Shown piece by piece: positions 1-64,000 of a DNA stretch of 64,000 nucleotides. Each line of letters opens with the position of its first letter. The first letter of the stretch is position 1. Under the pieces are notes generated by a model. It was given only the letters and a program-made list of their open reading frames with translations, had not been told where the DNA came from and did no database searches. Location of the stretch: NCBI GenBank assembly GCA_000165345.1, contig CM000431.1, forward strand, positions 128,001 to 192,000, given 5' to 3'. The position numbers were made by a program, and so were the translations under genes.

Positions 1-3000
1 CTTTTTGAACAAAGTAAATCCGTTTCTTTTCTTTCTTTTCTGTAATTCTGTATTTGTTTAGATTCTCATTTTCTTTGATTATATCCTTTAGGAAATCATT
101 AATTTTAAGCTTATAATACTCATTATACTTGACAGGATTTGTTTTATTATCATCTTCTTTAAGATCTTTGGAAACTTTATTATAACATAAATAGTTATTC
201 GTCTCAAGATTGAATGGAATTGGTATTTTTGAATTTGGAAGTACTCTACTGGAAAAAAGTCCATCAGTAAAGAATACTTGAAGATCCATAGAAATCTCAT
301 TACTTAGTTCTAAAGGACTTAATATCCTTAAAATCTTCTCAACTCCTAATTGATCTTTTATATTTCTATGTTCAACTTGATAAAACAAGTAAGGACTTTC
401 AAAAAGAAGGCAATTTGAGTTGAATCCATTCTGAAGACTTTTATTTTCATAGTCCATTTTTGTATCTTTAAGATTTCGTATAAATATAGCAAATCTTCCA
501 GTATTGTCCAAATTAATAACCTTTTCAGTTGAAAATAATCTTTCAAAGTTAATTTGATCTTCATTTTTACAATATTCCTTAATTTTGGCTCTTCCTATAT
601 GAATTTGAAAGATCTGAATATTACTTGGTTGGAAACAGTAATTAATTTGATCAAGAACAATTTCGGTACCGTCATTAATAATATTGCATGTAGATCCAGG
701 ATCAATAAAATTATTATTTTTTGAATTTTGAAAGGTATCAAAATTGGGGTACCCTATTAATTGAATATCATAACCAGATTGATTAATAACTAAAATAGGT
801 CTGAATGGTTTAACAGAGCTGGAAAGTAGACATCCTCTAGTATTCCAAGCTCCATAATGTCTCAAGATAGTTCTAATGGTCCAAGGAGAAATGTTGAGAT
901 TTAAGGCAGAAAGAAGATGGAAATTGAGTCTTTTTGTGACCTTGCTTGAGCATGACTTATTTCTTGGAGAAAATCCATCATTTTGTACTAACTTATCTAA
1001 AGCCAGATTAAAATTACATCCTTCAATGATTGGCTCAAAGTATCCATGTCTTGGGTTCATGATCCAAAGTGAGAAATCTCCAGAATTTGTAATGGATATA
1101 GGATGATCAATAAGATAACTTCTAGAGCTAAGAATTAAGTTATTAGATTGTACAAAGATCATGAATAATGGGATTCCTGAGAAATCTTCAATAGAATTTA
1201 AAAGAATCAGCCTTGAATTTTGTATGATTACGTTTATGCTTAACTCTTCTTTAGCTTTTGAACTCCCTATTCCAAGGAATTCCTGGCTACTTGTAAACCT
1301 TTCAGAAATCCCATTAGTAAGAGATCTATATAGATCTGAATTCCTTGAGAGTTGTGATCTTTTTGAGAGAGACTTTTGCATTGACAATAAAACATCATAG
1401 AGGTCTAGAACATGTGGATAGTGTATTTGTAAAGTTATTGGTTGAGAAATTAACTTTAAGCTTCGATTGGTTTTGAGTGCCGCCTCGATCCCTTTTGAGA
1501 TAATATTATGTATGATCTGATGTTCCAAGCCATCCCAAATCACAAAACTTCCGAAATCTGCCATATGATATCCCAATTTTGAGCTGGAAATGGAGATATT
1601 TAGATTGGATTCAAAAAGCTGTTCCAAGTCATTTTCCCCTTGAATTCCATCTTGACTCTTTTCTTTTTTGCTTAAGTAACCCAGATCATAGGTACCTATC
1701 AAGTTTACTTTGGTTCTTAGGCCTGTATTAGATGCTAATATGCAACTGAATTTCTTTAGGCTTAAGTTTACCTCCATCAAATCCACTAAAAATCTGCTGT
1801 TATTTTCATCTTTTCTAGAATTCTCTTGCTCTATTATATCTGAATTAGGGAGACAAAAAGCCCTAGAGTAATCACTGTACCAATCATAAATCCCAAACAA
1901 AGATTGAATATCACAATCCGTATTAATGACTGGAGACTCAATACGAATCCGCCAGCTTGAACAGCTCGTATTTGTCTTTTTATTATCTCGAATATCATCA
2001 GAATCTTCTTTAAAGCTGTAGTATTGAACTTCAATAGGCTGCTCTAGATCCCGCTCCCTCCTCGGATTCTGGTTTTCCTGTAGATTCTGGTCCTCTTCTA
2101 CAATTGGTTTCAAAGCATTAAAGTAGCTTTCCAAATAATTCTCAAAATAAGCCTCCTTTGTGTAAACTGTAAAGTAGTGTTGATCCTCAAAGTTGGTTTT
2201 CTCCAATCTTTTATTTGACTCACTATCTCCTCTTTCCTGTTTGTGATCTTGATCTTGAGTTTGATCTTGAATGCAATATCCGGTACCGAAATTTGAATCA
2301 ACGTCAGAATGGTGAAAAGAATCAGGAATTGAAATTAAGAATGAAGGGTTCTGTTCGTCATTAAAGGTTAAAGAACTGAGAAGAAGGTTGAATGTGAAGC
2401 TTTGGTTTTGAGGAAATTTGCTCATAAACAAGTTAATTCCTTTAATCCTTACAATGGAAACCGTTTGTATAGAACCCTCCTTCGTCTCTTTTCCTTCTAC
2501 TTGAAGGACGTTACCATCAAATCCTATTAATTGTTTATTTTTCCAATCCCAATCTTTAATTAGATTAATTCTAATTAAAGGAAAACTGACAGAAATTGAG
2601 TTACTTGGTTGAATATCTTGATCTTCAAACCTCCCAGTAGGAATAATACTTGAACTTTCTCCTTCCTGTATACTATCTTGGAATCTCAAAGCTGCTCTCC
2701 TCCCAATAAATCTGTGTTGAATTAGCTGGGGAACATATCTTTTTTTTTTGGTACCTATAATAAATTGATCATCTTGAAGTTTCTCCTCCTTTAAGGAGAT
2801 CATAAATTCTGGATCTGAAATAGTTCCAGATGAAAGATTAGTGAGTTGTTTTACGAAAGGATCATAATTCATTAAGTTCCCAGAAAATGCCTTAATTAGT
2901 AGACTTAAAGTCTCAGGGTAAAGATTTAACTCCGCTTCTTTTTGCTTTGATTCGATGAAACAATTCATGTCAAATGAGTTATTCATTCCTTCACTGCATG

Positions 3001-6000
3001 TGTACCTCCTTAAATGAAAATTTAAGTCAGGAATTATCCCAAAAGGAATGGAACTTCTTCCTTCAGTTATCCCATAGTTTTCCTCTTCGAGATACAATCC
3101 CCAAATTTGTCTCATCCTCACATTCATCATCCTGAAGATGTAAAGATAAATCATGGAAGGATCCGATACTTGTCTAATTAAAGACTTGTTATTGAAATTA
3201 AAGAGTTCAATAAACATCTCAACTGAGGAAACTTTGTCAGGATCCGCATCATCAACAGATACTGATGGAATAATAAGCTTACTGTTTCTGAAGTTCATAC
3301 TTCTAAGAGGAACACATACATCTGAACCGCCTTCTATTTCTCCTCCAACTTTTTCCTGAGAAGGAAGAATAAGGGAAGAAGACTTTGATGATTTAACTAC
3401 TTCTGAATCCTTCACATTATCTTCTTCTAAATAATAAACAAAGCTCTGAATATTATCAATCAAGTACGAAAAGTAGTAAATATTGTGTAAAAATGCATCA
3501 AGAAATAAAACTAAAGTAATGTTCTCAGCCTCAACAAGCATCTCTGAACTTGAGATCATCTTTGATAGCCTTCCATGAATTAAATCTTCAATATCTTGAG
3601 CTCTCTGGTGAGAAATCATCTTCACCTCCATTATAGACGATTCCACTGAGCTATCCATCTTAAAGAAACACAAATCTTTCCTACCATTAACCATATTGTA
3701 TGCTTTCATCCTAATTACCCTAACAATAATATCTCTTCTTGTATCGTGATCACAGATTGATACCGTATTTTCAAATACTAACTTGAAAAACTCCGTATCT
3801 CTTTGAAATGCTACCAATTCAAAATTGCAAACATTAGCATCAATTAGGTACCTTGTCCACTTATCTGAAGTCTTTACTCCTATTTCTGAGCCTAGATCTT
3901 GGTCCTTTTTGGACTTAATCTCTTGTTCCGTACTTATATATGGTGAGGTAGTCCTTTTAAACAAACAAAGCAACTCTTGAAGAATTAATGGTCTCAAGTA
4001 AATAATAATAGACCCAATTTCCGTCCTAACCTGTACCTGATTGCTCTGAGAATAACCTGATCTGGATCTATTCAACCATTTAACTTTCTCATCCCTAGCT
4101 TTCTCAAGTGAAAGCTCCTCTTCAATGAAATGATATTGAGATGTTGGGAAACGAACAAAGCTAAAAGTGTTGCTGAGACTAAAGAGAGGAATTCTCTTGA
4201 TTCCTTTACACTCCTGGGATTCATCTTTAGAGTTAAGATAGCCTCCTTCTCTTTCAGCCTCTTTAATTCTCAAAAAATAATCCATGGAAAGCTGAGAAAT
4301 GGAAAAGTTAACCAGTCTATAGTGGTCGTGAATAAAGTTTAGGACTTGAATATCTCGTGTTCCCACATTCATCCAAGAATTATTATCTGATACAAAGTCA
4401 AATTTAAGACTATTTAGCCTTAAAAACCAAAATAACTGAATATTTAATCCAAGCTTAAACATTTTGAATTCCTTTTCTCTCGTCAATTTTCTCCCCAAAT
4501 TGAAATACTCACTTAAACATGAGTCATCCATCCATTGAATCATGTTCAAGTATATACTCTGGTAAACTTGAGGATCAAAATTGGATGTAATTGAGTTAAT
4601 TTGAATGGATGAGTAGATATTCTTAAGTACATCCCCAAGCTGAATCTCACCAATTGAACCTCCTCCAGTAGGTTTTGAATCCAAGCAAACAGAATTTGTT
4701 GATAGTACCAAATTCATGAAGGATCTCTCCTCGAACAAATCCTGGGAAAATGGATCTAGCTGAGTTAGTACGCCAAATAGCTTAATATACTTCATCCATG
4801 TCTCATCCAACATATTATACCTCTTGTATGATAAGAGATTCAACTTGATATCAATATAGTCAATGCTAAATAATCTATAAGAATTAACCATATCTACTCC
4901 TTTTGGAAGCTTTGGTGACCTTTTTTCACTCTTTCCTGACTCTCTCCTGTGAATATTGCTGGTATCTTGAATTCTAGCTCTGATTTTTTGTTCATCTTTC
5001 TCTATCCCAGTTGTTCCAGACTGGAAATCACTATAAATAGATAAATAGATTTCCTCAATCTTGGCATAATAACAGAGACTCTGAATACATTTAAACCAAT
5101 AAGTTGACTTTTCAGAAAGAACATATCTATAATATGGAGATACTTGAATGCCTCCCCCTACTCCTTTATTAATGAATGACTGAAGGTCAAAGCTGTTATT
5201 TTCAAATCTACTTTGGGGGCTTGAAATATCTAAAGAACTCTCCTCAAGTTCATATCCTCTCAAGATCTCTGAATCATTGTTAGATATTGAAATCTTTCCA
5301 AAACTTATTACATTGTAAATCGCACCTTCTAGTCTTGGATCTACCTTATGACAGAAAACCAAGATTGGAGTTTCAATTTGAATATCCACATCCATTAAAC
5401 CTGAATTTTGAAGAAATCCATCTCCTTGACTATTAATATCTCTTTTTTCTGAAATATCAGTTGAACCACTTTCGGTACAGGCCATATGATTATCTATTCT
5501 AGTCTTGGATTTATGTTTAATACCTTCTCCTCTACTTTTTCCAATACTCTTATTATACTTGTTAATTGCATTAACTAAAGCAGAAACAACGTTGGAATAA
5601 AAGATTGCATAGCATTTCTCAACGTTGATCTTAATAGTAGTTTTGCTACTTTCTGGAAATGAAGTTTCTAATCTCTTTGAAATGCTTCGATCCATAGAGA
5701 AATCAGAACTCATACTCAAAGAACTTCTCCTTCTGGAAGACCCTTGTACGTTGCAGATTGAGCTTTTTTTATTCAAGTAGTAGAATGTGAACCACATCTT
5801 TTCATCCTGTACGAGAGATTCATCCTCGTAAATTATTTGAAACCTCTCCTCATCTGGATCTGAGTAATCCAAATTAAACTCTTGTAAAACCGATAATAAA
5901 GAAATTCTTGAATCTGATTGAATGAATTCCAGACCAAAACTTCTCAAACTTCCCATCAAAGCACTTCTTTTGATCATCCTCAATCCTTCCTGTCCATCGA

Positions 6001-8083
6001 TTTTACTTCCTCCTGTCTCTACTGCAAACTCATCTCTAAGCACTACTTCAAGTTTTGTCTCTCTGAGCAAAACTCTGAAAGCCATGAAAGGAGTCTCAGA
6101 GCTAATAGCCCCAAACTGCTTGACAGTTGGAGAGGATTCCATATATAAAGGGTTCTCACTTTGAGATTTATCAAAAGATCCCAAATTCTGCTTAGATTCT
6201 GAAGTATTTTTATCCCCATCCTCCAAAGAATGATCAGAAAGACAGTCGAAAAATTGGAGATCTTCCATAGTCTGTTGAGCAAGAAATGCCTCATCTAACT
6301 CCACAGATCCATTAAAATTTTCATACTCTTCCTGTTTATTCTGCTCATCCTCGCTCTCCTGAGCATCAAAGAAAACATCATCAGCGCTATTCAAAGGAAC
6401 AGAAGAGATCCTATGGAACTTAAAAAGCCATTGAATCCAACTTCCAGACCCTCCTCCAGTAGCTTGAGAATCGCTATGGCTTGTCCTTCTAAAAGAATGA
6501 ATTTCCAACCTCTTTCCAACCCATTGATGTACTAGAGATGTATGCAAGGATACAAATCTAGAGAAAGGAACCCTAAGTATGTAATATTCTGAAAACTGTC
6601 TGGAAAAGTCTAAGAGCAGATCATTAAAGAGCCCACCATCGAAATACGGTCCAATGGAATCAAAAGTCATCTTTTCCTCAAAGTATTTGTGAAATTCCAT
6701 AGTATAATCCCTACAATACATTGATATCTTAGCTTCAGTAAAGTCTTCCTGGAGGCGAATATAAAGTGAAGAGTTATAACTTGACCTGGAAAATCGATGG
6801 GAACCAGAAATTGAAGAAATATCAGCTCTCCTATCCCTTATAATGCATCCTATTGCATATCTCCACCAAAGCTTTGCATTACCAATTACAGGAACATTTG
6901 GTCTATATAAAAACTTCCTCTCCAACATTGTCTTTCCCAATTCAATCTGTTTATTAAATGCCTGAATTTGGTTTAATATTCCTCCACAGTATGTGATTAT
7001 CTGTTCAGAAACTGTTACATAAATCTCTTCCAATACTCCATATATTGTGTATATTGGCATCTTAGATGCGTTAAACAAATCCTTTCTCTGTCTCAAAAGG
7101 AGCTTACAACAGAATGGATGCACAACCTGGTCCAACTCTTTTGGGGTCTCCTTTAAATTAGTTTCTCCATCTGTTGCCTCCCTTGCCGTATAGATTGAAA
7201 GGCCATCCAAATCCAGTATTCTATAAGAAAAGTCACTGGAATCTTTTTTCTGAAAGAATGGCTCAAACAACTTTTCGTCAGAACATTCACTCCTGGAACA
7301 AAATATTTCTTTCACTAACCCCAGATGTTCCTCGTACCCATGAATTTGGTCCGGACCCAATTCACTATTTACCTCCCTTGATGCCGAATTATTACCACTA
7401 ATATTAGTATCTTCATTTATACCAGAACCAACTGGTTTGGGGATAACCAAATCTTGGTCTACTAAAACCTGACTCAAATTTGGGATTGACCTAACTTCAA
7501 GAGAATCCAATACCAACCCACAATTCAACTCTTTGTTGGCTGAATCGCCAAGTTTAATATGAATCCTTCTAAACTTCAATCTTACATCTTGAATTAAAAC
7601 AGAGACTATTCTGCTCAAAAATGGTTTGCTTCCTCCTTTGCTACTGCTTCCCTTGACGCTAAAGTACTCATCCTCTGCCAACTCTGCCATAAAGTGAATA
7701 TTCCAGTGCTCTATTAACCGAAGTCTTTCTGAAATAACCAAACTCTCAATTTTCTCTGAATCAAACTCATTATGATCTATAAAACTTGCGTATAAATTCA
7801 CATCATCTATCTCTACAACTAATGGAGAACTGCTACCAGGTCTTAATATATTACTATAAGGAATCGATATGTTAATTGTCTCTATACAGCCGTACTTGAC
7901 TTTTATTGGAAGCCTTAATTGCTCCAAAAATCCTTCTTTTATCTTCACATTTCTGAGTTGTAGCTTGCCTGAATTTAATCCAAGCTCAAAACTATCCTCT
8001 GACACATTCTCTAAATACTTTCCTATAAATGTAGTAGCCCATTTAGACACAAAGCCTGCTACACGAGACACTGCTCGCCTCAT
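1..8083 (-). CDS. VPS13: VPS13-like bridge-like lipid-transfer protein (chorein-N). The gene is truncated by the window: ATG at 8083, reading down past position 1 with no stop (about 2694 codons in the window).
   Basis: Reverse-strand translation from the ATG at 8083 gives MRRAVSRVAGFVSKWATTFIGKYLENVSEDSFELGLNSGKLQLRNVKIKEGFLEQLRLPIKVKYGCIETINISIPY..PLVVEIDDV, which matches the VPS13 chorein-N pattern. The same frame (top coordinate = 1 mod 3) holds at spot checks near 6298 and 4861. The ORF track reports no minus ORF in that frame (it needs a stop inside the window), and the short minus ORFs it lists are all in the other frame. Confidence 0.7.
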   Translation of the reverse strand, partial: MRRAVSRVAGFVSKWATTFIGKYLENVSEDSFELGLNSGKLQLRNVKIKEGFLEQLRLPIKVKYGCIETINISIPYSNILRPGSSSPLVVEIDDVNLYASFIDHNEFDSEKIESLVISERLRLIEHWNIHFMAELAEDEYFSVKGSSSKGGSKPFLSRIVSVLIQDVRLKFRRIHIKLGDSANKELNCGLVLDSLEVRSIPNLSQVLVDQDLVIPKPVGSGINEDTNISGNNSASREVNSELGPDQIHGYEEHLGLVKEIFCSRSECSDEKLFEPFFQKKDSSDFSYRILDLDGLSIYTAREATDGETNLKETPKELDQVVHPFCCKLLLRQRKDLFNASKMPIYTIYGVLEEIYVTVSEQIITYCGGILNQIQAFNKQIELGKTMLERKFLYRPNVPVIGNAKLWWRYAIGCIIRDRRADISSISGSHRFSRSSYNSSLYIRLQEDFTEAKISMYCRDYTMEFHKYFEEKMTFDSIGPYFDGGLFNDLLLDFSRQFSEYYILRVPFSRFVSLHTSLVHQWVGKRLEIHSFRRTSHSDSQATGGGSGSWIQWLFKFHRISSVPLNSADDVFFDAQESEDEQNKQEEYENFNGSVELDEAFLAQQTMEDLQFFDCLSDHSLEDGDKNTSESKQNLGSFDKSQSENPLYMESSPTVKQFGAISSETPFMAFRVLLRETKLEVVLRDEFAVETGGSKIDGQEGLRMIKRSALMGSLRSFGLEFIQSDSRISLLSVLQEFNLDYSDPDEERFQIIYEDESLVQDEKMWFTFYYLNKKSSICNVQGSSRRRSSLSMSSDFSMDRSISKRLETSFPESSKTTIKINVEKCYAIFYSNVVSALVNAINKYNKSIGKSRGEGIKHKSKTRIDNHMACTESGSTDISEKRDINSQGDGFLQNSGLMDVDIQIETPILVFCHKVDPRLEGAIYNVISFGKISISNNDSEILRGYELEESSLDISSPQSRFENNSFDLQSFINKGVGGGIQVSPYYRYVLSEKSTYWFKCIQSLCYYAKIEEIYLSIYSDFQSGTTGIEKDEQKIRARIQDTSNIHRRESGKSEKRSPKLPKGVDMVNSYRLFSIDYIDIKLNLLSYKRYNMLDETWMKYIKLFGVLTQLDPFSQDLFEERSFMNLVLSTNSVCLDSKPTGGGSIGEIQLGDVLKNIYSSIQINSITSNFDPQVYQSIYLNMIQWMDDSCLSEYFNLGRKLTREKEFKMFKLGLNIQLFWFLRLNSLKFDFVSDNNSWMNVGTRDIQVLNFIHDHYRLVNFSISQLSMDYFLRIKEAEREGGYLNSKDESQECKGIKRIPLFSLSNTFSFVRFPTSQYHFIEEELSLEKARDEKVKWLNRSRSGYSQSNQVQVRTEIGSIIIYLRPLILQELLCLFKRTTSPYISTEQEIKSKKDQDLGSEIGVKTSDKWTRYLIDANVCNFELVAFQRDTEFFKLVFENTVSICDHDTRRDIIVRVIRMKAYNMVNGRKDLCFFKMDSSVESSIMEVKMISHQRAQDIEDLIHGRLSKMISSSEMLVEAENITLVLFLDAFLHNIYYFSYLIDNIQSFVYYLEEDNVKDSEVVKSSKSSSLILPSQEKVGGEIEGGSDVCVPLRSMNFRNSKLIIPSVSVDDADPDKVSSVEMFIELFNFNNKSLIRQVSDPSMIYLYIFRMMNVRMRQIWGLYLEEENYGITEGRSSIPFGIIPDLNFHLRRYTCSEGMNNSFDMNCFIESKQKEAELNLYPETLSLLIKAFSGNLMNYDPFVKQLTNLSSGTISDPEFMISLKEEKLQDDQFIIGTKKKRYVPQLIQHRFIGRRAALRFQDSIQEGESSSIIPTGRFEDQDIQPSNSISVSFPLIRINLIKDWDWKNKQLIGFDGNVLQVEGKETKEGSIQTVSIVRIKGINLFMSKFPQNQSFTFNLLLSSLTFNDEQNPSFLISIPDSFHHSDVDSNFGTGYCIQDQTQDQDHKQERGDSESNKRLEKTNFEDQHYFTVYTKEAYFENYLESYFNALKPIVEEDQNLQENQNPRRERDLEQPIEVQYYSFKEDSDDIRDNKKTNTSCSSWRIRIESPVINTDCDIQSLFGIYDWYSDYSRAFCLPNSDIIEQENSRKDENNSRFLVDLMEVNLSLKKFSCILASNTGLRTKVNLIGTYDLGYLSKKEKSQDGIQGENDLEQLFESNLNISISSSKLGYHMADFGSFVIWDGLEHQIIHNIISKGIEAALKTNRSLKLISQPITLQIHYPHVLDLYDVLLSMQKSLSKRSQLSRNSDLYRSLTNGISERFTSSQEFLGIGSSKAKEELSINVIIQNSRLILLNSIEDFSGIPLFMIFVQSNNLILSSRSYLIDHPISITNSGDFSLWIMNPRHGYFEPIIEGCNFNLALDKLVQNDGFSPRNKSCSSKVTKRLNFHLLSALNLNISPWTIRTILRHYGAWNTRGCLLSSSVKPFRPILVINQSGYDIQLIGYPNFDTFQNSKNNNFIDPGSTCNIINDGTEIVLDQINYCFQPSNIQIFQIHIGRAKIKEYCKNEDQINFERLFSTEKVINLDNTGRFAIFIRNLKDTKMDYENKSLQNGFNSNCLLFESPYLFYQVEHRNIKDQLGVEKILRILSPLELSNEISMDLQVFFTDGLFSSRVLPNSKIPIPFNLETNNYLCYNKVSKDLKEDDNKTNPVKYNEYYKLKINDFLKDIIKENENLNKYRITEKKEKKRIYFVQK

Positions 8084-8877
8084 TCCTCCTTCTTCAAGAC
8101 CACTGGCATTACAAACCTTCTCAACTTGCCTTTTATAGTTCTATTTGTCTCAAAGAAAAATTTAAAGTACTTAATTTTTTCTTTTTAATTAATTTTTCTT
8201 TGTTTTTTTAAAATTCTTTTTCCTATTTGCCCGCCTTTTTCAGACATGCAAAAATATTTTGTTGCATGTGGGGTGATAAATGTTAAAATTACAAAAATGG
8301 TACAGATAGCCAAAATGTTTTGAAGTATTTAGAAGGAAAAATTAGGAGTTTAAATTGTTTCTAGGTTTTTTTCTACGCAACTTATTATAACCCAACCATG
8401 TTCCTATAATTGTTTTATAACTACCTTTTTGACTATTTACTACATTTGTGTCTGAATTAATTATATATATGGTGTATAAAATATAGTATATTTTCTATAG
8501 TACATTATACTCTTTCCATCTTATTCGAGCTTTTTCAGCACAAAAACCCTTTCTTAGCTTTCAAAGTATTTTCATTTCTGGAACTTGACTCTAAAGGAAA
8601 CAAAAAACTGCTGAGAAAATGAGCTAATACATTTTTATTATTAATATTATTACTTTTATTAAAATATGGCTCAATTTAGCTGTGGGTCAAATATTACGTG
8701 TGCATGCAACTTCTCCCCTCATGGAGGTTTTTGTCAATTCATCACAAAGAATTCGAGAAATTACTAGAGCAGGGAAAAAAAAAGTAACTGCTCTTCTTTA
8801 AAATTTATCAAAAACAAGTTTCCATCGTTACTTATCTTTTTTAAACCATCCCCTTTAAGTACCTTAATCTTCTAAAT

Positions 8878-11268
8878 TTATCTGCTTGATTCTGAGTAAA
8901 AAAAATCATGATATTTAGGGCTCTTTAATACTGCTTGTTTCTGAGTTTGAGGCCTCGTATCATATCCTAAGTTAATATTTCTTCCAGAATGAAGTTGAAG
9001 AGTGTTTGCCTGTGACTGAGCTACATAATATGGTATAGTTTTTTCTGCTTCTCCGCCTTCACCTGAGTTCATATACTCAGGAGAGAACGTTGTATCCTCC
9101 ACAGAAACTATACTTTTTTTCTCTGGTGGAGCTATGTTTGAATCATAGCTGATACTTTTTTGGCTCATATGTACAATTTTTGACCCTTTTCTTGCTAGAA
9201 TTGGTTTTATTGAAGCAAGTTGCAAACTATTTAGCTTATTCCTAATTATTTCCTTGTTTGAATTGTCCACATTTTGAGCAGATTCAGTATCATCTGACCT
9301 TCTTCTCAAAAAGAAGACGCAACAAAACATTAATATAAGCAGAATCAATAGAATTCCAATAACTACCCCAATGATTAACTTTTTATTGACTGTTCGTTCT
9401 ATTACATCAAAATGCCCTTCTATTGACTTTTCCATCTTTACCTGCCCTGCTTCATTCAAATAACTCAATTCTTGGGTTTCTTGTGGATCATCGCTTTCAG
9501 AGTTAACATACTCTCCTGCTCCAAATCCCAATAATGAGTTTTCTGCCTCTTTATCAGAATTCATATCTATAATCCCAGAGTCCCTCTTGACTATGTTATT
9601 GCCTGTCAAAGAATTTGAGTTTTTTTTCACATAGGCGCTAGTCCTCACATTCTCTGTCTTTGGAGTATAGAGCGACTTTCCTGTAGTGTAGAATCGTGGC
9701 CTAAGAGTGGTTGTTGTGTTTTTAGTTGCTGTAGTGCTTTTCTTTGTGGTTGTCGTTTCTGTTGTTGTGGTTGTTGTTGTTGTGGTTGTGGTTGTGGTTG
9801 TGGTTGTGGTTGTGGTTGTTCTCGTAGTGGTTGTTGTAGTATTTGTAGTGGTGGAGGTGGAGGTATGTTTAGAACTGTTAGCAGGGTTATTCTTAGTGAA
9901 ATCATTATCAGAGGAAGTTGTGGTATTCGGGAATACTACTCCTTTAGAGGAAATGGTTGAAACATTACTTGAATAAACTTCTTCAACTCCTGAATTTCTC
10001 CCAATTGAAGAATAGTCTGAGAAAATAGGTTTTGTAACAGGAACCAATATATCTTCAATAGAGTCAGAACTCTGCTTGTAGATCATCTCCTCCAGGGTAT
10101 CGTTTCTTTCTTCATTCGCACGCCCGGATTCTGTACTATCAGACTCAAAACTTCCAGATGAGCTTCTATCCAAAGGATGGTATGTTGGTTGAGCGCTTAA
10201 ACCAATGAGCTTCATTTCATCAGACAAAGCTGGAATAGTACCTGGATCCTGATCCCAATAAAATGTTTTCTTCTGCTTATACCTTGGAAGATCCAAATAA
10301 GAATTATGGTAAACTTGGTCCCCTCCTTCGTTAGTTGAATCCTCTTTCCAGTTAAAGTTGATACTAGGAAAGTTTAACGAACTCTGATACGAGCTCCAAG
10401 CTGAGTCCAGGATATTTGAGACATTTTGACAAAGACCAACTGATAAATTATTCTCCCAAGCATCTGTACAGTTCAAATTATTGTAACCTGGAAGATCAAG
10501 CTTTGGCTCTTTACTAATAATTTCATCAGTCTGCTTAATTAGCTCTGAATATTTATTGGGATTCAGCCCACCAGAATCATAAGCTACTGTACCACAAACT
10601 GCACAAGAAAGCTCAGAATCTATAAGCCAACACGGCCTTCTTCCTAACCCTCCAATATCAAAAAAGCCACACTTTTCAAAGGGAAATTTGAATCTTAATA
10701 ACCAGCTTGCATTATAACTTGATGTCCAATTAATTTCAGAATCTCGAACTGATACGGGACTTCCACTATCTATCCAGTACCATCCTGGCGGATACCTGAA
10801 AAATGCATACTTTCTAAGTCCGACAAAACATCCATTTGCAGTCTTATGAATATCCCCTTGTTCCACAAGAGTTCTTCTGATTGCTTCTTCATCTGATAAC
10901 TTATATACTGAAGCCAATGTTACTGGGTACTCATTGGTTTCTTTAGACCCATTTCTTCTTCTTGTCTCTACTTCAGTTCCACCTAAATCATTGCAAGCCT
11001 TAAAACCGTGGGAAAATGTCCTAGGCCGGTCAAAAGTGACCAGCTTGAAACATCTTGTTTTCTCACCATTTGAAATCCATCCTTCCGGACAATTTGCATG
11101 GCCAGTATCTCCTAACTTGCTAACTTCTCTTCCAAAAACCCCAGAAACTACTATTAAACTTAATAATACTAAATTTGCACAATAGTGATTTGCCTATTAA
11201 ATTATATTAGACGCTACCGAGTCAAACATACCTATTAAACAATCCTTTAATTCATTAATCAGCCTCAT
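8878..11268 (-). CDS. C-type lectin domain mucin-like type-I membrane glycoprotein (CpClec-like). Two exons: 11268..11232 and 11168..8878.
   Basis: Track ORF 8878..10917 begins with a TTG translated as M, and the frame stays open upstream to 11168. The upstream part reads ...VLLSLIVVSGVFG|REVSKLGDTGHANCPEGWISNGEKTRCFKLVTFDRPRTFSHGFKACNDLGG...LASVYKLSDEEAIRRTLV...CFVGL...WYWIDSG...CGFFD..., a CTLD signature. It is followed by a poly-Thr mucin stretch, one TM helix (IIGVVIGILLILLILMFCCVFFL) and a cytoplasmic tail with YxxΦ-like motifs. No in-frame ATG lies before the upstream stop. A candidate exon 1 (ATGAGGCTGATTAATGAATTAAAGGATTGTTTAATAG, MRLINELKDCLI) ends at a GTATGT donor. A 63-nt intron ending TTTAG joins it in phase to exon 2 (1+2291 nt = 764 codons), giving signal peptide MRLINELKDCLIVLLSLIVVSGVFG. 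Confidence 0.7.
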
Positions 11269-11406
11269 ATATTACAAAATCCCTCTATATTCATTGGTTT
11301 CTCCTCAAATACTTACTTTAGTGACTTTTCCCCATTATACTCAAATTCTTATATTTGCATTTTGCATGTTCATATTTTTTCATATACCGATAGTTTTATT
11401 CAAAAC

Positions 11407-11418
11407 TTTGGCGCCAAA
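11407..11418. promoter_or_regulatory. Palindromic E2F-like motif TTTGGCGCCAAA in the 181-bp divergent promoter between the CpClec-like and Cet1-like genes.
   Basis: Exact TTTGGCGCCAAA. The same TGGCGCC core recurs in most intergenic promoters of the window. Confidence 0.55.
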
Positions 11419-11449
11419 ACTTTGGTTATTACTTTAATATTATTATAAG

Positions 11450-12827
11450 ATGAGAAACAAAGAGATGGGGAAAACTAATCTTGACGAGTACGAGTTAATT
11501 GTAAGTTTTCTTATACAATTTTTTGCTTCAATAGTTAATTAACTTCTAATATTACTAATAGGATGGCTCATTTTCAACGGGATGTAGTCAGGAAATTGAG
11601 TTCATTGCACAGTCTTTGGTTGATCTAGTCGAGGCTTCCCCTGAGCTTTTAAATATGGATGGGAAAGTTGATTTGGAGGTAAGTTCCTTTATTAGTTTGT
11701 TTCTTGGAGCTTCTCAATAACTTCCTTTTATTTAATCACCGTAAATCTGCTTTGATCACTAGGTTGAAGGACGTATTGGGACTTTAATTAATGAAAATAC
11801 AAAGGAGAAGGTTTTACTCCCTGTGGAGGGAATGTGTTTGCTACTTCCAAGTGAAAAAGAGTTCTCCTACCGTTTTTCTCCTGGTTTGGAAAAGTGGCAA
11901 ATGACAAGTGTTGTAGAAGAATTAAGAAAGGATTTTGACGAGTCAAAAATCCCTTATATTATCAAAAATAGGAATACAAATGACTACTATGTTCATAATC
12001 CGAATAAATCAGAAACAGAAGACAAATCACTAATTAGATTAAGTTATATTTCTCCAAAAAATCAAAAAGATAAACCAACTGAAGCGATATGGAAGGAAAA
12101 GATTGCAGTCTTTGATTTTTGCTCTCCAGGCCAGCCTGGAGACTTGGAGACCAAACACAATATTGAGAATGGTACATTGCTTAAGGATTTCAGAATTGCG
12201 ATCAACCTTGAACATAAGGAGAATCCTATCGAAGTTGCCAATACTGTTACTGGTCCAATTGAAAATTCATGTGTTTTGGAAAGAAGAAGAGAAAGAGAAA
12301 CCGTAGAAGTTTCAAATTTTGTTCTAGACTCTACTCATGTGGTACAGATTGAAAGTCGCAGGGGATTTAGGCAATGCGAAACTTATGAATTAGAACTAGA
12401 GCTTAAGCCTTCCCACTTTATTCCTCTATTAAAGTCTTATATAGAGGATACAAACAATGGGAAATTGAAAGTAATAGGAACTCATCCTTTCATTAAGCTA
12501 CTTACCAACTTTGTTAATTTGGTGTTTGGAATTACTCTATTTCTCAATAACAAAAAACCAAATGAACAAATCGAATCTTCTATTCAAAACTCATCTGGAA
12601 ACGAAAACCAAATTATGGATTTAACAAGTTGTACTCAATCCAATGAAATAGTCCAAGCCTTCAAAAAATACGTCTCACCCATTACTCCTATACTCGGAGA
12701 CTATTTATATAGAGCCGTAGCTAGTGAGAAGCAGAAACTTAACAGACCACAAGATATTATTTGCAAGGATGATATAGATATTTCACTCGGAATTAAGCCT
12801 TTACCTCCTGATACTAAAGAAATCTAA
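11450..12827 (+). CDS. mRNA-capping RNA triphosphatase (Cet1/triphosphate-tunnel metalloenzyme family). Three exons: 11450..11500, 11562..11678, 11763..12827.
   Basis: ATG at 11450. Both introns have GTAAGT donors (11501, 11679) and AG acceptors (TAATAG|, CACTAG|), and both are in phase 0. The spliced N-terminus reads MRNKEMGKTNLDEYELI|DGSFSTGCSQEIEFIAQSLVDLVEASPELLNMDGKVDLE|VEGRIGTLINEN.. and carries the TTM beta1 ExExR motif (LEVEGRIG). A C-terminal YELELELK resembles the second metal-binding ExE strand of Cet1. Track ORF 11823..12827 is only exon 3 (GTG shown as M). Confidence 0.55.
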
Positions 12828-12835
12828 TTCATTCA

Positions 12836-13377
12836 TCATTTTATTAGAGAGTAAAGAATTGGAAGATCACTCTTTTCCTCAACTCTTAGAATGTTTTTAA
12901 GCTCCTCAGTGCTTAATATCTGTTTTCCATTAGTATACTCACTTCTCCCCTTTGTTGAGTCAGAGTCCATCTTTGACTCTTTTAGCAGTACTTTTCCTGT
13001 ACTCTGATAACCATTATATACCAAATAATCGTAAATTAGTGAATTTAATATTAAATTCTCATCTGAAATACAGTTTTCTTGATCTTTGTTTTCATCATTC
13101 TAAAATTAATTTTCAAGTCATATATATCCTAGAGTATTTTTTTGTCAAGCTTTTTCTTACCTCCTCTGTTAGGGAATACAAAATCTCTGCCATTAGCCTG
13201 GCTCTAACCTCACTCAAAACTCCTTTCTTTTCCAGCTCAGATTTCACGGCTAACATTTTTCCCCCCATCAAAGAAAATAGATTATTAGTTAGATTATCCT
13301 CACAGAAATTAAACAGGAATATCTGTTCCTGCTAACTTACCTGACCTAAGCTCCTCTAATGAATGATCCTCCTGCAT
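12836..13377 (-). CDS. FOPNL/FOR20-like LisH-domain protein (centrosome/basal-body family). Three exons: 13377..13341, 13249..13161, 13099..12836.
   Basis: The spliced product MQEDHSLEELRS|AVKSELEKKGVLSEVRARLMAEILYSLTEE|NDENKDQENCISDENLILNSLIYDYLVYNGYQSTGKVLLKESK...LPILYSLIK aligns by eye with human FOPNL. Matching segments are LEKKGVLGHLKARIRAEVFNAL, ENLLINELIREYLEFNKYKYTASVL and IPLLYGIL. Donors are GTAAGT and GTAAGA, acceptors are TTAG| and TTTTAG|, and the phases are consistent (37+89+264 nt = 130 codons). Track ORF 12836..13024 is the tail of exon 3. Confidence 0.65.
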
Positions 13378-13705
13378 GCTTTCTTTATCGAGTAATTAAA
13401 GTAAATCCAGTTATATATTCCTCCTAAATATTCTGATAATTAACCCGATTAGTTTTCACTTGAAAACAATAATTCTGGAGTTCAAGTAAAACTGAAAATT
13501 CAACTCAATAAAAGCCTTGTTATTTGCGTACTCGCAACTAATTCTCGCTTTAACACTTCTTGCCAGTACACAAAACGCTAAAATTCTCTACTCCTTTGCT
13601 AATTTACCTCACAAAAAAAAGTGTATACCGGCATCGTTTTCCCGCCCATTTTTTGGAAATAATTATATTATTTTTGACATGGGTGTAAATTCTTGAAAAT
13701 CAATT

Positions 13706-14386
13706 TTGTTGTTTAAAAAAATAAATAAAATGGGGAATTTTTTAGCATCCACAAAGATAACAACTGATCTCGCGAGCAAGTCTGTGTACTCTTATACACT
13801 TACAACTCTCGAAGGAAATCCTTTTCCTATGGAAAGCTTGAAAGGGAAAGTCGTAATGGTAACAAATGTTGCATCCAAATGTGGCTACACAAAATCTTAT
13901 TATAAACAAATGGTGAGAATCTACTCTGTGTTTGCTCCTCTTGGACTTGAGATTATTGGTCTACCCTCCAGAGAGTTTATGGGTCAAGAATTTGAAGATC
14001 CTAAAGAGATTCGCAAATTCGCAGATTCTCATAATGTTAAATTCCCTCTGATGGAGATTTGTAAAGTGAATGGCCCAGATGCTTTAGAGTTTGTACAAAA
14101 GCTGAAAAGAGAGACACCTGAGTTATATGACGAAAAAAGTAACACTTTATCTGCAATAAAATGGAACTTTTCAAGGTTTTTAATTGATAAAAATGGAAAA
14201 GTTGTTGCATTTAGAGGAACTAGGACCGAGCCTAACGAGCTTATTCCAAAAATAGCTGAACTTCTTGGTGTTTCTGATTACCAGAATCTTTTTAAAAATT
14301 ACGACAAGCTCCATCCGGAGTCAGGTTATGACCCAAAGGATGACGTATGTCCTTTAAAGCAAAAACAAAGTGAACAAGGTTCTTAA
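13706..14386 (+). CDS. Glutathione peroxidase, Cys-type (non-selenocysteine).
   Basis: GPx signatures KGKVVMVTNVASKCGYT, LGLEIIGLPSREFMGQEF and WNFSRFLIDKNGKVVAFRG. The true start may be the internal Met (MGNFLAS). Confidence 0.85.
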   Translation: MLFKKINKMGNFLASTKITTDLASKSVYSYTLTTLEGNPFPMESLKGKVVMVTNVASKCGYTKSYYKQMVRIYSVFAPLGLEIIGLPSREFMGQEFEDPKEIRKFADSHNVKFPLMEICKVNGPDALEFVQKLKRETPELYDEKSNTLSAIKWNFSRFLIDKNGKVVAFRGTRTEPNELIPKIAELLGVSDYQNLFKNYDKLHPESGYDPKDDVCPLKQKQSEQGS

Positions 14387-14477
14387 AGGAAAATAATCTA
14401 TTCGGACAATATTACTTAGCATGACCATAAATATTACCTACTATGGATTTTTGCTCTTGTAAGTTGAAACAAAATAT

Positions 14478-16082
14478 TTAGGTTTGGACGCCAGTAATCA
14501 ATTCATAGGTAGTTACTATTGATGATAATATTGGTCCAATTGCCGAAATGTAACAAGACAATACTACACAGAAATTTGTGAAAAAGGATTTTCTTCTTCC
14601 CCATATAATAGAATAAACAAACAAGGGATAAATCGACGCAGTAAAAGCGTCAATATAACCACAAAACAATTCAACATATTGAGTACAAGATTTTGCCACA
14701 TGAGAAAGGAATATGGAGACAAGTAAAATAGCTGTAGAAAGTAAAAACCTCCAAATATTGAACTTTTCTTTATTTTTCATGGACTTAAGGGTTGCTTCAG
14801 CACTAAAATCTTCTTGACCATCTGATTCAATAGCTCTTGCTTTATTTTTAGCTAATAGACTTACTAATTCATCCAATACAATATTAGGATTGGATGGGAC
14901 ATAAGTTAATTTAAGGGCTCTGGATTCCTTTTTATCATCATCATCATTACCATCAAAAATTACTTGGAAAACGTCTTCTACTGCTAATTCTGACATGTAA
15001 TTGATAAGTCCAATATCATTTACGATAAAATTACAAATTGAAACGGTAAATAATGGAATAATAACACATAATGAAATACAACTCAGTATTCTTGAGAATC
15101 CCATGAATATATCACAAGGCGAAAAGTTTAATGTAATGTTATCTTGTGTAGCTTCACCAAAAGTTGTATATGCAGAAATAGTTAGAGCCAAAGAGAAAAC
15201 CAATAAAAATGTAAAGGATGCTGAAATAACCTTAATACATCTCTTATAAGTACAAGTACTAACATTTAAAACGGCTGGGACTACCATACAATGACATAAA
15301 AAGGCATAAGTTGCGAATGTGAACATCTTAAAAGCTGATAGTGGTCCATGAGCTGGCCAAATATGTACTTCTCCTGTAACAGGAGGCATAGGTCCTGAAT
15401 AAGGGAAAACAACAGATCTAACTACAATAACAGTAGCCAAAGTGAAGAATGATGCAACTGAAAACCAGCCAAGAAAATCCAATTCTGAAACTTTAGATTT
15501 CGTTGCAAAAGGTAATACCAATAAAAAGTATAATGCAGACAAAAAGTATTCATCCTTCAAATACTCCAAAAATTTAGCTTGAGGGAAGGAAAATACAGCA
15601 TGAGTAACCAGATCCTGAGTAAATGAACGCAATAGAATGAAGTATACTGGAACAGCATAAGCCATTGAAAGGAAACAAATAATGGAGATAGACTTAAAAT
15701 GAAACTTCATATTTCCTTTCATTTCCTCAACTTCACTGGCTGTCAGAATCATCTTCTGACCCTTCTGTAACTTCTCTACATCTTCTTTGTTCTCCTTCTT
15801 TGCGTCTCTTCTAGCTAAGAAACTACGAATACTCTTATATGCAGAAACTCTCATTAAAAGAGTGGATAAATCCACTGCTCCAAGTTGTAATGACCCTACA
15901 ACATAAATCGAATGGGTAACTATTGAAACAATGGCACAAATGATCAAAGTTGAAATTCCGACAGCCAAACCTGCCATCTTCATACCATATGTCAGAAATA
16001 CAACACCAGAGCCTATGCAACCGGCTGTCATGGTAGCGAAGGCCTTACTCGAATACTTGAAACTATCGTTTGCAGCCTCCAT
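14478..16082 (-). CDS. Multi-pass membrane transporter, probably of the amino-acid transporter (Aa_trans/AAAP-like) family.
   Basis: 534 aa with about 11 hydrophobic helices. The N-terminal ATMTAGCIGSGVVFLTYGMKMAGL resembles the Aa_trans signature (IGSGIL.LP). Family assignment is tentative. Confidence 0.5.
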   Translation of the reverse strand: MEAANDSFKYSSKAFATMTAGCIGSGVVFLTYGMKMAGLAVGISTLIICAIVSIVTHSIYVVGSLQLGAVDLSTLLMRVSAYKSIRSFLARRDAKKENKEDVEKLQKGQKMILTASEVEEMKGNMKFHFKSISIICFLSMAYAVPVYFILLRSFTQDLVTHAVFSFPQAKFLEYLKDEYFLSALYFLLVLPFATKSKVSELDFLGWFSVASFFTLATVIVVRSVVFPYSGPMPPVTGEVHIWPAHGPLSAFKMFTFATYAFLCHCMVVPAVLNVSTCTYKRCIKVISASFTFLLVFSLALTISAYTTFGEATQDNITLNFSPCDIFMGFSRILSCISLCVIIPLFTVSICNFIVNDIGLINYMSELAVEDVFQVIFDGNDDDDKKESRALKLTYVPSNPNIVLDELVSLLAKNKARAIESDGQEDFSAEATLKSMKNKEKFNIWRFLLSTAILLVSIFLSHVAKSCTQYVELFCGYIDAFTASIYPLFVYSIIWGRRKSFFTNFCVVLSCYISAIGPILSSIVTTYELITGVQT

Positions 16083-16712
16083 CTTTCCTTCAAAAATAAA
16101 ATCTATCTTTTACTTTATTTACTTTAAGAACTTCTCCCGACACTTGTACTTAAAACTAGAATTGTTCGGAATTTTTCTTAATGCTTTTTATTTAATTACA
16201 CTAAATTGCTGATAATAAGCCTTTCAACTTATATGAAAGACACAATATAGTAATTATTTGTTTATTCAATTCAGATTCTTCTGTTTATTAATTATTTTCT
16301 TTAACAGCTATTTCTTCTTTCTGCTCCTGTCCTTTAGCCCAATGCAGAAATAGGTCCCTAAAAATATTGCCGCCAGATCCCGCGCGCCTCCCGCCGAAAG
16401 GTAAATGTCAAAAATTAACGACATGGTAAAAAAAAGGATTAAAAAGATATTAAGAAAAACAATGTAGTAGTAAGAATTTTACTAATATGGATTTAACTGG
16501 AAAGATTTTTAGTTGAGTGAATGATTATTTCTTTGATTTTTTGCTATGACATTTTGTTTTATTTTTTTAATTCTTATCAATATTAATTATGTGTGTAAAT
16601 AAATGATCTTTTGAGGAAAATGTGTATGTGAGAAATTTATTGGAAAAAAAAAGCTGTTTAAAAAGAATCCCTAGATTAGAAAGATTTTTAGTTTTTTTGT
16701 TTAAATCTTGTA

Positions 16713-17813
16713 ATGAGAAATATAAGGTTCTTTCCCCTATTGGGAATATTTGTTTTGGGTCTAATAATAATATGTTTTGGAGTCTCAGAGTGCTACCAGG
16801 AAGAAAAAAGCTTGGAGGGTTCCCAGGTATTTCAAGAAGATCCTCAATTTAAACTAGAACAGTCTGGCTCTTATAAAGAAGACCCAGAGAGGATGAGAAA
16901 CTTGGATGAGTTTATTAAGTATTTGGTGAATGATGTTCTTTTTCCTTTAGAAGGAATTGTAAAAGGGTATTGCTTGTTTAGATCTGTATCAGATGAGGCA
17001 AAGGAGGACTTAGGACTTTATAACAAAGAGAGCATTGCTGTTGCTACCATTTTGTTAAGTGGCAAATGGAAGAATCCAATAAATTTTATATTACGTTGTA
17101 GAGAAAGCCTTCGTGTAGTAAGTAATGGGATGAAAGTTTCTTCATTTGAACATTCAAGTGAGTCCTGGTCCTCCATTACGAGTGCCCGTAGGAAGATGAA
17201 AGCTTCTCGAATAAAAATTTGTTTCAAGGCCAGAATATGCTCAAGAATGATGAAGAAAGAGGAGGGAACTGATAATCTTAGAAGGTTCTTGATTAACAGA
17301 ACTCAGTATGGATTAATTTATCCTGATCAAGGCTCAGAAATGGCTGTATGGAATACAGTAAGAGAATTTAAAGATATATTATCAGCAGGTATTCTCAAGG
17401 GTAGCATTAAGAATCATATCAGAGTGATTATTATGTTCAATTACATGAACAAAATCCTAAGCCAGATCGGAAAACAACCTGTTACTTTGTTTGTTTGTAT
17501 TGCTCTTATTAATTCCATGGTCAGAGAAAGATCCCTATCTGAATGGCTTTCATTTTCAAGGAGTAAAACTTCCTCCAGAAACAGATTAAATGAGCTTGGA
17601 ATCGATCCAGTAACAAACCTAAGATACGATACCAGATTGAATATCAAGGAGAATATAATTAACTTTCAAATAAGAACATGTAATCACGTAATCTGGACAT
17701 CTGAAGTCCTTTTAAGTGAAAGACAAGTTCAAGTTATTGGGGTGAATTCAAATCAAATATATACATTGAGGAAGAGAATTACGTGGATGTGTAATAAGAT
17801 GTTTACAATGTAG
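16713..17813 (+). CDS. Secreted protein of unknown function (N-terminal signal peptide).
   Basis: 366-aa ORF. The N-terminal FFPLLGIFVLGLIIICFGVSECY is a signal-peptide-like segment. It has its own upstream promoter region with a GC-rich element (cccgcgcgcctcccgccg at about 16379-16396). No recognisable domain. Confidence 0.5.
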   Translation: MRNIRFFPLLGIFVLGLIIICFGVSECYQEEKSLEGSQVFQEDPQFKLEQSGSYKEDPERMRNLDEFIKYLVNDVLFPLEGIVKGYCLFRSVSDEAKEDLGLYNKESIAVATILLSGKWKNPINFILRCRESLRVVSNGMKVSSFEHSSESWSSITSARRKMKASRIKICFKARICSRMMKKEEGTDNLRRFLINRTQYGLIYPDQGSEMAVWNTVREFKDILSAGILKGSIKNHIRVIIMFNYMNKILSQIGKQPVTLFVCIALINSMVRERSLSEWLSFSRSKTSSRNRLNELGIDPVTNLRYDTRLNIKENIINFQIRTCNHVIWTSEVLLSERQVQVIGVNSNQIYTLRKRITWMCNKMFTM

Positions 17814-18026
17814 AACTACTCATTTTAACTAATTTAGTCATTTTATAAATCTTATTCCAATAACTTATTTTTCTATTTTTGTTTTTTTTCTTTCCTTTTT
17901 TACCTTCAATTTAATCTTAAAATTAAAATGCATTTCCTGGCACCAGTCTGAGAATACCAGTAATGTTGGCGCCTAAATGTTGCTTTTAAACTGAAAACAT
18001 GAAAAAAATATGAAATTGGAATAAGA

Positions 18027-18812
18027 ATGAAAGGAGTTTTATGTTTAGTTCTTATTCAGCTGTGGCTTATAATAGGTAGGTTTGTTATATTTTATAGAGC
18101 TGACTTATTTGAAGAATTTCTGAGAGAATTACAATGGATCTAAAAATTGTAGTCTTTACAGTTAATTAAAATATGGTTAAATGGTCGGCTAAAATTCAAT
18201 AAATATTTAAATACGCTTCTTTTTTTTAGGAAAACTCTCAGTTTCTGCAAATAAGGTCTTAAACAACTACGAATATTGGGAAGATAAAATCGGTTCTATT
18301 TCCATAGATAGCCAAGCAAGTAATATTAGTACAGGAGTTAAGAAGAATTCCGCATCATACATAGGAGAAAACATTAAACCCTCAAACTTAGAAGTGCAAG
18401 GAAACCAAAGAATTTTGTCTGCTAGTATTAGTACTAGGCCAAAGAACAATCTTAAAACTTTAGATTTTAAGGATAATGAAATAAATGAAAAAACTCTGAT
18501 TGGAGCCACTAATAGTCCTAAAAACTGTGAATGCAAGGTTACAGTAAGTTATAAAAAAATAAATGAGTTATACTAGGCTCACAAGATGCTTTATTAAATT
18601 ATTCACAAATATATTACTAATTTCTACTTTTTTTCCATTAGAATGACTCTTGCTGGTCAAGGTCAGCATGTATTGGAATTGCAAGTACAATTTCCGTCTC
18701 TAGCCTTTTTATATTCATCGCTTTAATGTGGCTTGTTCAAGTTCTCTCAACTCATGCTGCAAAAGAAGAACATATCATGTTGAAAAATAAACTCAAAAAA
18801 CAGAAAACATAA
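18027..18812 (+). CDS. Small, previously unannotated type-I membrane protein of about 177 aa. Three exons: 18027..18075, 18230..18543, 18642..18812.
   Basis: Exon 1 ATGAAAGGAGTTTTATGTTTAGTTCTTATTCAGCTGTGGCTTATAATAG (MKGVLCLVLIQLWLIIG, a signal peptide) ends at a GTAGGT donor. Intron 1 ends TTTTTTTTAG, and exon 2 is in phase (2+312 nt), matching track ORF 18394..18576. A GTAAGT donor follows at 18544 and an acceptor CCATTAG| at 18641. Exon 3 encodes NDSCWSRSACIGIASTISVSSLFIFIALMWLVQVL.. (a TM helix) and stops at TAA 18810-18812. Confidence 0.5.
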
Positions 18813-19042
18813 AAATGTTAGTTAAGGACAAAATATAATTGGGAAAAATAAGCCATTTATTTGAATGGAAAAAAATATAATGAATTGAATGAATCAAAGC
18901 CTCAATTGTGCTTAGTAGTATAATGTATTAATTTTAGAGAATAAAAAAAAATTTGTAGAATCAGTGTATTAATATTGAATCTTAATCTTAAATCTCAAAC
19001 CTGAATTTACACTTGTCCGGACATCTAACAAAATGCATTCTC

Positions 19043-19071
19043 TTGGCGCCAATTTGAGAAGATGTGGCGCC
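19043..19071. promoter_or_regulatory. Two E2F-like sites (TTGGCGCCAA at 19043-19052 and TGGCGCC at 19065-19071) about 100 bp upstream of the first SLC35C-like gene.
   Basis: tcttggcgccaatttgagaagatgtggcgccctg. Confidence 0.5.
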
Positions 19072-19171
19072 CTGATCTAAAACGATTTTTAGATCTATAA
19101 GGAGATAAAGATAAGACAGGAGAGAATTAGAAATAAAAAGCAAAAAAAAGAATTTAAACAGCAAAGTAAAA

Positions 19172-20470
19172 ATGGGTCACTCAAAGAATAAAAAGAGTAA
19201 CTCTTCGTCTGGCTCAGAAGCTGGAAAGGAATCTGAAAGGTTTATTTCATTCCTCCCAAATAGCGTTGCAACAGTATTGGCCATTTGCTCGTTTATAGCA
19301 GCTTCAATATCTTCAGTTTATTTCAACAATGGTGTTTTTAAGAAGCAAATCAAGTTTCCTGTCTTTGTTTCATGTGCACAACAGCTTGTTGGTATGATTA
19401 TAATGAGCATATTTGGATTAATAAGAATGGCAATCTCAAAATCCTCTGAAAGTGGTAATGGAAAAGATGGAGCTGAGGTACAAGCTAACGGTTCATCAGT
19501 AAGCAGCTGGAAGAAGGTGATGTACGCTATTCCAGTCGCATTCTTTTTCTCTTTCAATATATCATTTAACAATATCTGTTTAACTCATGGTAAAGTTTCA
19601 ACTTATGCTATGGCTAAGTCTACCACACTGATGTGGTCTTTATGCCTCCAATTTTTAATCTTGGGAATTAAAGTTAAGTTGACCTCACTCATTTCTTGTG
19701 CAATCATTATTTCTGGTGTTCTCATTGGAGCATTTGATCCAAAATCACTTGTTTTGGTTTCTTTAATTTATGGTTGTATCTCATCATTCTCTCAGAGCTG
19801 CTACAATATCACTCTCAAGTGGGTTCTCCCTAAGATTGGTAACGATTCTGCAGGTCTTCTTAAATATGTTCAAATGTGGTCAATTCTCTTCTTTTTCATT
19901 CCTATGTTTGGAACTGGAGAAGTTATCCCAGCATTTACAACATCTGGTTGCTTTGATTTCAATGATCTTAATAGAATGATTTATCTATGGGGTCTAATCA
20001 CCACATCAGCTCTTCTTGCCATTGGTGTTAACCAGAGTACTTATGTTGTCATTGGTTTAACCACTCCAGCAACATTCAATGTTTGTGGTTTGGTCAAGCA
20101 AGCCTTACAAACTATCGGTGGAATCTTCTATCTAGGAGAATCTCTACCAACTCAAACAATCATTGCAGTTTGTCTCACATTCTGTGGTTCTGCTTCATAT
20201 ACTGCATTCAATCACTTTGGATCAAAACCATCTATGTCACCTTCTGAATTGAAAGTTGTTGAGGAAAAATACAAGGAAGTTGCAAGACAATCTGTCGGTA
20301 CTGCTTCTGATGTATTTGAAAATGCCCAAGATGACATCCTAAAGAGAAGTGGAAGCAAGACTAAGAACATGATTACACCATTCACCTCAAAAAATCCAGA
20401 AGCCATTCCTCTTAAGGATGATATTGAGGAAGGTCTCCCAACTGGAAACAATAACGAAAACAGAAACTAA
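19172..20470 (+). CDS. Nucleotide-sugar transporter, SLC35C/GDP-fucose-transporter-like (TPT/DMT superfamily). Paralog 1 of 3 in tandem.
   Basis: 432-aa, about 10-TM protein. FNNICLTHGKVSTYAMAKSTTLMWSLCLQFLILGIKVKLTSLISCAIIISGVLIGAFD and TPATFNVCGLVKQALQTIGGIFYLGE...CGSASYT line up by eye with the human SLC35C1 blocks [38 protein letters not shown]...GGFWLGVD and SPLTHNVSGTAKACAQT...GGSSAYT. Confidence 0.8.
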   Translation: MGHSKNKKSNSSSGSEAGKESERFISFLPNSVATVLAICSFIAASISSVYFNNGVFKKQIKFPVFVSCAQQLVGMIIMSIFGLIRMAISKSSESGNGKDGAEVQANGSSVSSWKKVMYAIPVAFFFSFNISFNNICLTHGKVSTYAMAKSTTLMWSLCLQFLILGIKVKLTSLISCAIIISGVLIGAFDPKSLVLVSLIYGCISSFSQSCYNITLKWVLPKIGNDSAGLLKYVQMWSILFFFIPMFGTGEVIPAFTTSGCFDFNDLNRMIYLWGLITTSALLAIGVNQSTYVVIGLTTPATFNVCGLVKQALQTIGGIFYLGESLPTQTIIAVCLTFCGSASYTAFNHFGSKPSMSPSELKVVEEKYKEVARQSVGTASDVFENAQDDILKRSGSKTKNMITPFTSKNPEAIPLKDDIEEGLPTGNNNENRN

Positions 20471-20957
20471 TTATAGTTCGTTAAATTCTACATTTGTTTA
20501 AATTTCATTCCCCGATGCCTATTCCCCTGTTTTTCTCCATCTAAAACCAATGTTTCTAAACTAATCAATTGCAGAAATATAAACTGTTTGTGGAATTCCT
20601 GTGCCATGTTGCATTCTTTAACAAATTACTTGTTGATGAATTTCCACTCTTATATGTATTAATAATGAAGTAGCCTTATATTACTTCCACCCCACTTTCC
20701 CACACTATTATTTTAAAATGTGCCGCTTTTACCGCCCTCGGTACCTTTGCCCGCTAAAAAGATCTTTGTGAATTTTTCATGTGGAATATCCAAAAATTAA
20801 AAGGCGCCTTTGAGTGATGATACTCAAACAATTAGTGGAACTTGTGATAATTTCATATGAAATTTGTCGAGAGAATAAGAATTTAAACCGCTAGGGAAAA
20901 GAATATATTATTATCAAAACTCTCAGATTATTTTACCATTAACCTTGAACTTTAAAA

Positions 20958-22142
20958 ATGAGTAAAGATTCAGAAAGACCAGAAATCTCTTTTATGGGCT
21001 TGCCAAGGCTGGCGAGTGCTAGTATTGCCATTGCAGTTTATGTTGTATGCTCAATTGGTTGTGTATACGCAAATAAATGGCTTCTAAGTAATGTAGGAGC
21101 TTGCCATGGTTTTATTCCCTTAGTACAACAACTTATTGGAGCCATTTTTGTGAGAACTATGGTGTATATCACAGGAATCTGTGGTATTGGCTCAGATAAT
21201 CAAAATCCTAGCTCTGATAAAACTAGTCAAAACGAAAAACAAAATGAATCACTCGTGAGCAGGCTCTGGAACAGATATAAGTACATCTGGCCAGCATCCT
21301 TTTGCTTCTCCTCCACAATTGTTTTGAACAATGCTTGTTTATCTATGGCAAAGCTTTCAACATATTCTGTTGCAAAATCCACAACTTTAATCTGGAACGT
21401 TCTCTTCCAATTCATTCTCCTCAGAATCAAGCTCCCAGTTAGTACAATCTTGTCCTGCTTCCTTATTCTTGCTGGTGTGACTATAGGTTCCTTGGATACC
21501 AGTACTTTGGCCCCTATGGCAGTTATTGCAGGCTGTTCATCCTCGATTTTCCAGGCTCTTTATAATACATGTATTGCCAGGGCTCTCCCTAAGACAAATA
21601 ATGATACCTCAGAGGTTTTGGTTAGGAATCAAGAGCTCTCCTCTGTGTTTCTTGTTATATATATTCTTGCCTCTAAAGAGCTTGTCAATTTATTCATGCA
21701 CTCACCATGCTTTGATTTATCCTCATCTAAGTTCTTAAGCTGCTGGGCTATATTCTTCCTCACCACTGCATTCGCAGCAGGTCTCAACAAGTTCACATTC
21801 ATGGTTATTGGACTTACTGAGCCTTCGACATTCTCAGTCATTGGGTTCACTAAAGCAGGTTTACAAACCGCCGGTGGATGGTTCATTTACAAGGATCCAG
21901 CATCTATCAAATCTGTTACTTCTGTAGTTTTCACACTTTCTGGATCTTTGATATATGGTATTACCAGGGGATCTAAGAAATCAGAATCAAAAAAGGAACA
22001 GGTAGAGGAAATCAGAAGACTGACTAGATGCTCCGCAGCGTCAGTTGGTGATATCGATGCAGTTCCCTCCCCCAGGGACGAAGAAGCTAAGAAGTCTGCC
22101 TCAAACGATGAAAAACAAAAACTTATCACAAGCAAAGTCTAA
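20958..22142 (+). CDS. Nucleotide-sugar transporter, SLC35C-like. Paralog 2 of 3.
   Basis: 394 aa. The same conserved blocks are present in diverged form (NNACLSMAKLSTYSVAKSTTLIWNVLFQFILLRIKLPVSTILSC; EPSTFSVIGFTKAGLQTAGGWFIYKD...SGSLIYG). Confidence 0.75.
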   Translation: MSKDSERPEISFMGLPRLASASIAIAVYVVCSIGCVYANKWLLSNVGACHGFIPLVQQLIGAIFVRTMVYITGICGIGSDNQNPSSDKTSQNEKQNESLVSRLWNRYKYIWPASFCFSSTIVLNNACLSMAKLSTYSVAKSTTLIWNVLFQFILLRIKLPVSTILSCFLILAGVTIGSLDTSTLAPMAVIAGCSSSIFQALYNTCIARALPKTNNDTSEVLVRNQELSSVFLVIYILASKELVNLFMHSPCFDLSSSKFLSCWAIFFLTTAFAAGLNKFTFMVIGLTEPSTFSVIGFTKAGLQTAGGWFIYKDPASIKSVTSVVFTLSGSLIYGITRGSKKSESKKEQVEEIRRLTRCSAASVGDIDAVPSPRDEEAKKSASNDEKQKLITSKV

Positions 22143-22340
22143 GCTATATGTTATGTGTGACCCACCAACCGTACTTAAGTAAAACACATTTTTTTCAAAT
22201 TATTTCCATATTATTGGTATTTGTATTGATATTTCCTAGCCATCATAAAGTTCATTTTTTTTAGTAAACCTCTTAATTTAGTGCTGAATTAGCATTGCAA
22301 GTAGATACTTAATTTTGCTGTGTTTTTGTTCTAGTAGGTG

Positions 22341-22383
22341 CGGCCCGCCGGCGCGGCATGTGTTTGTGGAACGGGCCCGCCGG
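22341..22383. promoter_or_regulatory. GC-rich island with a direct repeat GGCCCGCCGG (x2) and a GCGCGG core, in an otherwise AT-rich intergenic region upstream of SLC35C-like paralog 3.
   Basis: cggcccgccggcgcggcatgtgtttgtggaacgggcccgccgg. CCCGCC/GCGCG resemble E2F-type cores. Its GC content stands out strongly against the local background. Confidence 0.4.
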
Positions 22384-22948
22384 ATTTGTTGGGTCTTCCA
22401 CTACCGCCTAAAGGAATATGGGTAATTAAAAGACAAAAAAGATGGATTGTCTACTGTATTGCTATTTATTACAAGTAACTTGAATATATAATTTTACATT
22501 CCGTATTTGAAACTAGTTTAACTTATCTTACCTTTCGAGTAATATTCTTTAATTTCTATGTATTATTAGTGAGGAGACAGAGACGTCTAAATTTGGTACG
22601 GTACCACTAGAGACTTAGTAATAATAATTAAATGATATTTAAAACCTATGAAATGTATACCAAGAGAGAAAAAGGAGAAATGAGAAATAATACGTAAACG
22701 TTGCCTGATAATTAATAGTTAATTTAAGCTTCATTCAAATAAATTAAATAGAAGTTTGTATATTAATGGCATGTCTATATGGCCATTTAAATGGATTGTA
22801 AATTCAAATCTCACTAGCAAAGACACATTTAATAATAAAATTATCATTCTACAAACTTTAATAAGAACAGAAAAATTGTTCTAGTTTTGAAGAATTTATC
22901 TGATATTTATTTGAAGAAAGTTTTATTACTTCTGTAGTTAATACGAAA

Positions 22949-24118
22949 ATGGCAGGTGATTTCGGAAACAAGTCAAATTCCCAAGAGGAAGTAAGATACT
23001 GCTTTGGCTTACCAAATGCAGTTGCTGCTCCTATTGCCATGTGCGCATTCATTGTCTCATCTATTGGTTGCGTATACTACAACAAGAAGTGCTACCAAAA
23101 GGATCTTCCATTCCCAGTCTTCATGTCTTGGGCTCAACAACTCATTGGTATGGCTATCATGTCAACTTTCTTAACTATTAGAGGTATTCTCAGTGGAAAC
23201 GAAGAAATGTCCGCAAGTATCCCATTGAGCAAGAGACTTTACAGATATAAGTATGCAGTTTTCGTAGCTTTCTGCTTCTGTATGAACATTTCTTTGAACA
23301 ATATGTGTCTCAAGGATGCCAAGGTTTCTATGTATGCTGTCGCAAAGTCAACAACTGTATGCTACTCACTCCTCTTACAATACTTCTTATTGGGTATCAG
23401 AGCTAAGCTCTCATCTGTTTTGTCTTGCTTCGTTATTATTGGTGGTGTTATCGTTGGTATCTCAGATAAGGAATTCGGTCTTGAGCCACGTTCATTCTTC
23501 ATGGGCACTTTATCATCATTCTTCCAATCTCTCTACTCTGTTGCAGTCAAATACACTGTCCCACACTGTGACAACTCCACTACTGAACTCTTACTCCACG
23601 TACAAGAGCTCTCATGTATCATTCTTTTGGTCCTCTCTGTTGCCTGGGGTGAAACTTCAAAGGTCTTATCATCTAATGTATTTGCTTTCGTCTCTGCTCC
23701 ACTCAGTGCCCTCTGGTTATGGGTTTTGATGGCTGGTTCCGCTATCCTCGCTATCTGCTTAAACCAATGCACATACTTGGTCGTCTCCCTTACTACCCCA
23801 GCTACATACAACGTTACTGGTTTAGTTAAACAAGCCCTCCAAACTGCCGGTGGTTTCATCTTCTGGGGTGACAAGCTCAAGCCAGCTCCAGTTGGCGGTG
23901 CATGCCTCACACTCACTGGTTCAGCCATCTACACACTCACCAAGCTCTGGGATAACACTCCAAAGAACACCAAACAAGAAGAAACCATCAAGGAACAAGC
24001 TCGTCTCTCAGTTGGTACTGGTTCTGATGCCTTTGAAAACCCACTAACCGAGAATGGAAACCAAAACGAGAAGCAACCTCTCATCCCAGAGGACAAATGC
24101 GAGAAGGGTCAGGCTTAA
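22949..24118 (+). CDS. Nucleotide-sugar transporter, SLC35C-like. Paralog 3 of 3.
   Basis: 389 aa. NNMCLKDAKVSMYAVAKSTTVCYSLLLQYFLLGIRAKLSSVLSC and TPATYNVTGLVKQALQTAGGFIFWGD...TGSAIYT. This is the paralog most similar to paralog 1. Confidence 0.8.
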   Translation: MAGDFGNKSNSQEEVRYCFGLPNAVAAPIAMCAFIVSSIGCVYYNKKCYQKDLPFPVFMSWAQQLIGMAIMSTFLTIRGILSGNEEMSASIPLSKRLYRYKYAVFVAFCFCMNISLNNMCLKDAKVSMYAVAKSTTVCYSLLLQYFLLGIRAKLSSVLSCFVIIGGVIVGISDKEFGLEPRSFFMGTLSSFFQSLYSVAVKYTVPHCDNSTTELLLHVQELSCIILLVLSVAWGETSKVLSSNVFAFVSAPLSALWLWVLMAGSAILAICLNQCTYLVVSLTTPATYNVTGLVKQALQTAGGFIFWGDKLKPAPVGGACLTLTGSAIYTLTKLWDNTPKNTKQEETIKEQARLSVGTGSDAFENPLTENGNQNEKQPLIPEDKCEKGQA

Positions 24119-24325
24119 GTTGCGTCATTTTTCTAATCCTGTGCTTTGATCGGGGCACATCACAAATTAACAAGTTCGAACGAGCTAAGAATGGCTTAAA
24201 GCCCTTCCGAACATCGCGGTGTCTGTCGCCTAAATCGGGTCCATCACGTTGAGATTCTTGCTCTACTTTTGTGTCAATGTACACAGGGTCTCGATTCTAC
24301 TTGAGCTTGCCGTAATATGCGGGTC

Positions 24326-24356
24326 TGGCGCCGTTTTGTTTTGCATGGTTGGCGCC
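24326..24356. promoter_or_regulatory. Two E2F-like sites (TGGCGCC at 24326-24332 and TTGGCGCC at 24349-24356) with an intervening GCATGG, between SLC35C-like paralog 3 and the PAN-domain gene.
   Basis: gtctggcgccgttttgttttgcatggttggcgcctaatgg. Confidence 0.45.
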
Positions 24357-24634
24357 TAATGGTTACGTAAAACACGAGGCTTTGTTCCTGGTTTGTCGAT
24401 TGTCGATGGGCCTGATTAAGAGGAGATGCGGAGAATTTATACTAAAAATGTTTGGGTAGTATAATGAGATGTTTATCTTCTTTTCCAAGTGAGTTTGGAT
24501 TTAAGAAATGTATCTTAGTCTAGGTGTCAATGGACAGGTAGATGTCAGGGATCTTAACATTTTACGTGTTCGATACGTATAAATTATTCTGGGTTTACGA
24601 TATTGTTTACTTTTTTTTGTTGAATCTTTTTTCT

Positions 24635-26782
24635 TTACAGAATTAGCAGTAATAGAATTGCCAGAAGGATTGAGAGTTGTTTCGTAGTAAGGCTAGAATT
24701 GAATGCATCTGAGCTCCTTGTTAGATCCAATGATAGACTTCCAACTTCAGCGTGAAGAATATGTTCTCTATTTCCGTTTGGGTAGGATACAACTAAAGGA
24801 GTGCTAATACCCATTAAAATTACTCCAGAAGTTGGCCAACTATTTTCAATTATATCAAATAAAGGTCTCAATCCTCTTTTATCATTAATACTGTATAGCA
24901 TGCATTCATATGAATTATTAAGTTCAAATATTTGACATTTCTCTTCCATAGAACACAAAGATCTACAAAATTCTCCATGATGGTCTGTTGAATTTGTACT
25001 AATTTTGATCGATTTTATTAATTGAAGTTTGTCAGAAAACCGTGTAACACCATTGGAGTATATATATTCATAACATATAGAAGGTCCAACTACAGAGTTT
25101 GTATCAATGATTGGAACAGTATTGGATTTCACTACTCCTTGTTTATAGCATTCTTTTTTCTCTTTATTATAAACAAAATAGCTTCCAAGGCCATTATTTT
25201 CAAGTACAAGTGCTTGACATTCTGCTGGACTGCTAACAGCACTATTAGTGACTTTAACTTTATCATTTCCATCAAGCAATGGAGTAACTAAGTTTACATT
25301 ATGACTATAACATGGACAAGAAACTGACCCAGTAATCATCGAATAAGTGGAAGAATCTCTTTTAAAGCTATATTTTTCGCTAGAATAACCATTACATATA
25401 TTATCTTTGTTATTATAAGTCCAAAATTCACAATCACTTGTTTGAATACAGGAATTCTGACATTGCCCAGGGCTTAGAAAAGTTGGAATCGAAAATAGAT
25501 TTACTCCTGTAAATGATGATCCGTATTCATGGCAATTACTAGTGAAGTTTGAAGTATATAATGGTGCCCAAGTATCGTGTTTAACAGATACTCTTATTGT
25601 GTTATCCCTACATTCAAAGAATTTAGGAATGGCAAGATCATTGAGATAAATTACCCCAGATTCAGCATATAAAGATCTAGCTATAACCAACTCGACAATT
25701 AATCCATTATACATAACGTGTGGATATTTGCCTGTAAAGATTTCATTATTTGGTTTAAACTGATCAAATAACTGTGTATTTGTGTAATTTGTATATAACT
25801 GAGAAACAGTAATATCTCCTGTACTATTGAGGGAAATGAGAAAGTTATTATTATTTTTTTGGCATGATAAGATTACTCTCATATCAGTATTTCCAATTGG
25901 AATACTTGGATTTACAGGAACATGCAAAGAAGAAAGAAACATTCCTCCAAGTCTCCAAGAGGATCCAGGGGTAAATGGTGCATCCATTTCTACGAGTTTA
26001 TTTTTTGTTTTTGGGATTACATTAGGGAATGGAAGCTGATTTCGAATCCAATTAACCCCAACAATGTATGTTCGGGCCCAATGGACATTTTTGAAAATTA
26101 CCTCTCCAATAGAGAATGGGCAGTTAATTCCAATAGACTCACTAGTCAAATGAGCTTTTTCATAGCCAACTCCATAAATTTCAAAGACATATTCTCCTTT
26201 CTTATTCAAAACTGGAACTAAAGTGAGTTCGAAATAGGAAGATTCGCCTAGATATGGGAAAATTCCATATCCCCATCCCCCTGCTTTGCTCTTTCCATTA
26301 TTCAATTCGAAAGATCCTCCAGTAACATCAATAACACCATGGTGAGTCACAACAGGTTTTCCTCTAATCTTTAATCCTCCCTCAGAAGGGTTATTGCATT
26401 TCAACTCAAAATCGATATAGCATACACTTGGTAAAGGAGTTCCAGTTTGTAACTTACCACAAGCACTTATTCCAGCAAGTTTAAGGTATGAAAATGGGCT
26501 CAATGCACCATCTAAGATATCTGCAACAAATGTAGTTGAATTACCAAATCTGCTTGTTGGAATACTTAAAGATGGAAATGGGCCATCATTAAAATACTCT
26601 GGAATCTTTCGTTGGCATTTAACAATTGTTAATATATATGCTAAAGCAAGAAGGCCGTATTTAAATTGCTTCCAAGATTTTCCCATTTTGTGTGCTAAAT
26701 CCCTTACTCTAAGTACGATTTGATTAACTGTGTTTATTTTAGCAAACTTTGCTTTTATCAATTTCTGACTCCTAATTTGCAC
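24635..26782 (-). CDS. Secreted or membrane-anchored protein with three C-terminal PAN/Apple-like cysteine-rich domains.
   Basis: 715 aa. The N-terminal hydrophobic segment (GLLALAYILTIV) is a signal anchor. The C-terminal third has three Cys patterns typical of PAN/Apple: GQCQNSCIQTSDCEFWTY..NICNG; SPAECQALVLENNGLGSYFVYNKEKKECY; HGEFCRSLCSMEEKCQIFELNNSYECMLYS. Confidence 0.6.
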   Translation of the reverse strand: MQIRSQKLIKAKFAKINTVNQIVLRVRDLAHKMGKSWKQFKYGLLALAYILTIVKCQRKIPEYFNDGPFPSLSIPTSRFGNSTTFVADILDGALSPFSYLKLAGISACGKLQTGTPLPSVCYIDFELKCNNPSEGGLKIRGKPVVTHHGVIDVTGGSFELNNGKSKAGGWGYGIFPYLGESSYFELTLVPVLNKKGEYVFEIYGVGYEKAHLTSESIGINCPFSIGEVIFKNVHWARTYIVGVNWIRNQLPFPNVIPKTKNKLVEMDAPFTPGSSWRLGGMFLSSLHVPVNPSIPIGNTDMRVILSCQKNNNNFLISLNSTGDITVSQLYTNYTNTQLFDQFKPNNEIFTGKYPHVMYNGLIVELVIARSLYAESGVIYLNDLAIPKFFECRDNTIRVSVKHDTWAPLYTSNFTSNCHEYGSSFTGVNLFSIPTFLSPGQCQNSCIQTSDCEFWTYNNKDNICNGYSSEKYSFKRDSSTYSMITGSVSCPCYSHNVNLVTPLLDGNDKVKVTNSAVSSPAECQALVLENNGLGSYFVYNKEKKECYKQGVVKSNTVPIIDTNSVVGPSICYEYIYSNGVTRFSDKLQLIKSIKISTNSTDHHGEFCRSLCSMEEKCQIFELNNSYECMLYSINDKRGLRPLFDIIENSWPTSGVILMGISTPLVVSYPNGNREHILHAEVGSLSLDLTRSSDAFNSSLTTKQLSILLAILLLLIL

Positions 26783-26987
26783 TCCCGCGTGAATTATTTT
26801 TTCACTTTTATTATTAATCTAAATTTTGACCTTCAGTCTTTAATTCCATCATCCAAACCCTGAAAATTCCTTTGTATTTCCAAACCCTTTGTTAACACAA
26901 TACTTACCTCCTCCCGACATTTGCTACTATTTTTACATATTATTGCAAATTAATGTGTTACTCATAATAAATTCCCACATTATAATT

Positions 26988-27020
26988 TGCATGCATGGCG
27001 CCAAATATGTGGCGCCATTT
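26988..27020. promoter_or_regulatory. GCATGCATG followed by two palindromic E2F-like sites (TGGCGCCAAAT and GTGGCGCCATTT), in the divergent promoter between the PAN gene and the large Ser-rich gene.
   Basis: gcatgcatggcgccaaatatgtggcgccatttg. Confidence 0.5.
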
Positions 27021-27558
27021 GTAGGATCTCGATACCTATTTAAAAGAAAAATGTATTAACTAGTATTTGACTTCCTAATGCTTTTCTAAGCTGAGTTAAG
27101 TTAAGAGTTAGACTAGTGTATCTAAAAGAATGTTTTAGAATTTTAAATTTGAACATTCTAATTTTTAGTTGAACCGTAAGTAAAGTGAAGGTATAAGTAG
27201 AATAGTATTTTAAAGATGCAAAGATGGATTTAAAAAAAATCTACCCTTTTAGAGTAAATAATAGATAATTAACATCCATATTATATTTAAATATTTCATA
27301 TTCTTTAATTTCAAAGCATTTTCAATCTCAACTTTTTTTTACAAAATTTATTTTATTCAATTCCAACAACAATAGGCGGTATATTATGCAGCATGGAAAC
27401 AAAGTATTAAAAAAGATCTCAAAAAAAAAATTGAAAAAAGAGAAAACTTTCGAGAAAAGTTTTTAAACTTAAAAATATTTAAAGGATTATGAAGTATAAA
27501 CTAATACTCAGAAAGGACGCAAACGTTATAAACTAAGAACAATAGAAAATTAACCAGA

Positions 27559-30500
27559 ATGAATGGATCTAAAAATAGACCATCTTTCTCTGTAAAGATC
27601 CTGTTGTTTTTTCTAACTTCTGGATATCTTATTTTTAGTCCTGTGGTATTTGGTATTGGATTATCACAAGAACAGACAGGATTTACTGGATATGATAGTC
27701 CTATCCAAGAAACAAGTGGTTTAGAAGCCACTAACTATGAAGCCAGAGATTATTCTACCATTTTTGGACAGGATGCAAGTTCCTCGCCAGAGTCTAAAAC
27801 TCTGGGGGAACTTTCTAGAGTAAAATCTAGGTCTGCAGATAGAAGTCCAAGCTTGCCATATTCTCAAGAACCTTCTATGGAACTTGAAAACAGCATATCA
27901 AAAAGCCCTTCAGCATTCCCTAATCAATCTCAACAATACTCTCCAGTTTATGAACAAAGCCCATCAAAAAATTCAAGATTTGTATTAAAAAGAGAGAACT
28001 CTTTACTTGGTGAATTAAGTAAAAGTAAAAGTTCTTCTAAATCTAAATCTCCACAGAAAAAAATACCCTCTAAAGACAAAAAACGACCTTTAGTGGTTTC
28101 TTTGTCTTCTGAAGCTTCCCATTCAGAGAGGTCTAAGTCCAGATCTCCTTCTAGATCAAGTTCTAAGTCTAGATCCAAGTCTAGATCCAGATCAGAGTTG
28201 TCAAAGTCAAGAACGGGATATGGTGGTGAAATGTCAATTTCCAGCCCTGAAATTTCTCCAGTCAAGACCGAGAAATCCAGATCCAAATCAAGGAAAGAGA
28301 GCTCTAAGAGACCTTCTACTCCAGAATCTGAGTTTTTAAAGGAACAAGAAGTTTCCTCTTCTCAAAATATGGGAAACATTATTCCCCTTACTGCTCCAGA
28401 TATGTCACCATCTCCAAAGTTTTCCTTTAATGAAGTTTCTCCTTCTAATAGGGTTGAAGCCTCTAATATTGAAGCTTCAGCATCTCCATCTACCTTATTG
28501 GATCAATCTATTCCACAAGAAGCTTCTGTTAGTTCACCAGAATCCAGTTCTCTCCTTTCTGAAGAATTAAGTGTAAAAGAAGATGGGTCCCTGAATGCAA
28601 CTCAAATGCCAAGTAGAAAGTCATCAGGAACTTCTGAATCTGTTTCTGCTCGTCCATATACACCAGTTGACGAAGGTTCTGAATTCTCTACTTTATTGGA
28701 TGGAAGTCTTTCTTCAAATGAGCCGATAGATACGAGTCATCTACCTTTGGAAGTTGCTTCAGAATCCAGTATTGGCTCCAATTATATGACTTTATTAAGT
28801 TCTCTATATGGAATGCAGGCCTTATCAGGAGTTCCACTTGACTTTTCAGAAGAGCTTTTTAGAATTGAAATCTTAGTTAGTGAAGCTCTTTATAATACAG
28901 GATTGAGTATTTCTAATGCTGATGTTACACTTCTTACAAAAAGAGTTGCTCTGGTGGATTCTTCTGACAAAAACAACTCATTTGGAGCTCAAGTACATCC
29001 AAACTCTTTTGAAAAGATTCCATCATTCCCCAAAGTTACCTTTAATTTTGCTGAATGCGTTTATCAACTTGAAAATATTCTCTTCCATACAAGATCATTC
29101 ATCAAGCCTGTCTCAATGTCTCATATATTAAAAGGATGTGATCATATTAGATCCTCCTTAAATATTAGTAAACCTATTATGGAGAATAATGAAATCTTTA
29201 CAAAAGTTATTCAATATTTGATTCTCAGAATATACAATATAGGTAATCATGAAATTTTAAGTATTATTCATAAAAGAACCTCTATTCCAGCAATATTAGA
29301 TCTTACTGTATTTGAGAAATTGCAGAAATCATTGATTGAAGATTTTCTATCCGATTCCACTTCACTCCCTCTACCTGTTGAGTTCTGGAGAACTATATTT
29401 GTTCAACAACTACATTCTTTTAATTTATATTCAAAGGATCTAATTGGAGGACTTCTTGATGATCATTTTGGACTTATGGACATATTGTTGGATACAATGT
29501 ACTCAGATCCAATCAAAATGTGTCCATATATCACGTCTATTGTATTCTATAAAGTAAATCCATTCAAAATTGAAGATATTAGGATCAACTCAGCTAAGAT
29601 ACAAACTTTCTGTCTCATATACCTCAAGAATATGGGCTTAAATGAATTAGTTACCTTAAACAAATTGAATATGCCTACTCTCAGTAGAAACTCCAGACTT
29701 GATCAAATCGCCAAACAATTAGCTCCAGGCTTTGAAATTCTTCCATATTTCCATCCAGATTTTCCTAAAGATGGCAATGATCTTACTTGGGAAACTTGTT
29801 ATTCTATCTATTCCTCAGTATCAATGATGCTTAATTCTCTTCAGCTTGATCTAATATTCCCTCAGATCTCACCTTTATGTACCAAGATTACCAAAAAACC
29901 TCCTAGTCCAAAATTTATATTGGGAATGTTTTCAAGGATTCTTGATATACCTAGTACAATTCAGAATAGTCTATTGGAAATTCAAGATATTGATCAGATC
30001 ATTTCCTCTCTCTCGGTACAACTTAAACTACCTGAAACTCATTTAAGAGAAATTTATACTGATTATATTCAAGGAAACCCAATAAAGTACTTAAATACAA
30101 TATATACCATTTTAACCAAATCTCTCAAATTTTACTTTGGATTTGATTCAAACCAAGAATCTAATAGACAAAGAAACTCAAATAAGACCTTTGAACAACT
30201 ATTTCTTACCAGAAATATCTCAGAAAATACACAAATGTTTGAAAGACTGAATTATTGGAGTACAATTCACCTTTATTTCTTGTCTTTTACTATGGGAATC
30301 CCTAATTCATCTGAAATCCTAAGTGGTATCTACTCATTTACTCCATCTAATTGTGAATCCCTTTTATTCTCCTTCTTTAGAAGAGTCTCTTATTCAACAA
30401 GATCCAGTATTGCTGATAGTCTTACTTTGTGTATTACAATGTATTCTGTTATTTACAAAAACAACATTTCTTCAGTTCTGGTTAAAAATATATCAATCAA

Positions 30501-33500
30501 AGAACTTAGAGATGCTCTTAATTATAAGATCGGTACCTGGACTCCAACACAAAATGAATGGATGAGATCAATTTACATGGTCTTTGAAAATAAGTTGGAG
30601 ATTATTCCTAATATTTCAAATATTCAAACCCTCAGTTTGACAATCAATGAAGACTTTTTTAATTGTTTCTATTCTGTAAATAAGTATCTTCATGGAATGG
30701 TTACAGTTACTAGGTTTAAAGATATTAAAACTCCAAATCTAGAAAATAGAATACTCAATGAAAGGAGTCTTGGATTCAACCTTTGTTCTTCCATGAGTAT
30801 TGGAGCTCATAGTACTAGAGAAGAAGCTATTGAACTTAGAATCATTTCTACCGTTATTGAAGCTGTAAGACAGTTTGGGTTTAAGATTGATATTGAATAT
30901 ATTAAAGAGTTTATTAACAATTATAAGCTATCAAACAATTCAGCATTTCCTTCTGGAAGGATAATTCTGGATAATATAATCTCAAAGTTCCCAAATACCC
31001 TTGGGACAGCTATTAAAAAAGCTTTCCAGGCTAATTCATCCTCATCCAATTCACTTCCCTACTTTATTCAAGCTGAAAGAATCATTTCAAAAACATTAGA
31101 GTCTCGAGGATGCTTTATTCAGAACAAAGAAACTAGTATTGATGGAAGGAGTTTTGAATTGAGTAGAGATATATCAATTTCTCCAGGAAATAAAAATGTC
31201 TCATACTATAATACCATTAATTCATGTCTTTCTTGGAAAACTTTTGGATATTTTAATCTGATTTCATGTTATTCTGTTCTAGTGAATTCTGGAACTTGTG
31301 AATCAAAAGACGTTATCTTAGAGGCTATGGTTGAAATAGCAGAAAGACTCGAATGGCCAAGAGAACTTATTCTACTGATTCTTTCACAAGATTTTTCTCT
31401 CTCAGATTCTAATGTATTCCAAAAAATTAAACAAAGTACTGATCAAGAGGAATTTGAGAAGTATTTACAAATTATTCAAGATCTTATAGTACATGTGGAG
31501 GAACATGTTAATGACTTTTCATGGTCTGAGAAATCTCTGTCAAATCCCAAAGATGAATCTTACGTACTTGCAGAACCTTCAGAGGTTAGTATTAGTAAGA
31601 GCCAAACTCAGAAGATTAACTATTCATTTGCATTTGGATTTAGTAAGGATTCTATTGGTGATTATTTGAGATTATGGGAATACAGAAAAGAGATAGTTCT
31701 AAACCAAATCATGAGTTTTCCTGTGAATCCTTCTCTATCACTCACAAAGGATGAAATCTCATCTCTTCTTATGGACTCTTCACCTCAAAATATCAATAAA
31801 TTTGTGAATTCAAAAATGACTCCTTTTGCTAATAAGATCAAAGAGTTATGTTACAAAGAACCTCATGGATCTTTCCTCTGTGAGATTAAGACTCAAATTG
31901 GACTTCCACCTTTGAAGATTTATGGAAAAGGATCAAATATGATTTCAACTTCTATTTCAGTCATGAATCCTCCTAAAGAGTTAGGACAAGAAAATCTTTT
32001 AGTGTTAATGATTGCAACTCCATCAAAATCTTCAATTAAGTGGGAAAAATTAGAACCACAATCTCTGCTTTTCTTAAGCGTGTTAATGGGTCCAAAATGG
32101 GAAAAAGAGCTTAAAAGATACACTCAACTTTCCGTTAAGTATTTCCCATACTCTGGAGAGTATATTAGACTAACTCCTCCAGTATTTAAGATAGAAACTA
32201 AGGAGAGTATAATTCAAGAAACTTCAGATTTGTTGGATTCATCAATTTCAGCTTCTATTTCGCGCTCCCCAAGTACCAAAATGTCAAAGGCTTCAGTACT
32301 TCCAGGAGTATGGCATGAACACTTAGGAAATATTTCAATCCAGAAGCTCGTAGATTTCTCAAAGTTTGTTCCAGATAACTCAAACTTATTGATTAACATT
32401 GTTTGGACATTAGCTTCTGCTTTTAATTCATTATGGGTAGGAGGAGTGGAACTTTGTCAAATAGACTTAAAGTCCATATATGCTTATTTAGGAAGTCAAA
32501 ACCAACAGAGCTTGAATATGGGAAAGATTTTAGATGAATTTCTTGAATTTGGGCCAAATGAAGAAAACGTACATTCACTAACAAACTTTGTTCTCCATAC
32601 GTTATCTCCTCCTTTGATTCGGTTTAGTGAACTTGGGAGAAGCAGAGTACACTCCGTGACAGAATCGTCAATTGAAGCTTCTCAGTCCAAAATAAATGAA
32701 TGCAATGATCAATTGGAAGTCATGAACATCTTTAAGAATATATTAAGCTCAACAGACTTATCTGGAAAGATTAAAGGCCAAAATCTTGAGACTATTTGTC
32801 GTGAGATCTCTGAAATAGATCCCACTAAGCTTGATTGTAGCTCTTTGGCTTGGGCAAGGGAAAATAGTAGAATTCCTAATGATCTTGACAAATGGCCAAT
32901 TACAGATATTCCAATAGTTTCTCCAACTCTCAAACAGCAGGAAGTTGAAATTCCGACTTCTGTTAATCCAAATGAAGAGTTTTCAAACCCTGAATCTAAA
33001 TATTCGGAACAAAGCAGAAGCCTTTTAGAGTCTGCACCAACAATTCCTGTCTATATTCCTCCATCTGCTCCATCCATTCCTCCTTCCATTCCTCCACCAA
33101 TTCGTCAATCTGTTCGTCACCCTATTCCCCCATCTATTTCTGCTTCTGAACCAAGTGCAAAGGAAGTCGTGACAGAAGAGTCTCAAAAGAAAGAATTCTC
33201 TCCAGAATCACCTCCATCCGAAGAATCCGAGGTTGAAGGAACATCCACAAACGAAATCTTTGATCAAGCCTCTGTGGATCAGGGTGATTCCTCGGTATTT
33301 GTTACTAATCCTATACTACCACCACCTCCTACTAGTACCATAGTAAAGCCTTATAAGCCAGAGGATCTAAATGAATTTACTCTAGTCAAGGTTCCAAAAG
33401 GGCAACTTATGAATCTTCATATCTATCCAAGGATTACAGGAAATCTTTCAGAACAGAGGAAATTTGAAATTAAAGAATTACTAACAACATTAAAAGGAGT

Positions 33501-34416
33501 TGCTGAGGAATTGATATCTAAGTTCACTTCCTGGTCAGCTTCTATTTCAAGAAAACACTCTTCCATAGTTCCAGATGTTAATTTCAAGCCATCCTTTATT
33601 TTTGTTCCTCCTACACCAAATAATAGAGCTGACTCTCCGAGAATCTTAGAGAAAGAATTCTATATCCATGAATCCGTGTTCTTATTTGCCAGAGAGGAAC
33701 TTCAGAGAATTGAGCTTCCTATGCAACAAATTAGAAATGAGGACCTGGTAGAGGTGAAAATGAGCAGAGCAAGCCTTGCTTTTATTAACAATAATAAACA
33801 AGCTCCTCCAAGTATTACAATACCTCAAGCTCCTAGTTTTCCAGATATTAGACCCAATATCTCTCCAATCTCCCAAGCTCCTTCCTCTATTGGAGGGTTT
33901 AATGATAATGAAATCTCTCATTTAGTCTCGAATATTGAGAAAAAACCTGGTAAATACAAAGAGTCTATAGAAAATACTCAGAGAAGCTCAGAACTAAGTA
34001 ATTCTCTTGAGAAAAAGTCCGATATTAGTTTATCAAGTGGAAGTTTAGGTCAAGGAAGTGAGTCTTCTCAAAGAGAAATGAGTTCTGAGTCAGTTATAAA
34101 GGAGAATTCGGAAGAAAATGTCTCTGAATCTCAGAGATCAATATCACCAAAGTCAAATTTAGAGTCAGAAAATATTCAGGGATTATCAAATGGACACGAA
34201 TATGGGTATAGCACAGATTCAAGTATTACAAAAGGCGAAAAAAATAATTCTAACTCTTTAGCACAAGAAAATAGTCCGAATTCAGACTCCAATTCTCACA
34301 ATTCTCAACCAGAAATGTCTAGCCTCAAGTCTGAATCATCTTTGGATTTTGGATCCAACACTGACTTATCGAGTTCAGACTCAAAATCAGTCTCAGGGTC
34401 TAACTCTGGAGAATAA
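27559..34416 (+). CDS. Large (2285 aa) secreted Ser-rich protein of unknown function with SKSR/SR-like low-complexity tracts.
   Basis: Single 6.9-kb ORF. The N-terminal hydrophobic segment (ILLFFLTSGYLIFSPVVFG) acts as a signal peptide. The N-terminal 250 aa are Ser/Lys/Arg-rich (SKSKSPQKK..RSKSRSPSRSSSKSRSKSRSRSELSKSR). The central 1500 aa have ordinary composition and no motif I recognise. The C-terminal 300 aa are again Ser/Pro-rich. Confidence 0.6.
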   Translation: MNGSKNRPSFSVKILLFFLTSGYLIFSPVVFGIGLSQEQTGFTGYDSPIQETSGLEATNYEARDYSTIFGQDASSSPESKTLGELSRVKSRSADRSPSLPYSQEPSMELENSISKSPSAFPNQSQQYSPVYEQSPSKNSRFVLKRENSLLGELSKSKSSSKSKSPQKKIPSKDKKRPLVVSLSSEASHSERSKSRSPSRSSSKSRSKSRSRSELSKSRTGYGGEMSISSPEISPVKTEKSRSKSRKESSKRPSTPESEFLKEQEVSSSQNMGNIIPLTAPDMSPSPKFSFNEVSPSNRVEASNIEASASPSTLLDQSIPQEASVSSPESSSLLSEELSVKEDGSLNATQMPSRKSSGTSESVSARPYTPVDEGSEFSTLLDGSLSSNEPIDTSHLPLEVASESSIGSNYMTLLSSLYGMQALSGVPLDFSEELFRIEILVSEALYNTGLSISNADVTLLTKRVALVDSSDKNNSFGAQVHPNSFEKIPSFPKVTFNFAECVYQLENILFHTRSFIKPVSMSHILKGCDHIRSSLNISKPIMENNEIFTKVIQYLILRIYNIGNHEILSIIHKRTSIPAILDLTVFEKLQKSLIEDFLSDSTSLPLPVEFWRTIFVQQLHSFNLYSKDLIGGLLDDHFGLMDILLDTMYSDPIKMCPYITSIVFYKVNPFKIEDIRINSAKIQTFCLIYLKNMGLNELVTLNKLNMPTLSRNSRLDQIAKQLAPGFEILPYFHPDFPKDGNDLTWETCYSIYSSVSMMLNSLQLDLIFPQISPLCTKITKKPPSPKFILGMFSRILDIPSTIQNSLLEIQDIDQIISSLSVQLKLPETHLREIYTDYIQGNPIKYLNTIYTILTKSLKFYFGFDSNQESNRQRNSNKTFEQLFLTRNISENTQMFERLNYWSTIHLYFLSFTMGIPNSSEILSGIYSFTPSNCESLLFSFFRRVSYSTRSSIADSLTLCITMYSVIYKNNISSVLVKNISIKELRDALNYKIGTWTPTQNEWMRSIYMVFENKLEIIPNISNIQTLSLTINEDFFNCFYSVNKYLHGMVTVTRFKDIKTPNLENRILNERSLGFNLCSSMSIGAHSTREEAIELRIISTVIEAVRQFGFKIDIEYIKEFINNYKLSNNSAFPSGRIILDNIISKFPNTLGTAIKKAFQANSSSSNSLPYFIQAERIISKTLESRGCFIQNKETSIDGRSFELSRDISISPGNKNVSYYNTINSCLSWKTFGYFNLISCYSVLVNSGTCESKDVILEAMVEIAERLEWPRELILLILSQDFSLSDSNVFQKIKQSTDQEEFEKYLQIIQDLIVHVEEHVNDFSWSEKSLSNPKDESYVLAEPSEVSISKSQTQKINYSFAFGFSKDSIGDYLRLWEYRKEIVLNQIMSFPVNPSLSLTKDEISSLLMDSSPQNINKFVNSKMTPFANKIKELCYKEPHGSFLCEIKTQIGLPPLKIYGKGSNMISTSISVMNPPKELGQENLLVLMIATPSKSSIKWEKLEPQSLLFLSVLMGPKWEKELKRYTQLSVKYFPYSGEYIRLTPPVFKIETKESIIQETSDLLDSSISASISRSPSTKMSKASVLPGVWHEHLGNISIQKLVDFSKFVPDNSNLLINIVWTLASAFNSLWVGGVELCQIDLKSIYAYLGSQNQQSLNMGKILDEFLEFGPNEENVHSLTNFVLHTLSPPLIRFSELGRSRVHSVTESSIEASQSKINECNDQLEVMNIFKNILSSTDLSGKIKGQNLETICREISEIDPTKLDCSSLAWARENSRIPNDLDKWPITDIPIVSPTLKQQEVEIPTSVNPNEEFSNPESKYSEQSRSLLESAPTIPVYIPPSAPSIPPSIPPPIRQSVRHPIPPSISASEPSAKEVVTEESQKKEFSPESPPSEESEVEGTSTNEIFDQASVDQGDSSVFVTNPILPPPPTSTIVKPYKPEDLNEFTLVKVPKGQLMNLHIYPRITGNLSEQRKFEIKELLTTLKGVAEELISKFTSWSASISRKHSSIVPDVNFKPSFIFVPPTPNNRADSPRILEKEFYIHESVFLFAREELQRIELPMQQIRNEDLVEVKMSRASLAFINNNKQAPPSITIPQAPSFPDIRPNISPISQAPSSIGGFNDNEISHLVSNIEKKPGKYKESIENTQRSSELSNSLEKKSDISLSSGSLGQGSESSQREMSSESVIKENSEENVSESQRSISPKSNLESENIQGLSNGHEYGYSTDSSITKGEKNNSNSLAQENSPNSDSNSHNSQPEMSSLKSESSLDFGSNTDLSSSDSKSVSGSNSGE

Positions 34417-34613
34417 ATTTGAAAAGAAAAAGAGAGGGAATAAAAGAAAGAAGGGAATAGAAGAAAGGGGAAAAAAGTATAATCTTAAATTAACAATATA
34501 AATTATAAACATAAAGTATATCGGGATTAGTAGTGAAAATTAACTCAAAAACTTAGCCATAGAAAGAATATAGTAGTCTTAGAAATATCAATTTAACTTT
34601 AATTATAATATAA

Positions 34614-36089
34614 TCACTTAATTAAAGAAGTCTTTTTGTTAATAGAGAAGAAGTAGGTAGAGTTGTGGGAGTTCCAACGTTTTGTGTATAATAGTATAAA
34701 TATAGAGAGAATTAAGATGAAGGAATTAATAATAATTGCAATAATAGTTGGAAAGAAGAAGTTATCTTTATAGTTTCTATGAATAAAAGAGTCCCAAAGA
34801 TTGTATACTAAGGTAAAGAATCCTGCAATTGTGGAAGAAATACCTTGAATTGAATTTAAGTGAGTATAACCAAATGCGGAAGTAAAGAGACTGAAGGAAC
34901 ATCCAATAAAGTAGGAATAGCAGAATACACAAATGACAATTCCAAATAAATGTGATAAGAAGCAATACGGAATAAAGTTGGCAAAAAGGACCAAAATTAA
35001 TAGAGAAGATGCAACAAACAAAACCAAAAATAAGTAGATACCCATTAGATCTACAAAGATACCCACTAAAATAGCTGCAATAAATGTAGTTCCAAGCAAA
35101 AGACCAAATATATTTATAATAGATTCAGAGTATTGTAAGTCTCCAGAAGTCTGATCAAGTAGAATTGATTTCATATTGACAGTAAAGTAAAGCCTTACAA
35201 ACCACATTAAAGAGTATATAATAGTAAAAAGAATGGTTGGAATAGAAATAAGCTGCTCTTTGAATGTTAAAGTCCACTGATAAGGAATATCTTCTTTACA
35301 TCTATTAACTTCAACAACCATTTGACTATTAATTAATGAAAGACGCTCCTCATGATCAAATTCAGTAAGAGAGTTCATAATTTGAGATCTGGAAATAGAA
35401 ACTCTTGTACAATAATCAACAGTTGGAGTGACAAAAGGATGTTTAGGAATAATAAAGTAGAATCCAATCATCCAGAGAATTGAAAAGAAACAATTGATAA
35501 TTATAATAAATTGTGTAGGATTAATTCCTAAATAATGGAAATCAATACCTTTAGAAGAAATATAACGAACTAAATTAACCATAATTTGCATATAAGCGAA
35601 ACTCATTCCAACAGAACCTCCCACCATTGCTACAACAAGATGTTTCTTTGAATCATAAAACACAGAAATAGAAGTCTTTGTTAAAGTTAGAAGTTGTGTA
35701 GAAATTCCCCACAAACATATTCCAATATATGGAAAGTAGAACCAAGTTTTATCCAAAAAAAAGCAGAAAATCCATCCCATAATGTGAAATGCTGCTGATA
35801 GAATAGCTGTATTCCTATTATTAAATAAATCCACAAAATAAGCACCCAAAACTCCTGATAATAGAAGTGAAGATGTACCAAGAGAACATAGACTATTCAT
35901 TGTAGTTAGCTTGAAGTCAGGATCTAACCAGTAATAGGCATCGTTATTCATTAATAATTCCTTTACAGCAGATGGCAATAAATATGGTGCTCCCACCATT
36001 GGTGCAGAAACCACATAAAATAATAATAATGTGGTACTGGAAAATCCCGATTTGGTTTGATTCTCACAAGTAAATGGTTTTTCCATCAT
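34614..36089 (-). CDS. Multi-pass membrane transporter, MFS-like. It forms a head-to-head pair with the gene at 36602..38083.
   Basis: 491 aa with about 12 predicted helices. A conserved-looking loop GVLGAYFVDLFNNRNTAIL resembles the MFS/MCT-type G..D.FG.R motif. Its architecture resembles the divergently transcribed neighbour. Confidence 0.5.
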   Translation of the reverse strand: MMEKPFTCENQTKSGFSSTTLLLFYVVSAPMVGAPYLLPSAVKELLMNNDAYYWLDPDFKLTTMNSLCSLGTSSLLLSGVLGAYFVDLFNNRNTAILSAAFHIMGWIFCFFLDKTWFYFPYIGICLWGISTQLLTLTKTSISVFYDSKKHLVVAMVGGSVGMSFAYMQIMVNLVRYISSKGIDFHYLGINPTQFIIIINCFFSILWMIGFYFIIPKHPFVTPTVDYCTRVSISRSQIMNSLTEFDHEERLSLINSQMVVEVNRCKEDIPYQWTLTFKEQLISIPTILFTIIYSLMWFVRLYFTVNMKSILLDQTSGDLQYSESIINIFGLLLGTTFIAAILVGIFVDLMGIYLFLVLFVASSLLILVLFANFIPYCFLSHLFGIVICVFCYSYFIGCSFSLFTSAFGYTHLNSIQGISSTIAGFFTLVYNLWDSFIHRNYKDNFFFPTIIAIIINSFILILSIFILLYTKRWNSHNSTYFFSINKKTSLIK

Positions 36090-36173
36090 ATTTGTGTGTC
36101 TAGCTTAAGTTCCTTTTTATGAATCCTTTTGACAAAAATTTTTTATTTCGTTTTTTCTTATATAGTGGATACC

Positions 36174-36431
36174 GTGGCGCCTAAACGATAACGCAGGAAT
36201 GCTTGCATTAATAGATTTAGATCCAAATTAGATGATTTTTGTTAAATTTGTTAGAAGAAAACTTAAAAAAAAATATAGAATTCATGTTTAGCCACAGGCT
36301 TTCTTTTCATTGAAATTGTTTCCATCATTTCCCTTAGATAAGCACTTTCTTTAGTTAAAACAGTTTTTTTCCTTCATTTTAATATTTCATAAATAAAATA
36401 CGCACGCGGCGCCACATTCTTGGCGCCAAAT
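36174..36431. promoter_or_regulatory. Bidirectional promoter of the MFS-like pair, carrying three E2F-like sites (GTGGCGCCTAAA at 36174-36185, GCGGCGCCAC at 36407-36416, TTGGCGCCAAAT at 36420-36431).
   Basis: accgtggcgcctaaacg ... cgcacgcggcgccacattcttggcgccaaatcc. The intergenic region is 512 bp. Confidence 0.5.
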
Positions 36432-36601
36432 CCAAAGGTACCATTGTATTGAGACGGTGGGAAATGAAGAAAAAAGGAGGCAAAAAAAAATAACGAAAAT
36501 ATCACAAAATGAAAAAATAGAGAAATCTGACATTGCAATAAGAAATTAGAATTTTTTTTAATAAATAATTTTTTCAAGATATTCTTTTATAAAGAGTTAT
36601 A

Positions 36602-38083
36602 ATGGCTGGCTCAGAAACGGATAAGCGTAGAGCCTCAGGACGAAGAGGAAGCCTTGAAAGTGGCAGAGGAGATTCTCTTGGGAAAAATTCAAATGAGTCA
36701 AATCCAGGAGTTTTCAGAGAGATGTTCGGAACAAAGGAAAATCCTACAGTTATTCCATTTAAATCCATAATTAAGAATCCAAAGATTTATTTTCCAATTA
36801 TTGCACTTACAGCAACTCTTACAGCAGGTCATATTCAAAATCCAGATGCAACCAGAGAACTATTCTTTAAAAGTGGTGCATTTTCTTTTGCTCCTGAAAT
36901 GCTTGAGTCAGGAGAAGCTTTCTTTACCATCAACAATGTTATGTCCGTTGCTAATGGAGCAGTTTTCATTGGTCATATGATTGCAGGTTCTATAATTGAT
37001 AAATTTGGTTTACTCCCATGTGCATTGGTAGGCCATATTTTGTCTATTTTTGGATATACCTTAATGTTTTTATTACATTTCTCTTCCTATGCATATTATT
37101 TTGCTGGTATATGTTTTGGTATTTCTCTATCATGTACTTTTGCATCCAGATCCAGATTTATGCAGATGTTCCCAAAGGTCAAGAACACTGTTGGAATGCT
37201 TCTCACAATTGGTATGGATTTTTCTCTATTATTCCCCTTACTTCAAGATAAGCTTTCAGAACTCTTTGGTGGTACCAAGATTGTAATGACTAGTATGGTA
37301 ATTATCCAAGCAATAATACTCATTCACCATGCATTTATATTCCCATATGGTAAGCTACCTGATAGAATGGAGTATAAAAACTCTAATAATTCACGTAATC
37401 TTGAAGATGAAACCACTGATCTTATTCAAAAGGATGAAACTGAAGAAATTGAACAAGATGGAATTCAAGGTTACAGAGAACTTTCTTGCATTAGGAAGAT
37501 TTTCTCGCTACCTTTCATTGCCTTCTTTATTTATATGTTATTCTTTGCCTTATCTAGAATTCATTACCAACTCTTCTTCAGAAGTACTTGCTTGATGAAC
37601 ATTAGCGACCAAGTAAGCGCTAAAAAAGCTGCAGATTATGGAAATATTGTATATTCATTAGCATCTTACTTATCTCTTGCTTGGGGTTACATTGTAGATT
37701 ACAATGGACTTATTATTACAATGCAGTACCAAATCGCATTACTTATTGGAGCTTACTTCTGCGCAGGATTCAAGTCTGTGAGCAACATTATCCCTCAAAT
37801 CTTATCCAATGTATTTGCTGGTCTTTATACATGTTTTGCTAATTCTTTAACTTATAGTTTCGTAGCTGGTGTGTTTGGCTACGAAAGCTTTGGTGTTGTA
37901 CAAGGTTTAGCTTCTCTTTCAGCATTTGCTTCACTTATGTCAATCAATTACTGGCAGAACTTCTTGGAGAACGTTTTACAAAGAGATTACAATCTTGCGA
38001 ATAAACTTATCATGTATGCCGCCATTGTAATCCTTGTAATTTTATTCATATTAAGAATGATTTACGTTAGAAAAAGCAAGTAA
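36602..38083 (+). CDS. Multi-pass membrane transporter, MFS-like (probable paralog of 34614..36089).
   Basis: 493 aa with about 12 helices. GSIIDKFGLLPCALVG resembles an MFS/MCT signature. It has a Ser/Arg-rich N-terminal tail and is transcribed divergently from its neighbour off a shared E2F-motif promoter. Confidence 0.5.
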   Translation: MAGSETDKRRASGRRGSLESGRGDSLGKNSNESNPGVFREMFGTKENPTVIPFKSIIKNPKIYFPIIALTATLTAGHIQNPDATRELFFKSGAFSFAPEMLESGEAFFTINNVMSVANGAVFIGHMIAGSIIDKFGLLPCALVGHILSIFGYTLMFLLHFSSYAYYFAGICFGISLSCTFASRSRFMQMFPKVKNTVGMLLTIGMDFSLLFPLLQDKLSELFGGTKIVMTSMVIIQAIILIHHAFIFPYGKLPDRMEYKNSNNSRNLEDETTDLIQKDETEEIEQDGIQGYRELSCIRKIFSLPFIAFFIYMLFFALSRIHYQLFFRSTCLMNISDQVSAKKAADYGNIVYSLASYLSLAWGYIVDYNGLIITMQYQIALLIGAYFCAGFKSVSNIIPQILSNVFAGLYTCFANSLTYSFVAGVFGYESFGVVQGLASLSAFASLMSINYWQNFLENVLQRDYNLANKLIMYAAIVILVILFILRMIYVRKSK

Positions 38084-38408
38084 ATCTTAGATACAAGCCT
38101 TGGAATTGATCTTCGAAGCTTAATATTTCCAGTTAATTTAGTGTGAAAATTATCGGTGTAATAGCTTTTTGCTTGTATATATAAGACAATATTTTCAAAG
38201 TTGTACTATTCGAGAAATGTCGATTGGTTAATTAAAATTTGCCAATTGCTTCTTAAGATCAATAGAGGTTTTCCGCATAATAGTCGTATCAACTCATTAT
38301 TAAGAATTTTGTAATATACTGCAAGGTATCTATACTTATATTTATACTATATGTAATTTATTTATACTTTATGTAGAACCGATTTTTGTTCCTACTAACA
38401 CGTATATA

Positions 38409-38424
38409 ATGCATGCATGCATTT
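38409..38424. promoter_or_regulatory. Perfect 16-bp palindrome AATGCATGCATGCATT in the convergent 3' region between the MFS-like gene and the kinase-like gene.
   Basis: aatgcatgcatgcatt (a GCATGC x3 core). Its position between two stop codons suggests a 3'-end or terminator-associated element, or an AP2-type site acting at a distance. Confidence 0.35.
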
Positions 38425-38500
38425 TAGATTAATAATATATTAAAAAAAAAAGACTACTAGTTTCTAAGAATAACCCTAATTATTGAAACTTTTGTGATTC

Positions 38501-40153
38501 TTACTTTCTTCTTGAGCTAAAATTACACGATGGAACCCCCATGAACTGCTCAGCTGTATAACGTTTAAGTATCTTGCATGCTTCTAACAAAGCTTGCTTT
38601 TGGTCGATAAATCTACAGGGATATTTGTCGATTTCCTGATGTAATCTTCTAGTTTTTTTGTTAACTCTTTTAACTCTACATGATTCCCACTGATGGACGC
38701 TTCTAATAGCTGCCTTTAGTTTGCTAAGCTTCATGTTATAATACTTAATGAGCGACCTTATATTATTTATATCATCAGGCTTAACATCTTCACTAAAAAT
38801 CTTTTCTTCTTCCGGTAGAAATGATGGTGGCTTAGCAGGAGCAGTAAGTGGGTCTAAAATTCTAAAATCTAATAGGCCTATATCTTCATATGGTCTTCTC
38901 TCATACTTTCTACATGGATCATTTTCATATTGGATTTCATGGCTGTTCATAGAAATTGTATTCCCGATATCAATAATTTTCATAGAAGTTGGAGTAACTG
39001 CAGCTAATTCAAACATTGTATTAATAGTCTTCCATTTATCAGAACCAAAGTTTGGATCAATGGAAATCATAATATTTCTAGTATGCAAATCACAATGGAC
39101 TTTATTACCATTTTGTAACATGAACATAGCGGCAGTATAAAAAGGAAGCCATATTCCTCTAAGCATCCTTCTATACCATCTACCTACCTGTACCTTTTGC
39201 TCTTGGAATTCCTTCCCAATTAATAAATCATATAATAAGTTTTCATCCTTTAAAACAACAATAACTTTAATATAAGGAATGGCATCCAATTTTTCAATAA
39301 AAAGCATTTCATTAAATACTTCGTTCCCATTTTTATCATTAATGACATAATACTTGGGATGGAGACTCACTCTGACTTCGGGAGTTTTAGAATTTGCTTT
39401 ATAAGAATAACTTAATTGAGAAATTCTCATAGCTCTCTCCAGTTCATTGTAAAGTCTTGCAGGACGAAGGTTAAAGTAGGTATCAATTTTTGCCAAGATA
39501 TGAAAGGATGTGATTGGTTGTACTTTGCTTCCCACAGAACAGTCATATAATTTTTGAGCTAAATCAGGGTTTTTTGGATCCCCCTTTAAAACTTGATTAC
39601 GTGGGAGTACTAAGCAATTCTCCATAACAGTATATTGTAATGTTGAAGTAACAAAGAGTATTGCATATACAAGAGCTGAATTTGCTCCTTCCAAGTTCAA
39701 CTTCCAATTCACCAAAACAGTTTTCTCAGAACTACCTTCTACAGCTTTTTTGGTAATTTGATTAATTTGTGGAACAGATACAACCTTCTGATTCTTATCA
39801 CTTTCACATTTCAAGAAGAAGAATTTCTTTTTGCCTTCTCCTTTAAGAACATTTTGTCCATTACAAATCTCCACAACTCTACCTATACTATGTGCTTTCA
39901 TCGGATTGATACCTCTCAACTCCTCAACCGAGTTTATGCCTTCTTCTCCAGCAGAGTTGGACTCCTTCTTCGAGGAGTCTGAAGAGACCTTTGAAGTACC
40001 TTGAGGAGTTAATCCAGATCTTTTTCTTAGACCACTTTTGTTTCCAGATCTAGAATCGGCAGCTTTGACTATTGATAATTCCTGAATTAAAGTAATCCAT
40101 AGTATCAGTTGTAGTAATAGCAGAACCAAACTGGATTCCTTCACAAAATTCAT
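38501..40153 (-). CDS. Secreted divergent protein-kinase-like protein lacking a glycine-rich loop (FIKK/WNG-like atypical kinase or pseudokinase).
   Basis: 550 aa with an N-terminal signal peptide (LVLLLLQLILWITLIQELSIVKA). Candidate beta3 lysine in KKKFFFLKCE. Catalytic-loop-like HCDLHTRNIMISIDP (the HxDLxxxN pattern). DIG replaces DFG (KIIDIGNTIS). There is no GxGxxG. Confidence 0.45.
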   Translation of the reverse strand: MNFVKESSLVLLLLQLILWITLIQELSIVKAADSRSGNKSGLRKRSGLTPQGTSKVSSDSSKKESNSAGEEGINSVEELRGINPMKAHSIGRVVEICNGQNVLKGEGKKKFFFLKCESDKNQKVVSVPQINQITKKAVEGSSEKTVLVNWKLNLEGANSALVYAILFVTSTLQYTVMENCLVLPRNQVLKGDPKNPDLAQKLYDCSVGSKVQPITSFHILAKIDTYFNLRPARLYNELERAMRISQLSYSYKANSKTPEVRVSLHPKYYVINDKNGNEVFNEMLFIEKLDAIPYIKVIVVLKDENLLYDLLIGKEFQEQKVQVGRWYRRMLRGIWLPFYTAAMFMLQNGNKVHCDLHTRNIMISIDPNFGSDKWKTINTMFELAAVTPTSMKIIDIGNTISMNSHEIQYENDPCRKYERRPYEDIGLLDFRILDPLTAPAKPPSFLPEEEKIFSEDVKPDDINNIRSLIKYYNMKLSKLKAAIRSVHQWESCRVKRVNKKTRRLHQEIDKYPCRFIDQKQALLEACKILKRYTAEQFMGVPSCNFSSRRK

Positions 40154-41084
40154 TTTAAGCCTAACTAATAGACATAAATTTACTATTATTAAGCTTCCAT
40201 ATAAAATTCAACTATATATTGATTTTGAAAAATAATATTATGTGCCATTCACTCTAAGATAACAATCTTGTGAACCTGTTTCTGGTTAAACTACTAAAAA
40301 AAAATTCTTTTAACAATTTATTATCTTAGTTTTGTGTATAATTTCGCTAATTAATCTTTGTTTTTAATATTTTCATTTACCTTTGATTTCCCTTTTAAAC
40401 ATGCGTGCATAAAAGTGTTTATTTGTATGTGTGACACACACCAATCTTCTCAACAACGGCAAAAATAACAACCTTATTTGTCAGTATTCCTTTTTATTCA
40501 TTCATTCCTAACTTTTTTTTCTTATATTTTAAGTCTTATTTATAATCCTTTTCAAAATATTAATCTAACATTTATTCTATTAATCATGAGATCTCAATTT
40601 ACGCGCCTAAATTACTAGATCATAATAAAATAATTAATATACAAGTTGAAAGAAAAAAAAAGGAGCTATCGTTATTCAAACTCCTAGTTTATTCTCTTTT
40701 TTCTTCTAAGTTTGTTTTTAATTCTCTCAAATTTAACAATAGTTGTCTATTCTAATATGGTCGCATATAATCTTTTTCGTATTTCTTCTTATCCCACGTT
40801 AATTGATTATTTCTATTTTGTCATTCCCGCCGAAATGTTGACTACGATACACACTGCATGCACACCGGTATTGAATTGTGAATTTTTTTTTATTAAAAAA
40901 TTTGTTTAAAAGATTAAACGAAAAAAAGATAGTTGCAAGAAACTGGCAAACTAACAAAATCTAAAGAGAAGAAAATTTTAAATAGCCAGGATAATAGTTG
41001 TAGGAGTGCAGACAAATATAATTAAATCTAATAGTTGAAAAATGCTACTAAGTTGCAGATATTGAAGTTCCAGAAAATCAAATA

Positions 41085-42428
41085 ATGTTTGAGTTAAAAT
41101 TCTTATTTTTGTTTTTGGCCCTGGCTTTACTTAGAAATGCTGCTGGAGATGAGTTTTCAGACTATTCTATATTTCAAAGCCCCGAAAGCTCTACTGAGCT
41201 TTCAGGTGGTAGCCTGGGAATGCTAAATTTTGGCCAAAAACAATCCCTAGAGGACACAACTTTTGATACACAAAGCCAAGTTCTTCTTGACCATTTTCAA
41301 GATCCAAATGAACCATCAACAATTGGTAATATGATTTCCGAAAATAATTACCCAGTTGAAAGAAAAGAAATTATTGGATCTTTTGATGATAAATACAAAG
41401 AAAGCCCATATTCAGAAACTTCTATGTCATCTAGAAGAGGAAAAAGATCTCAAAATATTTTTTCCATCAATAAAATCTTGTCAAAGTACTCAAAAGAAGA
41501 ACTTGCATTGCTTAATGAGTATTTGATATCATTCTCTATGCTCCTAAAAAGGAGATTTAGGAAATTCATCTTCAAAAAGTATAGTCCCTCACGAATTAGA
41601 TCTCAATTTGCCAAGATGTATGTTGATAAGTTTGGAGGAAGCAAATCTAAGGCTTTACTTAAGCTTAGAGAGTTTGAGAAAATACTAAGTCTCAAACATT
41701 CTGCTGCAAGAAGACTTTTTCATAGTCAATTCAATCTTTTAATATCAACACTTAATTCAGCAGAAGCACTTATTTATTTAACAGAAAAATGGAGGTACCA
41801 ACCAACTTATATTAGTGAACCTCTTCTAGTTGTAAGCAAAAGCTCTTACAATAAACTAATGAATCTATGTAAGAAAAAATCAAGAAAAACCAAAATTGTA
41901 CTTGTCTCAGCCTCTTCTGAACTTATTCCAAAGAAATTCCGTAAGTCAGATCTAAATGATTCATTTCAAGAGCTTTCAAAGTTTAGCAAAACCATTCATT
42001 CCTTCCAAGAATCTGCTTCTTCTGGAGGAGCTGATTCCAAATTAAGCTTGGGAACAACTCAATGCAATTGGGATTCTTCTCGAAAGAAAAAAGCTAAATT
42101 CACAAAAAGTAGTCTTAAATGCTTTTTCAAGCCTAAAAAGCGCTCATTCTTTCATATCCATTACTATGATATCACGAATACTGCAAAGTTCAAATACTTA
42201 ATGCAAGTCCTCCTCAGGTATAAGCCTAATCCCTATTCTCAGAATGCTTACCCTCTCATTATTATACCAGTATTAATTGGGATTCCCCAAATTGATAAAA
42301 ATGGGTCCATTTTAGGGCTTAATTCTATTACAGAAGTCACAAAAAAGAAGAGAAAGTATGGAAAATCCTTCAATCATAGAAACAAAAAGAAATCTAACAA
42401 GAAAAAAAGAACTAAACTCGGAAAATAG
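41085..42428 (+). CDS. Secreted Lys/Ser-rich protein of unknown function.
   Basis: 447 aa. The N-terminal LKFLFLFLALALLRNAAG is a signal peptide. It has a basic C-terminus (KKKRKYGKSFNHRNKKKSNKKKRTKLGK) and no recognisable domain. Confidence 0.5.
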   Translation: MFELKFLFLFLALALLRNAAGDEFSDYSIFQSPESSTELSGGSLGMLNFGQKQSLEDTTFDTQSQVLLDHFQDPNEPSTIGNMISENNYPVERKEIIGSFDDKYKESPYSETSMSSRRGKRSQNIFSINKILSKYSKEELALLNEYLISFSMLLKRRFRKFIFKKYSPSRIRSQFAKMYVDKFGGSKSKALLKLREFEKILSLKHSAARRLFHSQFNLLISTLNSAEALIYLTEKWRYQPTYISEPLLVVSKSSYNKLMNLCKKKSRKTKIVLVSASSELIPKKFRKSDLNDSFQELSKFSKTIHSFQESASSGGADSKLSLGTTQCNWDSSRKKKAKFTKSSLKCFFKPKKRSFFHIHYYDITNTAKFKYLMQVLLRYKPNPYSQNAYPLIIIPVLIGIPQIDKNGSILGLNSITEVTKKKRKYGKSFNHRNKKKSNKKKRTKLGK

Positions 42429-42791
42429 TGGAATTTTCCCATTTATATTTGCTATTTTTTTTTAATTATTATATTAATTGTCAATTTTGATATTTTTGTG
42501 TGCATTTCCACTGAGCCCCTTTAATTTGTCCTTTCATATTTTATTTTAGTGTACATTTGTGTGATTTATATACAATTTATTAGGAAATTAAATAAAGTGT
42601 GAAAAAATACTGAAATATTGTGCTCTATTTCTTGCACAATACTTTATAACAAAATTCTCTTTTAAATATAATTAGCATATGATGAGACAATTATAATTAT
42701 AAGGAAATAGATCAATTTTTGACTAATTAAGATTATATTCACATATGCAGAGTATAATTTAATTGGATTCTCAACAAGGTGATACTTTTTT

Positions 42792-44858
42792 ATGATTAAA
42801 TCAAAATATTGGTATTGGACATTAACTTTGGTTCTCCTGATTATTCAGGTGGTTTTGGGTCAAAATGAAAAGTTTAGTAGATTAGTAGCTTCTTATGCTA
42901 CAGGAATAGATGAGATATTTTATCCATTTATTCCTCAATTATTTCTGATGATGGGTAGAGAACAGGTTATCTCAAATTTATTTAATTCTTTTGATGTTGT
43001 TATTGAGAAATATCCAGGAACAGCAAATTTGTGGATGTTTGAAAGTATTAAAGGAGAAATAAGTGAGATAAAGAATTCTATGGAAGAAAATATATTGAAT
43101 TTGGGAGACAAGTACAATATCAAATTTGCTGGAGATAATAAATTTAAAAGTTTTCAGGATTTCCAAAAAGATCTTTTGATTTATTTTAAAGAATTTGGAT
43201 TAGAAAGAGCATTTAAGATACATAATGAAATTGAGGAAATAAGAAAAAAGCTAATGGATTATAAAACTTTAAATAATGTAAAAATACTTGAACAAGTTGA
43301 ATATAGGTGGAACTTTTTGATAAATATATTAGAATTTGTAAATAAGAATGAAGGGAATAAAAATGATGAGTTAAGAAGAAAAATTAATCAAAGTATAACA
43401 AATCACTTTATCATGATGGAGATTCCAAAAAAAACTGAGTTTGATGTGAAAAACTTTGATTCAGATTTCTCAAACGAATTTTGGGATGGCCATTTAAGCA
43501 ATTATAAATTATTGGCTCTTTTTCATGAATATAGTATTCAACAGATAAACTTGTTATATAAACAGAAATTGATTTGGCTGAGAATTCATTTAACAGTAGG
43601 AATAATAGATTCGGAAGGTTTTCTGAATAAAGTACATAAGTCAGCAAGTAACACAATGGTACACTCAATTTCATTAACTTCTCTTCAATACTTATACCAG
43701 ATTAAGGATAGAATCGACTTTTTTTTGTTAAATGAATCTTATTTGGATCAACTACTGGATATTTACGATAATTTATCAATAGCAATGAATAGGTGGATGG
43801 GACAGACTTTGGTTTTGGATGATTTGCAATATTTATATACTCATTTGAAGATTGAATGTTTAGACATTCGAAAAGCATTAATACATTTTTTTGACAGGAT
43901 AAAACAATATGGACAGACAGATCTGATAGTGTTGGATAAAAAGAGCAAGAAGAATAAAAAATTAGGGAAGAAGAATAGTGGATTTTTAACTCATTTACCA
44001 ATAGAATGGGATATTACAACAAAGCTAGAGAATGATTTATTATCTTTAATAAGAGAAATTGAGATTTGGAAAGGGAAAAGCTATCCTAAAGTAAAACAAT
44101 CTGGGGATATTTTAATTTTTAGAGATATGATTACTTCAAGAGTAAATATGGAACTTGAGGAGGAAATTAAAAAGAACGATAGCTTATATGAGGATCATAC
44201 TGAGTTTTACCTTTATTTAGAAAGGATAGAACAAAGATATATGACTTTTGTGAGAAAGTCAATCGTATTTTTGGATGAACTTAAGAGTACAAGTAATGAC
44301 TGCCAGACTTTGTATTTTTCAGCATCCCAAGCTGGAACCTTGATTTATGAGATCGTAGCAAGTGAAATATTAAAAACGTCAAACCGTTCGGGAAGGATTA
44401 ATATGAACTCGAGCAAACAGCTAAAAAGCTTAATTAAAGATTTAGAATTTGTGAAGGAATCAATAGATACAGTAAAGAAGACTGAAGAGGATAGCGATGC
44501 TACTGATATTCTTGGAGAATCAATATCCGATGAAGACTTTATATATGTTCCTGGAACAGTTGGGAGTTTTAAAAAATCCCAGACCACTAGTGGTTATTTG
44601 ATATTCAGGATTTCAGTGATTGTGGGACTTTTAATTGTGGCAATCATATTGTATATTTATAAGGATAAAATCTTGGTGAAAAAGTTTGATAATTCTGAGG
44701 AAAGCGAGATATACGAAAGATATTGTTCAAGGGTATCTTTGGACGAGATAGAGTTTAATTCCTCGCAAAATGGTGAACATAAAATGGTTATGAAAAAGAA
44801 TAAGTATTATAAGGTAGATAATAAGTCTGGGAATATAATTTTAAAGCAGCAAAAGTGA
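42792..44858 (+). CDS. Type-I membrane protein of unknown function (signal peptide plus a single C-terminal TM).
   Basis: 688 aa. The N-terminal YWYWTLTLVLLIIQVVLG is a signal peptide. A C-proximal helix LIFRISVIVGLLIVAIILYIY is followed by a short cytoplasmic tail. Confidence 0.5.
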   Translation: MIKSKYWYWTLTLVLLIIQVVLGQNEKFSRLVASYATGIDEIFYPFIPQLFLMMGREQVISNLFNSFDVVIEKYPGTANLWMFESIKGEISEIKNSMEENILNLGDKYNIKFAGDNKFKSFQDFQKDLLIYFKEFGLERAFKIHNEIEEIRKKLMDYKTLNNVKILEQVEYRWNFLINILEFVNKNEGNKNDELRRKINQSITNHFIMMEIPKKTEFDVKNFDSDFSNEFWDGHLSNYKLLALFHEYSIQQINLLYKQKLIWLRIHLTVGIIDSEGFLNKVHKSASNTMVHSISLTSLQYLYQIKDRIDFFLLNESYLDQLLDIYDNLSIAMNRWMGQTLVLDDLQYLYTHLKIECLDIRKALIHFFDRIKQYGQTDLIVLDKKSKKNKKLGKKNSGFLTHLPIEWDITTKLENDLLSLIREIEIWKGKSYPKVKQSGDILIFRDMITSRVNMELEEEIKKNDSLYEDHTEFYLYLERIEQRYMTFVRKSIVFLDELKSTSNDCQTLYFSASQAGTLIYEIVASEILKTSNRSGRINMNSSKQLKSLIKDLEFVKESIDTVKKTEEDSDATDILGESISDEDFIYVPGTVGSFKKSQTTSGYLIFRISVIVGLLIVAIILYIYKDKILVKKFDNSEESEIYERYCSRVSLDEIEFNSSQNGEHKMVMKKNKYYKVDNKSGNIILKQQK

Positions 44859-45487
44859 GGAGTCTTTTTTATAAAAAAGTTTTGTGAATCTAGTTACAAT
44901 TTCCATAATTAAGTAGAAAATGTTTCCTTAAATTCAATTCTTATATAGAAATCGAATAGTTCGACTGTTACCTTCCGGCGATTGAAAGTCGCTTATTAGT
45001 AGTTTATAATCTTTTAATTTGATCAAATTTTTTCTAAAAAGTTTATTTAGAGTCTATCCACTATTCATTTTTTAATCATTTTCTGAGGGGTATATAGAAC
45101 TTGCATGTACCGGTATTTTTGCATGCATTCAAGGTAAAAAATACAAGCCATGCAAACAATAAAAACTGGCGGGCAGAGGAAGAATTAAGAATGTTAATAT
45201 ATGTTTATAATGATTAATAACAAATAATTGAATAAATGTGGGATTCTAATATGAAGGAGCTCATTTTCTGAATTTTGAGTTTGAAACAATAAAGAAAATG
45301 TGTCAAAAAAAGTAGTTTCTTTGGAAGAGGTAAAGTCGAAATTTCGGATGGATTTTCTTTTGTAGAAATATGCATGCAAGAGGCGCTTGAGGACAAGGCG
45401 TAGTGAGGGGGAAGAATTTAATATGCAATAAAAACACAAAAAAAGTAATTTGTTGACAGAACATGAAGAGGTGAATTTCCAAAAAAG

Positions 45488-48400
45488 ATGGATGTAATAG
45501 AAGCAGGAGATGTTGTGGAAAAGCCATCTCCAGATGTTTTTCGCTCAAGTAGGCAATTTTTGGACTCTGAGGTGAAGTTAATAGAAGAAATAAAACATAA
45601 TTTTTTGGATACAGTAGGTTATATGGAATTTCGAAAATTTAGCAGAAAACACCAGGGAGTATTTAGAGATGTTGCAAGGGCTTGGACTTTGATTTTGTTA
45701 GTACTTTGTGGATTTTTCTCAAATCTGCTATTTTTTTCTTCATGTCCAAATTTGGGAGATATAGCAGCACATGGGTTGTTTTACAAGGGATATAATTTGA
45801 TAATATTATGCGTTGAAATCGGAATGATAGTGACTACATCATTTTGGCTGCTAATGACTCAGTTCCAGACTGGAGTAGTTTACTCGTTTAGATTGAGCGT
45901 TTTATACACAGCTATTACATTTCTATTATTTATTTTGAGGACAACAATTTCAGATTCAGAAAACTCAACAATTCTACAAAAATGTGACTATATTTTGAGT
46001 AATGGAGAGGTGATCGTTTACAATATAATTCCGCTCATATATATTACGTTACAGTTCTTAATTTCTTTTATTTCATTTTTTTACTCAAAACTGAGACCAA
46101 TCATAGCTGTATATTACTTTAAGCATCCTTGGTTCCTCAAGTCTTGGAAATTTGTAAATATTGAGCCTGTAGAGTTAAAATTACTTTCTTTTGGAAAGAG
46201 GTTTGATGGGAGCAGAAATATTAGTCCAAGAAATACAAGTTCAAAGTATTGTGAAAAAAGCGAGTCAGAGGACAAGACGAGCTCTGAAGGTATGAAAGGA
46301 GGATATTCAAGCGATACAAAAATGTTTTGGGATACGGAAAGTGATAACCAGAATATCAGATTAGCTTCTGGTTATTTCATTGAGATTAAAAGGTTTAGTG
46401 TAAGAAAGCTACTGAAAAAGTTGAATCCGATAAGATTGGATTTGCTTTTAACTTTTAGAACAAGAAAGGATAGAGGTAGAAGACCAAATTCTTTGAAAAA
46501 CCAGGGATGCAGCATAAATAGTTGGTATTTGGGAGAAATTAATGAGGAAGGAAGGCCTCATGGTTTTGGAAGATGGAGGGAGGATGATTACTACGGCGAG
46601 ATTCTCGTTGGGTTTTGGAAGAATGGGCATCCTGTTGGACCATTTAAAACAAGAGAGTGTAGATCAGGGAGTGGCTTTATTTGTTTGAAGCTAGGATTCT
46701 GTCGAACAGAGGCAAATTTGACTCCTAATCTATATGGTTATGCAGATATTGAATGCAGTGTTTCTGGTCAATTCTTTAGAGGGTTTCCTTTATGCCATAT
46801 TTATCCGGCTCCGTCAATAGGAATGAATAGAAGTGGATCAATCTTTGCGAGAATTGGGGCTAAAGGAAAGGCAGCATTAGATGATACAACTCAAAAGGGC
46901 AAGAAAATGGTTGGTGCAGTGTTTAATAGTTCTTGGTTTAAGAAAATAAGGAAAAAGGACAAAGATAAGAAGACCGCATTAGAGAAGAAGGAGAGCATTT
47001 TAGATTCTAAAAAGGTGGTTAGGCTTAATTTAGATAATATTGAAGGTAATAGTGATAAGATGGAGTCAAATGAATTAAATAGTTTATCAATTGATATACC
47101 GTCAGGAAATGAGCAAAATTTAAAGGAAGTAGAACCCAAACTGTCATCAGGGATGTGTAAAAGTGAAATGAATTTAAGCTTACAGAAAAAAGGAGTTCAC
47201 ATGATCCGTAAAGTTAGACAAAAGCTAAGAAGGAACCAAAACAGACAGGACAAGGAGCGTGATTTGTCTCTTCTGTGGGTTTTCCAAAATTTATCCCCAC
47301 ACATTCCGATGTTTACAATCCACCCTAAGAATGAAGTCACTATTTTGGTTGATGCAGAAAGGGGTTTGTATATTGCCGGATACTTTCCAGTATCAGAAGT
47401 ATTACGTTATACAAAACAAACAGGAGCGAGGTTGGCTTTGAGCAACCAGGATCCTGAGAGTTTGCTAAGCGAAAATAACCTAAAGAGTACAATTTTGGGC
47501 CCGAATGATGCCATTAGTGGGCTTATTCCGTTCTCAAGCTCATTTTCGAGCTCCTCCATTATCAAAGCTTCTCAGTATCCTCTAAATAGGCCTCAAGATA
47601 ATAGGTACTTGGAGTCTGTTGAAGTTAGGGTAGTTGATAGATATTGCAATGATTCCGTCTTCTCAAAAGATGCTTTAGATGAAAACCAGGATAATACCGT
47701 ATACTACCCAGAGTTGGAAGTCAAGAATTGGATTCATAGCGATGGACTTCATGCGGCTGAGGCGCTGATATTTATTCATGGGTATAATAACACAATAATG
47801 GATGCTTTAAGGCAAGTTGGACAGATGATTGCTTTTGGAAACTTTCCCTCGTATATAAAACCTATGGTATTTTCTTGGCCATCAGGAAATTCCTTCTTAG
47901 AGTATTTCAAGGCTAGAAAGAGTGCAGAAAGTCCTCACACTCATAATTCACTTTACCAACTCATATTAGGGTTAAAGAATAGAGGAATTCGACATATCCA
48001 CATTATGACTCATTCAATGGGAACTAGATTATTCATCCAGTCGTTCCCTAAGCTTTTATCAGAGAATTTACTTGAAAGATGTGAACAGCATGATCATAGA
48101 TCAAGCATTGATCCTGGAAATTATTTGGGTCTTCGTCATTCTGAGACTCAGTTCGGAGACGAGATTAATCCAATTATTAATGAAAAGGTTCAAATAGTTT
48201 CAATGACTTTCTTGAATCCTGATTATTACTTGGATGACTTTATTAACAAAGCTTTCCCAATGTTAAGGCAATACTGTAATTTAATTACTATGTATGGAGA
48301 TAGCCAAGATGGTGCTCTAAAGTGGAGTGAAATCATTCAGGGTAGGAAAGCTCTCGGCTGCAACGTTTTTGGATTGCATTACGGGACTATTGGGAGCTTT

Positions 48401-49009
48401 AGTAAGAGAATGAAATCTCAAATCAACGATCTTGACCAATATAGAGCTTCTGATGTGGAACTAACCAGTGGCTTGAAGAAGACAGTTTCTACATCAAACA
48501 TGGCCGTCTATGGGGATGAAATCAACTTCTCTTCCAATCAGAAAATAGGAACAACAGGATTAAAATCGGATACGGAAAATCACCCTAATTCTGAGAATAG
48601 AGCTTCACAAGAATCAAAACCAAGAAATGATAGCGCATTATCTCTTATTTACCCTTCTAAGGTCCTAATTAACAGTTTCAACGCCTCTCAAAGTCCCAGG
48701 CAAGGTTCTCCAAGAGCAAGTAGTTCCGGAATTTTGGAGACTTCCAGTCCATATGCAAATAGACATACTCCTGAACAAAGATTCAACTATTTAGATATGG
48801 ATGTAATTGACCAGAGTTTCATTGAACAAAATGTTGGGACAATGCGTCATAATAACTGGAACTTAAACAGAGAAGTCATTGAGGATTTGAGGGAACTGGT
48901 GGTGAGCAGGAAAAGAGCATACCAGAGATCTACCAGGCTAGACAAACGAGAAGGTAATGTTTGGGTCTACAGAATTGCTCCTTCTTGTGTCACTTCCATT
49001 TTCGACTAG
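45488..49009 (+). CDS. Membrane protein with an N-terminal 4-TM block, MORN-like repeats and a C-terminal DUF900-type alpha/beta hydrolase domain.
   Basis: 1173 aa. There are four hydrophobic helices at residues 60-200. GRPHGFGRWREDDYYGEILVGFWKNGHPVGPF is MORN-like. The C-terminal ALIFIHGYNNTIMDALRQVGQMIAFGNFPSYIKPMVFSWPSGNSFLEYF...IRHIHIMTHSMGTRLF matches the PF05990/DUF900 hydrolase pattern (HGYNN...FSWPS...AHSMG, a GxSxG nucleophile elbow). Confidence 0.65.
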   Translation: MDVIEAGDVVEKPSPDVFRSSRQFLDSEVKLIEEIKHNFLDTVGYMEFRKFSRKHQGVFRDVARAWTLILLVLCGFFSNLLFFSSCPNLGDIAAHGLFYKGYNLIILCVEIGMIVTTSFWLLMTQFQTGVVYSFRLSVLYTAITFLLFILRTTISDSENSTILQKCDYILSNGEVIVYNIIPLIYITLQFLISFISFFYSKLRPIIAVYYFKHPWFLKSWKFVNIEPVELKLLSFGKRFDGSRNISPRNTSSKYCEKSESEDKTSSEGMKGGYSSDTKMFWDTESDNQNIRLASGYFIEIKRFSVRKLLKKLNPIRLDLLLTFRTRKDRGRRPNSLKNQGCSINSWYLGEINEEGRPHGFGRWREDDYYGEILVGFWKNGHPVGPFKTRECRSGSGFICLKLGFCRTEANLTPNLYGYADIECSVSGQFFRGFPLCHIYPAPSIGMNRSGSIFARIGAKGKAALDDTTQKGKKMVGAVFNSSWFKKIRKKDKDKKTALEKKESILDSKKVVRLNLDNIEGNSDKMESNELNSLSIDIPSGNEQNLKEVEPKLSSGMCKSEMNLSLQKKGVHMIRKVRQKLRRNQNRQDKERDLSLLWVFQNLSPHIPMFTIHPKNEVTILVDAERGLYIAGYFPVSEVLRYTKQTGARLALSNQDPESLLSENNLKSTILGPNDAISGLIPFSSSFSSSSIIKASQYPLNRPQDNRYLESVEVRVVDRYCNDSVFSKDALDENQDNTVYYPELEVKNWIHSDGLHAAEALIFIHGYNNTIMDALRQVGQMIAFGNFPSYIKPMVFSWPSGNSFLEYFKARKSAESPHTHNSLYQLILGLKNRGIRHIHIMTHSMGTRLFIQSFPKLLSENLLERCEQHDHRSSIDPGNYLGLRHSETQFGDEINPIINEKVQIVSMTFLNPDYYLDDFINKAFPMLRQYCNLITMYGDSQDGALKWSEIIQGRKALGCNVFGLHYGTIGSFSKRMKSQINDLDQYRASDVELTSGLKKTVSTSNMAVYGDEINFSSNQKIGTTGLKSDTENHPNSENRASQESKPRNDSALSLIYPSKVLINSFNASQSPRQGSPRASSSGILETSSPYANRHTPEQRFNYLDMDVIDQSFIEQNVGTMRHNNWNLNREVIEDLRELVVSRKRAYQRSTRLDKREGNVWVYRIAPSCVTSIFD

Positions 49010-49528
49010 TTTAAAGCTTCAAATATCACCTTTAATGAGGTGATTACTGCTCAAGATTCTCCAGTTTTCACAGTTATTACATCAATTTCGCCCAGAATAA
49101 GAAATAGTTTAAAACAAAATAAACAATTAAGCAAAATTCTACCTACATTTCACAACTCTTCTCGGAAACTGGGTGACATTTTCTCCTTGTTCACCTAACT
49201 GCTTCCTATATTACTCCACAAAATGAGTATACTGACTCCTGCTAAGTCCCAAACAAATTAACCGAGCTAAGCAAATCCAAGTTCAACAACCTAAGTCTCA
49301 CATCTTTAATAGTCCTGACAATTTTTAATTTGTAATAACAGTGTCAATTCCTTTTATCCCTGCTCTTTCTCCATACTTTCTCTCTTTCCTCCATTTCCCC
49401 CTCTTTTCTTTCTCTTTCTCCAAATATTTTCCCTCCCTGAAACCTAAAATCTCTAAGCCCGGATCTAAAAATTAGGTGGCGGATCTAACGTTTTGGCGGG
49501 AAATTGCATGCAAGTCTGGAGAAAATAA

Positions 49529-52500
49529 TTGAGAAAAAGTGAAAAGTGCAGGAAAGAGATAATGAAAGCGTTATTCCTGGCATTTTTAATAATTTTTATA
49601 GGAGGATGGGGTGGGGGAAAGCTGGTTAGAGTGGAATCTTTAAAAACAAGTGCAAAAAGGTATCAAGAAAGAGAAAGGGTTCCATCTCGTTTGCCTCCAC
49701 CAAGAGAAGAACCTCCGGTATTTCAAAGATATTTATATTCCTATCCAAAAGATTATGGTTATTACTTTTTTAATAGAATTAGTGATTCCAATTACTGGGA
49801 TCGTATTAATGGAGAAAATAAGCAAATTCCAATTGAGGGTTGGCAATGGGACAACACATCTAATAATTGGTTATGGGGTCCCTTAAGAAACCAGGATGGT
49901 ACACCATTACTTCCTTTGAGTCCAGAATTAGAAGCTCCAAGAGCTTATGTGGGCCCTACTCGTATTTATGGTCCAATTCAAGTCGATGATTTACCAATTC
50001 CAAGAGTTTTAGATATAATTTGTAAACCTTATGAAAGTTTAATAGGTATTAGAGCATGGTTTCCCAATCCTGAAAGTAAAGGAAGGAAAGATCTACGTGG
50101 GATTCAGTTCTTATGTTCTTCTCCTTTAGATACAAGAGTAAAAGGAGGGTCTAAACATTCAACATGGAGTAGGATTATGGGAAATGTTGGCCCAAATTTG
50201 AAAAAGTACACTGTTTTGACGCGTCCAGAGGATCCTTTTGTCAAAATTAGGGTTTTTGTTGAAACTTTAAACCCAGTAAAGCATCAGTCCCAAAGAGAGT
50301 TAGTTATACCAACCTATCAAGGTCCAAGATTAGTGTATATAGATAATCAAGAAGAAGCATTGGAAAAAGGTCCAATATACCTTATTAGAAGAATAACTTT
50401 GAGAACCAAGAATAATCATCTGAGTTTCTTGGGTAAGGCAGGAGGTAATTTACCTTCAGTTGTAGAGTCTGCTCCAGAAGGATATGAGCTTTCAGGATTC
50501 AGAATCTTGATTTCAGGATATCCAAGAAGTAAATGGAGGGGAGCTGACTTTTCAACTTTGGCATACAGAAACTCCATATCTTTAGGATTTCTCTTCTCAA
50601 AGACTGAGGATATACTGTCTCGTCCTCAAGTTATTTATGGTAGAAGAGGATATGATTTCCAAGATATTAAATGCGATGGGAAGATCACAGGATTACAAGG
50701 ATTTTTTATGGGAAATAGAGGGTTGGTCGGTATTAAAGTTGAATGTGACAGAGTATGGCAGGAAGTTATTTTGGGAATTACAGAAGGAACTGATTATAAG
50801 GCCTTGGTTGGGAGTATGATCAGTGCTGTGACTTTGCATTTATCACCAGAAAAGTTTATCCAAAGTCTGGTGGTATTCTCTACAACAGGTAGACAACAGA
50901 AGTTGGGTGATGATTGGGTTACTCCTACAATAAGATCCTCTAAATCAGAGGGGGGAGGAAGAGGAAAGATTCTACAAGGAATCTTTGCCGAGTTGGACAA
51001 AACTGGAGCTATTTCAGGAATTGGTTTCCATTGGAAGAAGCCTCCAAAGCCGGGTCAGGCTGGGGATAGGGAGGATTATGGTAATTTGGAGGTTTCTGAA
51101 TCTCCCTTGGAAGGAGGAGACACTGGATCACTTGGAAATTCTTCAAAGAAGGAGATTGTTCCAAGAAGCTCCTTCTATGGTAGAGTTGCTAAGGATTGTC
51201 CAATCCTGGAAACCAAATGTCCCACGGGTGTTCCATTGACAGGTCTACGTTTAATTATGAGAAAGGGTGAGACCCAGCCAAAACCCTTTAAAATGTACTT
51301 AGTTTCTTTGTCAATCCAATGTGGAGACGAGTTCTTTAAGCCAGTTGGGAATCCAAATCTAATAGAAGCAGGTAAGAAGAGGACTTATGACATTCTGATT
51401 CATGAAGAGGATCCAGTTGTAGATTTCAGGGTTTATCTTGGTGATCTTGGTCTTCCTCATCTTTTTGATCTTCGTTTCAAACATGATGTATTAAGTAGTT
51501 ATGAATTATATGGATTCAGAGTTGCTATGATGATTAGAAGTGAGAGAATTGGTGCGATTGCTCCTCTTTATAGGGTTGCAACTCCTATTGATTTACCTCC
51601 AATCACTGCAAAAGACATTAGTATTCGTCTATTTGGAGCTGTTAGACCTGAATCTGATCCAGATGTGGTAGTACTTGAAACATCTTGTCCACCTGGAATC
51701 CCTATTACAGCTGTTAGGATGTGGTTTGTAAGGAAGATTGAGGGAAATAATGTTTTCTCTAGGTTAGTTGGTCTTAGAATTCGTTGTGGTTCTAAATGGA
51801 GGAAGACTAAACTTGGAAGTAGTATGGGAGATAGATTTGAAGCTGAAGTGGAATCTGGGGACTTCTTCTCAAGATCCTTTGTTGAGAACCAATCCGAGAA
51901 GCCTTTCTATGTGAGTGGGATAATGCTAGTTACTTTAGAGAATAGAAAGTCATCTTTTGGTGAGACAGGAACAGAAATTATGAAGAAATTGGCATCAGGT
52001 GATGTTGAATCTGAAATATATGGATTTATTGGACAGGAAACACCAGAAGGATTAGTTTCTATTGGGTTCCTTGAGAGAAAAGCAAATTACGATGATTATC
52101 CAACATTTAATGATATTGAAGTGGCTCCATATCAAGTTTCTGCTTCAGATATCCAAGGAGAATCAGAAGGTTCTTTGAATGAGGAAAAGTTAATAGAAAG
52201 CGGAATTGTGAACTTCAGGCCCGGAGAGGAGTGGTTTGGACGTAGAGGATTAGGGGGATCTCATGCAGAAGAGACTTTCTGTGCTCCTGGAAGCAGGTTA
52301 ACTGGTCTTTTGGTACATACTTCAACAAAGATTCCTCATTCGATTATTGGTTTGACTTTAATATGCGATGGCAAGCCATTAAATCCAGTTGGAAGTACTT
52401 TGGGAGATATTGCCAGGTATGAGATTCCAATGAATGAGCCAATAGAAAAGGTTGAAGTTGTATTGAATAAAGAAGATAGATCACTAAGTAGATTAAAACT

Positions 52501-53851
52501 TTTCAATAGAAACCATATGAAAAAGAAGATGGGAAAATTACATGATAGATTCTTGAGTGGATTTGATGTAGAGATTAGAAAAGGAATGATAACAGCTTTA
52601 TCAGCAATATATACTAACTTTGGGGATTCTGGTCCTCCTCCAAAGGTAAGAACAGTACTTGGATCAAATCAAGTAGGGTCAGGTTCAGCCCCAATAACTG
52701 ATAGAAACACTCCATGGGGTCATGCAAATGCAAATGGAGATGTAAGTACTGGAGATGAGTATTCGTGCGAGGAAGGAACAAAACTTACTCAAATAACTAT
52801 GGCTTATAAGAGGAACTCTATAGAACAGAAACAAGAATTAATAGGTTTGAGGATTACTTGTAATGATGAAGATTATGAGCAAGTTGGAATGTGGGATGTT
52901 TCAGATAATAATTATATTCTTGTAGAGGAAACCTTTGGACTGAGGGAAAAAGAGTTTATAATAGCGATAGGAGGAACCAGGATTGATAAGACTCATAGTA
53001 TAGGAAAACTCTATTTTGAGACAAATCTTCTAAGACAGTTTGGGGAATGGCAGCATTATTATGTGGAGGCAAAAACAAGAGGAGATGGGTTGTATGGATT
53101 TGAATTGTTATTTGAGAAGACAGGAGATTATACAACTCCAATAGCAATGCTATTACCATTGTTCAGACCAACTTCAATGGATACAAGGAGTGAAGATTTG
53201 GAAGAGAAGAAATATAAATCTCCATTTGAATTACCAAAAGCAGTAGCAGAGTCATCAGAGGAAGCAAATGAGCAAGAAATGAGAGGAATGTTAAGTTCTC
53301 CAACAATTGTTACAGATTGGATTGGATTGGACATTGGAAGCTTAGAGATGGATGGAATTTGGTGTAAGACTTCAAGGCTAAAGTTGGATGGAAGAATGAC
53401 TTGGGAAGATTGGAGGAACTCAAGAATGACAGGATTGAGAGTATATAATGATGGAGACCACATTAAAGGAATAGCTCTTCAATGTGGGAATTCTTGGTTA
53501 GAGGAGGCAAATCTTGGTCTAGTTGGCCCGAAGTTCCATTTTGATGAAATTAGTGATTGTTTGGAGAGTGATGCTGATTATATAGAGAATATTGAAGTTG
53601 CTATTGATTCTAGAGGTATTCCGGCAGGGTTTAAAGTATTTAGCCACGTTAAGAGGCAGAAGAAAGTTTTAATTAATAATAATTCTATGGTGACTTGGCA
53701 ATCAAATGTTCCAGATTCAGGAAATCACTATGCTTCAGGCATTCATGTTGAATACGACCCTGATACTAATATTATATTCAGAGTTAGAATAGTCTATCGT
53801 CCAATTTCAATTGCAGAAGACCCTGAGGAAAATGTCGGGTTTATATTTTAA
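49529..53851 (+). CDS. Large (1440 aa) secreted protein made of about 8 copies of an unrecognised ~150-aa module marked by a Cys-bracketed hairpin C-x2-G-x2-[IL]-T-G-[LI]-R ... [IL]-x-G-[LI]-x-[IL]-x-C.
   Basis: A signal-peptide-like ALFLAFLIIFIGG follows the internal Met. Repeated segments: CKPYESLIGIRAWF..LRGIQFLC; CDGKITGLQGFF..LVGIKVEC; CPTGVPLTGLRLIM..YLVSLSIQC; CPPGIPITAVRMWF..LVGLRIRC; CAPGSRLTGLLVHT..IIGLTLIC; CEEGTKLTQITMAY..LIGLRITC; CKTSRLKLDGRMTW..IKGIALQC. Cys spacing is 23-36 aa. Confidence 0.6.
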   Translation: MRKSEKCRKEIMKALFLAFLIIFIGGWGGGKLVRVESLKTSAKRYQERERVPSRLPPPREEPPVFQRYLYSYPKDYGYYFFNRISDSNYWDRINGENKQIPIEGWQWDNTSNNWLWGPLRNQDGTPLLPLSPELEAPRAYVGPTRIYGPIQVDDLPIPRVLDIICKPYESLIGIRAWFPNPESKGRKDLRGIQFLCSSPLDTRVKGGSKHSTWSRIMGNVGPNLKKYTVLTRPEDPFVKIRVFVETLNPVKHQSQRELVIPTYQGPRLVYIDNQEEALEKGPIYLIRRITLRTKNNHLSFLGKAGGNLPSVVESAPEGYELSGFRILISGYPRSKWRGADFSTLAYRNSISLGFLFSKTEDILSRPQVIYGRRGYDFQDIKCDGKITGLQGFFMGNRGLVGIKVECDRVWQEVILGITEGTDYKALVGSMISAVTLHLSPEKFIQSLVVFSTTGRQQKLGDDWVTPTIRSSKSEGGGRGKILQGIFAELDKTGAISGIGFHWKKPPKPGQAGDREDYGNLEVSESPLEGGDTGSLGNSSKKEIVPRSSFYGRVAKDCPILETKCPTGVPLTGLRLIMRKGETQPKPFKMYLVSLSIQCGDEFFKPVGNPNLIEAGKKRTYDILIHEEDPVVDFRVYLGDLGLPHLFDLRFKHDVLSSYELYGFRVAMMIRSERIGAIAPLYRVATPIDLPPITAKDISIRLFGAVRPESDPDVVVLETSCPPGIPITAVRMWFVRKIEGNNVFSRLVGLRIRCGSKWRKTKLGSSMGDRFEAEVESGDFFSRSFVENQSEKPFYVSGIMLVTLENRKSSFGETGTEIMKKLASGDVESEIYGFIGQETPEGLVSIGFLERKANYDDYPTFNDIEVAPYQVSASDIQGESEGSLNEEKLIESGIVNFRPGEEWFGRRGLGGSHAEETFCAPGSRLTGLLVHTSTKIPHSIIGLTLICDGKPLNPVGSTLGDIARYEIPMNEPIEKVEVVLNKEDRSLSRLKLFNRNHMKKKMGKLHDRFLSGFDVEIRKGMITALSAIYTNFGDSGPPPKVRTVLGSNQVGSGSAPITDRNTPWGHANANGDVSTGDEYSCEEGTKLTQITMAYKRNSIEQKQELIGLRITCNDEDYEQVGMWDVSDNNYILVEETFGLREKEFIIAIGGTRIDKTHSIGKLYFETNLLRQFGEWQHYYVEAKTRGDGLYGFELLFEKTGDYTTPIAMLLPLFRPTSMDTRSEDLEEKKYKSPFELPKAVAESSEEANEQEMRGMLSSPTIVTDWIGLDIGSLEMDGIWCKTSRLKLDGRMTWEDWRNSRMTGLRVYNDGDHIKGIALQCGNSWLEEANLGLVGPKFHFDEISDCLESDADYIENIEVAIDSRGIPAGFKVFSHVKRQKKVLINNNSMVTWQSNVPDSGNHYASGIHVEYDPDTNIIFRVRIVYRPISIAEDPEENVGFIF

Positions 53852-54377
53852 TAGAGGTTTAGTAATCTTTTGCTAAGGGAGAATGAAAGAAAGAAAGAGG
53901 AGGGAAAATAGAGGTACAAAATTGAGACATGGTGGAATTGAATTGATTTTGTTCTGTATTTTGTACTATGGATGACCAATTTGGTCCAAATAGGTGAATA
54001 CTCTAACTGGCGCGCATTTCCTGCTATTTGCATATATGCATGCATGTATGGACTTGTAAGTACATATTTTCTCTTATCCTTATAATACTTGCTAGTATGG
54101 TTATGTATTATTTATTTTTAAGGTTATATATTTATATTTAATTTTAATTTTGGTTTTATATGTTTTTTTTCCTATTTGCATCATAAATATATGTGAAAAA
54201 GGAGTGCTAATAATATCGTTAGTAGTAGGTAGTAGATAAGGGAGAGGGGGGAGAAATCGGTTTTGACAATTTCATAAGAAAAAAAAAAAAGAAAATCAGG
54301 CCATGCATTAAATACTTGACTTTATTCAGTCAGTAAAGCCTATTGTATGTTCTAGTTTGGTATTTTTTCAAAAAGAG

Positions 54378-54450
54378 CTCCGACGCCGGGAATCGAACCC
54401 GGGTCGCATGGGTGAGAGCCATGTATCCTAGCCGACTAGACTACGTCGGA
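54378..54450 (-). tRNA. tRNA-Glu(CUC): tRNA-Glu (anticodon CUC).
   Basis: Reverse complement: TCCGACGTAGTCTAGTCGGCTAGGATACATGGCTCTCACCCATGCGACCCGGGTTCGATTCCCGGCGTCGGAG. It has a 7-bp acceptor stem, an anticodon stem CATGG/CCATG with loop CTCTCAC (anticodon CTC), and T-arm CCGGG-TTCGATT-CCCGG. It closely resembles the eukaryotic tRNA-Glu-CTC consensus. A T5 run follows the 3' end on the minus strand (Pol III terminator). Confidence 0.9.
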
Positions 54451-54540
54451 ATTCGAGGTACCCATTATTTTAATTAGTATAGTTGAAATATCATGATGTC
54501 TACTTAGGCGGTAAATTTCTGCAAGTTATATAAAAATTTT

Positions 54541-54566
54541 ACTACCTCTAGAGAAAGAGGTAGTAG
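54541..54566. other. Perfect 10-bp inverted repeat (hairpin) TACTACCTCT-agagaa-AGAGGTAGTA, about 90 bp upstream of the tRNA-Glu 5' end.
   Basis: tactacctctagagaaagaggtagta. The arms are exact reverse complements. Confidence 0.5.
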
Positions 54567-55184
54567 GCGGGAAGTACTAAAGGCTTAGAATGACAATATT
54601 AAAATGCTGAATAAAACTTAGCAAATAGGGAAGAAAAAAAGAAGGAAAAAAAAATTGAAAAAAAACATTAAAGAATTTAAATATACAGAATTGACCTTTA
54701 GAGTCAAGACTTAAATATCTCTAGTGGTTGATTAAGAAAATATTGGTATAGACGCTATTACTTGGAATAAATAAAATTAAGGAATATATCTATATGTATC
54801 TACTCGTTTAAATTTAAGAGTTTAGAGCATTATATAGAATTAATTTAAGTTTCATTTTTTTTTTGGTAATAGGCTAACAAAACGATAAAGAGATTATTAT
54901 TAATTTATTTGAAAGAAAAAAAAGTACTTAATACAAAGAAGAAATTTGGATTTTATACTTGAAGGACATTTATTCAAAGTTTTGTTTGGACATTAATTAA
55001 TATTTTAAGATAAGTAGTAATAAGTTTATAATTGATACTGGTTGGATAAATTTATGTAATAATAGAGGAAAGAGAAGGGTATTTAAAGCAAATCAATAGA
55101 GAATATTTTATTTCAGTTTAATATTAATAATAAAAGAAAATTTCCTTTAATTATCAAACAGTGAATAATAAAGTTTAGATATTA

Positions 55185-56276
55185 ATGGAGCAAAATTCAA
55201 TTGTTCCATACCACAATGGAAGGAACTATCCTGAATATGGCCAGTTAACAAATTATTATCCTAATAATACAAATAATAATGGGAATGATTCAAAGTCTGC
55301 TCCATATGAGATTCCGGGATGTCCAGTTTTCAGTGTTTTCATAGCGACAGTTGTTGGTATTTTATGGCTCTTCTTTGCATTAACATTACCAGCATACCAT
55401 TATGCAAGAGTAGTTTTTCCAATAGATAATTATATTGACTTAAATTTCGGATTATGGACAGTACATGTTTCTTCAAACTGCGATTCATTCGTTAGTTTTG
55501 ACGCAAATAAGAAGATGTGTAGATTTATAGTTTCAAGAATGGATAATTTAAGTATTTCAGATGCTACAAACTTTATTTGTAGTCTTGAAGCTGGTACATT
55601 ACAACTTTTAAATCTTGGTTGTAATAAATTCCACTTGTTAAGAATTGGTTCATCAGTTATCATGACAATGTTTATTTTATCAATCATATTACTATTCTTT
55701 GCAGCAATCTTTTTATTAACATTTTGGTTCTGTTATCGTACAAGACGTGTGAGACAAAGTATATTTATGCTTCATTTCATTTCAGCATTAACATGCGTTC
55801 TTGGTATTGTTGGATATCTTCTTGTTGGTGGTCTTACTATACAGCCATTTAGAGATTCTTCAATGTTTGGAATAGGTAGTAGTATGTTTGCAAGACTATT
55901 CTTTGTTGATATTTCAAGAACATTTGATTTGTCAACAGGTTTTGCTTTTGCTGCTTTTGGAATGATTTGGATTGTTTTATTACCTTTATGGTCAGTTTGT
56001 GCATTACCATCAGATATTTGTGTGGATGCTATTGAAGTTATTGAGGATACAACATACGAGGAGGAAGAGTTAAAGAAGCTTTTGGGTTATTCAGGACTTT
56101 TTGGACAAAACTATGGTAATGAACAGTCTGCTGCTAATAACTCTTATTATTATCAGAATAATCAAAACCAGAATTATTATAATCATCAATATCCTCAATA
56201 TTATCAGGGCCAACAGAATCATAATCCATATGGGCAACAATATCCTTATTACAATCAACAATATAGAGGTTATTAG
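55185..56276 (+). CDS. Tetraspan (4-TM) membrane protein with a Cys-containing extracellular loop and a Q/N/Y-rich prion-like C-terminal tail.
   Basis: 363 aa. Helices: VFSVFIATVVGILWLFFAL, VIMTMFILSIILLFFAAIFLLTFWF, FISALTCVLGIVGYLLVGGL, AFAAFGMIWIVLLPLWSV. A loop carries 4 Cys. The tail reads NNSYYYQNNQNQNYYNHQYPQYYQGQQNHNPYGQQYPYYNQQYRGY. Confidence 0.5.
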   Translation: MEQNSIVPYHNGRNYPEYGQLTNYYPNNTNNNGNDSKSAPYEIPGCPVFSVFIATVVGILWLFFALTLPAYHYARVVFPIDNYIDLNFGLWTVHVSSNCDSFVSFDANKKMCRFIVSRMDNLSISDATNFICSLEAGTLQLLNLGCNKFHLLRIGSSVIMTMFILSIILLFFAAIFLLTFWFCYRTRRVRQSIFMLHFISALTCVLGIVGYLLVGGLTIQPFRDSSMFGIGSSMFARLFFVDISRTFDLSTGFAFAAFGMIWIVLLPLWSVCALPSDICVDAIEVIEDTTYEEEELKKLLGYSGLFGQNYGNEQSAANNSYYYQNNQNQNYYNHQYPQYYQGQQNHNPYGQQYPYYNQQYRGY

Positions 56277-56389
56277 TTGCAATTTATTTTAACCAAGTAA
56301 TTTGGACATTAAGGTTTCTATTTTTTCAAGGCAAGGCAATTTCTTTCTTTAAAAAGAGAATGTTGCAGCAAAAATTCCGTCTTTACTAT

Positions 56390-57660
56390 GATTCCTACTA
56401 CTTTATTACCACTACTTTTACTACCACTAATATTACTGTTACTACTACTACTACTANTACTAATANTANTATTATTATTATTATTGGTAATACTANTTTC
56501 AANACTATTACCAATGATAATTCAACAAATAGCNTCAGCTGTTTATAGTATTAATATTANTTCAAANCTTTTAATTCCATTNNCANCCATTTTNATCCAT
56601 TNCATTCTCTCTATTCCCCTCTCAANAAGTGGATTTATGTAATAACTTTAATAAGTTCGTTATATATCGAAANATAAATGTGTATAATCNTTGTACTATT
56701 GTTCGAGCATATTAGCAAGAATTATATTAAACTGGAAGAGAAATAGTAGAAGAAGAAAGTANGNATAGAGAATGAGTTAGAATTTGATAGTATGTCCAAG
56801 ATTTAGTTTATATTTCTATATTATACAANTAAAATCTATGAATTTTACTAGTTATTTTTTCTANGNTTATAGTTATTTTAAAGTTAAAATAAAATCTTTT
56901 ACTTGAAAATTTTAACATATCTCATATATTCTATTTGTTTTATNCACNAGATTTACTTTCTNATGTTATATTACTANTCAATTTTTGAAAATGCGAATAT
57001 TNTATTNGATACATGCGATTTGCATGCATCCACATAAATTCNCGNNATACCGTTTAAAGAAATATGGTAATTACGTGTCAATTTTTCTNTTTGAATAATN
57101 TTAATGGTATTTTTAATAGTATTANTATAANTAGTAGAAATTGTATTAAAAATTAGAAATGTTAGTGTGAATAAAGATATTAATANATTATTATTAGTAG
57201 AAATAAGTGGAAAACAAATAGTACTAAAATTGTAATTATTCNGATTAAAATAGTTTTTTTTTTTANTTTTTTAAATAAATAAAAAAACTTAAGTTAAATA
57301 TTAGATTTAATAATTAAATAAATGGGGTGGATACATATAATTTTANTNTTTCTAATCAATAATTTAATGATTAAGNACATGNAAATAAGTGTAGGTTATT
57401 TATTGATTANATTAAATTNTTTNGATAGTTNTTATNTTCANTTCCTNNNNNNANGNNTCTTTAGTAATTGATTTCCAGAAGAGATTTCCTGAAGTTGGAG
57501 TGTTNCGAAAATCTTGATAATTATGGACTCATAGTNCTNTNNTNNNNANTANTATNATTANNATTATCGNCAATATNNTCANGATTNNCCNNCTGTTNNN
57601 GCTCGNATNACNGTNGGTANAACTATTGNCTTNANNTNCATNTNNNANNNGTATATTTAC
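56390..57660. repeat. Low-complexity TAC/ATT microsatellite region containing many N characters (unresolved or low-quality assembly stretch).
   Basis: (tac)n/(att)n runs such as ctactactactantactaatantantattattattatt. Scattered N positions run from about 56457 to 57660, and dense N runs at 57447-57460 and 57540-57650. Confidence 0.7.
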
Positions 57661-59701
57661 AGTATTAGCAGTATCCTCAACTCCAAGTGAACTAACAGCT
57701 AAAGTTGTGGAAAGTCTTAAAATTTCATTTGGATTATTAGAAGCAGTTTCCAATTTAATATATGCAAATAATGAGATATTACTTTGTACTAGATCAATAT
57801 CAATAATAATTTGATTTTTATTTAAAGGAAATAATTCAATTGGAATTTTAAATTTTGAAATAGTACCTACAAAATCATTACTTTTCTTTTTATTTACTAT
57901 TTTATTTTCTCCAATTAATCCTTCTTGATTATTGAAATATTTTTTTATGTTAGTTTGTATAGTTGTAGTTTTTTTATTATTTACATTAATAGCTTTATTA
58001 ATTCCATCTAAAGTAGCTTCCATAAATAATGGTAATTTATTTGTATTCGTATTATGACTAATATGTGGAGCTATATCATCTAATAATTTATTTACCAAAA
58101 TAATTTCGTCTTCATTTAATATTAGAATATATCTCTGTGTTCCATCTTCACTTGATGTTATATTATACATGATAAGATAATTATCTAAATCAAAAGAAAT
58201 TTGTTCTTGTTTTGTTGTGTTAATACTTTCAAGTTTTTGATTATTATAATGGTCATCAATTAAAATATGATGACGTTTTTTATGTGGATTTTTTGTATTG
58301 ATTCCAGTATTATTTACTGAATTTATTTTCATTTGATCTTGATTGGATTGTTCTTCTATTTCATTTTGATTATTTTTTATGATCGTAGAGTTGTTTGAAT
58401 CATTAGTAGTATTTGAAAGAATAGTATTATTAAAGTTATCAAATTGTGTAGAATTTTCTGTAATATTTGTTATAAAGTTTGATTCTTTGAAATATTCCTC
58501 AGTATTATTGTTTAAAGATAAGGCATCTTTTGTTTGATTGGTTACTTTTTCCTGTAAATCTTTGATTTGAAGAAATTCTGAATTTGTTTGAGTATTTTTG
58601 TCCAAGGGTATTCCTCCATTGATCAAATTTCCAATATTTGCAGGAATGGTCGTATTTGCGGTAAAGTTACCAGTTGAAGAGCTTGAATCTTTGATTTCAA
58701 TTTTTTCTTCTTGTTTGTCCTTATTTTCTTTTTTCTCACCCTCCTTTTCTTTCTCACCCTTTTCTTTTCTTTTCATCCTCTTTTTCGGTCTTCTTCTTTT
58801 CTTCTACCTTTTCGTCCATCTCTTTTTTATCCTTTTCTTCCTCCGTTTTCTTTTCGTACTTCTTTTCATTCTCTGCCATCTTTTTATCCTCCACCTTCTT
58901 TTCGTCCTTTTCATTCTCTGTCTTCTTTTCATCTTTCTTTTCATTCTCTGTCTTCTTTTCTTCATCCGTTTTCTTTTCTTCCTCCGTTTTCTTTTCGTCC
59001 TTTTCATTCTCTGCCATCTTTTCATCCTCCACCTTCTTTTCGTCCTTTTCATTATCTGTCTTCTTTTCTTCATCCGTTTTCTTTTCGTCCTTTTCATTCT
59101 CTGCCATCTTTTCATCCTCCACCTTCTTTTTGTACTTTTCATTCTCTGTCTTCTTTCCTTCCTCTACCTTCTTTTTTCTCTCCTTTTCTTCCTCCATTTT
59201 CTTTTCGTCCTTCTCCTTTTCGTCCTTCTTTTCATTCTCTGTCTTCTTTTCATCATCTGTCTTCTTTTCGCTCTTCTCTTTCTCCTTCCCTTGTATTGGG
59301 TTGTATATCTCACTATGTAAATCTATATTTGCAGAATTTTTGATTTCATTTCTCTGATTATTTCTCAGTGATAGTTTTGCCTTAGAAATTGAGGAAGACT
59401 CAGAAATTTGTGTAGAATTATCGTTACTAATCAATGAAAATTCTGTCTTAATATTTAAAACTACTCCCTGTTGTATATTGCTTTTCAACTTTAATATTCT
59501 TCCACTGCATGATTCTCCTATTGTATTAATTTCACAAACTTGATCATTATTTTGCTTTTGAGAATTTTCAATCTCAGCTATTTGATCTTCTGCTAAAATC
59601 TCATAATTCTCCAATCTAACGCTTTCTGATAACCAAACAAAGCTAAATATTACTAAAATAGGAAGAAATAATCTTCCAAACTTAATTATATGCATTTTCA
59701 T
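57529..59701 (-). CDS. Secreted protein with a signal peptide, KE-rich 15-aa tandem repeats and an N/T/S-rich C-terminal region. It is split by an apparent frameshift near 58754-58776, and its 3' end runs into the N-containing gap.
   Basis: Track ORFs 58754..59701(-) and 57529..58776(-) are adjacent, overlap by 23 nt in different frames and share composition (..KKTEKEDEKKRKG* / MKRKEKGEKEKEGEKKENKDK..). The N-terminal MKMHIIKFGRLFLPILVIFSFVWLSESV is a signal peptide. The shift lies in gaaaagaaaagaaaaggg. The downstream ORF ends inside the N-rich region, so the true 3' end is unknown. Confidence 0.5.
58740..59285. repeat. Coding tandem repeat with a 45-bp unit in two alternating variants (90-bp super-unit), encoding EKKVEDEKMAENEKD / EKKTDEEKKTDNEKD on the minus strand.
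   Basis: Repeated ...cgtccttttcattctctgccatcttttcatcctccaccttctttt / cgtccttttcattatctgtcttcttttcttcatccgttttctttt... The plus-strand ORFs 58598..59320, 58711..59343 and 59130..59357, and the minus ORF 58804..59142, are alternate-frame artefacts of this repeat. Confidence 0.75.
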
Positions 59702-61396
59702 CTTTTTTTTTTTTTTTATTTAAATTTGATAAAATATTATTATTGTTATTTTGGTTTTACTATTATTTGTATTCAAATTAAATATTAATAATAATTAATA
59801 AATAAAAGATACCTTTCCTTCACTTTATTCGACTTAATGTGAGAACTTATTATTGCTTTACTACTTACAATGATTTTATTTGGAATTACTTCATTACTAA
59901 AGAGTAAAAATTTGTATTCTTCTTTACCATTAATCTATTTATTTATAATTATTATTGAATATTTTCTCTATATACTCAATGAATTCCTTATTTCAAATTC
60001 TCGATATTTATTGCATTTATAGATCTATGGCAAAATTATACACATTAGAATTTATAGTAAATAATTAAAAAAAAAAAGAATAAAAAAAAAATATATTTAA
60101 ATGTTTAACATTAATTTTATTGAAAATAAAAAATTCTTTACTAATCCATCATTTGCTTTCTATGTAGAATTAAATATACATATTTTCTACAAAATAACTC
60201 AATCTTAGATTATTAGTTTTCTTTAGAATAATTTATTGATACAACAAAAAATTTATTAATACAATTTGACTTTTTTTAAAAGAAATATTAAATCCCTCTA
60301 TTAATTTATTTTTATAATAAAGAGAAAATTAAAAAAAAAAAAAACTTTTTTCCACTATTTCTAATTTTACATGCATTTTAAGAAAGAAACCCGCCAAATC
60401 ATTTATTTTGAATTTTTATTTCTTTTTTTCCAAATTAATAATAGTAATTGTTATATTAATTAAAACAACTTTAATTATATATTTTTTTAAAAATTTCTTC
60501 ATCTCTTTTTTTCTTAAAAAAAAAGTAAAAATCTCGCTACTTTAATACTCAATTCTTAAAAAAGTGTATTAAACAAAAAATATTTACATAAATATATATA
60601 CAAATATAATATAAATATTTTTATTGCATAAATTAATGTCATTATTAAATATTATTTAATAATTTATAATTTGTAGTGTAAATTCATATAATAATATATT
60701 AATAATATTAATAATAATATAAACAACTTTAGATATTAATTAATTTGCACATTTTTACCGCCAAAACTACTTTTAAAATAATCAATATTTGCATGAGTAA
60801 TGTTTGTAAGGATTATTTATTATTATAATTTTTTTTCCTCAGCGGCTATAATAAAATTAAAGGAGAGTTATAATCAATTATATATTAATTAATAATAAAT
60901 ATAAACAAGAAATACCGTATATTATAAGTTGATTTATTGATAAGACAAAAAAAGAAAATAATAAAAGTTGAAGGAAAAGAAATAATAATAATAACAAACC
61001 AAGTTGACATTTCAAGACTCTAAAATAGTCAATATATTGGATGATATAAAATATTAGCAAATATAGAGGGGAAACAGAGAAATATATATAACCAAATAAA
61101 TCGCAATTTTGACAAATAGAAGTATTAAGGACTTAAAAATATTGTCAATTAATAGTTTGTAAAAAAAAAAAAAAAAGAAAGGAATCGTATGGTATTTGAA
61201 TAGAGTTAAAAATTGAATAATATTTAATATAGTCAAAATAATAAGAAGAAAACTTGATAAGAATCTAATCACAAGTAAATTTTTTTCAAAAATTTATATT
61301 TATTTATATATATGTAATTATATTTTAACATATATTTATATATATATTTAAATATAAATATATATCCAAAAATAAGACTGAAAAAAAAGATAAAAA

Positions 61397-63454
61397 ATGG
61401 AAGAGAAAATCGACAGGAAAGATTTTTTCTCAGTAGAGCTTGAAAATGGACAAGTAGAACCTGAATCATCTCCAATATATAGAAATCCTAGTTATTCTAA
61501 AGGTGAATTATCAAATTTACAAGGTTTAAATGCAAACAATTTATGGGAACTATTTGTAAATTCTGTAAATAAATATAAGAATAAAAAATGTCTTGGAACA
61601 AGAAAACTAAATAGAGATGGAACTTATGGAGAATATGTATTTAAAAGCTATGAAGAATTGAAAGAAGAGGCTTTAAATATTGGTATTAATATTTTAAAGA
61701 TGGATTTATGCCCAATAAGAAAATATGAAGATAATGAATATCAAAAAGAAATTAGTATGATGGGTATATTGAGTAGAAATAGAGAAGAATGGTATTTAAC
61801 AGAACATGCATGTAATGCATTTGGAATTTGTTTAGCTCCTTTATATGATACTTTGGGAGAAGATAATTTAAAATTTATACTGGTGCAAACACAATTAAAA
61901 AGTCTATGTATTTCAAATGATAGTTTAGAAAAGATTATATCAATTATTGAAAGATCTATAATTGATTCAACCAGAGATTCAATATTAATAAAAAATTTGA
62001 TATGCTTTGATCATCCAACAACAGAAATTAATCAGAGAGCTAAGAATTTAGATATTAATTTGATTTTATTCAAGAATTTACAAGAAAAAGTCAGTAAGAA
62101 AGATAAAGAAATATACAAACCCAAAAAAATTAAACCAGATGATATGTGTTCAATACATTTTACATCGGGAACTACTGGATATCCAAAAGGAGCAATATTA
62201 ACACATCGTTGTTTTTTAGCATGCGTAAAAAGTTCATATGAACATTTATTTTCAGAGAAAGAAATACAATTAGATAATGAAGATGCACATTTATCTTATC
62301 TTCCAATGGCACATATATTTGAAAGATTAATTGTAATGAATGCTTATTATTTGGGAATACCAATTGGTATATTTAGTGGTAGTGTAACAAGATTAATGAG
62401 TGATTCACAAGAATTAAAACCAACAATATTAGTTTGTGTACCACAAGTCTTAACAAGAATTATTCAAACAGTTAATGATAAAATTAGTCAATCAAACTTT
62501 TTAGTAAGAACAGTATTTCATAAAGCATTGAAACAAAAAGAAAGTATTATTAAAACAAAAGGAGATCCAACACATTGGTTATGGGATAGAATTATTTTTA
62601 GTAATACAAGACAGATATTAGGTGGAAAATTGAAAGCTATAATAAGTGGAGCAGCACCATTAGGTTTAGAAGTAAATCATAAAATACAAGCAATTTTTTG
62701 TTGTAAATTAATTGAAGGATTTGGTATGTCAGAATGTATTGGTACTTTAGGTACAAGATATTCATATGCACATTTAGGTACTGTTGGTGGTCCATTTAGT
62801 GATGTAGAAGTCAAATTAACATCAGTATTAGAAATGGGGTATGATTCAACAAAAGAACCAAGAAGAGGATTATTAAAGATAAGAGGTAACAGTGTATGTA
62901 AAGGTTACTTTAGGGATATAATCAATAGTAAAGAATTGATTGATAGTAATGGTTGGTTAGATACTGGTGATATAGCAGAAAGACAACAAGATGGCTCATT
63001 TAAGATTATTGATAGAAAGAAATCATTATTTAAATTGTCTCAAGGTGAATATATTTCACCAGAAAGAATTGAGGGAATATATTTATCATCATCATCATTA
63101 ATTCAACATGTATATGTATATGGTCAATCAACTGATAGATTTTTAGTAGCTTTAATATTCCCAAATGAGCAAGCATTAAGAAAATGGTCGGAAGATAAAG
63201 GAATGAATACTTTATCATTATCTTTGGAAGAATTATGTGAATCTCATGAATTATTTGATGAATTGAATGATTCTTTTCATAAAGCTGAATTAAGTTCAAA
63301 TTTATTTGGTTTTGAGAGAATACATAAATTTAAAGTAATTCCTGAGGTTTTAAGTACTTCAAATGGATTATTAACACCAACTATGAAGATTGTGAGAAAT
63401 AAAGTCAATTCAAAGTATAAGGAAGTTTTGAATACTTTAAGATCACAAATTTGA
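61397..63454 (+). CDS. Long-chain fatty acyl-CoA synthetase (AMP-binding superfamily).
   Basis: AMP-binding motif I HFTSGTTGYPKGAILTHR, motif II EGFGMSECIG and motif III DTGDIAERQQDGSFKIIDRKK. The 685-aa length is typical of eukaryotic LACS. Confidence 0.9.
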   Translation: MEEKIDRKDFFSVELENGQVEPESSPIYRNPSYSKGELSNLQGLNANNLWELFVNSVNKYKNKKCLGTRKLNRDGTYGEYVFKSYEELKEEALNIGINILKMDLCPIRKYEDNEYQKEISMMGILSRNREEWYLTEHACNAFGICLAPLYDTLGEDNLKFILVQTQLKSLCISNDSLEKIISIIERSIIDSTRDSILIKNLICFDHPTTEINQRAKNLDINLILFKNLQEKVSKKDKEIYKPKKIKPDDMCSIHFTSGTTGYPKGAILTHRCFLACVKSSYEHLFSEKEIQLDNEDAHLSYLPMAHIFERLIVMNAYYLGIPIGIFSGSVTRLMSDSQELKPTILVCVPQVLTRIIQTVNDKISQSNFLVRTVFHKALKQKESIIKTKGDPTHWLWDRIIFSNTRQILGGKLKAIISGAAPLGLEVNHKIQAIFCCKLIEGFGMSECIGTLGTRYSYAHLGTVGGPFSDVEVKLTSVLEMGYDSTKEPRRGLLKIRGNSVCKGYFRDIINSKELIDSNGWLDTGDIAERQQDGSFKIIDRKKSLFKLSQGEYISPERIEGIYLSSSSLIQHVYVYGQSTDRFLVALIFPNEQALRKWSEDKGMNTLSLSLEELCESHELFDELNDSFHKAELSSNLFGFERIHKFKVIPEVLSTSNGLLTPTMKIVRNKVNSKYKEVLNTLRSQI

Positions 63455-63703
63455 TTATGAAAATAATATATAACTTATTTATATATTTTTTTTCTCTTTT
63501 TTTTTAATAATAATTTTTTGTATTATTATTTTCTATATATTTTCCAATACTTAATTTCTTTATTATAAATATGATTTATTAACTTGTTTGTATTTATGTA
63601 ATTGATGATATACTTAGTAGTTTTTGTTTAATGGAATATTTGAATTTGGATTTTAGATTGTTTAAGACTTGGAATCCTCTAATATAGATTCAAATGTAGG
63701 ATT

Positions 63704-63724
63704 TTTAGGTTTAGGGTTTTTAGG
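63704..63724. repeat. Telomere-type hexamer repeats TTTAGG-TTTAGGG-TTTTTAGG (Cryptosporidium-type telomere unit) at the proximal edge of the subtelomeric array.
   Basis: aggatttttaggtttagggtttttaggcctaa. Confidence 0.6.
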
Positions 63725-64000
63725 CCTAATTCCAAGTTTAGGACTCTCAGGCCTAAATTCCAGGCCTAACTTCCAAGCCTAATTCCAAGTTTAGAACTCA
63801 CAGGACTAAATTCCAGGCCTAACTTTCAAGCCTAATTCCAAGTTTAGAACTCACAGGCCTAAATTCCAGGCCTAATTCCAAGCCTAGGATTTCCCACCTA
63901 AATCCAGGCCTAACTTCCAATGACTAAATTCCGAGCATAAATTCAAGTCCTAAATTCCAAGTTTAGAACTCTCAGGCCTAAATTCCAGGCCTAATTCCAA
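63725..64000. repeat. Subtelomeric tandem repeat of about 54 bp with embedded CCTAAA (telomere C-strand) motifs. At least 4 to 5 copies run to the window end.
   Basis: Unit ttccaagtttagaactc[at]caggcctaaattccaggcctaa[ct]ttccaagcctaa recurs at about 63730, 63784, 63838 and 63955, with one longer degenerate copy. Confidence 0.7.

What the first reader, a model, noticed from the sequence alone, without database searches (positions are those of the whole stretch)
38501..40153. Secreted glycine-loop-less kinase-like protein
A signal peptide is followed by a domain with a kinase catalytic-loop-like HCDLHTRNIMI, a DIG (DFG variant) in KIIDIG, and a candidate beta3 lysine in FFFLKCE. There is no GxGxxG loop. 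The architecture matches apicomplexan exported or secreted atypical kinases (FIKK or WNG-like). It could be an active atypical kinase or a pseudokinase delivered to the host-parasite interface.
Basis: partly seen in the sequence, partly recalled or inferred. Interest (0 to 1): 0.6.

Follow-up and report, generated by a model that had tools for sequence, protein, structure and literature searches.

The report
Divergent secreted kinase-like protein, Cryptosporidium
This is a real, strongly conserved Cryptosporidium-only gene for a secretory-pathway protein whose centre looks like a very divergent protein-kinase catalytic core without the usual ATP-binding glycine loop. The fold and the activity are still unproven, and it does not belong to the FIKK or WNG kinase families.

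Summary
Window 38501-40153 (-) is an intact 550-aa ORF, identical to an annotated C. parvum chromosome 3 protein (inferred gene id cgd3_560). It has an N-terminal signal-like hydrophobic segment, HCDLHTRNIMI (353-363), KIIDIG (392-397) and FFFLKCE (111-117), and no GxGxxG.

Orthologues exist only in Cryptosporidium. The motifs and all ten cysteines are invariant in all ten aligned orthologue sequences.

Kinase likeness is moderately supported. Profile-profile comparison with 18 protein kinases gives probability 73-80% (P about 1e-5), well above decoy and shuffle controls. Several alignments also place KIIDIG on DFG and RRPYE on APE with canonical spacing.

The support is thin. Pfam, HMMER against the PDB and an exhaustive HMM search find nothing. 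Two AlphaFold runs failed (pLDDT 40-43). The N-lobe register is ambiguous, so no beta3 lysine can be assigned.

FIKK and WNG membership is not supported.

Best reading: a genus-specific, disulfide-rich, luminal or secreted atypical kinase. A pseudokinase is the main rival. UniProt's automatic name already says "protein kinase domain-containing". I found no paper on this gene, and the inferred gene id is not in the 2011 kinome. Interest is moderate.

The parts
38501..40153 (-). Complete single-exon ORF of 550 aa plus stop; inferred gene id cgd3_560
   Evidence: The gene id is inferred from neighbours: cgd3_550 is an MFS transporter and cgd3_590 is the DUF900/PfQRP1 homologue.
40061..40153 (-). 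Residues 1-31, MNFVKESSLVLLLLQLILWITLIQELSIVKA: signal peptide, or possibly a signal anchor
   Evidence: It is the only strongly hydrophobic segment. V-K-A|A fits a signal-peptidase site and is conserved in orthologues. NCBI names the protein 'signal peptide-containing'.
39899..40060 (-). Residues 32-85: Ser/Lys-rich low-complexity linker, including the conserved LRK(R/K)SGLTPQGTSKVSS
   Evidence: Alignment. AlphaFold predicts no structure here, pLDDT about 25.
39464..39898 (-). Residues 86-230: conserved N-terminal region of unknown fold with four invariant Cys (97, 116, 180, 205) and the highly conserved block NWKLNLEGANSALVY (149-163)
   Evidence: No similarity to the protein-kinase profile (P 0.66).
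39803..39823 (-). FFFLKCE (111-117) with invariant K115, preceded by a conserved basic triplet.
   Evidence: No alignment covers it.
38864..39463 (-). Residues 231-430: putative protein-kinase-like core. The N-lobe register is uncertain. Alpha-E, catalytic loop, DxG and an APE-like motif are aligned.
   Evidence: phmmer hits to SIK3 and CDPK2. hhalign P 1.4e-5 to 2.9e-5, probability 73-80%. Controls. Extended alignments.
39065..39097 (-). HCDLHTRNIMI (353-363): catalytic-loop equivalent of HRDLKxxN. D355, H357, T358, R359 and N360 are invariant. It is non-RD (Cys replaces Arg).
38981..39055 (-). Residues 367-391 (PNFGSDKWKTINTMFELAAVTPTSM): conserved insertion between the strands equivalent to beta6 and beta7. 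Canonical kinases lack it.
   Evidence: A 19-22-residue gap opens here in the DYRK1A, GSK3B, EGFR and CMGC alignments. F369, G370, W374, T379, T387 and P388 are invariant.
38963..38980 (-). KIIDIG (392-397): DFG-equivalent metal-binding motif. D395, G397 and N398 are invariant.
38879..38923 (-). NDPCRKYERRPYEDI (411-425): the most conserved block of the protein. It aligns with the CMGC SRYYRAPE / P+1-APE segment, 26-28 residues after D395.
38504..38863 (-). Residues 431-550: C-terminal region with predicted long helices (465-491, 518-537), four invariant Cys (492, 513, 526, 543) and the conserved end LKRYTAEQFMGVPSC. It could not be aligned to kinase subdomains IX-XI.

Best explanation
The gene encodes a Cryptosporidium-genus-specific protein of the secretory pathway.

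Layout:
- signal peptide (1 to about 31);
- Ser/Lys-rich linker (32-85);
- a Cys-containing N-terminal region (86-230);
- a very divergent eukaryotic-protein-kinase-like catalytic core (about 231-430);
- a helical, Cys-containing C-terminal region (431-550).

In the core, H353-C-D355-L-H-T-R359-N360 takes the place of the HRDLKxxN catalytic loop. D355 would be the catalytic base, N360 a metal ligand, and R359 sits where tyrosine-kinase-type loops carry their Arg. D395-I-G takes the place of DFG, after a conserved insertion of roughly 20-25 residues. R-R-P-Y-E (419-423) takes the place of APE.

There is no glycine-rich loop, and no lysine can be assigned to the VAIK position.

Most likely the protein folds in the ER with disulfide bonds and acts as an atypical, non-RD phosphotransferase, either in the lumen of the secretory pathway or after secretion. 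It would bind ATP in an open pocket without a Gly-loop, as WNG1 and the FIKKs do.

Shown: gene, conservation, motifs, collinear motif-level similarity to protein kinases.
Inferred: fold, topology, activity, location, substrates.
For: Gene and family:
- The ORF is intact and identical to the annotated protein.
- Orthologues occur only in Cryptosporidium, 49-89% identical.
- Synteny is kept in C. muris.
- The protein is 54% identical between C. parvum and C. muris. That matches the neighbouring transporters and hydrolase (47-58%) and far exceeds the two adjacent genes (35% and 24%), so it is under enzyme-like constraint.

Secretory features:
- N-terminal hydrophobic segment with an AxA-like site.
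- All ten Cys are invariant.

Kinase likeness:
- The only two PDB phmmer hits at E<=10 are kinases (SIK3 at 0.11, CDPK2 at 0.16), and both put HCDLHTRN on HRDLKxEN.
- hhalign against 18 Pfam- or HMM-verified kinases gives probability 73-80%, P 1.4e-5 to 2.9e-5, score 45-46.
- Controls: the other 19 window ORFs reach at most 25.7, and 100 column shuffles reach at most 24.1.
- All 18 kinases tested singly align the catalytic loop in register.
- The DYRK1A, GSK3B, EGFR and CMGC alignments also match KIIDIG to DFG. The GSK3B and CMGC alignments additionally match CRKYERRPYE to SRYYRAPE with canonical spacing.
- The DFG-APE segment alone gives P 0.035, in register.
- The catalytic loop, the DxG motif and the APE-like block are among the six most conserved 15-residue blocks.
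- UniRef names the C. parvum, C. hominis, C. meleagridis and C. ubiquitum proteins 'Protein kinase domain-containing protein'.
Against: - Pfam gives no hit for any of ten orthologues, even at E<=10.
- HMMER profiles of the family or of its core find no kinase in the PDB.
- The C. muris and C. bovis orthologues give no kinase hit.
- An exhaustive HMM search of 1.8 billion representatives finds only the family itself.
- The hhalign signal rests mainly on alpha-E plus the catalytic loop. Regions 86-350 and 367-550 are not significant on their own.
- N-lobe registers disagree between alignments, and the best phmmer alignment puts Ser263/His265 at the VAIK lysine position.
- The sequence after the APE-like motif is Pro-rich and shows no alpha-F DxWxxG.
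- Two AlphaFold runs gave pLDDT 43 and 40, and Foldseek on the model returned noise. There is therefore no structural support.
- The match is weaker than the control between APH and protein-kinase profiles (P 3.4e-7).
- No experimental data on activity or location were found.
Confidence: 0.45

Rival explanations
1. Pseudokinase. The protein has the kinase-like fold but no longer binds ATP or catalyses phosphoryl transfer. It would work as a luminal or secreted scaffold, chaperone or regulator, as BPK1 and ROP5 do in Toxoplasma.
For: There is no Gly-rich loop. No lysine can be placed at the VAIK position, and the best N-lobe alignment puts S263/H265 there. The alpha-C glutamate equivalent is E/D282, not a strict Glu. 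The catalytic-loop Lys is His357. Pfam's kinase model does not recognise the protein.
Against: D355, N360 and D395-x-G397 are invariant down to 49% overall identity, and their blocks are among the most conserved in the protein. Several invariant lysines (K115, K222, K256) remain candidates for the ATP pocket. WNG1 and FIKKs are active without a Gly-loop. R359 occupies the position of the tyrosine-kinase-type catalytic-loop Arg (sequence, plus my own knowledge of HRDLAARN loops).
Confidence: 0.25
2. Not a kinase fold. It would be an orphan, disulfide-rich Cryptosporidium secretory protein of another or new fold, in which an HxDLHxxN ... DxG ... PxE series occurs by chance or by convergence.
For: Every HMMER-level search is negative. 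Outside about 25 residues the similarity is not significant on its own. The core motif is expected about 3 times per proteome by chance. hhalign probability is only 73-80%. AlphaFold did not produce a kinase fold. No alpha-F equivalent is recognisable.
Against: The score lies far outside the decoy and shuffle distributions. Three kinase motifs occur in the right order, and the DFG-APE spacing is canonical. The segment before the loop aligns as alpha-E with 18 of 18 kinases. An independent automatic pipeline also named the protein a kinase-domain protein.
Confidence: 0.2
3. A small-molecule or glycan kinase of the APH/choline-kinase-like (ELK) branch of the kinase-like superfamily, acting on a luminal metabolite or glycan rather than on proteins.
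For: The D-L-H-x-x-N catalytic loop is as close to APH-type loops as to protein-kinase loops. For example StrB has HGDLHHENIM, 7 of 10 identical, and hhalign with StrB alone gives P 3.4e-4. ELKs commonly lack a canonical Gly-loop and activation segment (my own knowledge). The YEDIGLLDFRI stretch resembles APH YQDIALATRDI (by eye).
Against: A five-member APH profile matches only 14 columns, with P 0.003-0.005 and probability 7-10%, against 73-80% for the protein-kinase profile. Pfam APH does not hit. The CMGC-like DFG-APE alignment favours a protein-kinase-type activation segment. The two reference profiles were of unequal size (18 against 5 sequences), so this test is not fully fair.
Confidence: 0.07
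4. A member of the FIKK or WNG family.
For: It shares with both families the lack of a Gly-loop and an apicomplexan origin, and with WNGs and the exported FIKKs a secretory signal. F-L-K-C at 113-116 looks a little like F-I-K-K.
Against: FIKK: there is no FIKK motif. The catalytic triplet is HCD, not HLD. The sole C. parvum FIKK is cgd5_4390 and is cytosolic. hhalign against the CpFIKK N-lobe gives P 0.65.
WNG: the DFG Gly is retained rather than acidic. No BPK1 hit appears in any PDB search. The family is described only from coccidia.
Confidence: 0.03

Closest known systems
Eukaryotic protein kinase catalytic domain (Pfam PF00069), especially non-RD CMGC kinases such as DYRK1A and GSK3
   Same: Alpha-E followed by an HxDLxxxN catalytic loop (HCD, as in DYRK1A). 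A hydrophobic-K-I-x-D-x-G motif. An R-x-P-x-E segment 26-28 residues after the DxG aspartate. All are collinear.
   Different: No Gly-rich loop and no assignable VAIK Lys. The catalytic-loop Lys is replaced by His, with an Arg two residues later. A conserved insertion of roughly 20-25 residues sits between the beta6 and beta7 equivalents. There is no recognisable alpha-F (DxWxxG). It has a signal peptide and ten invariant Cys. It falls below the detection limit of Pfam and HMMER.
WNG kinases of coccidia (Toxoplasma WNG1/ROP35, WNG2, pseudokinase BPK1)
   Same: Secretory apicomplexan kinase-like proteins that lack the Gly-loop. WNG1 shows that catalysis without the loop is possible.
   Different: WNGs keep VAIK and HRD and carry an acidic residue in place of the DFG Gly; this protein has HCD and D-I-G. 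No detectable sequence similarity. WNGs are reported from coccidia only, and this family from Cryptosporidium only.
FIKK kinases (Plasmodium; single orthologue cgd5_4390 in C. parvum)
   Same: Apicomplexan, no glycine triad, variant DFG and APE motifs, non-RD catalytic loop.
   Different: No FIKK motif. HCD rather than HLD. No similarity to the CpFIKK N-lobe (P 0.65). The C. parvum FIKK is a different, cytosolic gene.
Metazoan secretory-pathway kinases (Fam20C, Four-jointed, VLK/PKDCC, POMK). The comparison rests on my own knowledge.
   Same: Kinase-like domains that work in the oxidising lumen of the secretory pathway or outside the cell. They have signal peptides or anchors, disulfides and non-canonical nucleotide-binding loops.
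   Different: No sequence similarity to any solved member at E<=10. No DRHHYE-type motif (from memory). Not tested by profile comparison.
Aminoglycoside phosphotransferase / choline-kinase-like kinases (Pfam PF01636, PF04655)
   Same: HxDLHxxN 'Brenner' motif and no strict Gly-loop. StrB HGDLHHENIM is 7 of 10 identical to HCDLHTRNIM.
   Different: Only the 14-residue loop aligns (P 0.003-0.005). The spacing from the Asn to the metal-binding Asp is 35 residues, against 12-13 in APHs. There is no Pfam hit.

Membership tests
Eukaryotic protein kinase domain (ePK, PF00069) | Matches the curated family model above threshold | tested here: not met
   No Pfam hit for any of 10 orthologues, even at E<=10. 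UniRef nevertheless names four orthologues 'Protein kinase domain-containing protein', presumably from another profile method.
Eukaryotic protein kinase domain (ePK, PF00069) | Glycine-rich loop GxGxxG (subdomain I) | tested here: not met
   No G.G..[GAS] in the protein. The stretch aligned to the loop is RISQLS.
Eukaryotic protein kinase domain (ePK, PF00069) | Invariant beta3 lysine (VAIK) paired with an alpha-C glutamate | tested here: inconclusive
   N-lobe registers differ between alignments. The phmmer register gives S263/H265 at the Lys position and E/D282 at the Glu position. Invariant K115, K222 and K256 remain candidates.
Eukaryotic protein kinase domain (ePK, PF00069) | Catalytic loop HRDLKxxN with catalytic Asp and Asn (subdomain VIb) | tested here: met
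   HCDLHTRN aligns in register with 18 of 18 kinases. D355 and N360 are invariant.
Eukaryotic protein kinase domain (ePK, PF00069) | DFG metal-binding Asp and APE motif at canonical spacing (subdomains VII-VIII) | tested here: inconclusive
   KIIDIG aligns to DFG in the DYRK1A, GSK3B, EGFR and CMGC alignments, and RRPYE to APE in the GSK3B and CMGC alignments. On its own the segment gives only P 0.035. An alternative D366-P-N-F-G was aligned to DFG in low-stringency runs.
Eukaryotic protein kinase domain (ePK, PF00069) | Bilobal kinase fold | not testable with these tools
   Both AlphaFold jobs gave pLDDT 40-43. Foldseek on the model returned noise, TM about 0.09.
FIKK kinases | Phe-Ile-Lys-Lys motif in subdomain II | tested here: not met
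   FIKK is absent. The nearest string is FLKC at 113-116.
FIKK kinases | HLD catalytic loop and sequence similarity to the FIKK kinase domain | tested here: not met
   The loop is HCD, not HLD. hhalign against the CpFIKK N-lobe plus one relative gives P 0.65. Only the N-lobe fragment of CpFIKK was available.
FIKK kinases | One orthologue per non-Plasmodium apicomplexan genome | tested here: not met
   That orthologue in C. parvum is cgd5_4390, on another chromosome.
WNG kinases | Lack of Gly-loop | tested here: met
WNG kinases | Acidic residue replacing the DFG glycine; conserved VAIK (Val-preferred) and HRD | tested here: not met
   The motif is D395-I-G397, with the Gly invariant. HCD stands in place of HRD. 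No VAIK could be assigned.
WNG kinases | Sequence relationship to BPK1/WNG1; N-terminal helical lid replacing beta1 | tested here: not met
   No BPK1 or other WNG chain appeared among PDB hits at E<=10 with the protein, the family profile or the core profile. The helical lid cannot be tested without a model.
WNG kinases | Secretion from dense granules into the vacuole | not testable with these tools
   No localisation data were found for this gene.
APH / ELK kinases (PF01636) | Matches the family model; HxDxxxxN plus IDxx about 13 residues later | tested here: not met
   No Pfam hit. The APH profile matches only 14 columns. N360 to D395 is 35 residues.

The most novel reading that the evidence does not exclude
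Cryptosporidium has no ROPK or WNG kinases reported. It may have evolved its own family of catalytically active secretory-pathway kinases that work without a glycine loop and without a canonical VAIK lysine. Such an enzyme would phosphorylate secreted parasite proteins or host-interface components. It would be a structurally new way of building a kinase ATP site and a parasite-specific drug target.
Probability: 0.25. Interest if true: 0.7.

Novelty: new variant of a known kind. Interest (0 to 1): 0.42.

Why it matters
Secreted kinases are key virulence and vacuole-building factors in Toxoplasma (ROPKs, WNG1) and Plasmodium (FIKKs). None has been described for Cryptosporidium: a 2025 virulence review does not use any of these terms, and the 2011 kinome of 73 kinases does not list the inferred gene id.

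If this protein is active, three things follow. It would identify the missing secretory kinase activity of a major childhood diarrhoeal pathogen. It would add a third, independent example of a kinase that works without a Gly-loop. And it would offer a target with no host homologue.

It is conserved about as well as the neighbouring transporter and hydrolase genes. That argues for a core function rather than a fast-evolving effector.

If it is a pseudokinase or not a kinase at all, it remains an uncharacterised conserved secretory protein of modest interest.

Tried and rejected
Structure:
- AlphaFold2 on the full length with a 10-sequence alignment gave pLDDT 43.
- AlphaFold2 on residues 86-550 with 15 sequences gave pLDDT 40. 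Neither model is usable.
I disregarded it and did not spend the other fold searches.

Sequence searches that found nothing relevant:
- Pfam on the protein and on all ten orthologues at E<=10.
- NCBIfam: only noise, such as Trm5b at E 0.002 against a cutoff of 500 bits.
- HMMER profiles of the family and of the core (268-432) against the PDB.
- phmmer of the C. muris and C. bovis orthologues against the PDB.
- An exhaustive profile search of 1.8 billion representatives found only the family itself, so the alignment could not be deepened.

Searches that did not pay off:
- Using the kinase alignment as a query to collect diverse kinases returned only close PKA and CK1 relatives. Five were checked with Pfam and the rest against an HMM built from those five.
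- Retrieving full-length CpFIKK with the fragment from the kinome supplement returned one 174-aa relative. The FIKK test therefore covers the N-lobe only.

Alignments I set aside:
- D366-P-N-F-G as the DFG equivalent, proposed by low-stringency hhalign runs. It lies only 6 residues after N360 and leaves no room for the beta6-beta7 hairpin. D395-I-G is preferred, but this is not settled.

Literature:
- Searches for cgd3_560, neighbouring ids and orthologue locus tags found nothing on this gene.
- Supplements of four papers either were not held as text or did not contain the id.
- The hyperLOPIT paper (Guerin 2023) is not held.
Full report
WHAT IS THERE

Window 38501-40153 on the minus strand is one uninterrupted ORF of 550 codons. 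Its translation is 100% identical over its full length to the NCBI protein 'putative signal peptide-containing protein [Cryptosporidium parvum]'. The same 90%-identity cluster holds the C. hominis, C. meleagridis and C. tyzzeri proteins.

The encoding contig is CP044420.1 (1.10 Mb) of assembly GCA_015245375.1, and the window covers roughly 131-195 kb of it. The neighbours fix the position:
- three tandem TPT transporters (cgd3_500 and cgd3_510 are 'GDP-fucose transporter');
- two MFS transporters (cgd3_550);
- a DUF900 hydrolase that is the PfQRP1 homologue cgd3_590.

Counting genes between these landmarks makes the target cgd3_560. That id is an inference, not a look-up.

CHECKING THE OBSERVATION

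- HCDLHTRNIMI at residues 353-363;
- KIIDIG at 392-397;
- FFFLKCE at 111-117.

No G.G..[GAS] occurs anywhere.

The N-terminus (MNFVKESSLVLLLLQLILWITLIQELSIVKA|ADS) is the only strongly hydrophobic stretch. It ends in a V-x-A site that orthologues keep. I could not run SignalP, so a type II signal anchor stays possible.

The pattern H.D[LIVM][KHR]..N is expected 7e-4 times in a protein of this size and about 3 times in a whole proteome. The motif alone does not prove anything.

FAMILY AND CONSTRAINT

Word-seeded and exhaustive HMM searches found relatives only in Cryptosporidium. They include the C. parvum/hominis group, chipmunk genotype, C. ubiquitum, C. canis, C. felis, C. bovis, C. ryanae, C. 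muris, C. andersoni and C. serpentis, plus two unnamed assemblies, at 49-89% identity.

Invariant in all ten aligned orthologue sequences: D355, H357, T358, R359, N360, D366, F369, G370, D395, G397, N398, P421, Y422, E423, K115 and all ten cysteines.

The six most conserved 15-residue blocks are:
- NDPCRKYERRPYEDI (411-425);
- the C-terminal LKRYTAEQFMGVPSC;
- NWKLNLEGANSALVY (149-163);
- WYRRMLRGIWLPFYT (326-340);
- NGNKVHCDLHTRNIM (348-362);
- PTSMKIIDIGNTISM (388-402).

Gene order is kept in C. muris. Between C. parvum and C. muris the protein is 54% identical. The flanking MFS transporters are 47-50% identical and the DUF900 hydrolase 58%. The two adjacent genes, one of which also has a signal peptide, are 35% and 24%. 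The gene therefore evolves like an enzyme or housekeeping gene, not like a fast-evolving effector.

IS IT KINASE-LIKE?

Negative results first.
- Pfam finds nothing for any of ten orthologues, even at E<=10.
- NCBIfam gives only noise.
- HMMER profiles of the family or of its core find no kinase in the PDB.
- The C. muris and C. bovis proteins give no kinase hit.
- Two AlphaFold2 runs failed (pLDDT 43 and 40), and Foldseek on the model was noise.

Positive results.
- The only two PDB sequences that phmmer reports at E<=10 for the C. parvum protein are kinases: SIK3 at E 0.11 and CDPK2 at E 0.16. Both align HCDLHTRN with HRDLKxEN and FNEMLFIEKLD with the alpha-C/beta4 region.
- Profile-profile comparison of the ten-sequence family alignment with five kinases gave P 3.5e-4.
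- With 18 kinases from all major groups it gave probability 73-80%, P 1.4e-5 to 2.9e-5, score 45-46. Five were verified with Pfam and the rest with an HMM built from those five.
- Controls: the 19 other ORFs of at least 200 aa in the window score at most 25.7 (P 0.044), and 100 column shuffles of the query score at most 24.1.
- Each of the 18 kinases on its own aligns the catalytic loop in the same register.
- The DYRK1A, GSK3B, EGFR and CMGC-profile alignments open a 19-22-residue gap after IMISIDP and align SMKIIDIGN with xxKIxDFG. The GSK3B and CMGC alignments also align CRKYERRPYE with SRYYRAPE. That places the DFG and APE equivalents 26-28 residues apart, which is canonical.

Limits of the positive evidence.
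- The signal comes mostly from alpha-E plus the catalytic loop.
- Residues 86-350 and 367-550 are not significant on their own.
- The DFG-APE segment alone reaches only P 0.035, though in the right register.
- The match is weaker than the control between APH and protein-kinase profiles (P 3.4e-7 over 159 columns).

UniRef's name for four orthologues, 'Protein kinase domain-containing protein', shows that an independent automatic method reached the same borderline call.

I put the probability of a kinase-like fold at about 0.75-0.8 (the best explanation plus the three kinase-like rivals).

WHAT CANNOT BE ASSIGNED

The N-lobe register differs between alignments.
- phmmer and CK2 put IKVIVV on beta4 and E/D282 on the alpha-C glutamate. 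That leaves V-S-L-H265 where VAIK should be.
- The 18-kinase and tyrosine-kinase profiles put IKVIVVLKDENLLYDLL on beta5/alpha-D.
- The AGC/CAMK profile shifts the register again.

No lysine can therefore be assigned to beta3. K267 is K or R. No alignment reached K115.

After the APE-like motif the sequence is Pro-rich, and no alpha-F DxWxxG is recognisable.

An alternative DFG candidate, D366-P-N-F-G, appears in low-stringency alignments. It lies only 6 residues after N360, so I prefer D395-I-G.

MECHANISM

Shown: a conserved secretory-type protein that carries collinear equivalents of kinase subdomains VIa, VIb, VII and VIII.

Inferred: it folds in the ER with up to five disulfides. It uses D355 as catalytic base and N360 and D395 as metal ligands. 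R359 sits at the position of the Arg of HRDLAARN-type loops, in place of the catalytic-loop Lys. It would be a non-RD enzyme that does not depend on activation-loop phosphorylation, and it would bind ATP in an open site without a Gly-loop, as WNG1 and the FIKKs do.

Whether it acts in the parasite's ER/Golgi on secretory cargo or after release at the host interface is unknown. The enzyme-like conservation fits either.

The main rival is a pseudokinase, given the missing Gly-loop, the unassigned Lys and the E/D at the alpha-C position. Then come a non-kinase fold and an APH-like small-molecule kinase. The D-L-H-x-x-N loop is 7 of 10 identical to that of StrB, but the APH profile aligns only 14 columns.

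COMPARISON WITH KNOWN FAMILIES

It works like a divergent protein kinase and resembles the idea of WNG and FIKK kinases (apicomplexan, no Gly-loop). Membership of either family fails.

FIKK:
- no FIKK motif;
- HCD rather than HLD;
- C. parvum has its own single cytosolic FIKK, cgd5_4390;
- the CpFIKK N-lobe recovered from the kinome supplement shows no similarity (P 0.65).

WNG:
- the DFG glycine is retained rather than acidic;
- no BPK1 hit appears in any PDB search;
- the family is described from coccidia only.

ROPKs are described as coccidia-specific.

Metazoan secretory kinases (Fam20C, VLK and others) are a functional analogy from my own knowledge. No solved member was hit at E<=10.

NOVELTY AND SCORE

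The kinase-domain label already exists in UniProt's automatic naming, so the bare observation is not new to the databases.

I found no paper that mentions the gene or any orthologue locus tag. The inferred gene id is absent from the 73-member C. parvum kinome, supplement included. A 2025 review of Cryptosporidium virulence does not use the terms secreted kinase, pseudokinase, ROPK or FIKK.

I rate it a new variant of a known kind: a genus-specific family of secretory kinase-like proteins.

Interest is moderate, 0.42. It is a worthwhile experimental lead, but the fold is not demonstrated and activity is unknown.

Noticed in passing
window 19172-24118 (+): Three tandem paralogous ORFs of the triose-phosphate/nucleotide-sugar transporter family (432, 394 and 389 aa; Pfam TPT). 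They correspond to the cgd3_490-510 cluster, two members of which a paper calls GDP-fucose transporters and lists among the most abundant transcripts in vivo.
   Followed up: partly
window 34614-36089 (-) and 36602-38083 (+); L004 11913-16614: Two divergently oriented MFS-transporter paralogues lie immediately next to the target. They are about 20% identical to each other's C. muris counterparts. C. muris carries an extra 400-aa copy related to the second one (53% identical over 266 aa) between them.
   Followed up: partly
window 41085-42428 (+): The adjacent 447-aa ORF also starts with a signal-peptide-like segment (MFELKFLFLFLALALLRNAAG). It is Lys/Ser-rich, has no Pfam hit, and is only 35% identical to its C. 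muris counterpart, so it evolves much faster than the target.
   Followed up: partly
window 58718-59284, within the overlapping minus-strand ORFs 57529-58776 and 58754-59701: An imperfect tandem repeat array (periods 45 and 93 nt, 74-78% matches), strongly CT-rich on the + strand (AT skew -0.36, GC skew -0.30 for 58-60 kb). On the minus strand it would encode a Glu/Lys-rich repeat protein. ORFs are listed on both strands here.
   Followed up: no
window 63722-64000: A tandem repeat with a 53-nt unit (93% matches, about 3 copies) that continues as 28- and 40-nt periods to the window edge, just downstream of the AMP-binding (acyl-CoA synthetase-like) ORF 61397-63454.
   Followed up: no
window 45488-49009 (+): A 1173-aa ORF with a DUF900 alpha/beta-hydrolase domain, matching cgd3_590. 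A paper lists that gene as the C. parvum orthologue of PfQRP1, the Plasmodium quinoxaline-resistance protein. It is 58% identical to the C. muris orthologue.
   Followed up: partly
window 27559-34416 (+) and 49529-53851 (+): Two very long ORFs (2285 and 1440 aa) with no Pfam domain at E<=0.001. The first gave the highest decoy score against the kinase profile (25.7, P 0.044), which I treat as noise.
   Followed up: no
window 24635-26782 (-): A 715-aa ORF with a PAN/Apple domain (E 3.9e-10), a domain type typical of apicomplexan adhesins.
   Followed up: no
window 56001-62000: The intergenic and repeat-rich stretch has very low G+C (0.19-0.28, against 0.31-0.39 for most of the window).
   Followed up: no

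What the first reader, a model, noticed from the sequence alone, without database searches (positions are those of the whole stretch)
45488..49009. Unusual fusion: 4-TM anchor, MORN-like repeats and a DUF900 alpha/beta hydrolase in one 1173-aa protein
The C-terminal domain carries the DUF900 hallmarks (FIHGYNN, FSWPSG, HSMG nucleophile elbow). Characterised DUF900 proteins are mostly stand-alone bacterial putative esterases or lipases. Here the domain is tethered to membrane-spanning helices and a MORN-like membrane-binding segment. This suggests a membrane-anchored lipid or ester hydrolase.
Basis: partly seen in the sequence, partly recalled or inferred. Interest (0 to 1): 0.55.

Follow-up and report, generated by a model that had tools for sequence, protein, structure and literature searches.

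The report
Known membrane-anchored DUF900 hydrolase (QRP1 family)
The ORF is a real Cryptosporidium parvum gene (almost certainly cgd3_590) for a four-helix membrane anchor, a small MORN-like module and a serine hydrolase, but this layout is standard for a widespread protist family already described in malaria parasites (PfQRP1 and PF3D7_0709900).

Summary
ORF 45488..49009 (+) encodes 1173 aa with four strong hydrophobic segments and a Pfam DUF900 hit (E=1.3e-22, aa 756-955). The motifs FIHGYNN, FSWPSG and HSMG are present.

The "unusual fusion" reading does not hold. The protein is identical to C. parvum Iowa II EAK89202.1/Q5CV20 and is cgd3_590 by gene order. Published figures already list that gene as a homologue of P. 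falciparum QRP1, which has 4 TM plus a C-terminal alpha/beta hydrolase.

A profile search of 1.84 billion proteins gave 246 relatives at E<=1e-30. Of the best 150, 127 carry the same four conserved blocks in the same order. Of the 107 with at least 150 aa upstream of the module, 99 have 3-4 upstream hydrophobic segments. Taxa include coccidia, gregarines, piroplasms, Plasmodium, chromerids, stramenopiles and a green alga.

Ser843, Asp941 and His1121 are 124-125/125 conserved. His1121 lies in a C-terminal block separated from the core by a 130-aa disordered insert.

The MORN-like label is only weakly supported: no Pfam hit, but best fold matches are MORN proteins.

Small additions: the gene groups with the PF3D7_0709900-type Plasmodium paralogue, not QRP1 proper, and the family extends beyond Apicomplexa. 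Substrate remains inferred, probably a membrane lipid.

The parts
45488..49009 (+). Complete intron-less ORF, 1173 aa plus TAG stop. Identical to C. parvum Iowa II EAK89202.1 / Q5CV20 / CPATCC_001034. Probably cgd3_590.
   Evidence: gene-order argument
45488..45679 (+). N-terminal hydrophilic region, aa 1-64. No signal peptide. Basic stretch RKFSRKHQGVFRDVAR just before TM1. R49, R53 and G57 are invariant across 18 diverse relatives.
45680..45745 (+). Hydrophobic segment 1 (TM1), aa 65-86
   Evidence: KD peak 2.18; helix in AF2 model
45794..45859 (+). Hydrophobic segment 2 (TM2), aa 103-124
   Evidence: KD peak 2.20; helix 101-127
45878..45943 (+). Hydrophobic segment 3 (TM3), aa 131-152
   Evidence: KD peak 1.83; helix 132-153
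46013..46084 (+). Hydrophobic segment 4 (TM4), aa 176-199
   Evidence: KD peak 2.15; helix 180-212
46121..46195 (+). Conserved basic juxtamembrane block KHPWFLKSWKFVNIEPVELKLLSFG, aa 212-236. The stretch aa 200-240 holds 8 K+R residues, which supports a cytosolic C-terminal side.
46511..46807 (+). MORN-like beta-hairpin module, aa 342-440. Two recognisable MORN-like units (Y347..W363 and G375-W377..G384), then further hairpins carrying the near-invariant E422-C423-S-V-S-G427 motif. I398 and K401 correspond to the PfQRP1 resistance sites V673 and R676.
   Evidence: PMC11809919
47195..47437 (+). Conserved pre-hydrolase block, aa 570-650: a long helix plus short strands. It also matches in coccidian, gregarine and Plasmodium clade-A relatives. 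Probably an N-terminal extension of the hydrolase sheet (inference).
47753..48352 (+). DUF900 (PF05990) alpha/beta-hydrolase core, aa 756-955, interrupted by a variable loop at aa 867-898
48014..48016 (+). Ser843 codon, the nucleophile in T-H-S-M-G. Ser in 124 of 125 family members. G833, ten residues upstream, corresponds to PfQRP1 G1612.
   Evidence: PMC11809919
48308..48310 (+). Asp941 codon, the most likely catalytic acid (124/125 conserved). Neighbouring Asp938 is less conserved (104/125, Asn in 13).
48392..48778 (+). Variable, low-complexity insert predicted disordered, aa 969-1097. It splits the hydrolase domain, and its length differs among Cryptosporidium species.
48779..49006 (+). 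Conserved C-terminal block, aa 1098-1173. It carries the catalytic His and a basic helix (RELVVSRKRAYQRSTRLDKREGNVWVYR). The Pfam DUF900 model does not cover it.
48848..48850 (+). His1121 codon (N-V-x-x-M-R-H), conserved in 125 of 125 family members. Corresponds to PfQRP1 H2047.
   Evidence: PMC11809919

Best explanation
The ORF is the single Cryptosporidium member, almost certainly cgd3_590, of a conserved protist family of polytopic membrane serine hydrolases. The family includes P. falciparum QRP1 (PF3D7_1359900) and its paralogue PF3D7_0709900.

Shown here: four N-terminal hydrophobic helices; a roughly 100-aa MORN-like beta-hairpin module; a DUF900-type alpha/beta-hydrolase core; and a C-terminal block that supplies the catalytic His. 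These occur in this order across the family. Ser843, Asp941 and His1121 are near-invariant.

Inferred topology: the positive-inside rule and the lack of a signal peptide put both termini in the cytosol. The module and the hydrolase then sit at the cytosolic face of the membrane that holds the anchor.

Inferred function: the enzyme cleaves an ester bond, most probably an acyl chain of a membrane glycerophospholipid (phospholipase A/lipase-type chemistry). The MORN-like module would pack beside the active site and help shape or gate substrate access.

Within the family, the C. parvum protein belongs to the clade that holds the PF3D7_0709900-type Plasmodium proteins, coccidian, gregarine and piroplasm-A proteins. 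It does not belong to the QRP1 clade proper.
For: Identity: the exact sequence equals EAK89202.1/Q5CV20. Four long ORFs separate it from the AMP-binding gene at 61397. That gene fits CpACS1 = cgd3_640, and the next ORF downstream fits DG1 = cgd3_600. cgd3_590 is listed as a PfQRP1 homologue.

Family and architecture: 246 relatives at E<=1e-30. 127 of 150 have all four blocks in order, and 99 of 107 have 3-4 upstream hydrophobic segments. Named members are Besnoitia, Blabericola, Plasmodium, Theileria, Babesia, Cardiosporidium, Vitrella, Chromera, Triparma, Phytophthora and Ostreobium.

Lipid link: the archaeal phospholipase A cinquedea has mostly DUF900 homologues and resembles the same hornet PLA1. 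PfQRP1 loss of function, including D1829A, protects against compounds whose likely target is the lipid flippase PfATP2.

Clade: NJ tree gives clade A 72% and clade B 100% bootstrap. HMM scores are 494 bits against clade A and 323 against clade B. Clade B holds TpMuguga_02g02080 and reproduces the PfQRP1 landmarks.

Topology: K+R counts are 11 before TM1 and 8 after TM4, against 1 in each loop.
Against: No enzymatic activity has been shown for any member of this eukaryotic family. Neither P. falciparum DUF900 protein was captured by fluorophosphonate activity-based profiling (Table 1 of PMC9464883).

Topology rests only on hydropathy and charge, and the TM helices have low pLDDT of 45-57. No coordinates were available, so triad geometry and module-hydrolase packing were not measured in my model. 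The packing statement is borrowed from the PfQRP1 AlphaFold description.

Clade A support is only 72% in a distance tree. I never obtained the P. falciparum sequences themselves, so QRP1 was assigned to clade B through P. ovale and T. parva proxies. The gene identifier cgd3_590 is inferred from gene order, not read from an annotation.
Confidence: 0.72

Rival explanations
1. The gene is the strict one-to-one orthologue of PfQRP1, as labelled in the published figures. It would share QRP1's dispensable, drug-susceptibility-modifying role.
For: PMC10224993 suppl. Fig. 5 and PMC11809919 Fig. 3 list cgd3_590 among 'orthologs' of PfQRP1. If the A/B duplication happened within the Hematozoa lineage and clade B then evolved fast, Cryptosporidium would be co-orthologous to both. 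Clade A support is only 72%.
Against: Distance to Plasmodium clade A is 0.68, against 0.91 to clade B. HMM scores are 494 against 323 bits. The Cryptosporidium profile aligns the TM region of clade-A Plasmodium proteins but not of clade-B ones. Piroplasms carry both clades, and one transcriptome (GHVS01) has both a Cryptosporidium-like member and a clade-B member. The split therefore looks older than Plasmodium.
Confidence: 0.2
2. It is a membrane-tethered esterase or thioesterase acting on non-lipid substrates. Candidates are small-molecule esters (as for the prodrug esterase PfPARE) or S-acylated proteins (depalmitoylase).
Against: The top neighbours and the PDB sequence matches lean towards lipases and phospholipases: RavL, PLA1, PLRP2, RP2 lipase. 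The only biochemically tested DUF900-related enzyme in the library is a phospholipase A. A permanent 4-TM anchor and the genetic link to a phospholipid flippase fit a membrane-lipid substrate better.
Confidence: 0.2
3. It is a catalytically inert scaffold or regulator, for example of a P4-ATPase flippase, that merely retains a hydrolase fold.
For: No activity has ever been shown, and there was no ABPP labelling in P. falciparum. PMC12588512 raises possible regulation of PfATP2.
Against: Ser, Asp and His are conserved in 124-125 of 125 diverse members. Pseudoenzymes usually lose such residues. In PfQRP1, D1829A phenocopies truncation.
Confidence: 0.05
4. It is a lineage-specific, unusual domain fusion, or an artefact that joins two neighbouring genes.
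For: The Pfam DUF900 description and the review PMC11878206 describe DUF900 mainly as a bacterial stand-alone family. Long disordered linkers separate the parts.
Against: The full-length ORF is conserved in at least 8 Cryptosporidium species. The same block order occurs in 127 of 150 representative relatives from many phyla. The architecture is already published for Plasmodium.
Confidence: 0.02

Closest known systems
PfQRP1, quinoxaline resistance protein 1 (PF3D7_1359900)
   Same: Four N-terminal TM segments. The same conserved module between anchor and hydrolase: Pf V673/R676 correspond to Cp I398/K401. A C-terminal DUF900-type hydrolase with a Ser-Asp-His triad: Pf S1622/D1829/H2047 correspond to Cp S843/D941/H1121, and Pf G1612 corresponds to Cp G833. 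C. parvum cgd3_590 is listed as its homologue.
   Different: PfQRP1 is 2126 aa, with long low-complexity inserts and about 200 aa between Ser and Asp, against 98 aa here. By my proxies it falls in clade B (nucleophile motif HSCG, His motif NVDFLKH), while C. parvum is in clade A. Nothing is known about quinoxaline susceptibility in Cryptosporidium.
PF3D7_0709900 and its Plasmodium orthologues (P. relictum CRG98430.1, P. vinckei EUD72468.1), assigned by elimination
   Same: Described as '4 TMs, alpha/beta-hydrolase', with Duf_900 sub-family. The clade-A Plasmodium proteins are the closest Plasmodium relatives of the C. parvum protein. They share the HSMG and NVHxxRH motifs, short Ser-Asp spacing, and an alignable TM region.
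   Different: About 1900-2300 aa, against 1173. The link between clade-A proteins and the identifier PF3D7_0709900 rests on P. falciparum having only two Duf_900 hydrolases, not on the sequence itself. It is scored essential in the P. falciparum piggyBac screen. Essentiality in Cryptosporidium is unknown.
Bacterial and archaeal stand-alone DUF900 (PF05990) proteins, including homologues of the archaeal phospholipase A 'cinquedea'
   Different: The prokaryotic proteins are short and secreted, or have at most one N-terminal helix. They lack the 4-TM anchor and the MORN-like module. In the C. parvum protein the C-terminal third of the Pfam profile (positions 182-232) is not matched, and the His sits in a family-specific block after a 130-aa insert.
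MORN-repeat proteins (PF02493; TbMORN1, TgMORN1, PfMORN1, junctophilin, radial-spoke RSP1/RSP10)
   Same: A Gly/aromatic pattern of the Y-x-G-x-W-x-x-G-x-x-x-G type and a predicted antiparallel beta-hairpin array. Foldseek's best PDB matches for the isolated module are almost all MORN proteins: probability up to 1.00, about 20% identity over 80-90 columns.
   Different: No Pfam MORN hit for this protein, and 2 of 30 relatives hit at E>=0.034. Fold E-values are 0.026 or worse, with TM about 0.35. Only about two recognisable units are present rather than a long tandem array. The second half of the module carries a family-specific E-C-S-V-S-G motif.

Membership tests
Pfam DUF900 (PF05990) alpha/beta hydrolases | Score above the curated gathering threshold | tested here: met
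   80.9 bits against a cut-off of 20.5, E=1.3e-22, aa 756-955. 30 of 30 relatives also hit.
Pfam DUF900 (PF05990) alpha/beta hydrolases | Nucleophile elbow (small-x-Ser-x-Gly) with a conserved Ser | tested here: met
   T-H-S843-M-G. Ser in 124/125 and Gly845 in 123/125 family members.
Pfam DUF900 (PF05990) alpha/beta hydrolases | Complete Ser-Asp-His triad | tested here: met
   D941 124/125 and H1121 125/125 by conservation. The positions correspond to the published PfQRP1 triad. Three-dimensional geometry was not measurable because no coordinates were returned.
Pfam DUF900 (PF05990) alpha/beta hydrolases | Alpha/beta-hydrolase fold | tested here: met
Pfam DUF900 (PF05990) alpha/beta hydrolases | Full-length match to the Pfam profile, including its C-terminal part | tested here: not met
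   Only profile positions 18-181 of 232 align, even when the insert is removed. The His-bearing block is divergent.
QRP1-like 4TM-DUF900 family (PfQRP1 / PF3D7_0709900) | Four N-terminal transmembrane segments | tested here: met
   Four Kyte-Doolittle peaks of 1.83-2.20 and four helices in AF2. No dedicated TM predictor was available.
QRP1-like 4TM-DUF900 family (PfQRP1 / PF3D7_0709900) | Conserved module between anchor and hydrolase that carries the V673/R676-equivalent positions | tested here: met
   The module is present in 133 of 150 relatives. Cp I398/K401 align with V/R of the P. ovale clade-B protein.
QRP1-like 4TM-DUF900 family (PfQRP1 / PF3D7_0709900) | C-terminal hydrolase with the triad, and sequence homology to named members | tested here: met
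   E=1e-107 to 1e-129 to Plasmodium, Besnoitia and gregarine proteins. T. parva TpMuguga_02g02080 is in the same family.
QRP1-like 4TM-DUF900 family (PfQRP1 / PF3D7_0709900) | Strict orthology to PfQRP1 (clade B) | tested here: not met
   The NJ tree places Cryptosporidium in clade A (72%) and QRP1 proxies in clade B (100%). HMM scores are 494 against 323 bits. This is a distance method only and used no P. falciparum sequence.
QRP1-like 4TM-DUF900 family (PfQRP1 / PF3D7_0709900) | Loss of function lowers quinoxaline susceptibility | not testable with these tools
   Requires genetics and drug assays in C. parvum.
MORN repeat (PF02493) | Pfam MORN hit at or near threshold | tested here: not met
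   No hit at E<=10 for the whole protein or for the 191-aa segment. 2 of 30 relatives hit, best E=0.034.
MORN repeat (PF02493) | Beta-hairpin repeat fold resembling solved MORN arrays | tested here: inconclusive
   AF2 of the module gives pLDDT 75.8 and six strands. Top Foldseek hits are MORN proteins, but with E>=0.026 and TM 0.33-0.38.
MORN repeat (PF02493) | Tandem array of several units of about 23 aa | tested here: not met
   Only about two units are recognisable by eye (Y347-W363 and G375-G384). The remainder is family-specific.

The most novel reading that the evidence does not exclude
The 4TM / MORN-like / split-DUF900 protein may be an ancient, pan-SAR (and green-algal) membrane phospholipase. 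Its MORN-like module would gate the active site, and it would work in the same lipid-asymmetry pathway as P4-ATPase flippases. Cryptosporidium keeps only the clade-A copy, the orthologue of the Plasmodium paralogue scored essential (PF3D7_0709900). It would then be a single-copy, possibly essential and druggable serine hydrolase, rather than a dispensable resistance modifier like QRP1.
Probability: 0.15. Interest if true: 0.55.

Novelty: already known. Interest (0 to 1): 0.2.

Why it matters
As a discovery it matters little. The gene is annotated, its architecture is the family norm, and the literature already names it as a QRP1 homologue.

Three by-products could interest apicomplexan biologists:

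1. The family is not confined to Apicomplexa, contrary to the statement in PMC10224993. The same architecture occurs in chromerids, stramenopiles and a green alga.

2. Hematozoa carry two old paralogues. The Cryptosporidium and coccidian genes called 'QRP1 orthologues' group instead with the other paralogue, which is scored essential in the P. falciparum piggyBac screen. This affects how QRP1 findings are carried over to other parasites.

3. The conserved MORN-like module holds the positions equivalent to two PfQRP1 resistance mutations. This gives a concrete structural hypothesis for them.

Tried and rejected
- NCBIfam gave no hit. A phmmer search of PDB sequences gave none. A family profile against PDB gave only weak lipase and serine-hydrolase matches, best E=3e-4.
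- Pfam on isolated segments (aa 1-240, 290-480, 566-740, 1080-1173) found nothing, including no MORN.
- The word-indexed protein search retrieved only Cryptosporidium plus one alga with the single sequence. It gave nothing new with an 18-sequence full-length alignment, because low-complexity Plasmodium words saturated the candidate list. With a 30-sequence conserved-block alignment it returned 24 mostly short proteins and no P. falciparum entry. I therefore never obtained the PfQRP1 or PF3D7_0709900 sequences. I assigned them to clades through published residue landmarks, the P. ovale proxy and the T. parva locus tag.
- The afdb50 fold library was unavailable.
- hmmalign in global mode recovered all blocks in only 29 proteins and was replaced by per-block HMM searches.
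- Literature searches for Q5CV20, EAK89202, CPATCC_001034 and TGME49_289880 returned only the two quinoxaline papers, through the last term; the three identifiers of this protein occur in no paper.
- I considered an artefactual gene fusion and a Cryptosporidium-specific fusion, and rejected both on conservation.


Full report
**1. What is in the sequence**

The window is AT-rich, about 19-39% GC. It holds a long ORF at 45488..49009 on the + strand: ATG start, TAG stop, 1173 aa. An exact-sequence look-up shows the product is identical to Cryptosporidium parvum Iowa II EAK89202.1 / UniProt Q5CV20 / CPATCC_001034, annotated 'hypothetical protein'. The window is therefore C. parvum DNA.

Full-length orthologues exist in C. 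meleagridis, C. hominis, C. tyzzeri, chipmunk genotype I, C. ubiquitum, C. felis, C. xiaoi, C. ryanae and C. muris. Identities range from 96% down to 58%, all at 100% coverage. The alignment shows conserved blocks separated by variable, low-complexity linkers. The first residues are invariant. The gene model is sound.

**2. Check of each claimed element**

*DUF900.* Pfam finds only PF05990: 80.9 bits against a cut-off of 20.5, E=1.3e-22, aa 756-955. The motifs FIHGYNN (762-768), FSWPSG (795-800) and HSMG (842-845) are present.

*Transmembrane segments.* Four segments exceed a Kyte-Doolittle mean of 1.6 over 19 residues, at about 65-86, 103-124, 131-152 and 176-199. No other part of the protein does. 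AF2 models four helices there, with low confidence. Basic residues cluster before TM1 (11 K+R) and after TM4 (8 K+R), and the loops hold one each. With no signal peptide, the positive-inside rule puts both termini, and so the catalytic part, in the cytosol. This topology is an inference.

*MORN-like segment.* It gives no Pfam MORN hit, even at E<=10 on the isolated segment. Across 30 diverse relatives only 2 give weak MORN hits, best E=0.034. The segment aa 342-440 is nevertheless the most strongly conserved non-catalytic part of the family. Y347, G349, P357, G359, G361, W363, G370, E371, G375, W377, G380, P385, E422, C423, G427 and P434 are invariant or nearly so. AF2 predicts a beta-hairpin array: six strands when modelled alone, at pLDDT 75.8. 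Foldseek against the PDB returns almost only MORN-repeat proteins at the top: axonemal MORN proteins, TbMORN1, TgMORN1, PfMORN1 and junctophilin-2. Identity is about 20% over 80-90 columns, but E-values are no better than 0.026 and TM scores are about 0.35. 'MORN-like' is a fair description of the fold, but membership of the MORN family is not established.

**3. The hydrolase domain is split**

The Pfam match stops at profile position about 181 of 232. A 130-aa variable stretch, aa 969-1097, follows and is predicted disordered. After it comes a highly conserved C-terminal block, aa 1098-1173, with the motif N-V-x-x-M-R-H.

Across 125 family members, Ser843 is conserved in 124, Asp941 in 124, His1121 in 125, and Asp938 in only 104. 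The likely triad is therefore Ser843/Asp941/His1121. The published PfQRP1 triad is S1622/D1829/H2047. Its landmarks fit this mapping in a P. ovale relative: Gly ten residues before the Ser, and Asp at catalytic Asp +34.

**4. The fusion is not unusual**

A profile of the eight Cryptosporidium sequences was searched against 1.84 billion representative proteins. It gave 2862 hits at E<=1e-3 and 246 at E<=1e-30.

I re-scored the best 150 with per-block HMMs:
- 127 contain the module, both halves of the hydrolase core and the C-terminal block, in the same order.
- 133 contain the module.
- Of the 107 with at least 150 residues upstream of the module, 99 have three or four hydrophobic segments there, and 66 have four.

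Named members come from Besnoitia, the gregarines Blabericola and Polyplicarium, Plasmodium, Theileria, Babesia, Cardiosporidium and Eimeria. Outside Apicomplexa they come from Vitrella, Chromera, the stramenopiles Triparma and Phytophthora, and the green alga Ostreobium. Vitrella, Chromera, Triparma and Ostreobium each show four hydropathy peaks (at a laxer threshold of 1.4; one peak in Ostreobium and one in Triparma is weak, about 1.4), the two Phytophthora models two. The architecture is thus the ancestral state of a widespread family.

**5. It is already in the literature**

- P. falciparum has two 'Duf_900' serine hydrolases, PF3D7_0709900 and PF3D7_1359900 (PMC9464883).
- PF3D7_1359900 was named quinoxaline resistance protein 1 (QRP1). 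It is 2126 aa, with four predicted TM segments and a C-terminal hydrolase carrying a Ser-Asp-His triad. Point mutations, a frameshift, D1829A and a stop codon all give low-level resistance to quinoxalines. Their probable target is the flippase PfATP2 (PMC10224993, PMC11809919, PMC12588512).
- Both QRP1 papers list C. parvum cgd3_590 among the homologues.

I could not read an annotation, but gene order fits. The AMP-binding enzyme at 61397..63454 matches CpACS1 = cgd3_640. Exactly four long ORFs lie between it and the target ORF. The next ORF downstream would then be cgd3_600, the dense-granule protein DG1. Only one Cryptosporidium protein family appeared in any search.

**6. A refinement: which Plasmodium paralogue?**

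The profile search found two Plasmodium groups.

*Group A* (P. relictum, P. vinckei) scores 370-376 bits. It aligns over the TM region as well. It has HSMG, N-V-H-x-L-R-H and 72 residues from the Ser to the first Asp of the D-x-x-D motif (75 to the second, the spacing compared with PfQRP1 below).

*Group B* (P. ovale and others) scores about 235 bits. It has HSCG, N-V-D-F-L-K-H and about 200 residues between Ser and Asp.

The published PfQRP1 landmarks fit group B and not group A:
- V-x-x-R in the module (V673/R676).
- Gly at Ser-10.
- Ser-Asp spacing of 207, against 205 in P. ovale.
- Asp at catalytic Asp +34.

Group B also contains T. parva TpMuguga_02g02080, the gene the QRP1 papers list.

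I built a neighbour-joining tree on 299 conserved columns with 200 bootstraps. It gives a clade A at 72% support, containing Cryptosporidium, Besnoitia, gregarines, piroplasm-A proteins and Plasmodium group A. It gives a clade B at 100% support, containing Plasmodium group B, Theileria, Cardiosporidium and one transcriptome sequence.

HMMs built without Cryptosporidium score the C. parvum blocks at 494 bits (clade A), 323 (clade B), 415 (chromerids) and 399 (all others).

By elimination, clade-A Plasmodium proteins should be PF3D7_0709900, which is scored essential in the piggyBac screen. The C. parvum gene is therefore a homologue of QRP1 but more probably the orthologue of its paralogue. This rests on distance methods and proxies and needs a proper tree.

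**7. How it most likely works**

*Shown:* a polytopic anchor, a conserved beta-hairpin module, and a hydrolase with a near-invariant triad.

*Inferred:* cytosolic orientation, and ester hydrolysis of a membrane lipid. The lipid inference rests on the lipase/PLA1-like neighbours, on the archaeal phospholipase A cinquedea whose homologues are mostly DUF900, and on the genetic link between QRP1 and a phospholipid flippase. A further inference is that the module lies next to the active site. The two PfQRP1 resistance sites that map into it (Cp I398 and K401) are reported close to the triad in the PfQRP1 AlphaFold model.

No enzymatic activity has been shown for any eukaryotic member, and neither P. 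falciparum protein was captured by activity-based profiling. The substrate therefore remains open. A thioesterase or small-ester esterase role is a real alternative.

**8. Verdict**

The functional guess is reasonable. The claim of an unusual fusion is wrong. This is a known gene of a known family, so interest is low. The useful by-products are the wider taxonomic range, the paralogue assignment, and the recognition of the MORN-like module as a family hallmark.

Noticed in passing
window 49529..53851 (+): A 1440-aa ORF lies directly downstream. By position it is cgd3_600, the dense-granule protein DG1 (PMC12407990). It has no Pfam hit. At least four copies of an E-[TY]-x-C-x-x-G-x-x-[LI]-T motif are spaced about 160 aa apart (aa 564, 720, 918, 1080), suggesting an uncharacterised repeated domain. 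The listed TTG start is probably wrong: an ATG 11 codons later gives MKALFLAFLIIFIGG, which looks like a signal peptide.
   Followed up: partly
window 61397..63454 (+): A 685-aa AMP-binding enzyme (PF00501, E=4e-54) fits CpACS1 = cgd3_640, a fatty acyl-CoA synthetase reported as inhibited by triacsin C. I used it only as a positional landmark.
   Followed up: partly
window 34614..36089 (-) and 36602..38083 (+): Two divergently oriented ORFs of about 490 aa have weak Major Facilitator Superfamily matches below the Pfam gathering score (25 and 32 bits against 33.4). They may be a pair of divergent transporters.
   Followed up: no
window 27559..34416 (+): A 2285-aa ORF has no Pfam match at E<=0.001.
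   Followed up: no
window 56001..62000: GC content falls to 19-28% here, against 29-39% in the rest of the window before 56 kb. AT skew is strongly negative at 58-60 kb.
   Followed up: no
window 57529..58776 (-) and 58754..59701 (-): Two minus-strand ORFs (415 and 315 aa) overlap by 23 nt. They may be two genes, or one gene with a frameshift or intron. I counted them as two genes (cgd3_620 and cgd3_630) in the positional argument.
   Followed up: no
related proteins P0022, P0025, P0043, P0008, P0174, P0177: PMC10224993 states that QRP1 has evident orthologues only within Apicomplexa. The same module plus split-DUF900 layout occurs in Vitrella, Chromera, Triparma (stramenopile), Phytophthora and Ostreobium (green alga). 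The first three and Ostreobium also have the four upstream hydrophobic segments; the two Phytophthora models show only two.
   Followed up: partly
related proteins P0028, P0029, P0194 against P0044, P0190: Piroplasms carry both paralogue types. Clade A is found in Theileria equi, Babesia duncani and B. microti. Clade B is found in T. orientalis and T. parva. The A/B duplication therefore predates the Plasmodium-piroplasm split.
   Followed up: partly

Follow-up and report, generated by a model that had tools for sequence, protein, structure and literature searches.

The window analysed, a stretch of 64,000 nucleotides, carries on its forward strand an open frame that runs without interruption from position 49529 to 53851. 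This frame is the Cryptosporidium parvum gene cgd3_600, encoding the protein DG1. The first-pass annotation had reported a protein of 1440 amino acids, a length that results from an upstream TTG; the continuous frame is real, but the annotated start is the ATG at 49562 (MKALFLAF...), giving a single-exon coding sequence (49562..53851, +) of 1429 amino acids plus stop and a product of approximately 159 kDa. From this ATG the protein is identical to that of C. parvum Iowa II (EAK89201.1/Q5CV19), and the published cgd3_600 qPCR primers (PMC3305300) have exact matches inside the frame, at 52123-52144 (+) and 52224-52245 (-). The primers of the neighbouring genes cgd3_560 to cgd3_640 also map in order around it. 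No mention of the UniProt or GenBank identifiers of the protein was found in the paper text searched. The name cgd3_610, suggested for the frame by a locus tag in C. meleagridis and by where CpACS1 lies, proved to be wrong, as the primer tables point to cgd3_600 and place cgd3_610 downstream of it as a gene with four TM segments.

Among the leading causes of diarrhoea in children is Cryptosporidium, which meets its host at an unusual interface made up of secreted proteins, few of which have a known function. DG1 has been identified as cgd3_600 and assigned to the dense granules in two secondary sources (PMC12407990; PMC12688253), and its secretion to the host-parasite interface, where it is concentrated in a defined ring rather than being diffuse, has been reported (PMC13241007). 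Peptides of DG1 have been detected in infected cells. By qPCR, the cgd3_600 transcript is low with a peak at 36-48 h, a pattern compatible with, though not specific for, synthesis in maturing meronts. Reviews from 2025-26 list DG1-DG6 as "function not known".

The protein begins with a signal peptide (49562..49618, +; approximately aa 1-19, the cleavage site being approximate), and nowhere else in DG1 does a Kyte-Doolittle window exceed 1.6; hydropathy across the whole protein gave no C-terminal TM or GPI-like tail. It is worth mentioning that a signal peptide without a membrane anchor is consistent with the reported secretion. The signal peptide is followed by a Trp/Tyr-rich region (49619..49948, +; aa 20-129) which is not a module, there being no significant hhalign match between these 110 amino acids and any module.

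Seven modules then follow, all on the forward strand, each possessing one pair of cysteines (residue numbers counted from MKALF). Module 1 (49949..50611; aa 130-350; Cys154/Cys185) is a beta-prism I with two inserted loops. Module 2 (50615..51046; aa 352-495; Cys371/Cys395) is supported by hhalign, a leave-one-out HMM and in-register alignment, while module 3 (51158..51586; aa 533-675; Cys553/Cys587) has an extra invariant cysteine, Cys546. Module 4 (51617..52084; aa 686-841; Cys709/Cys742) was recognised by a leave-one-out HMM and by phmmer, with a direct match to ZG16B (3aqg), and module 5 (52217..52627; aa 886-1022; Cys907/Cys935) by hhalign and a leave-one-out HMM. Module 6 (52700..53176; aa 1047-1205; Cys1069/Cys1100), detected with the Pfam Jacalin profile, is the nearest to canonical jacalin, and module 7 (53303..53815; aa 1248-1418; Cys1268/Cys1308), again found by hhalign and a leave-one-out HMM, has an insert of 15 amino acids within its hairpin. 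An acidic, Gly/Ser-rich linker lies between modules 2 and 3 (51047..51157, +), with similar linkers at 52085-52216, 52628-52699 and 53177-53302 (+); three of the four have a pI of 4.0-4.5. The protein has a charge dipole, modules 1-3 and 5 being basic (pI 9.0-9.7) and modules 6-7, together with the linkers, acidic.

The tandem repeat in DG1 is real and comprises seven modules. Profile-profile alignments of the modules bear this out, although BLASTP of the protein against itself gave no off-diagonal match; the latter indicates that the copies are very divergent (approximately 12-28% identity). With hhalign, modules align with one another in register and over nearly their full length, the best pairs being modules 3 and 4 (E 1.8e-7), 5 and 6 (8e-6) and 4 and 6 (2.8e-5). 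The remaining pairs have E-values of 1e-3 to 5e-3, including module 2 with modules 4, 6 and 7 (2-4e-3) and module 7 with modules 2 and 4 (3e-3), and the network is connected. Leave-one-out HMMs recovered module 2 (E 3.9e-3), module 4 (1.1e-11), module 5 (1.3e-7) and module 7 (7e-4), and a profile of 28 module sequences identified exactly seven stretches in the C. ubiquitum orthologue. Written as a regular expression, the hairpin is matched six times in DG1, as compared with no match in 2000 shuffles. All 14 of the paired cysteines are invariant across seven Cryptosporidium species. The first-pass annotation had described about eight copies with a conserved cysteine pair 23-36 residues apart; all of its example peptides are present in DG1 and both the repeat and the pair hold, with the copy number corrected to seven and the spacing to 24-40 residues. 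Its description of a large secreted parasite protein with a repeated, beta-rich, Cys-bracketed module likewise agrees with the signal peptide and with the reported dense-granule secretion to the host interface.

Against Pfam, the whole of DG1 gave no match at threshold (a sub-threshold match to PH_3, of 13.6 bits, was judged spurious). Module 6 alone matched Jacalin (PF01419) with 21.3 bits (E 3.8e-4; profile positions 9-122 of 136), missing the gathering cut-off of 22 bits by 0.7 bits, and its orthologues in C. felis (30.6 bits), C. bovis (35.8 bits) and C. muris (22.4 bits) pass this cut-off. Modules 1-5 and 7 have no direct Pfam match and are tied to the family via the module-module profiles. 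A sequence search of the PDB with the whole protein gave a weak match to ZG16B (E 0.013), and four-sequence orthologue profiles of single modules were uninformative against the PDB, except for that of module 4, which matched ZG16B at 0.006. When the modules were pooled into one profile, ZG16B (E 3.6e-5), WGA16 (0.02) and ZG16p (0.1) were the only PDB matches besides one of low complexity. The ZG16/WGA16 subgroup is also the nearest by structure in modules 1 and 3, the two of the seven that were modelled, in which the beta-prism I fold, with three four-stranded Greek-key sheets about a pseudo-threefold axis, was found; for the other five modules the assignment comes from sequence profiles, whose E-values are modest in the case of modules 2 and 7.

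The relationship is also visible in the motif first noted for the repeat, C-x2-G-x2-[IL]-T-G-[LI]-R ... [IL]-x-G-[LI]-x-[IL]-x-C, the columns of which match "PITALRVRV..IVGLQVRYG" of ZG16p and "TGITGIRVF..IKSIQVRYG" of WGA16. DG1 modules share the beta2-beta3 hairpin signature of the ZG16 subfamily (ITxLRV...IVGLQVRYG..W), and the Cys-bracketed hairpin corresponds to beta2-beta3 of ZG16-type lectins, to which two cysteines have been added. The repeat of DG1 is a divergent form of the known jacalin/ZG16-type beta-prism lectin fold, present in seven copies. In each module the cysteine pair most likely forms a disulfide that staples the base of the hairpin, as would be expected of a protein folding in the secretory pathway.

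The first-pass annotation had found no match of the module to jacalin or other common folds and had proposed a new beta-rich fold. The blank whole-protein Pfam search, the blank self-BLAST and the unhelpful four-sequence profiles of single modules speak for such a fold, but the Jacalin scores of the orthologues and the matches to ZG16/WGA16 by profile and structure refute it, leaving this reading with next to no probability; through its orthologues the module maps to a known Pfam family, an outcome that the annotation itself had named as refuting its proposal. Another reading places the modules not with jacalin but in the branch of beta-prism proteins to which VMO-I (VOMI) and dermatopontin-type proteins belong, and of which Cys-bracketed hairpins are the hallmark. 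This is very unlikely; no module has a Pfam match to VOMI (PF03762) or DERM. Moreover, proteins of this type have a bracketed hairpin for each Greek key, with three Cys-bracketed keys in a VMO-I domain, whereas DG1 has one for each prism.

Of known systems, the closest is the ZG16 family (animal ZG16p, ZG16B/PAUF and boar WGA16; PDB 3apa/7o3i, 3aqg and 3wob/3woc), whose beta2-beta3 hairpin aligns with that of DG1 residue by residue, whose members are likewise secretory-granule cargo and of which ZG16B and WGA16 share with DG1 a short last loop without GxxxD. However, ZG16 proteins are single domains of approximately 16 kDa, in contrast to the seven domains and far greater mass of DG1, and identity is only 12-18%. 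DG1 also differs in its added conserved cysteine pair, the second cysteine occupying the position of the ZG16 tyrosine, and in the large inserts of modules 1 and 7, and the comparison gave no sign of recent host-to-parasite transfer. Plant jacalin-related lectins (PF01419; Heltuba 1c3k, banana lectin, Calsepa) include tandem forms such as the three-domain lectin of Parkia platycephala (1zgr). These are cytosolic or vacuolar, have no disulfide and keep both the sugar-holding GG loop and the GxxxD aspartate, whereas DG1 is secreted, putatively Cys-stapled and has modules without this aspartate. The beta-prism domains of Vibrio cholerae RbmC, Bap1 and cytolysin, which bind N-glycans through the canonical site, are remote from DG1 in sequence and differ in domain context.

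In jacalin, the aspartate of GxxxD in the beta11-beta12 loop binds sugar hydroxyls. The canonical jacalin domains aligned (P0028, P0030) all carry G-x-x-[IL]-D-x-[LI]-G, while GxxxD is absent from this last loop in all seven modules and in the orthologues examined; in the alignment of module 4 a valine stands in the Asp column. This column was located with a small in-house HMM derived from two canonical jacalin proteins, which did not have the power to classify the modules (best E 1e-3). The aspartate is likewise missing in ZG16B and WGA16, and its loss bears on lectin activity and not on membership of the fold. Given that all seven modules lack it, any binding by DG1 probably differs from the classical recognition of mannose or galactose. 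A jacalin-type lectin of the classical kind, specific for one of these sugars and active at seven sites, would agree with the jacalin-like fold and with the Gly-rich first strand ([YFW]-G-x-x-G) kept in several modules, but with GxxxD gone from every module in all species examined, this is highly improbable.

Alternatively, DG1 may act inside the parasite, in the condensing or sorting of dense-granule cargo, with its presence at the interface being a by-product of release. ZG16p has been proposed to tether zymogen aggregates to the matrix of the granule, and ZG16-family secretory-granule proteins are the nearest solved relatives of DG1; a charge dipole could drive self-association or co-aggregation, and the sugar-binding aspartate is lost. 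This role appears unlikely, since the similarity to ZG16p is too remote for a shared function to be assumed and DG1 is reported in a defined ring (PMC13241007).

The best overall explanation, and a fairly probable one, is that DG1 consists of seven jacalin-like (ZG16/WGA16-like) domains, Cys-stapled, and is a putative multivalent binder with a non-canonical surface. What the analysis establishes is the repeat, its fold and family, the identity of the gene and the purifying selection on it. It is architecture and location that suggest multivalent binding, and the missing aspartate counts against lectin activity. In its architecture DG1 resembles beads on a string, with a signal peptide, the 110-amino-acid N-terminal region and seven tandem beta-prism I domains separated by short, fast-evolving and mostly acidic linkers. 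Once secreted, this heptavalent string could cross-link at the host-parasite interface, contacting its ligands through another surface, such as the basic faces that modules 1-3 and 5 present; acidic glycans, glycosaminoglycans, mucins or protein partners are candidate ligands. A more specific proposal, possible but rather doubtful, is that DG1 represents the first jacalin-like (beta-prism I) protein to be placed in a secretory organelle of an apicomplexan. It would then be a heptavalent array, specific to the genus and stapled by disulfides, in which the canonical sugar sites are all lost; the interface ring would be assembled or anchored by a non-canonical surface, with the basic modules 1-3 and 5 binding acidic glycans of the host, glycosaminoglycans or mucins of the parasite.

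No mention of the jacalin-like make-up of DG1 was found in the literature searched, in which only jacalin used as a reagent was found in connection with Cryptosporidium. The finding is neither a new fold nor a new principle, structure prediction of DG1 would probably lead any inspector to the same assignment, and release of DG1 from the dense granules into the zone of contact between host and parasite had already been reported. What the assignment to seven ZG16/jacalin-type beta-prisms does provide is a route from "hypothetical protein" to testable hypotheses, namely that DG1 is a multivalent binder of glycans, glycosaminoglycans or protein partners and that its folding depends on disulfides, with module boundaries now clear for recombinant expression.

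DG1 is under purifying selection, with dN/dS values of 0.080 against C. tyzzeri and 0.082 against C. ubiquitum. By part, these are 0.03-0.07 for the modules and 0.33 for the linkers, and identity to C. muris is 56-71% in the modules compared with 18-54% in the linkers. The N-terminal Trp/Tyr-rich region, at 34-76% identity across species, is also less conserved than the modules.

The plus-strand ORF at 49529..53851 begins at TTG in the ORF listing; the biological start of the gene is the ATG at 49562, giving a 1429-aa product that begins MKALFLAFLIIFIGG. This product is identical to C. parvum Iowa II EAK89201.1/Q5CV19, annotated as a 'hypothetical protein', the gene of which lies at ~179-185 kb on a 1.1-Mb chromosome. 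Primers published by Mauzy et al. 2012 (PMC3305300) settle which gene this is. The cgd3_600 pair has exact matches within the ORF, at 52123-52144 (+) and 52224-52245 (-), ruling out cgd3_610, and the primers of genes cgd3_560 to cgd3_640 follow one another in order across the window. The ORF is very probably cgd3_600, that is DG1, a validated marker of dense granules (PMC12407990; PMC12688253, both 2025). [quoted passage not shown] DG1 is already known by location and not by function, the molecular functions of DG1-DG6 being not known according to a 2026 review (PMC13007382). Among the papers covered by a literature search, none links Cryptosporidium DG1 with a jacalin-like fold. The N-terminal signal peptide is the sole hydrophobic stretch of DG1, and no transmembrane segment or GPI-like tail was seen in the hydrophobicity of the whole protein, in agreement with the first-pass annotation of a secreted parasite protein.

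DG1 possesses 16 cysteines, 14 of which make seven pairs with a spacing of 24-40 residues (modules 1-7: 154/185, 371/395, 553/587, 709/742, 907/935, 1069/1100, and 1268/1308). All 14 are invariant across seven Cryptosporidium species, from C. parvum through to C. muris (60% identity). The fifteenth, Cys546 (51197-51199, module 3), is also invariant in all seven species and is left unpaired by the module pattern; it may be either free or engaged in an intermolecular disulfide. Pairwise BLAST of DG1 against itself showed no repeat. When the seven-species alignment was cut into segments and compared with hhalign, the modules aligned in register and near full-length (M3-M4 E-value 1.8e-7, M5-M6 8e-6, M4-M6 2.8e-5), with other module-module links at 1e-3 to 5e-3, while the N-terminal 110 residues matched no module. 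Each of the seven modules was recovered by an HMM of the other six (E-values of 1e-11 to 4e-3 in a proteome-sized search), and a regular expression for the hairpin gave six matches in DG1 and none in 2000 shuffles. Five columns never vary when 28 module sequences are aligned with MAFFT, namely those of the two cysteines, of the Gly in a [YFW]-G at the front, and of two more glycines. When 1.84 billion representative proteins were scanned exhaustively with HMMER, the C. ubiquitum orthologue showed precisely seven matching stretches. The repeat reported from sequence alone is hence real and statistically solid, but its copy number is seven instead of about eight.

The modules had been described as an unrecognised fold that could not be matched to jacalin, a view which falls to the refuting outcome named along with it, a match of the module to a known Pfam family. 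The first lead was a weak phmmer match between DG1 residues 748-848 and human ZG16B, a jacalin-like protein. Module 6 of the C. felis, C. bovis and C. muris orthologues scores 30.6, 35.8, and 22.4 bits respectively against Pfam Jacalin (PF01419), all above the gathering cut-off of 22 bits, with the C. parvum module at 21.3 bits (E-value 3.8e-4, profile positions 9-122 of 136). Against every PDB sequence, a profile of all modules found ZG16B (E-value 3.6e-5), boar WGA16 (0.02) and ZG16p (0.1), its only other match being one low-complexity sequence. The AlphaFold2 model of module 3, the copy quoted first in the earlier annotation, is confident and all-beta (pLDDT 88.2, pTM 0.83), and jacalin-related lectins make up almost all of its top 50 Foldseek matches in the PDB. 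Column by column, the Cys-bracketed motif lines up with ZG16p 'PITALRVRVNTYYIVGLQVRYGKVW' and WGA16 'TGITGIRVF..IKSIQVRYGSSW' and is therefore the beta2-beta3 hairpin of the beta-prism fold, with one cysteine added before the hairpin and a second in place of the Tyr of '...RYG'. It is almost certain that the modules have the jacalin/ZG16 beta-prism fold and belong to this family, of which DG1 is a divergent, Cys-stapled (putative disulfides), Asp-less, seven-fold tandem member.

In canonical jacalin lectins the Asp of the GxxxD motif holds the sugar, and the canonical Jacalin domains of P0028 (a Phytophthora protein with four of them) and P0030, both picked up in the search, carry a last-loop G-x-x-[IL]-D-x-[LI]-G. 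The last-loop GxxxD-type motif is absent from every DG1 module in every species examined, and Val occupies the Asp column in the single explicit alignment to the canonical HMM (module 4). ZG16B and WGA16 likewise have a short last loop without Asp. DG1 modules further differ from canonical lectins in the extra Cys pair and in inserts in modules 1 and 7. The array is charge-polar, with a pI of 9.0-9.7 in modules 1-3 and 5 and of 4.7-5.3 in modules 6-7, and three of four linkers are acidic. In three other proteins (P0016, P0017, P0022; metagenomes and Micractinium tetrahymenae), nearly the whole sequence is made up of CPxGxxxTG...C hairpin repeats, and Pfam matches to Dermatopontin, VOMI and Jacalin are weak. 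Beta-prism proteins with Cys-bracketed repeats may thus form a broader group that is poorly annotated.

Between C. parvum and C. muris, modules share 56-71% identity and linkers 18-54%. Comparison of DG1 with C. tyzzeri (dS 0.05) gives a Nei-Gojobori dN/dS of 0.080, and comparison with C. ubiquitum (dS 0.95) one of 0.082, with 0.03-0.07 in modules and 0.33 in linkers; DG1 is a conserved protein with a structural or functional role and not a fast-evolving antigen. Outside Cryptosporidium, the scan gave only 25 representatives at E<=1e-3, all weak (proteins from metagenomes and a green alga, and a jacalin protein of an oomycete), and the seven-module architecture therefore appears genus-specific.

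DG1 is a secreted protein of seven beta-prism I domains with putative disulfides and flexible linkers, under strong purifying selection. Since all seven modules have lost the canonical Asp, DG1 is unlikely to bind mannose or galactose in the classical way. A non-canonical site is more plausible: modules 1-3 and 5 might use their basic faces to bind acidic glycans or glycosaminoglycans, as ZG16p and WGA16 do, or the site might bind protein partners. DG1 may act as a multivalent binder or cross-linker helping to build or anchor the ring at the interface, a mechanism to which we would give slightly less than an even chance. The leading alternative for its function is that DG1 packs dense-granule cargo in a ZG16p-like way. 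The array does not amount to a new type of system; its assignment provides a useful annotation and testable hypotheses for the Cryptosporidium field.

The window has a G+C content of ~30-38% and long, densely packed ORFs. One ORF of 2285 aa (27559-34416, +) has no Pfam match at E<=1e-4. Two divergent ORFs of ~490 aa each (34614-36089, -; 36602-38083, +) score 25 and 32 bits against MFS_1, below its cut-off of 33.4, and may be a duplicated transporter pair. The upstream neighbor cgd3_590 (45488-49009, +, 1173 aa) has a hydrophobic N-terminal half and a C-terminal half with a DUF900 alpha/beta-hydrolase domain (80.9 bits). Downstream, cgd3_610 (55185-56276, +, 363 aa) has some four hydrophobic segments, and its C-terminal tail is rich in Gln, Asn and Tyr. 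The cgd3_620 primers have no map position in the window, possibly because of ambiguous bases at ~57530-57650, where the translation of ORF 57529-58776 (-) ends in a run of X. In the product of cgd3_630 (58754-59701, -), a long repeat rich in Lys and Glu (EKKTENEKKDEKK...) comes after a signal peptide; the region shows strong AT skew (-0.36) and a G+C of 19-28%, and the overlapping plus-strand ORFs at 58598-59343 are probably artefacts of this repeat. The neighboring signal-peptide genes cgd3_600, cgd3_620, and cgd3_630 (49562-59701) share expression cluster 120 of Oberstaller et al. 2013 (PMC3734150) and may form a small block of genes for secreted proteins that are expressed together. The forward cgd3_640 primer maps to 61397-63454 (+, 685 aa, Pfam AMP-binding 184 bits), and this enzyme is therefore CpACS1, the fatty acyl-CoA synthetase that has come under discussion as a target for drugs (PMC8717973).

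Follow-up and report, generated by a model that had tools for sequence, protein, structure and literature searches.

Does this part of chromosome 3 of Cryptosporidium parvum encode one protein or two, and is the break in its reading frame biology or error? In the window (the whole 64,000-nt stretch of DNA that we analysed, from the IOWA lineage), two minus-strand ORFs, ORF1 of 315 aa (58754..59701) and ORF2 of 415 aa (57529..58776), overlap by 23 nt in different frames within GAAAAGAAAAGAAAAGGG. The original prediction had described such a pair of ORFs in an A-rich repeat, and we reproduced their coordinates, overlap and frames. It had left open whether the shift is a sequencing error or phase variation of a surface antigen. 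We conclude with high confidence that there is one gene, split by a spurious base where an old Sanger-era consensus was left unfinished, and that later assemblies have already corrected it.

One gene and the base that splits it

The gene is cgd3_630 (= cpbgf_300630 / CPATCC_0031520), which in finished IOWA-lineage assemblies is one uninterrupted minus-strand ORF of 745 aa. Our reference set for the gene was three finished C. parvum assemblies (L002, L003 and L004), in which we found syntenic single ORFs at 12262-14499 (L003) and 12261-14498 (L004), of 745 aa each, and at 12261-14414 (L002), of 717 aa. This is the outcome that had been named in advance as the mark of a plain sequencing error, and the frameshift and the split are thus already fixed in finished sequence. 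The gene lies between cgd3_610 and cgd3_640, which is CpACS1 (PMC8717973), and is a single ORF there in L002-L004, L008 and L009; the window sequence of the neighbouring proteins is recovered exactly in chromosome-scale C. parvum assemblies. Published qPCR primers for cgd3_630 map to 59501-59522 (minus strand) and 59376-59399 (plus strand). Coordinates of all features are collected in Table 1.

Table 1. Features of the cgd3_630 locus, in positions of the window
Feature	Position	Strand	Basis or remark
cgd3_630, true extent	57450..59701	minus	DNA alignment to finished assemblies
Signal-peptide-like N-terminus (MKMHIIKFGRLFLPILVIFSFVWLSES)	59621..59701	minus	Hydrophobic; translation judged by eye
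Conserved N-terminal module (VRLENYEIL...CEINTIGESCSG...LNIKTEF)	59291..59620	minus	Conserved from C. parvum to C. bovis and C. xiaoi
K/E-rich tandem array	58700..59290	minus	35% K, 31% E; unit 45 nt / 15 aa; 93-nt higher-order unit
N/T/S-rich low-complexity linker	58273..58699	minus	Dense N-x-S/T sequons; poorly conserved across species
Conserved C-terminal domain (HHILIDD...NITS...APHISHN...KLPLFMEA...FKIP...IDIDLVQ...NPNEILRLSTTLAVSSLG) and tail motif MSPNYQISKHPIQKSFWKSILKTH	57450..58272	minus	Alignments and family search
Window-specific substitution	58788	minus	Gene strand ACC vs AAC in finished assemblies (Asn to Thr); 20 nt upstream of frameshift
Frameshift site	58765..58768	minus	Window has four T on plus strand (A4 on gene strand); others have three
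Antisense F/L/S-rich ORFs (240 and 210 aa)	58598..59343	plus	Reverse complement of K/E repeats; match legacy cgd3_620
Coding (AAT)n microsatellite (poly-Asn)	57536..57565	minus	9 codons in C. parvum, 6-8 in C. hominis
Poor-quality stretch	57436..57650		Dense Ns where both species agree; several small insertions
Convergent 3′ intergenic stretch	56457..57431		Ns fall where C. parvum-type and C. hominis-type sequence conflict
Garbled palindrome copy	56991..57048		Perfect 24-nt-arm palindrome intact in finished assemblies
(TAC)n/(TAT)n microsatellite	56384..56485		Tandem Repeats Finder; left edge of N-bearing stretch; short-read contig L007 ends inside

Across the gene, DNA alignment showed the window to be identical to L003 and L004 except for one inserted base, one substitution and an N-rich tail, and in the 1.7 kb upstream of the gene we found a single 1-nt indel, an extra T at 59917. 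This near identity upstream marks the same lineage with scattered single-base errors, and from the lineage match and the Ns we infer that the window corresponds to the 2004 IOWA reference. Domain order and chromosomal position are alike in the window copy, in cpbgf_300630 / CPATCC_0031520, and in the C. hominis orthologues CUV04894.1 and KAL3128875.1. Outside the error sites the window copy is nucleotide-identical to cpbgf_300630 / CPATCC_0031520; it differs by the 1-nt insertion, the substitution and a garbled 3′ end, which are sequence errors and not biology.

The extra base makes a perfect (GAAAA)3 (Tandem Repeats Finder, 58759-58774: period 5, 3.2 copies, 100% match) and splits the ORF. 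The extra A is unique to the window: the tract is A3, in frame, in the three finished C. parvum assemblies, in a short-read contig (L010), in C. hominis TU502 (L001), which reads GATGAAAAGAAAGAAAAGG at this site, and in two C. hominis proteins (P0004 and P0009). The suggestion of phase variation by frameshift is therefore not upheld. An exact look-up of the 315-aa ORF1 gave no match, as expected for an artefact. Since no other assembly has the extra base in its DNA, programmed ribosomal frameshifting was rejected as well.

Defects of this kind are documented for the 2004 C. parvum IOWA II assembly, which, according to the accessible parts of two reports, contained 18,558 ambiguous bases together with frameshift and split-gene artefacts that later assemblies removed (Baptista et al. 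2022, PMC8744675; PMC12179316). The window shows the same signs: dispersed Ns, a gene broken by a frameshift and a spurious additional gene model over a repeat, each of which long-read assemblies resolve. In the part of that material open to us, cgd3_630 is not among the frameshift variants listed for IOWA II, a list drawn up by short-read variant calling.

Strictly, the extra base could be a real minority or private allele of the 2004 stock. A genuine frameshift allele, whether at a phase-variable contingency locus or as a truncating polymorphism that switches off the C-terminal half of a putative surface antigen, is nevertheless very improbable. Slippage is conceivable in the short A-rich pentamer repeat that holds the site, and repeat-length polymorphism does occur in cgd3_630, but the length variation observed is always in whole codons, the polymorphic repeats having 45-nt and 3-nt units. 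The tract itself is just A3 vs A4, far below the length of known slippage-prone tracts. Contingency loci are recognised by a long homopolymer or a short-unit repeat of a length other than 3n, and by tract lengths that differ between isolates; here we found A3/A4 in about three imperfect GAAAA units, and A3 in all other sequences checked. Six independent sequences, drawn from two species, all keep the frame. Another base difference unique to the window occurs 20 nt from the site, and a visibly poor-quality stretch lies about 1.1 kb away. Finally, dN/dS of the C-terminal domain is 0.38 between C. parvum and C. hominis; therefore, this conserved domain is under constraint, which argues against an allele that discards it. 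A pair of neighbouring but independent genes, the first for a secreted repeat protein and the second for a distinct downstream product that begins with the ATG at 58776, is practically impossible and already refuted by the finished assemblies. Both ORFs of the window do begin with ATG, and older annotation placed two models at this locus, cgd3_620 and cgd3_630, but in finished sequence no stop codon separates the two parts, the C. hominis, C. canis, C. felis, C. bovis and C. xiaoi orthologues hold both conserved modules in a single polypeptide, and cgd3_620 is the antisense strand of the repeat and not the downstream half.

The legacy gene model cgd3_620 is itself probably spurious. Of its qPCR primers, the forward lies on the plus strand at 59142 and the reverse ends at 59288-59312 on the minus strand. 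RNA-seq reads are about 0 for cgd3_620 and 25-640 for cgd3_630.

Ambiguous bases and the 3′ end of the gene

All 98 Ns of the window fall within 56457-57650, where the longest run is 6 bases; the remaining 62.8 kb has none. This region had been called an assembly gap, a description that does not fit. We found no contiguous N run standing in for missing sequence, only scattered ambiguity calls, and the distance from the neighbour's stop to the ATG of the gene is 3425 nt in the window against 3407 nt in finished sequence, an excess of about 18 nt in the window rather than a deficit. The predicted TAC/ATT microsatellite with scattered Ns is there, the Ns starting inside it, and the broader statement that the locus is not finished sequence is borne out by the Ns and indels in the window, set against a complete ORF in three finished assemblies. 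The downstream ORF had been described as ending among Ns; Ns are indeed present, but the stop of ORF2 at 57529 is an indel artefact. The true stop of cgd3_630 aligns to 57450-57452, inside a 6-N run; from 57650 downwards, Ns and small indels scramble the ~60 terminal codons and mask this stop.

The two parts of this patch differ in what their Ns mark (Table 1). At 56457-57431, 964 aligned positions contain 45 differences between C. parvum and C. hominis and 44 Ns, and 39 of the 44 Ns lie on such differences (hypergeometric P = 1.6e-57). Four sites (56987, 57011, 57017 and 57020) are outright C. hominis-like. The consensus here thus mixed two sequence types. We infer that the second type entered it through cross-species patching or read contamination. 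The coincidence of Ns with species differences is not stated in the accessible parts of PMC8744675 and PMC12179316.

Such a pattern might also arise from a real C. hominis-like haplotype in the sequenced population, as a mixed stock or an introgressed allele. The concentration of Ns on species differences far beyond chance and the four C. hominis-like sites would fit it. However, a mixed population would give conflicts everywhere, and the rest of the window is free of Ns; the nine differences just to the left of the patch are all C. parvum-type; and in three later assemblies, of the IOWA lineage or otherwise of C. parvum, the C. parvum type alone is present here. We regard a real haplotype as very unlikely, and patching or contamination as the better account.

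The sequence of the patch suggests how it may have arisen. It has a trinucleotide microsatellite at each of its bounds and a strong 53-nt palindrome within, and such sequences break assemblies. The patch looks like a low-coverage join, at which C. parvum-type and C. hominis-type sequence came into conflict in the consensus and positions that differ between the two species were called N. At repeats of this locus, breaks do occur in short-read assemblies and in the C. hominis TU502 contig: the (AAT)n tract, which has the heaviest N calls, is where short-read contigs L005 and L006 end and L010 starts. The palindrome has arms at 11807-11830 and 11836-11859 in L003 and L002 that are 100% complementary, with a 5-nt loop that reads TATCT in L003 and L004 and AGATA in L002. 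Its DNA fold is -29.7 kcal/mol (z = -11.8). No inverted repeat was found at 56991-57048 of the window, and Rfam gave no matches across 56200-61400.

Architecture and family of the encoded protein

As translated from finished assemblies, the real product is a 745-aa putative secreted protein, annotated at source, like its orthologues, as 'uncharacterized / putative signal peptide-containing protein'. It consists, in order, of a signal peptide, a C-x8-C module, ~200 aa of K/E-rich 15-aa repeats, a sequon-rich linker, a conserved domain, rich in beta structure, of about 230 aa, and a basic tail that is likewise conserved. The predicted signal peptide, Cys-containing region and N/T/S-rich tail correspond to the hydrophobic start, to the sole two cysteines (C56-x8-C65, in the N-terminal module) and to the N/T/S-rich part of ORF2. 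A 6-nt (2-aa) indel polymorphism between isolates lies in the signal-peptide region (finished-assembly alignment; L010/L011). In the K/E array, Tandem Repeats Finder reported, for 58832-59284, a period of 45 with 9.9 copies (score 408) and a period of 93 with 4.9 copies (score 430), and autocorrelation of the amino-acid sequence shows maxima at lags of 15 and 30; an earlier count of about 12 copies is fair if all 208 aa of the K/E-rich stretch are taken. N-x-S/T sequons number 18 in the full-length protein, 13 of them at residues 345-500. In the window, the C-terminal part cannot be read from 57660 downwards. Two AF2 models of the C-terminal domain are beta-rich and of low confidence (pLDDT 53.5 and 44.8), and these low-confidence models gave no confident structural match; a lectin-like beta-sandwich, of the galectin-like kind seen in T. 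gondii MIC1-GLD, is at most a tentative lead for its fold. Pfam searches with each half, with the full-length protein and with three orthologues gave no matches, nor did a PDB sequence-profile search.

An exhaustive representative protein search restricted the family to Cryptosporidium. A word-indexed protein search returned C. hominis TU502 and C. bovis alone and passed over known orthologues, among them the 99%-identical C. parvum protein. All orthologues combine a signal peptide, the C-x8-C module and the C-terminal domain with its KHPIQKSFWKSI tail in a single polypeptide; both modules are present in the window, and the KHPIQKSFWKSI tail is readable in finished copies only. Architecture and orthologues together support the predicted secreted repeat protein. 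Of 5 distant orthologues, 4-5 show a gap where the K/E array stands, and in C. canis D/R repeats take its place.

Genuine repeat-length variation, also predicted, does occur, and it is in frame. L002 differs from other C. parvum by a 90-nt deletion of two 15-aa units in the K/E array, and the same array shows a 22-aa indel between C. hominis isolates, whose poly-Asn tracts hold 6 vs 8 Asn.

Secreted antigens of apicomplexans, as a class, have low-complexity charged tandem repeats of variable copy number between conserved flanking domains. The cgd3_630 protein shares with them a signal peptide, a charged repeat that differs between close species, copy-number variation among isolates and conserved flanks. 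Its family is confined to Cryptosporidium, and the likeness is one of sequence architecture. Like the Cryptosporidium mucin-like glycoproteins (gp40/15 and the Muc family), it is polymorphic, low-complexity, glycosylation-prone and, by its sequence, secreted. However, those proteins have Ser/Thr-rich tracts, and cgd3_630 has K/E repeats and an Asn-rich N-x-S/T linker instead. The family search and Pfam found no sequence similarity to them, and we rejected a mucin-like protein on composition (linker 21% N, 12% T and 6% S; repeat 35% K and 31% E).

Expression, putative role and use of the older reference

Published expression data show that cgd3_630 is transcribed in intracellular stages, with transcript absent in oocysts and at 2-6 h and peaking at 36-48 h. 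In supplementary qPCR data (Mauzy 2012) the values are ~0 at 2-6 h with a peak of 1.3e-3 at 36 h, those of its neighbours being 1e-7 to 1e-6, and the log2 fold change of oocyst versus intracellular stages is -5.0 (Matos 2019). A literature search found no mention of cgd3_630, cgd3_620 or the newer ids in main paper texts, nor is cgd3_630 in the supplements of Tandel 2019; the nearby cgd3_600 has been named DG1.

The architecture and the transcript timing suggest a putative role. Intracellular stages would make the protein, which would enter the secretory pathway. The conserved terminal modules may carry its function, with the charged repeat as a disordered, fast-evolving spacer that would grow and shrink by whole 15-aa units, through slippage or unequal recombination, always in frame. 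It is conceivable, at long odds, that the family is a so far unrecognised glycoprotein which intracellular stages secrete at the host-parasite interface, and that the charged repeat could be used as a typing marker.

The main value of these results is as a caution. The K/E repeat and the poly-Asn tract both vary in length among isolates and both break short-read assemblies, and cgd3_630 copy numbers from such assemblies are not to be trusted; short-read contigs like L010 may have collapsed repeats. Since Ns coincide with sites that distinguish C. parvum from C. hominis, part of the old reference's 'ambiguous bases' may encode cross-species conflict rather than low quality, which matters to users who compare the two species with it. 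The older sequence also passes on a split gene, a garbled C-terminus and an antisense model that was even assayed by qPCR; all three faults are fixed by the finished assemblies.

One gene interrupted by errors in the window

The original prediction described two minus-strand ORFs in this AT-rich region (19-28% GC), overlapping by 23 nt in different frames, and its description was accurate on rechecking; the signal peptide, Cys region, lysine/glutamate-rich (K/E) repeats, Asn/Thr/Ser-rich tail, Ns and TAC microsatellite that it listed were all found. ORF1 encodes, in order, a hydrophobic signal-peptide-like N-terminus, a two-cysteine module and the K/E-rich tandem array; ORF2 encodes a further K/E motif, an Asn/Thr/Ser-rich stretch and a C-terminal part of higher complexity. 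Tandem Repeats Finder placed the array at 58832-59284 (9.9 copies of a 45-nt period, with a 93-nt higher-order period), and amino-acid autocorrelation of the repeat protein has maxima at lags 15 and 30.

Coordinates of features in the window
Feature	Position	Strand	Length	Source
cgd3_600	49529-53851	+		primer mapping
cgd3_610	55185-56276			primer mapping
(TAC)n/(TAT)n microsatellite	56384-56485			Tandem Repeats Finder
ORF2	57529..58776	-	415 aa	
ORF1	58754..59701	-	315 aa	

By exact-sequence look-up, both flanking proteins are present in three chromosome-scale C. parvum assemblies and in dozens of short-read assemblies. Between these neighbours, all three finished assemblies (GCA_015245375.1, CP044420.1; GCA_031892065.1, CP029782.1; GCA_048859185.1, CM109963.1) have one minus-strand ORF, of 745 aa in two and 717 aa in one; a split into two genes is hence rejected. 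The single ORF is named cpbgf_300630 or CPATCC_0031520, "uncharacterized" or "putative signal peptide-containing protein". Legacy identifiers were assigned from the positions of the Mauzy et al. 2012 qPCR primers in the window; those for cgd3_630 fall in ORF1. The downstream neighbour, cgd3_640, is CpACS1 (PMC8717973), which has 683 aa in IOWA-ATCC (L003 16194-18242) versus 685 aa in the window (61397-63454) and the other two finished assemblies. cgd3_600, cited as dense-granule protein DG1 (PMC12407990), has 1440 aa from a TTG start in the mechanical ORF list versus 1429 aa as called in assemblies.

In a DNA alignment, only three places in the window's copy of the gene depart from the two 745-aa assemblies: one base too many within the run at 58765-58768 (gene strand GAAAAG[A]AAAGAAAAGGG), a substitution at 58788 (AAC to ACC), and Ns with small insertions that, from 57650 downward, wreck the last ~60 codons, bearing out the claim that the locus is not finished sequence. 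The true stop of cgd3_630 aligns to 57450-57452, within a six-N run, and the stop seen at 57529 is spurious. The extra base is confined to the window, and the ORF is uninterrupted in all three finished assemblies, as expected of the sequencing error that had been offered as one option. Phase variation, part of the other option, is not supported, since the frameshift site is in frame in every other C. parvum and C. hominis sequence examined (the three finished assemblies, short-read contig L010, C. hominis TU502 DNA and other C. hominis proteins). Across 1.7 kb upstream of the gene, the sole difference from IOWA-lineage assemblies is a 1-nt indel at 59917; hence, the window is of the IOWA lineage with sporadic single-base errors. 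This indel, an extra T that none of the three finished assemblies has, is another lone single-base discrepancy, in the upstream intergenic region.

A legacy plus-strand model, cgd3_620, was placed by published qPCR primers at 58598-59343, inside the K/E repeat and antisense to cgd3_630. Gene calls at two finished loci (L002, L004) and two further syntenic loci (L008, L009) likewise carry plus-strand ORFs of 206/236 aa at this site. cgd3_620 RNA-seq signal is ~0 in the same dataset in which cgd3_630 is expressed (PMC11078545). Since it maps antisense to the K/E repeat, the model is very probably spurious. The 2004 IOWA II reference contains 18,558 ambiguous bases and 10 gaps, together with split genes and frameshift artefacts, of which later assemblies are free (PMC8744675, PMC12179316); these documented defects are of the same class as the errors at cgd3_630 in the window, which probably belongs to that reference. 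We conclude that unfinished sequence accounts for the frameshift, the ORF split, the premature stop and, very probably, the legacy antisense model; the fix is already in public assemblies.

Ns at C. parvum/C. hominis differences

All 98 Ns in the 64-kb window are confined to 56457-57650, the longest run being six. The intergenic stretch was compared in an alignment with C. hominis TU502 and the finished C. parvum sequences. The 964 aligned positions of 56457-57431 include 45 differences between the species and 44 Ns, and 39 of these Ns coincide with differences (hypergeometric P = 1.6e-57). At four further differences (56987, 57011, 57017 and 57020) the window is C. hominis-like; in the adjoining left side, 56291-56425, it is C. 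parvum-like at nine of nine. Thus, the Ns are not random, and the consensus of this ~1-kb stretch was built from two conflicting sequence types. At 57436-57650, Ns are dense at sites shared by both species, and indels occur with them; simple low read quality is the indicated cause. The (TAC)n microsatellite marks one edge of the N-bearing stretch and a coding (AAT)n microsatellite the other; we infer a join at low coverage, into which C. hominis-type sequence came by bridging or contamination. The assembly gap originally proposed here lacks no sequence, the window exceeding the finished version by ~18 nt across the interval. That the Ns encode conflicts between the species is the unexpected result; it bears on the old assembly, not on biology.

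The genes cgd3_610 and cgd3_630 are convergent; in the space separating their 3' ends, the finished assemblies contain a palindrome of perfectly matched 24-nt arms around a 5-nt loop (L003/L002 11807-11859), with a folding energy of -29.7 kcal/mol (z = -11.8). The window copy, 56991-57048, lies inside the N-bearing stretch and is garbled and C. hominis-like. The loop reads TATCT in L003/L004 and AGATA in L002, an inversion between isolates.

Length variation and assembly breaks

Length variation of cgd3_630 is genuine and in frame in every case (90 nt in C. parvum, 22 aa in C. hominis), in agreement with the repeat-length variation that had been offered as an option. In the 717-aa C. parvum allele, 90 nt are missing, equal to two 15-aa units, and there are also a 6-nt signal-peptide insertion and several substitutions. 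This insertion, TATTTT (window ~59650-59660, alignment columns 68-73), lengthens the hydrophobic core by two residues and is carried by C. parvum L002, L010 and L011; C. hominis likewise has two more residues there. Between C. hominis proteins of 694 and 718 aa, the array varies by a 22-aa block and the poly-Asn tract by two Asn. The array of short-read contig L010 is shorter still, and short-read collapse may explain some of the short alleles.

Assembly ends recur at the (AAT)n poly-Asn tract, the (TAC)n microsatellite or the K/E array, both in short-read assemblies of many samples (L005/L006 end at 12367, L007 ends at 11285; starts of L010/L011) and in the C. hominis TU502 contig (start of L001). 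Hence, these assemblies are no reliable guide to repeat copy number. Downstream of the repeats, ORF2 is 95% identical to a TU502 hypothetical protein, whose gene lies at the first bases of its contig; the TU502 assembly therefore broke within the K/E repeat too.

Protein family and expression

When 1.84 billion representative proteins were searched exhaustively with HMMER, just five relatives emerged, every one of them in Cryptosporidium (C. hominis, C. canis, a Logan assembly, C. felis and C. bovis/C. xiaoi). Conservation covers the signal peptide, an N-terminal C-x8-C module, a ~230-aa C-terminal domain and the tail MSPNYEISKHPIQKSFWKSI. The dN/dS of 0.38 between C. parvum and C. hominis argues that the post-repeat part is under constraint. 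There are 18 N-x-S/T sequons, most in the linker. Transcript levels are ~0 at 2-6 h, climb after 12 h and reach their maximum at 36-48 h, orders of magnitude over those of the neighbours (Mauzy 2012 supplement); intracellular stages exceed oocysts ~30-fold (Matos 2019 supplement). The conserved architecture, sequons and transcript timing point to a putative glycoprotein that would be secreted by intracellular stages. The K/E array, which is missing from distant species, may be a disordered, fast-evolving charged spacer. In the C. canis orthologue, a long D/R-rich repeat (DRDDRNDRDDRDG...) replaces the K/E repeats; the charged-repeat slot is kept and its content replaced.
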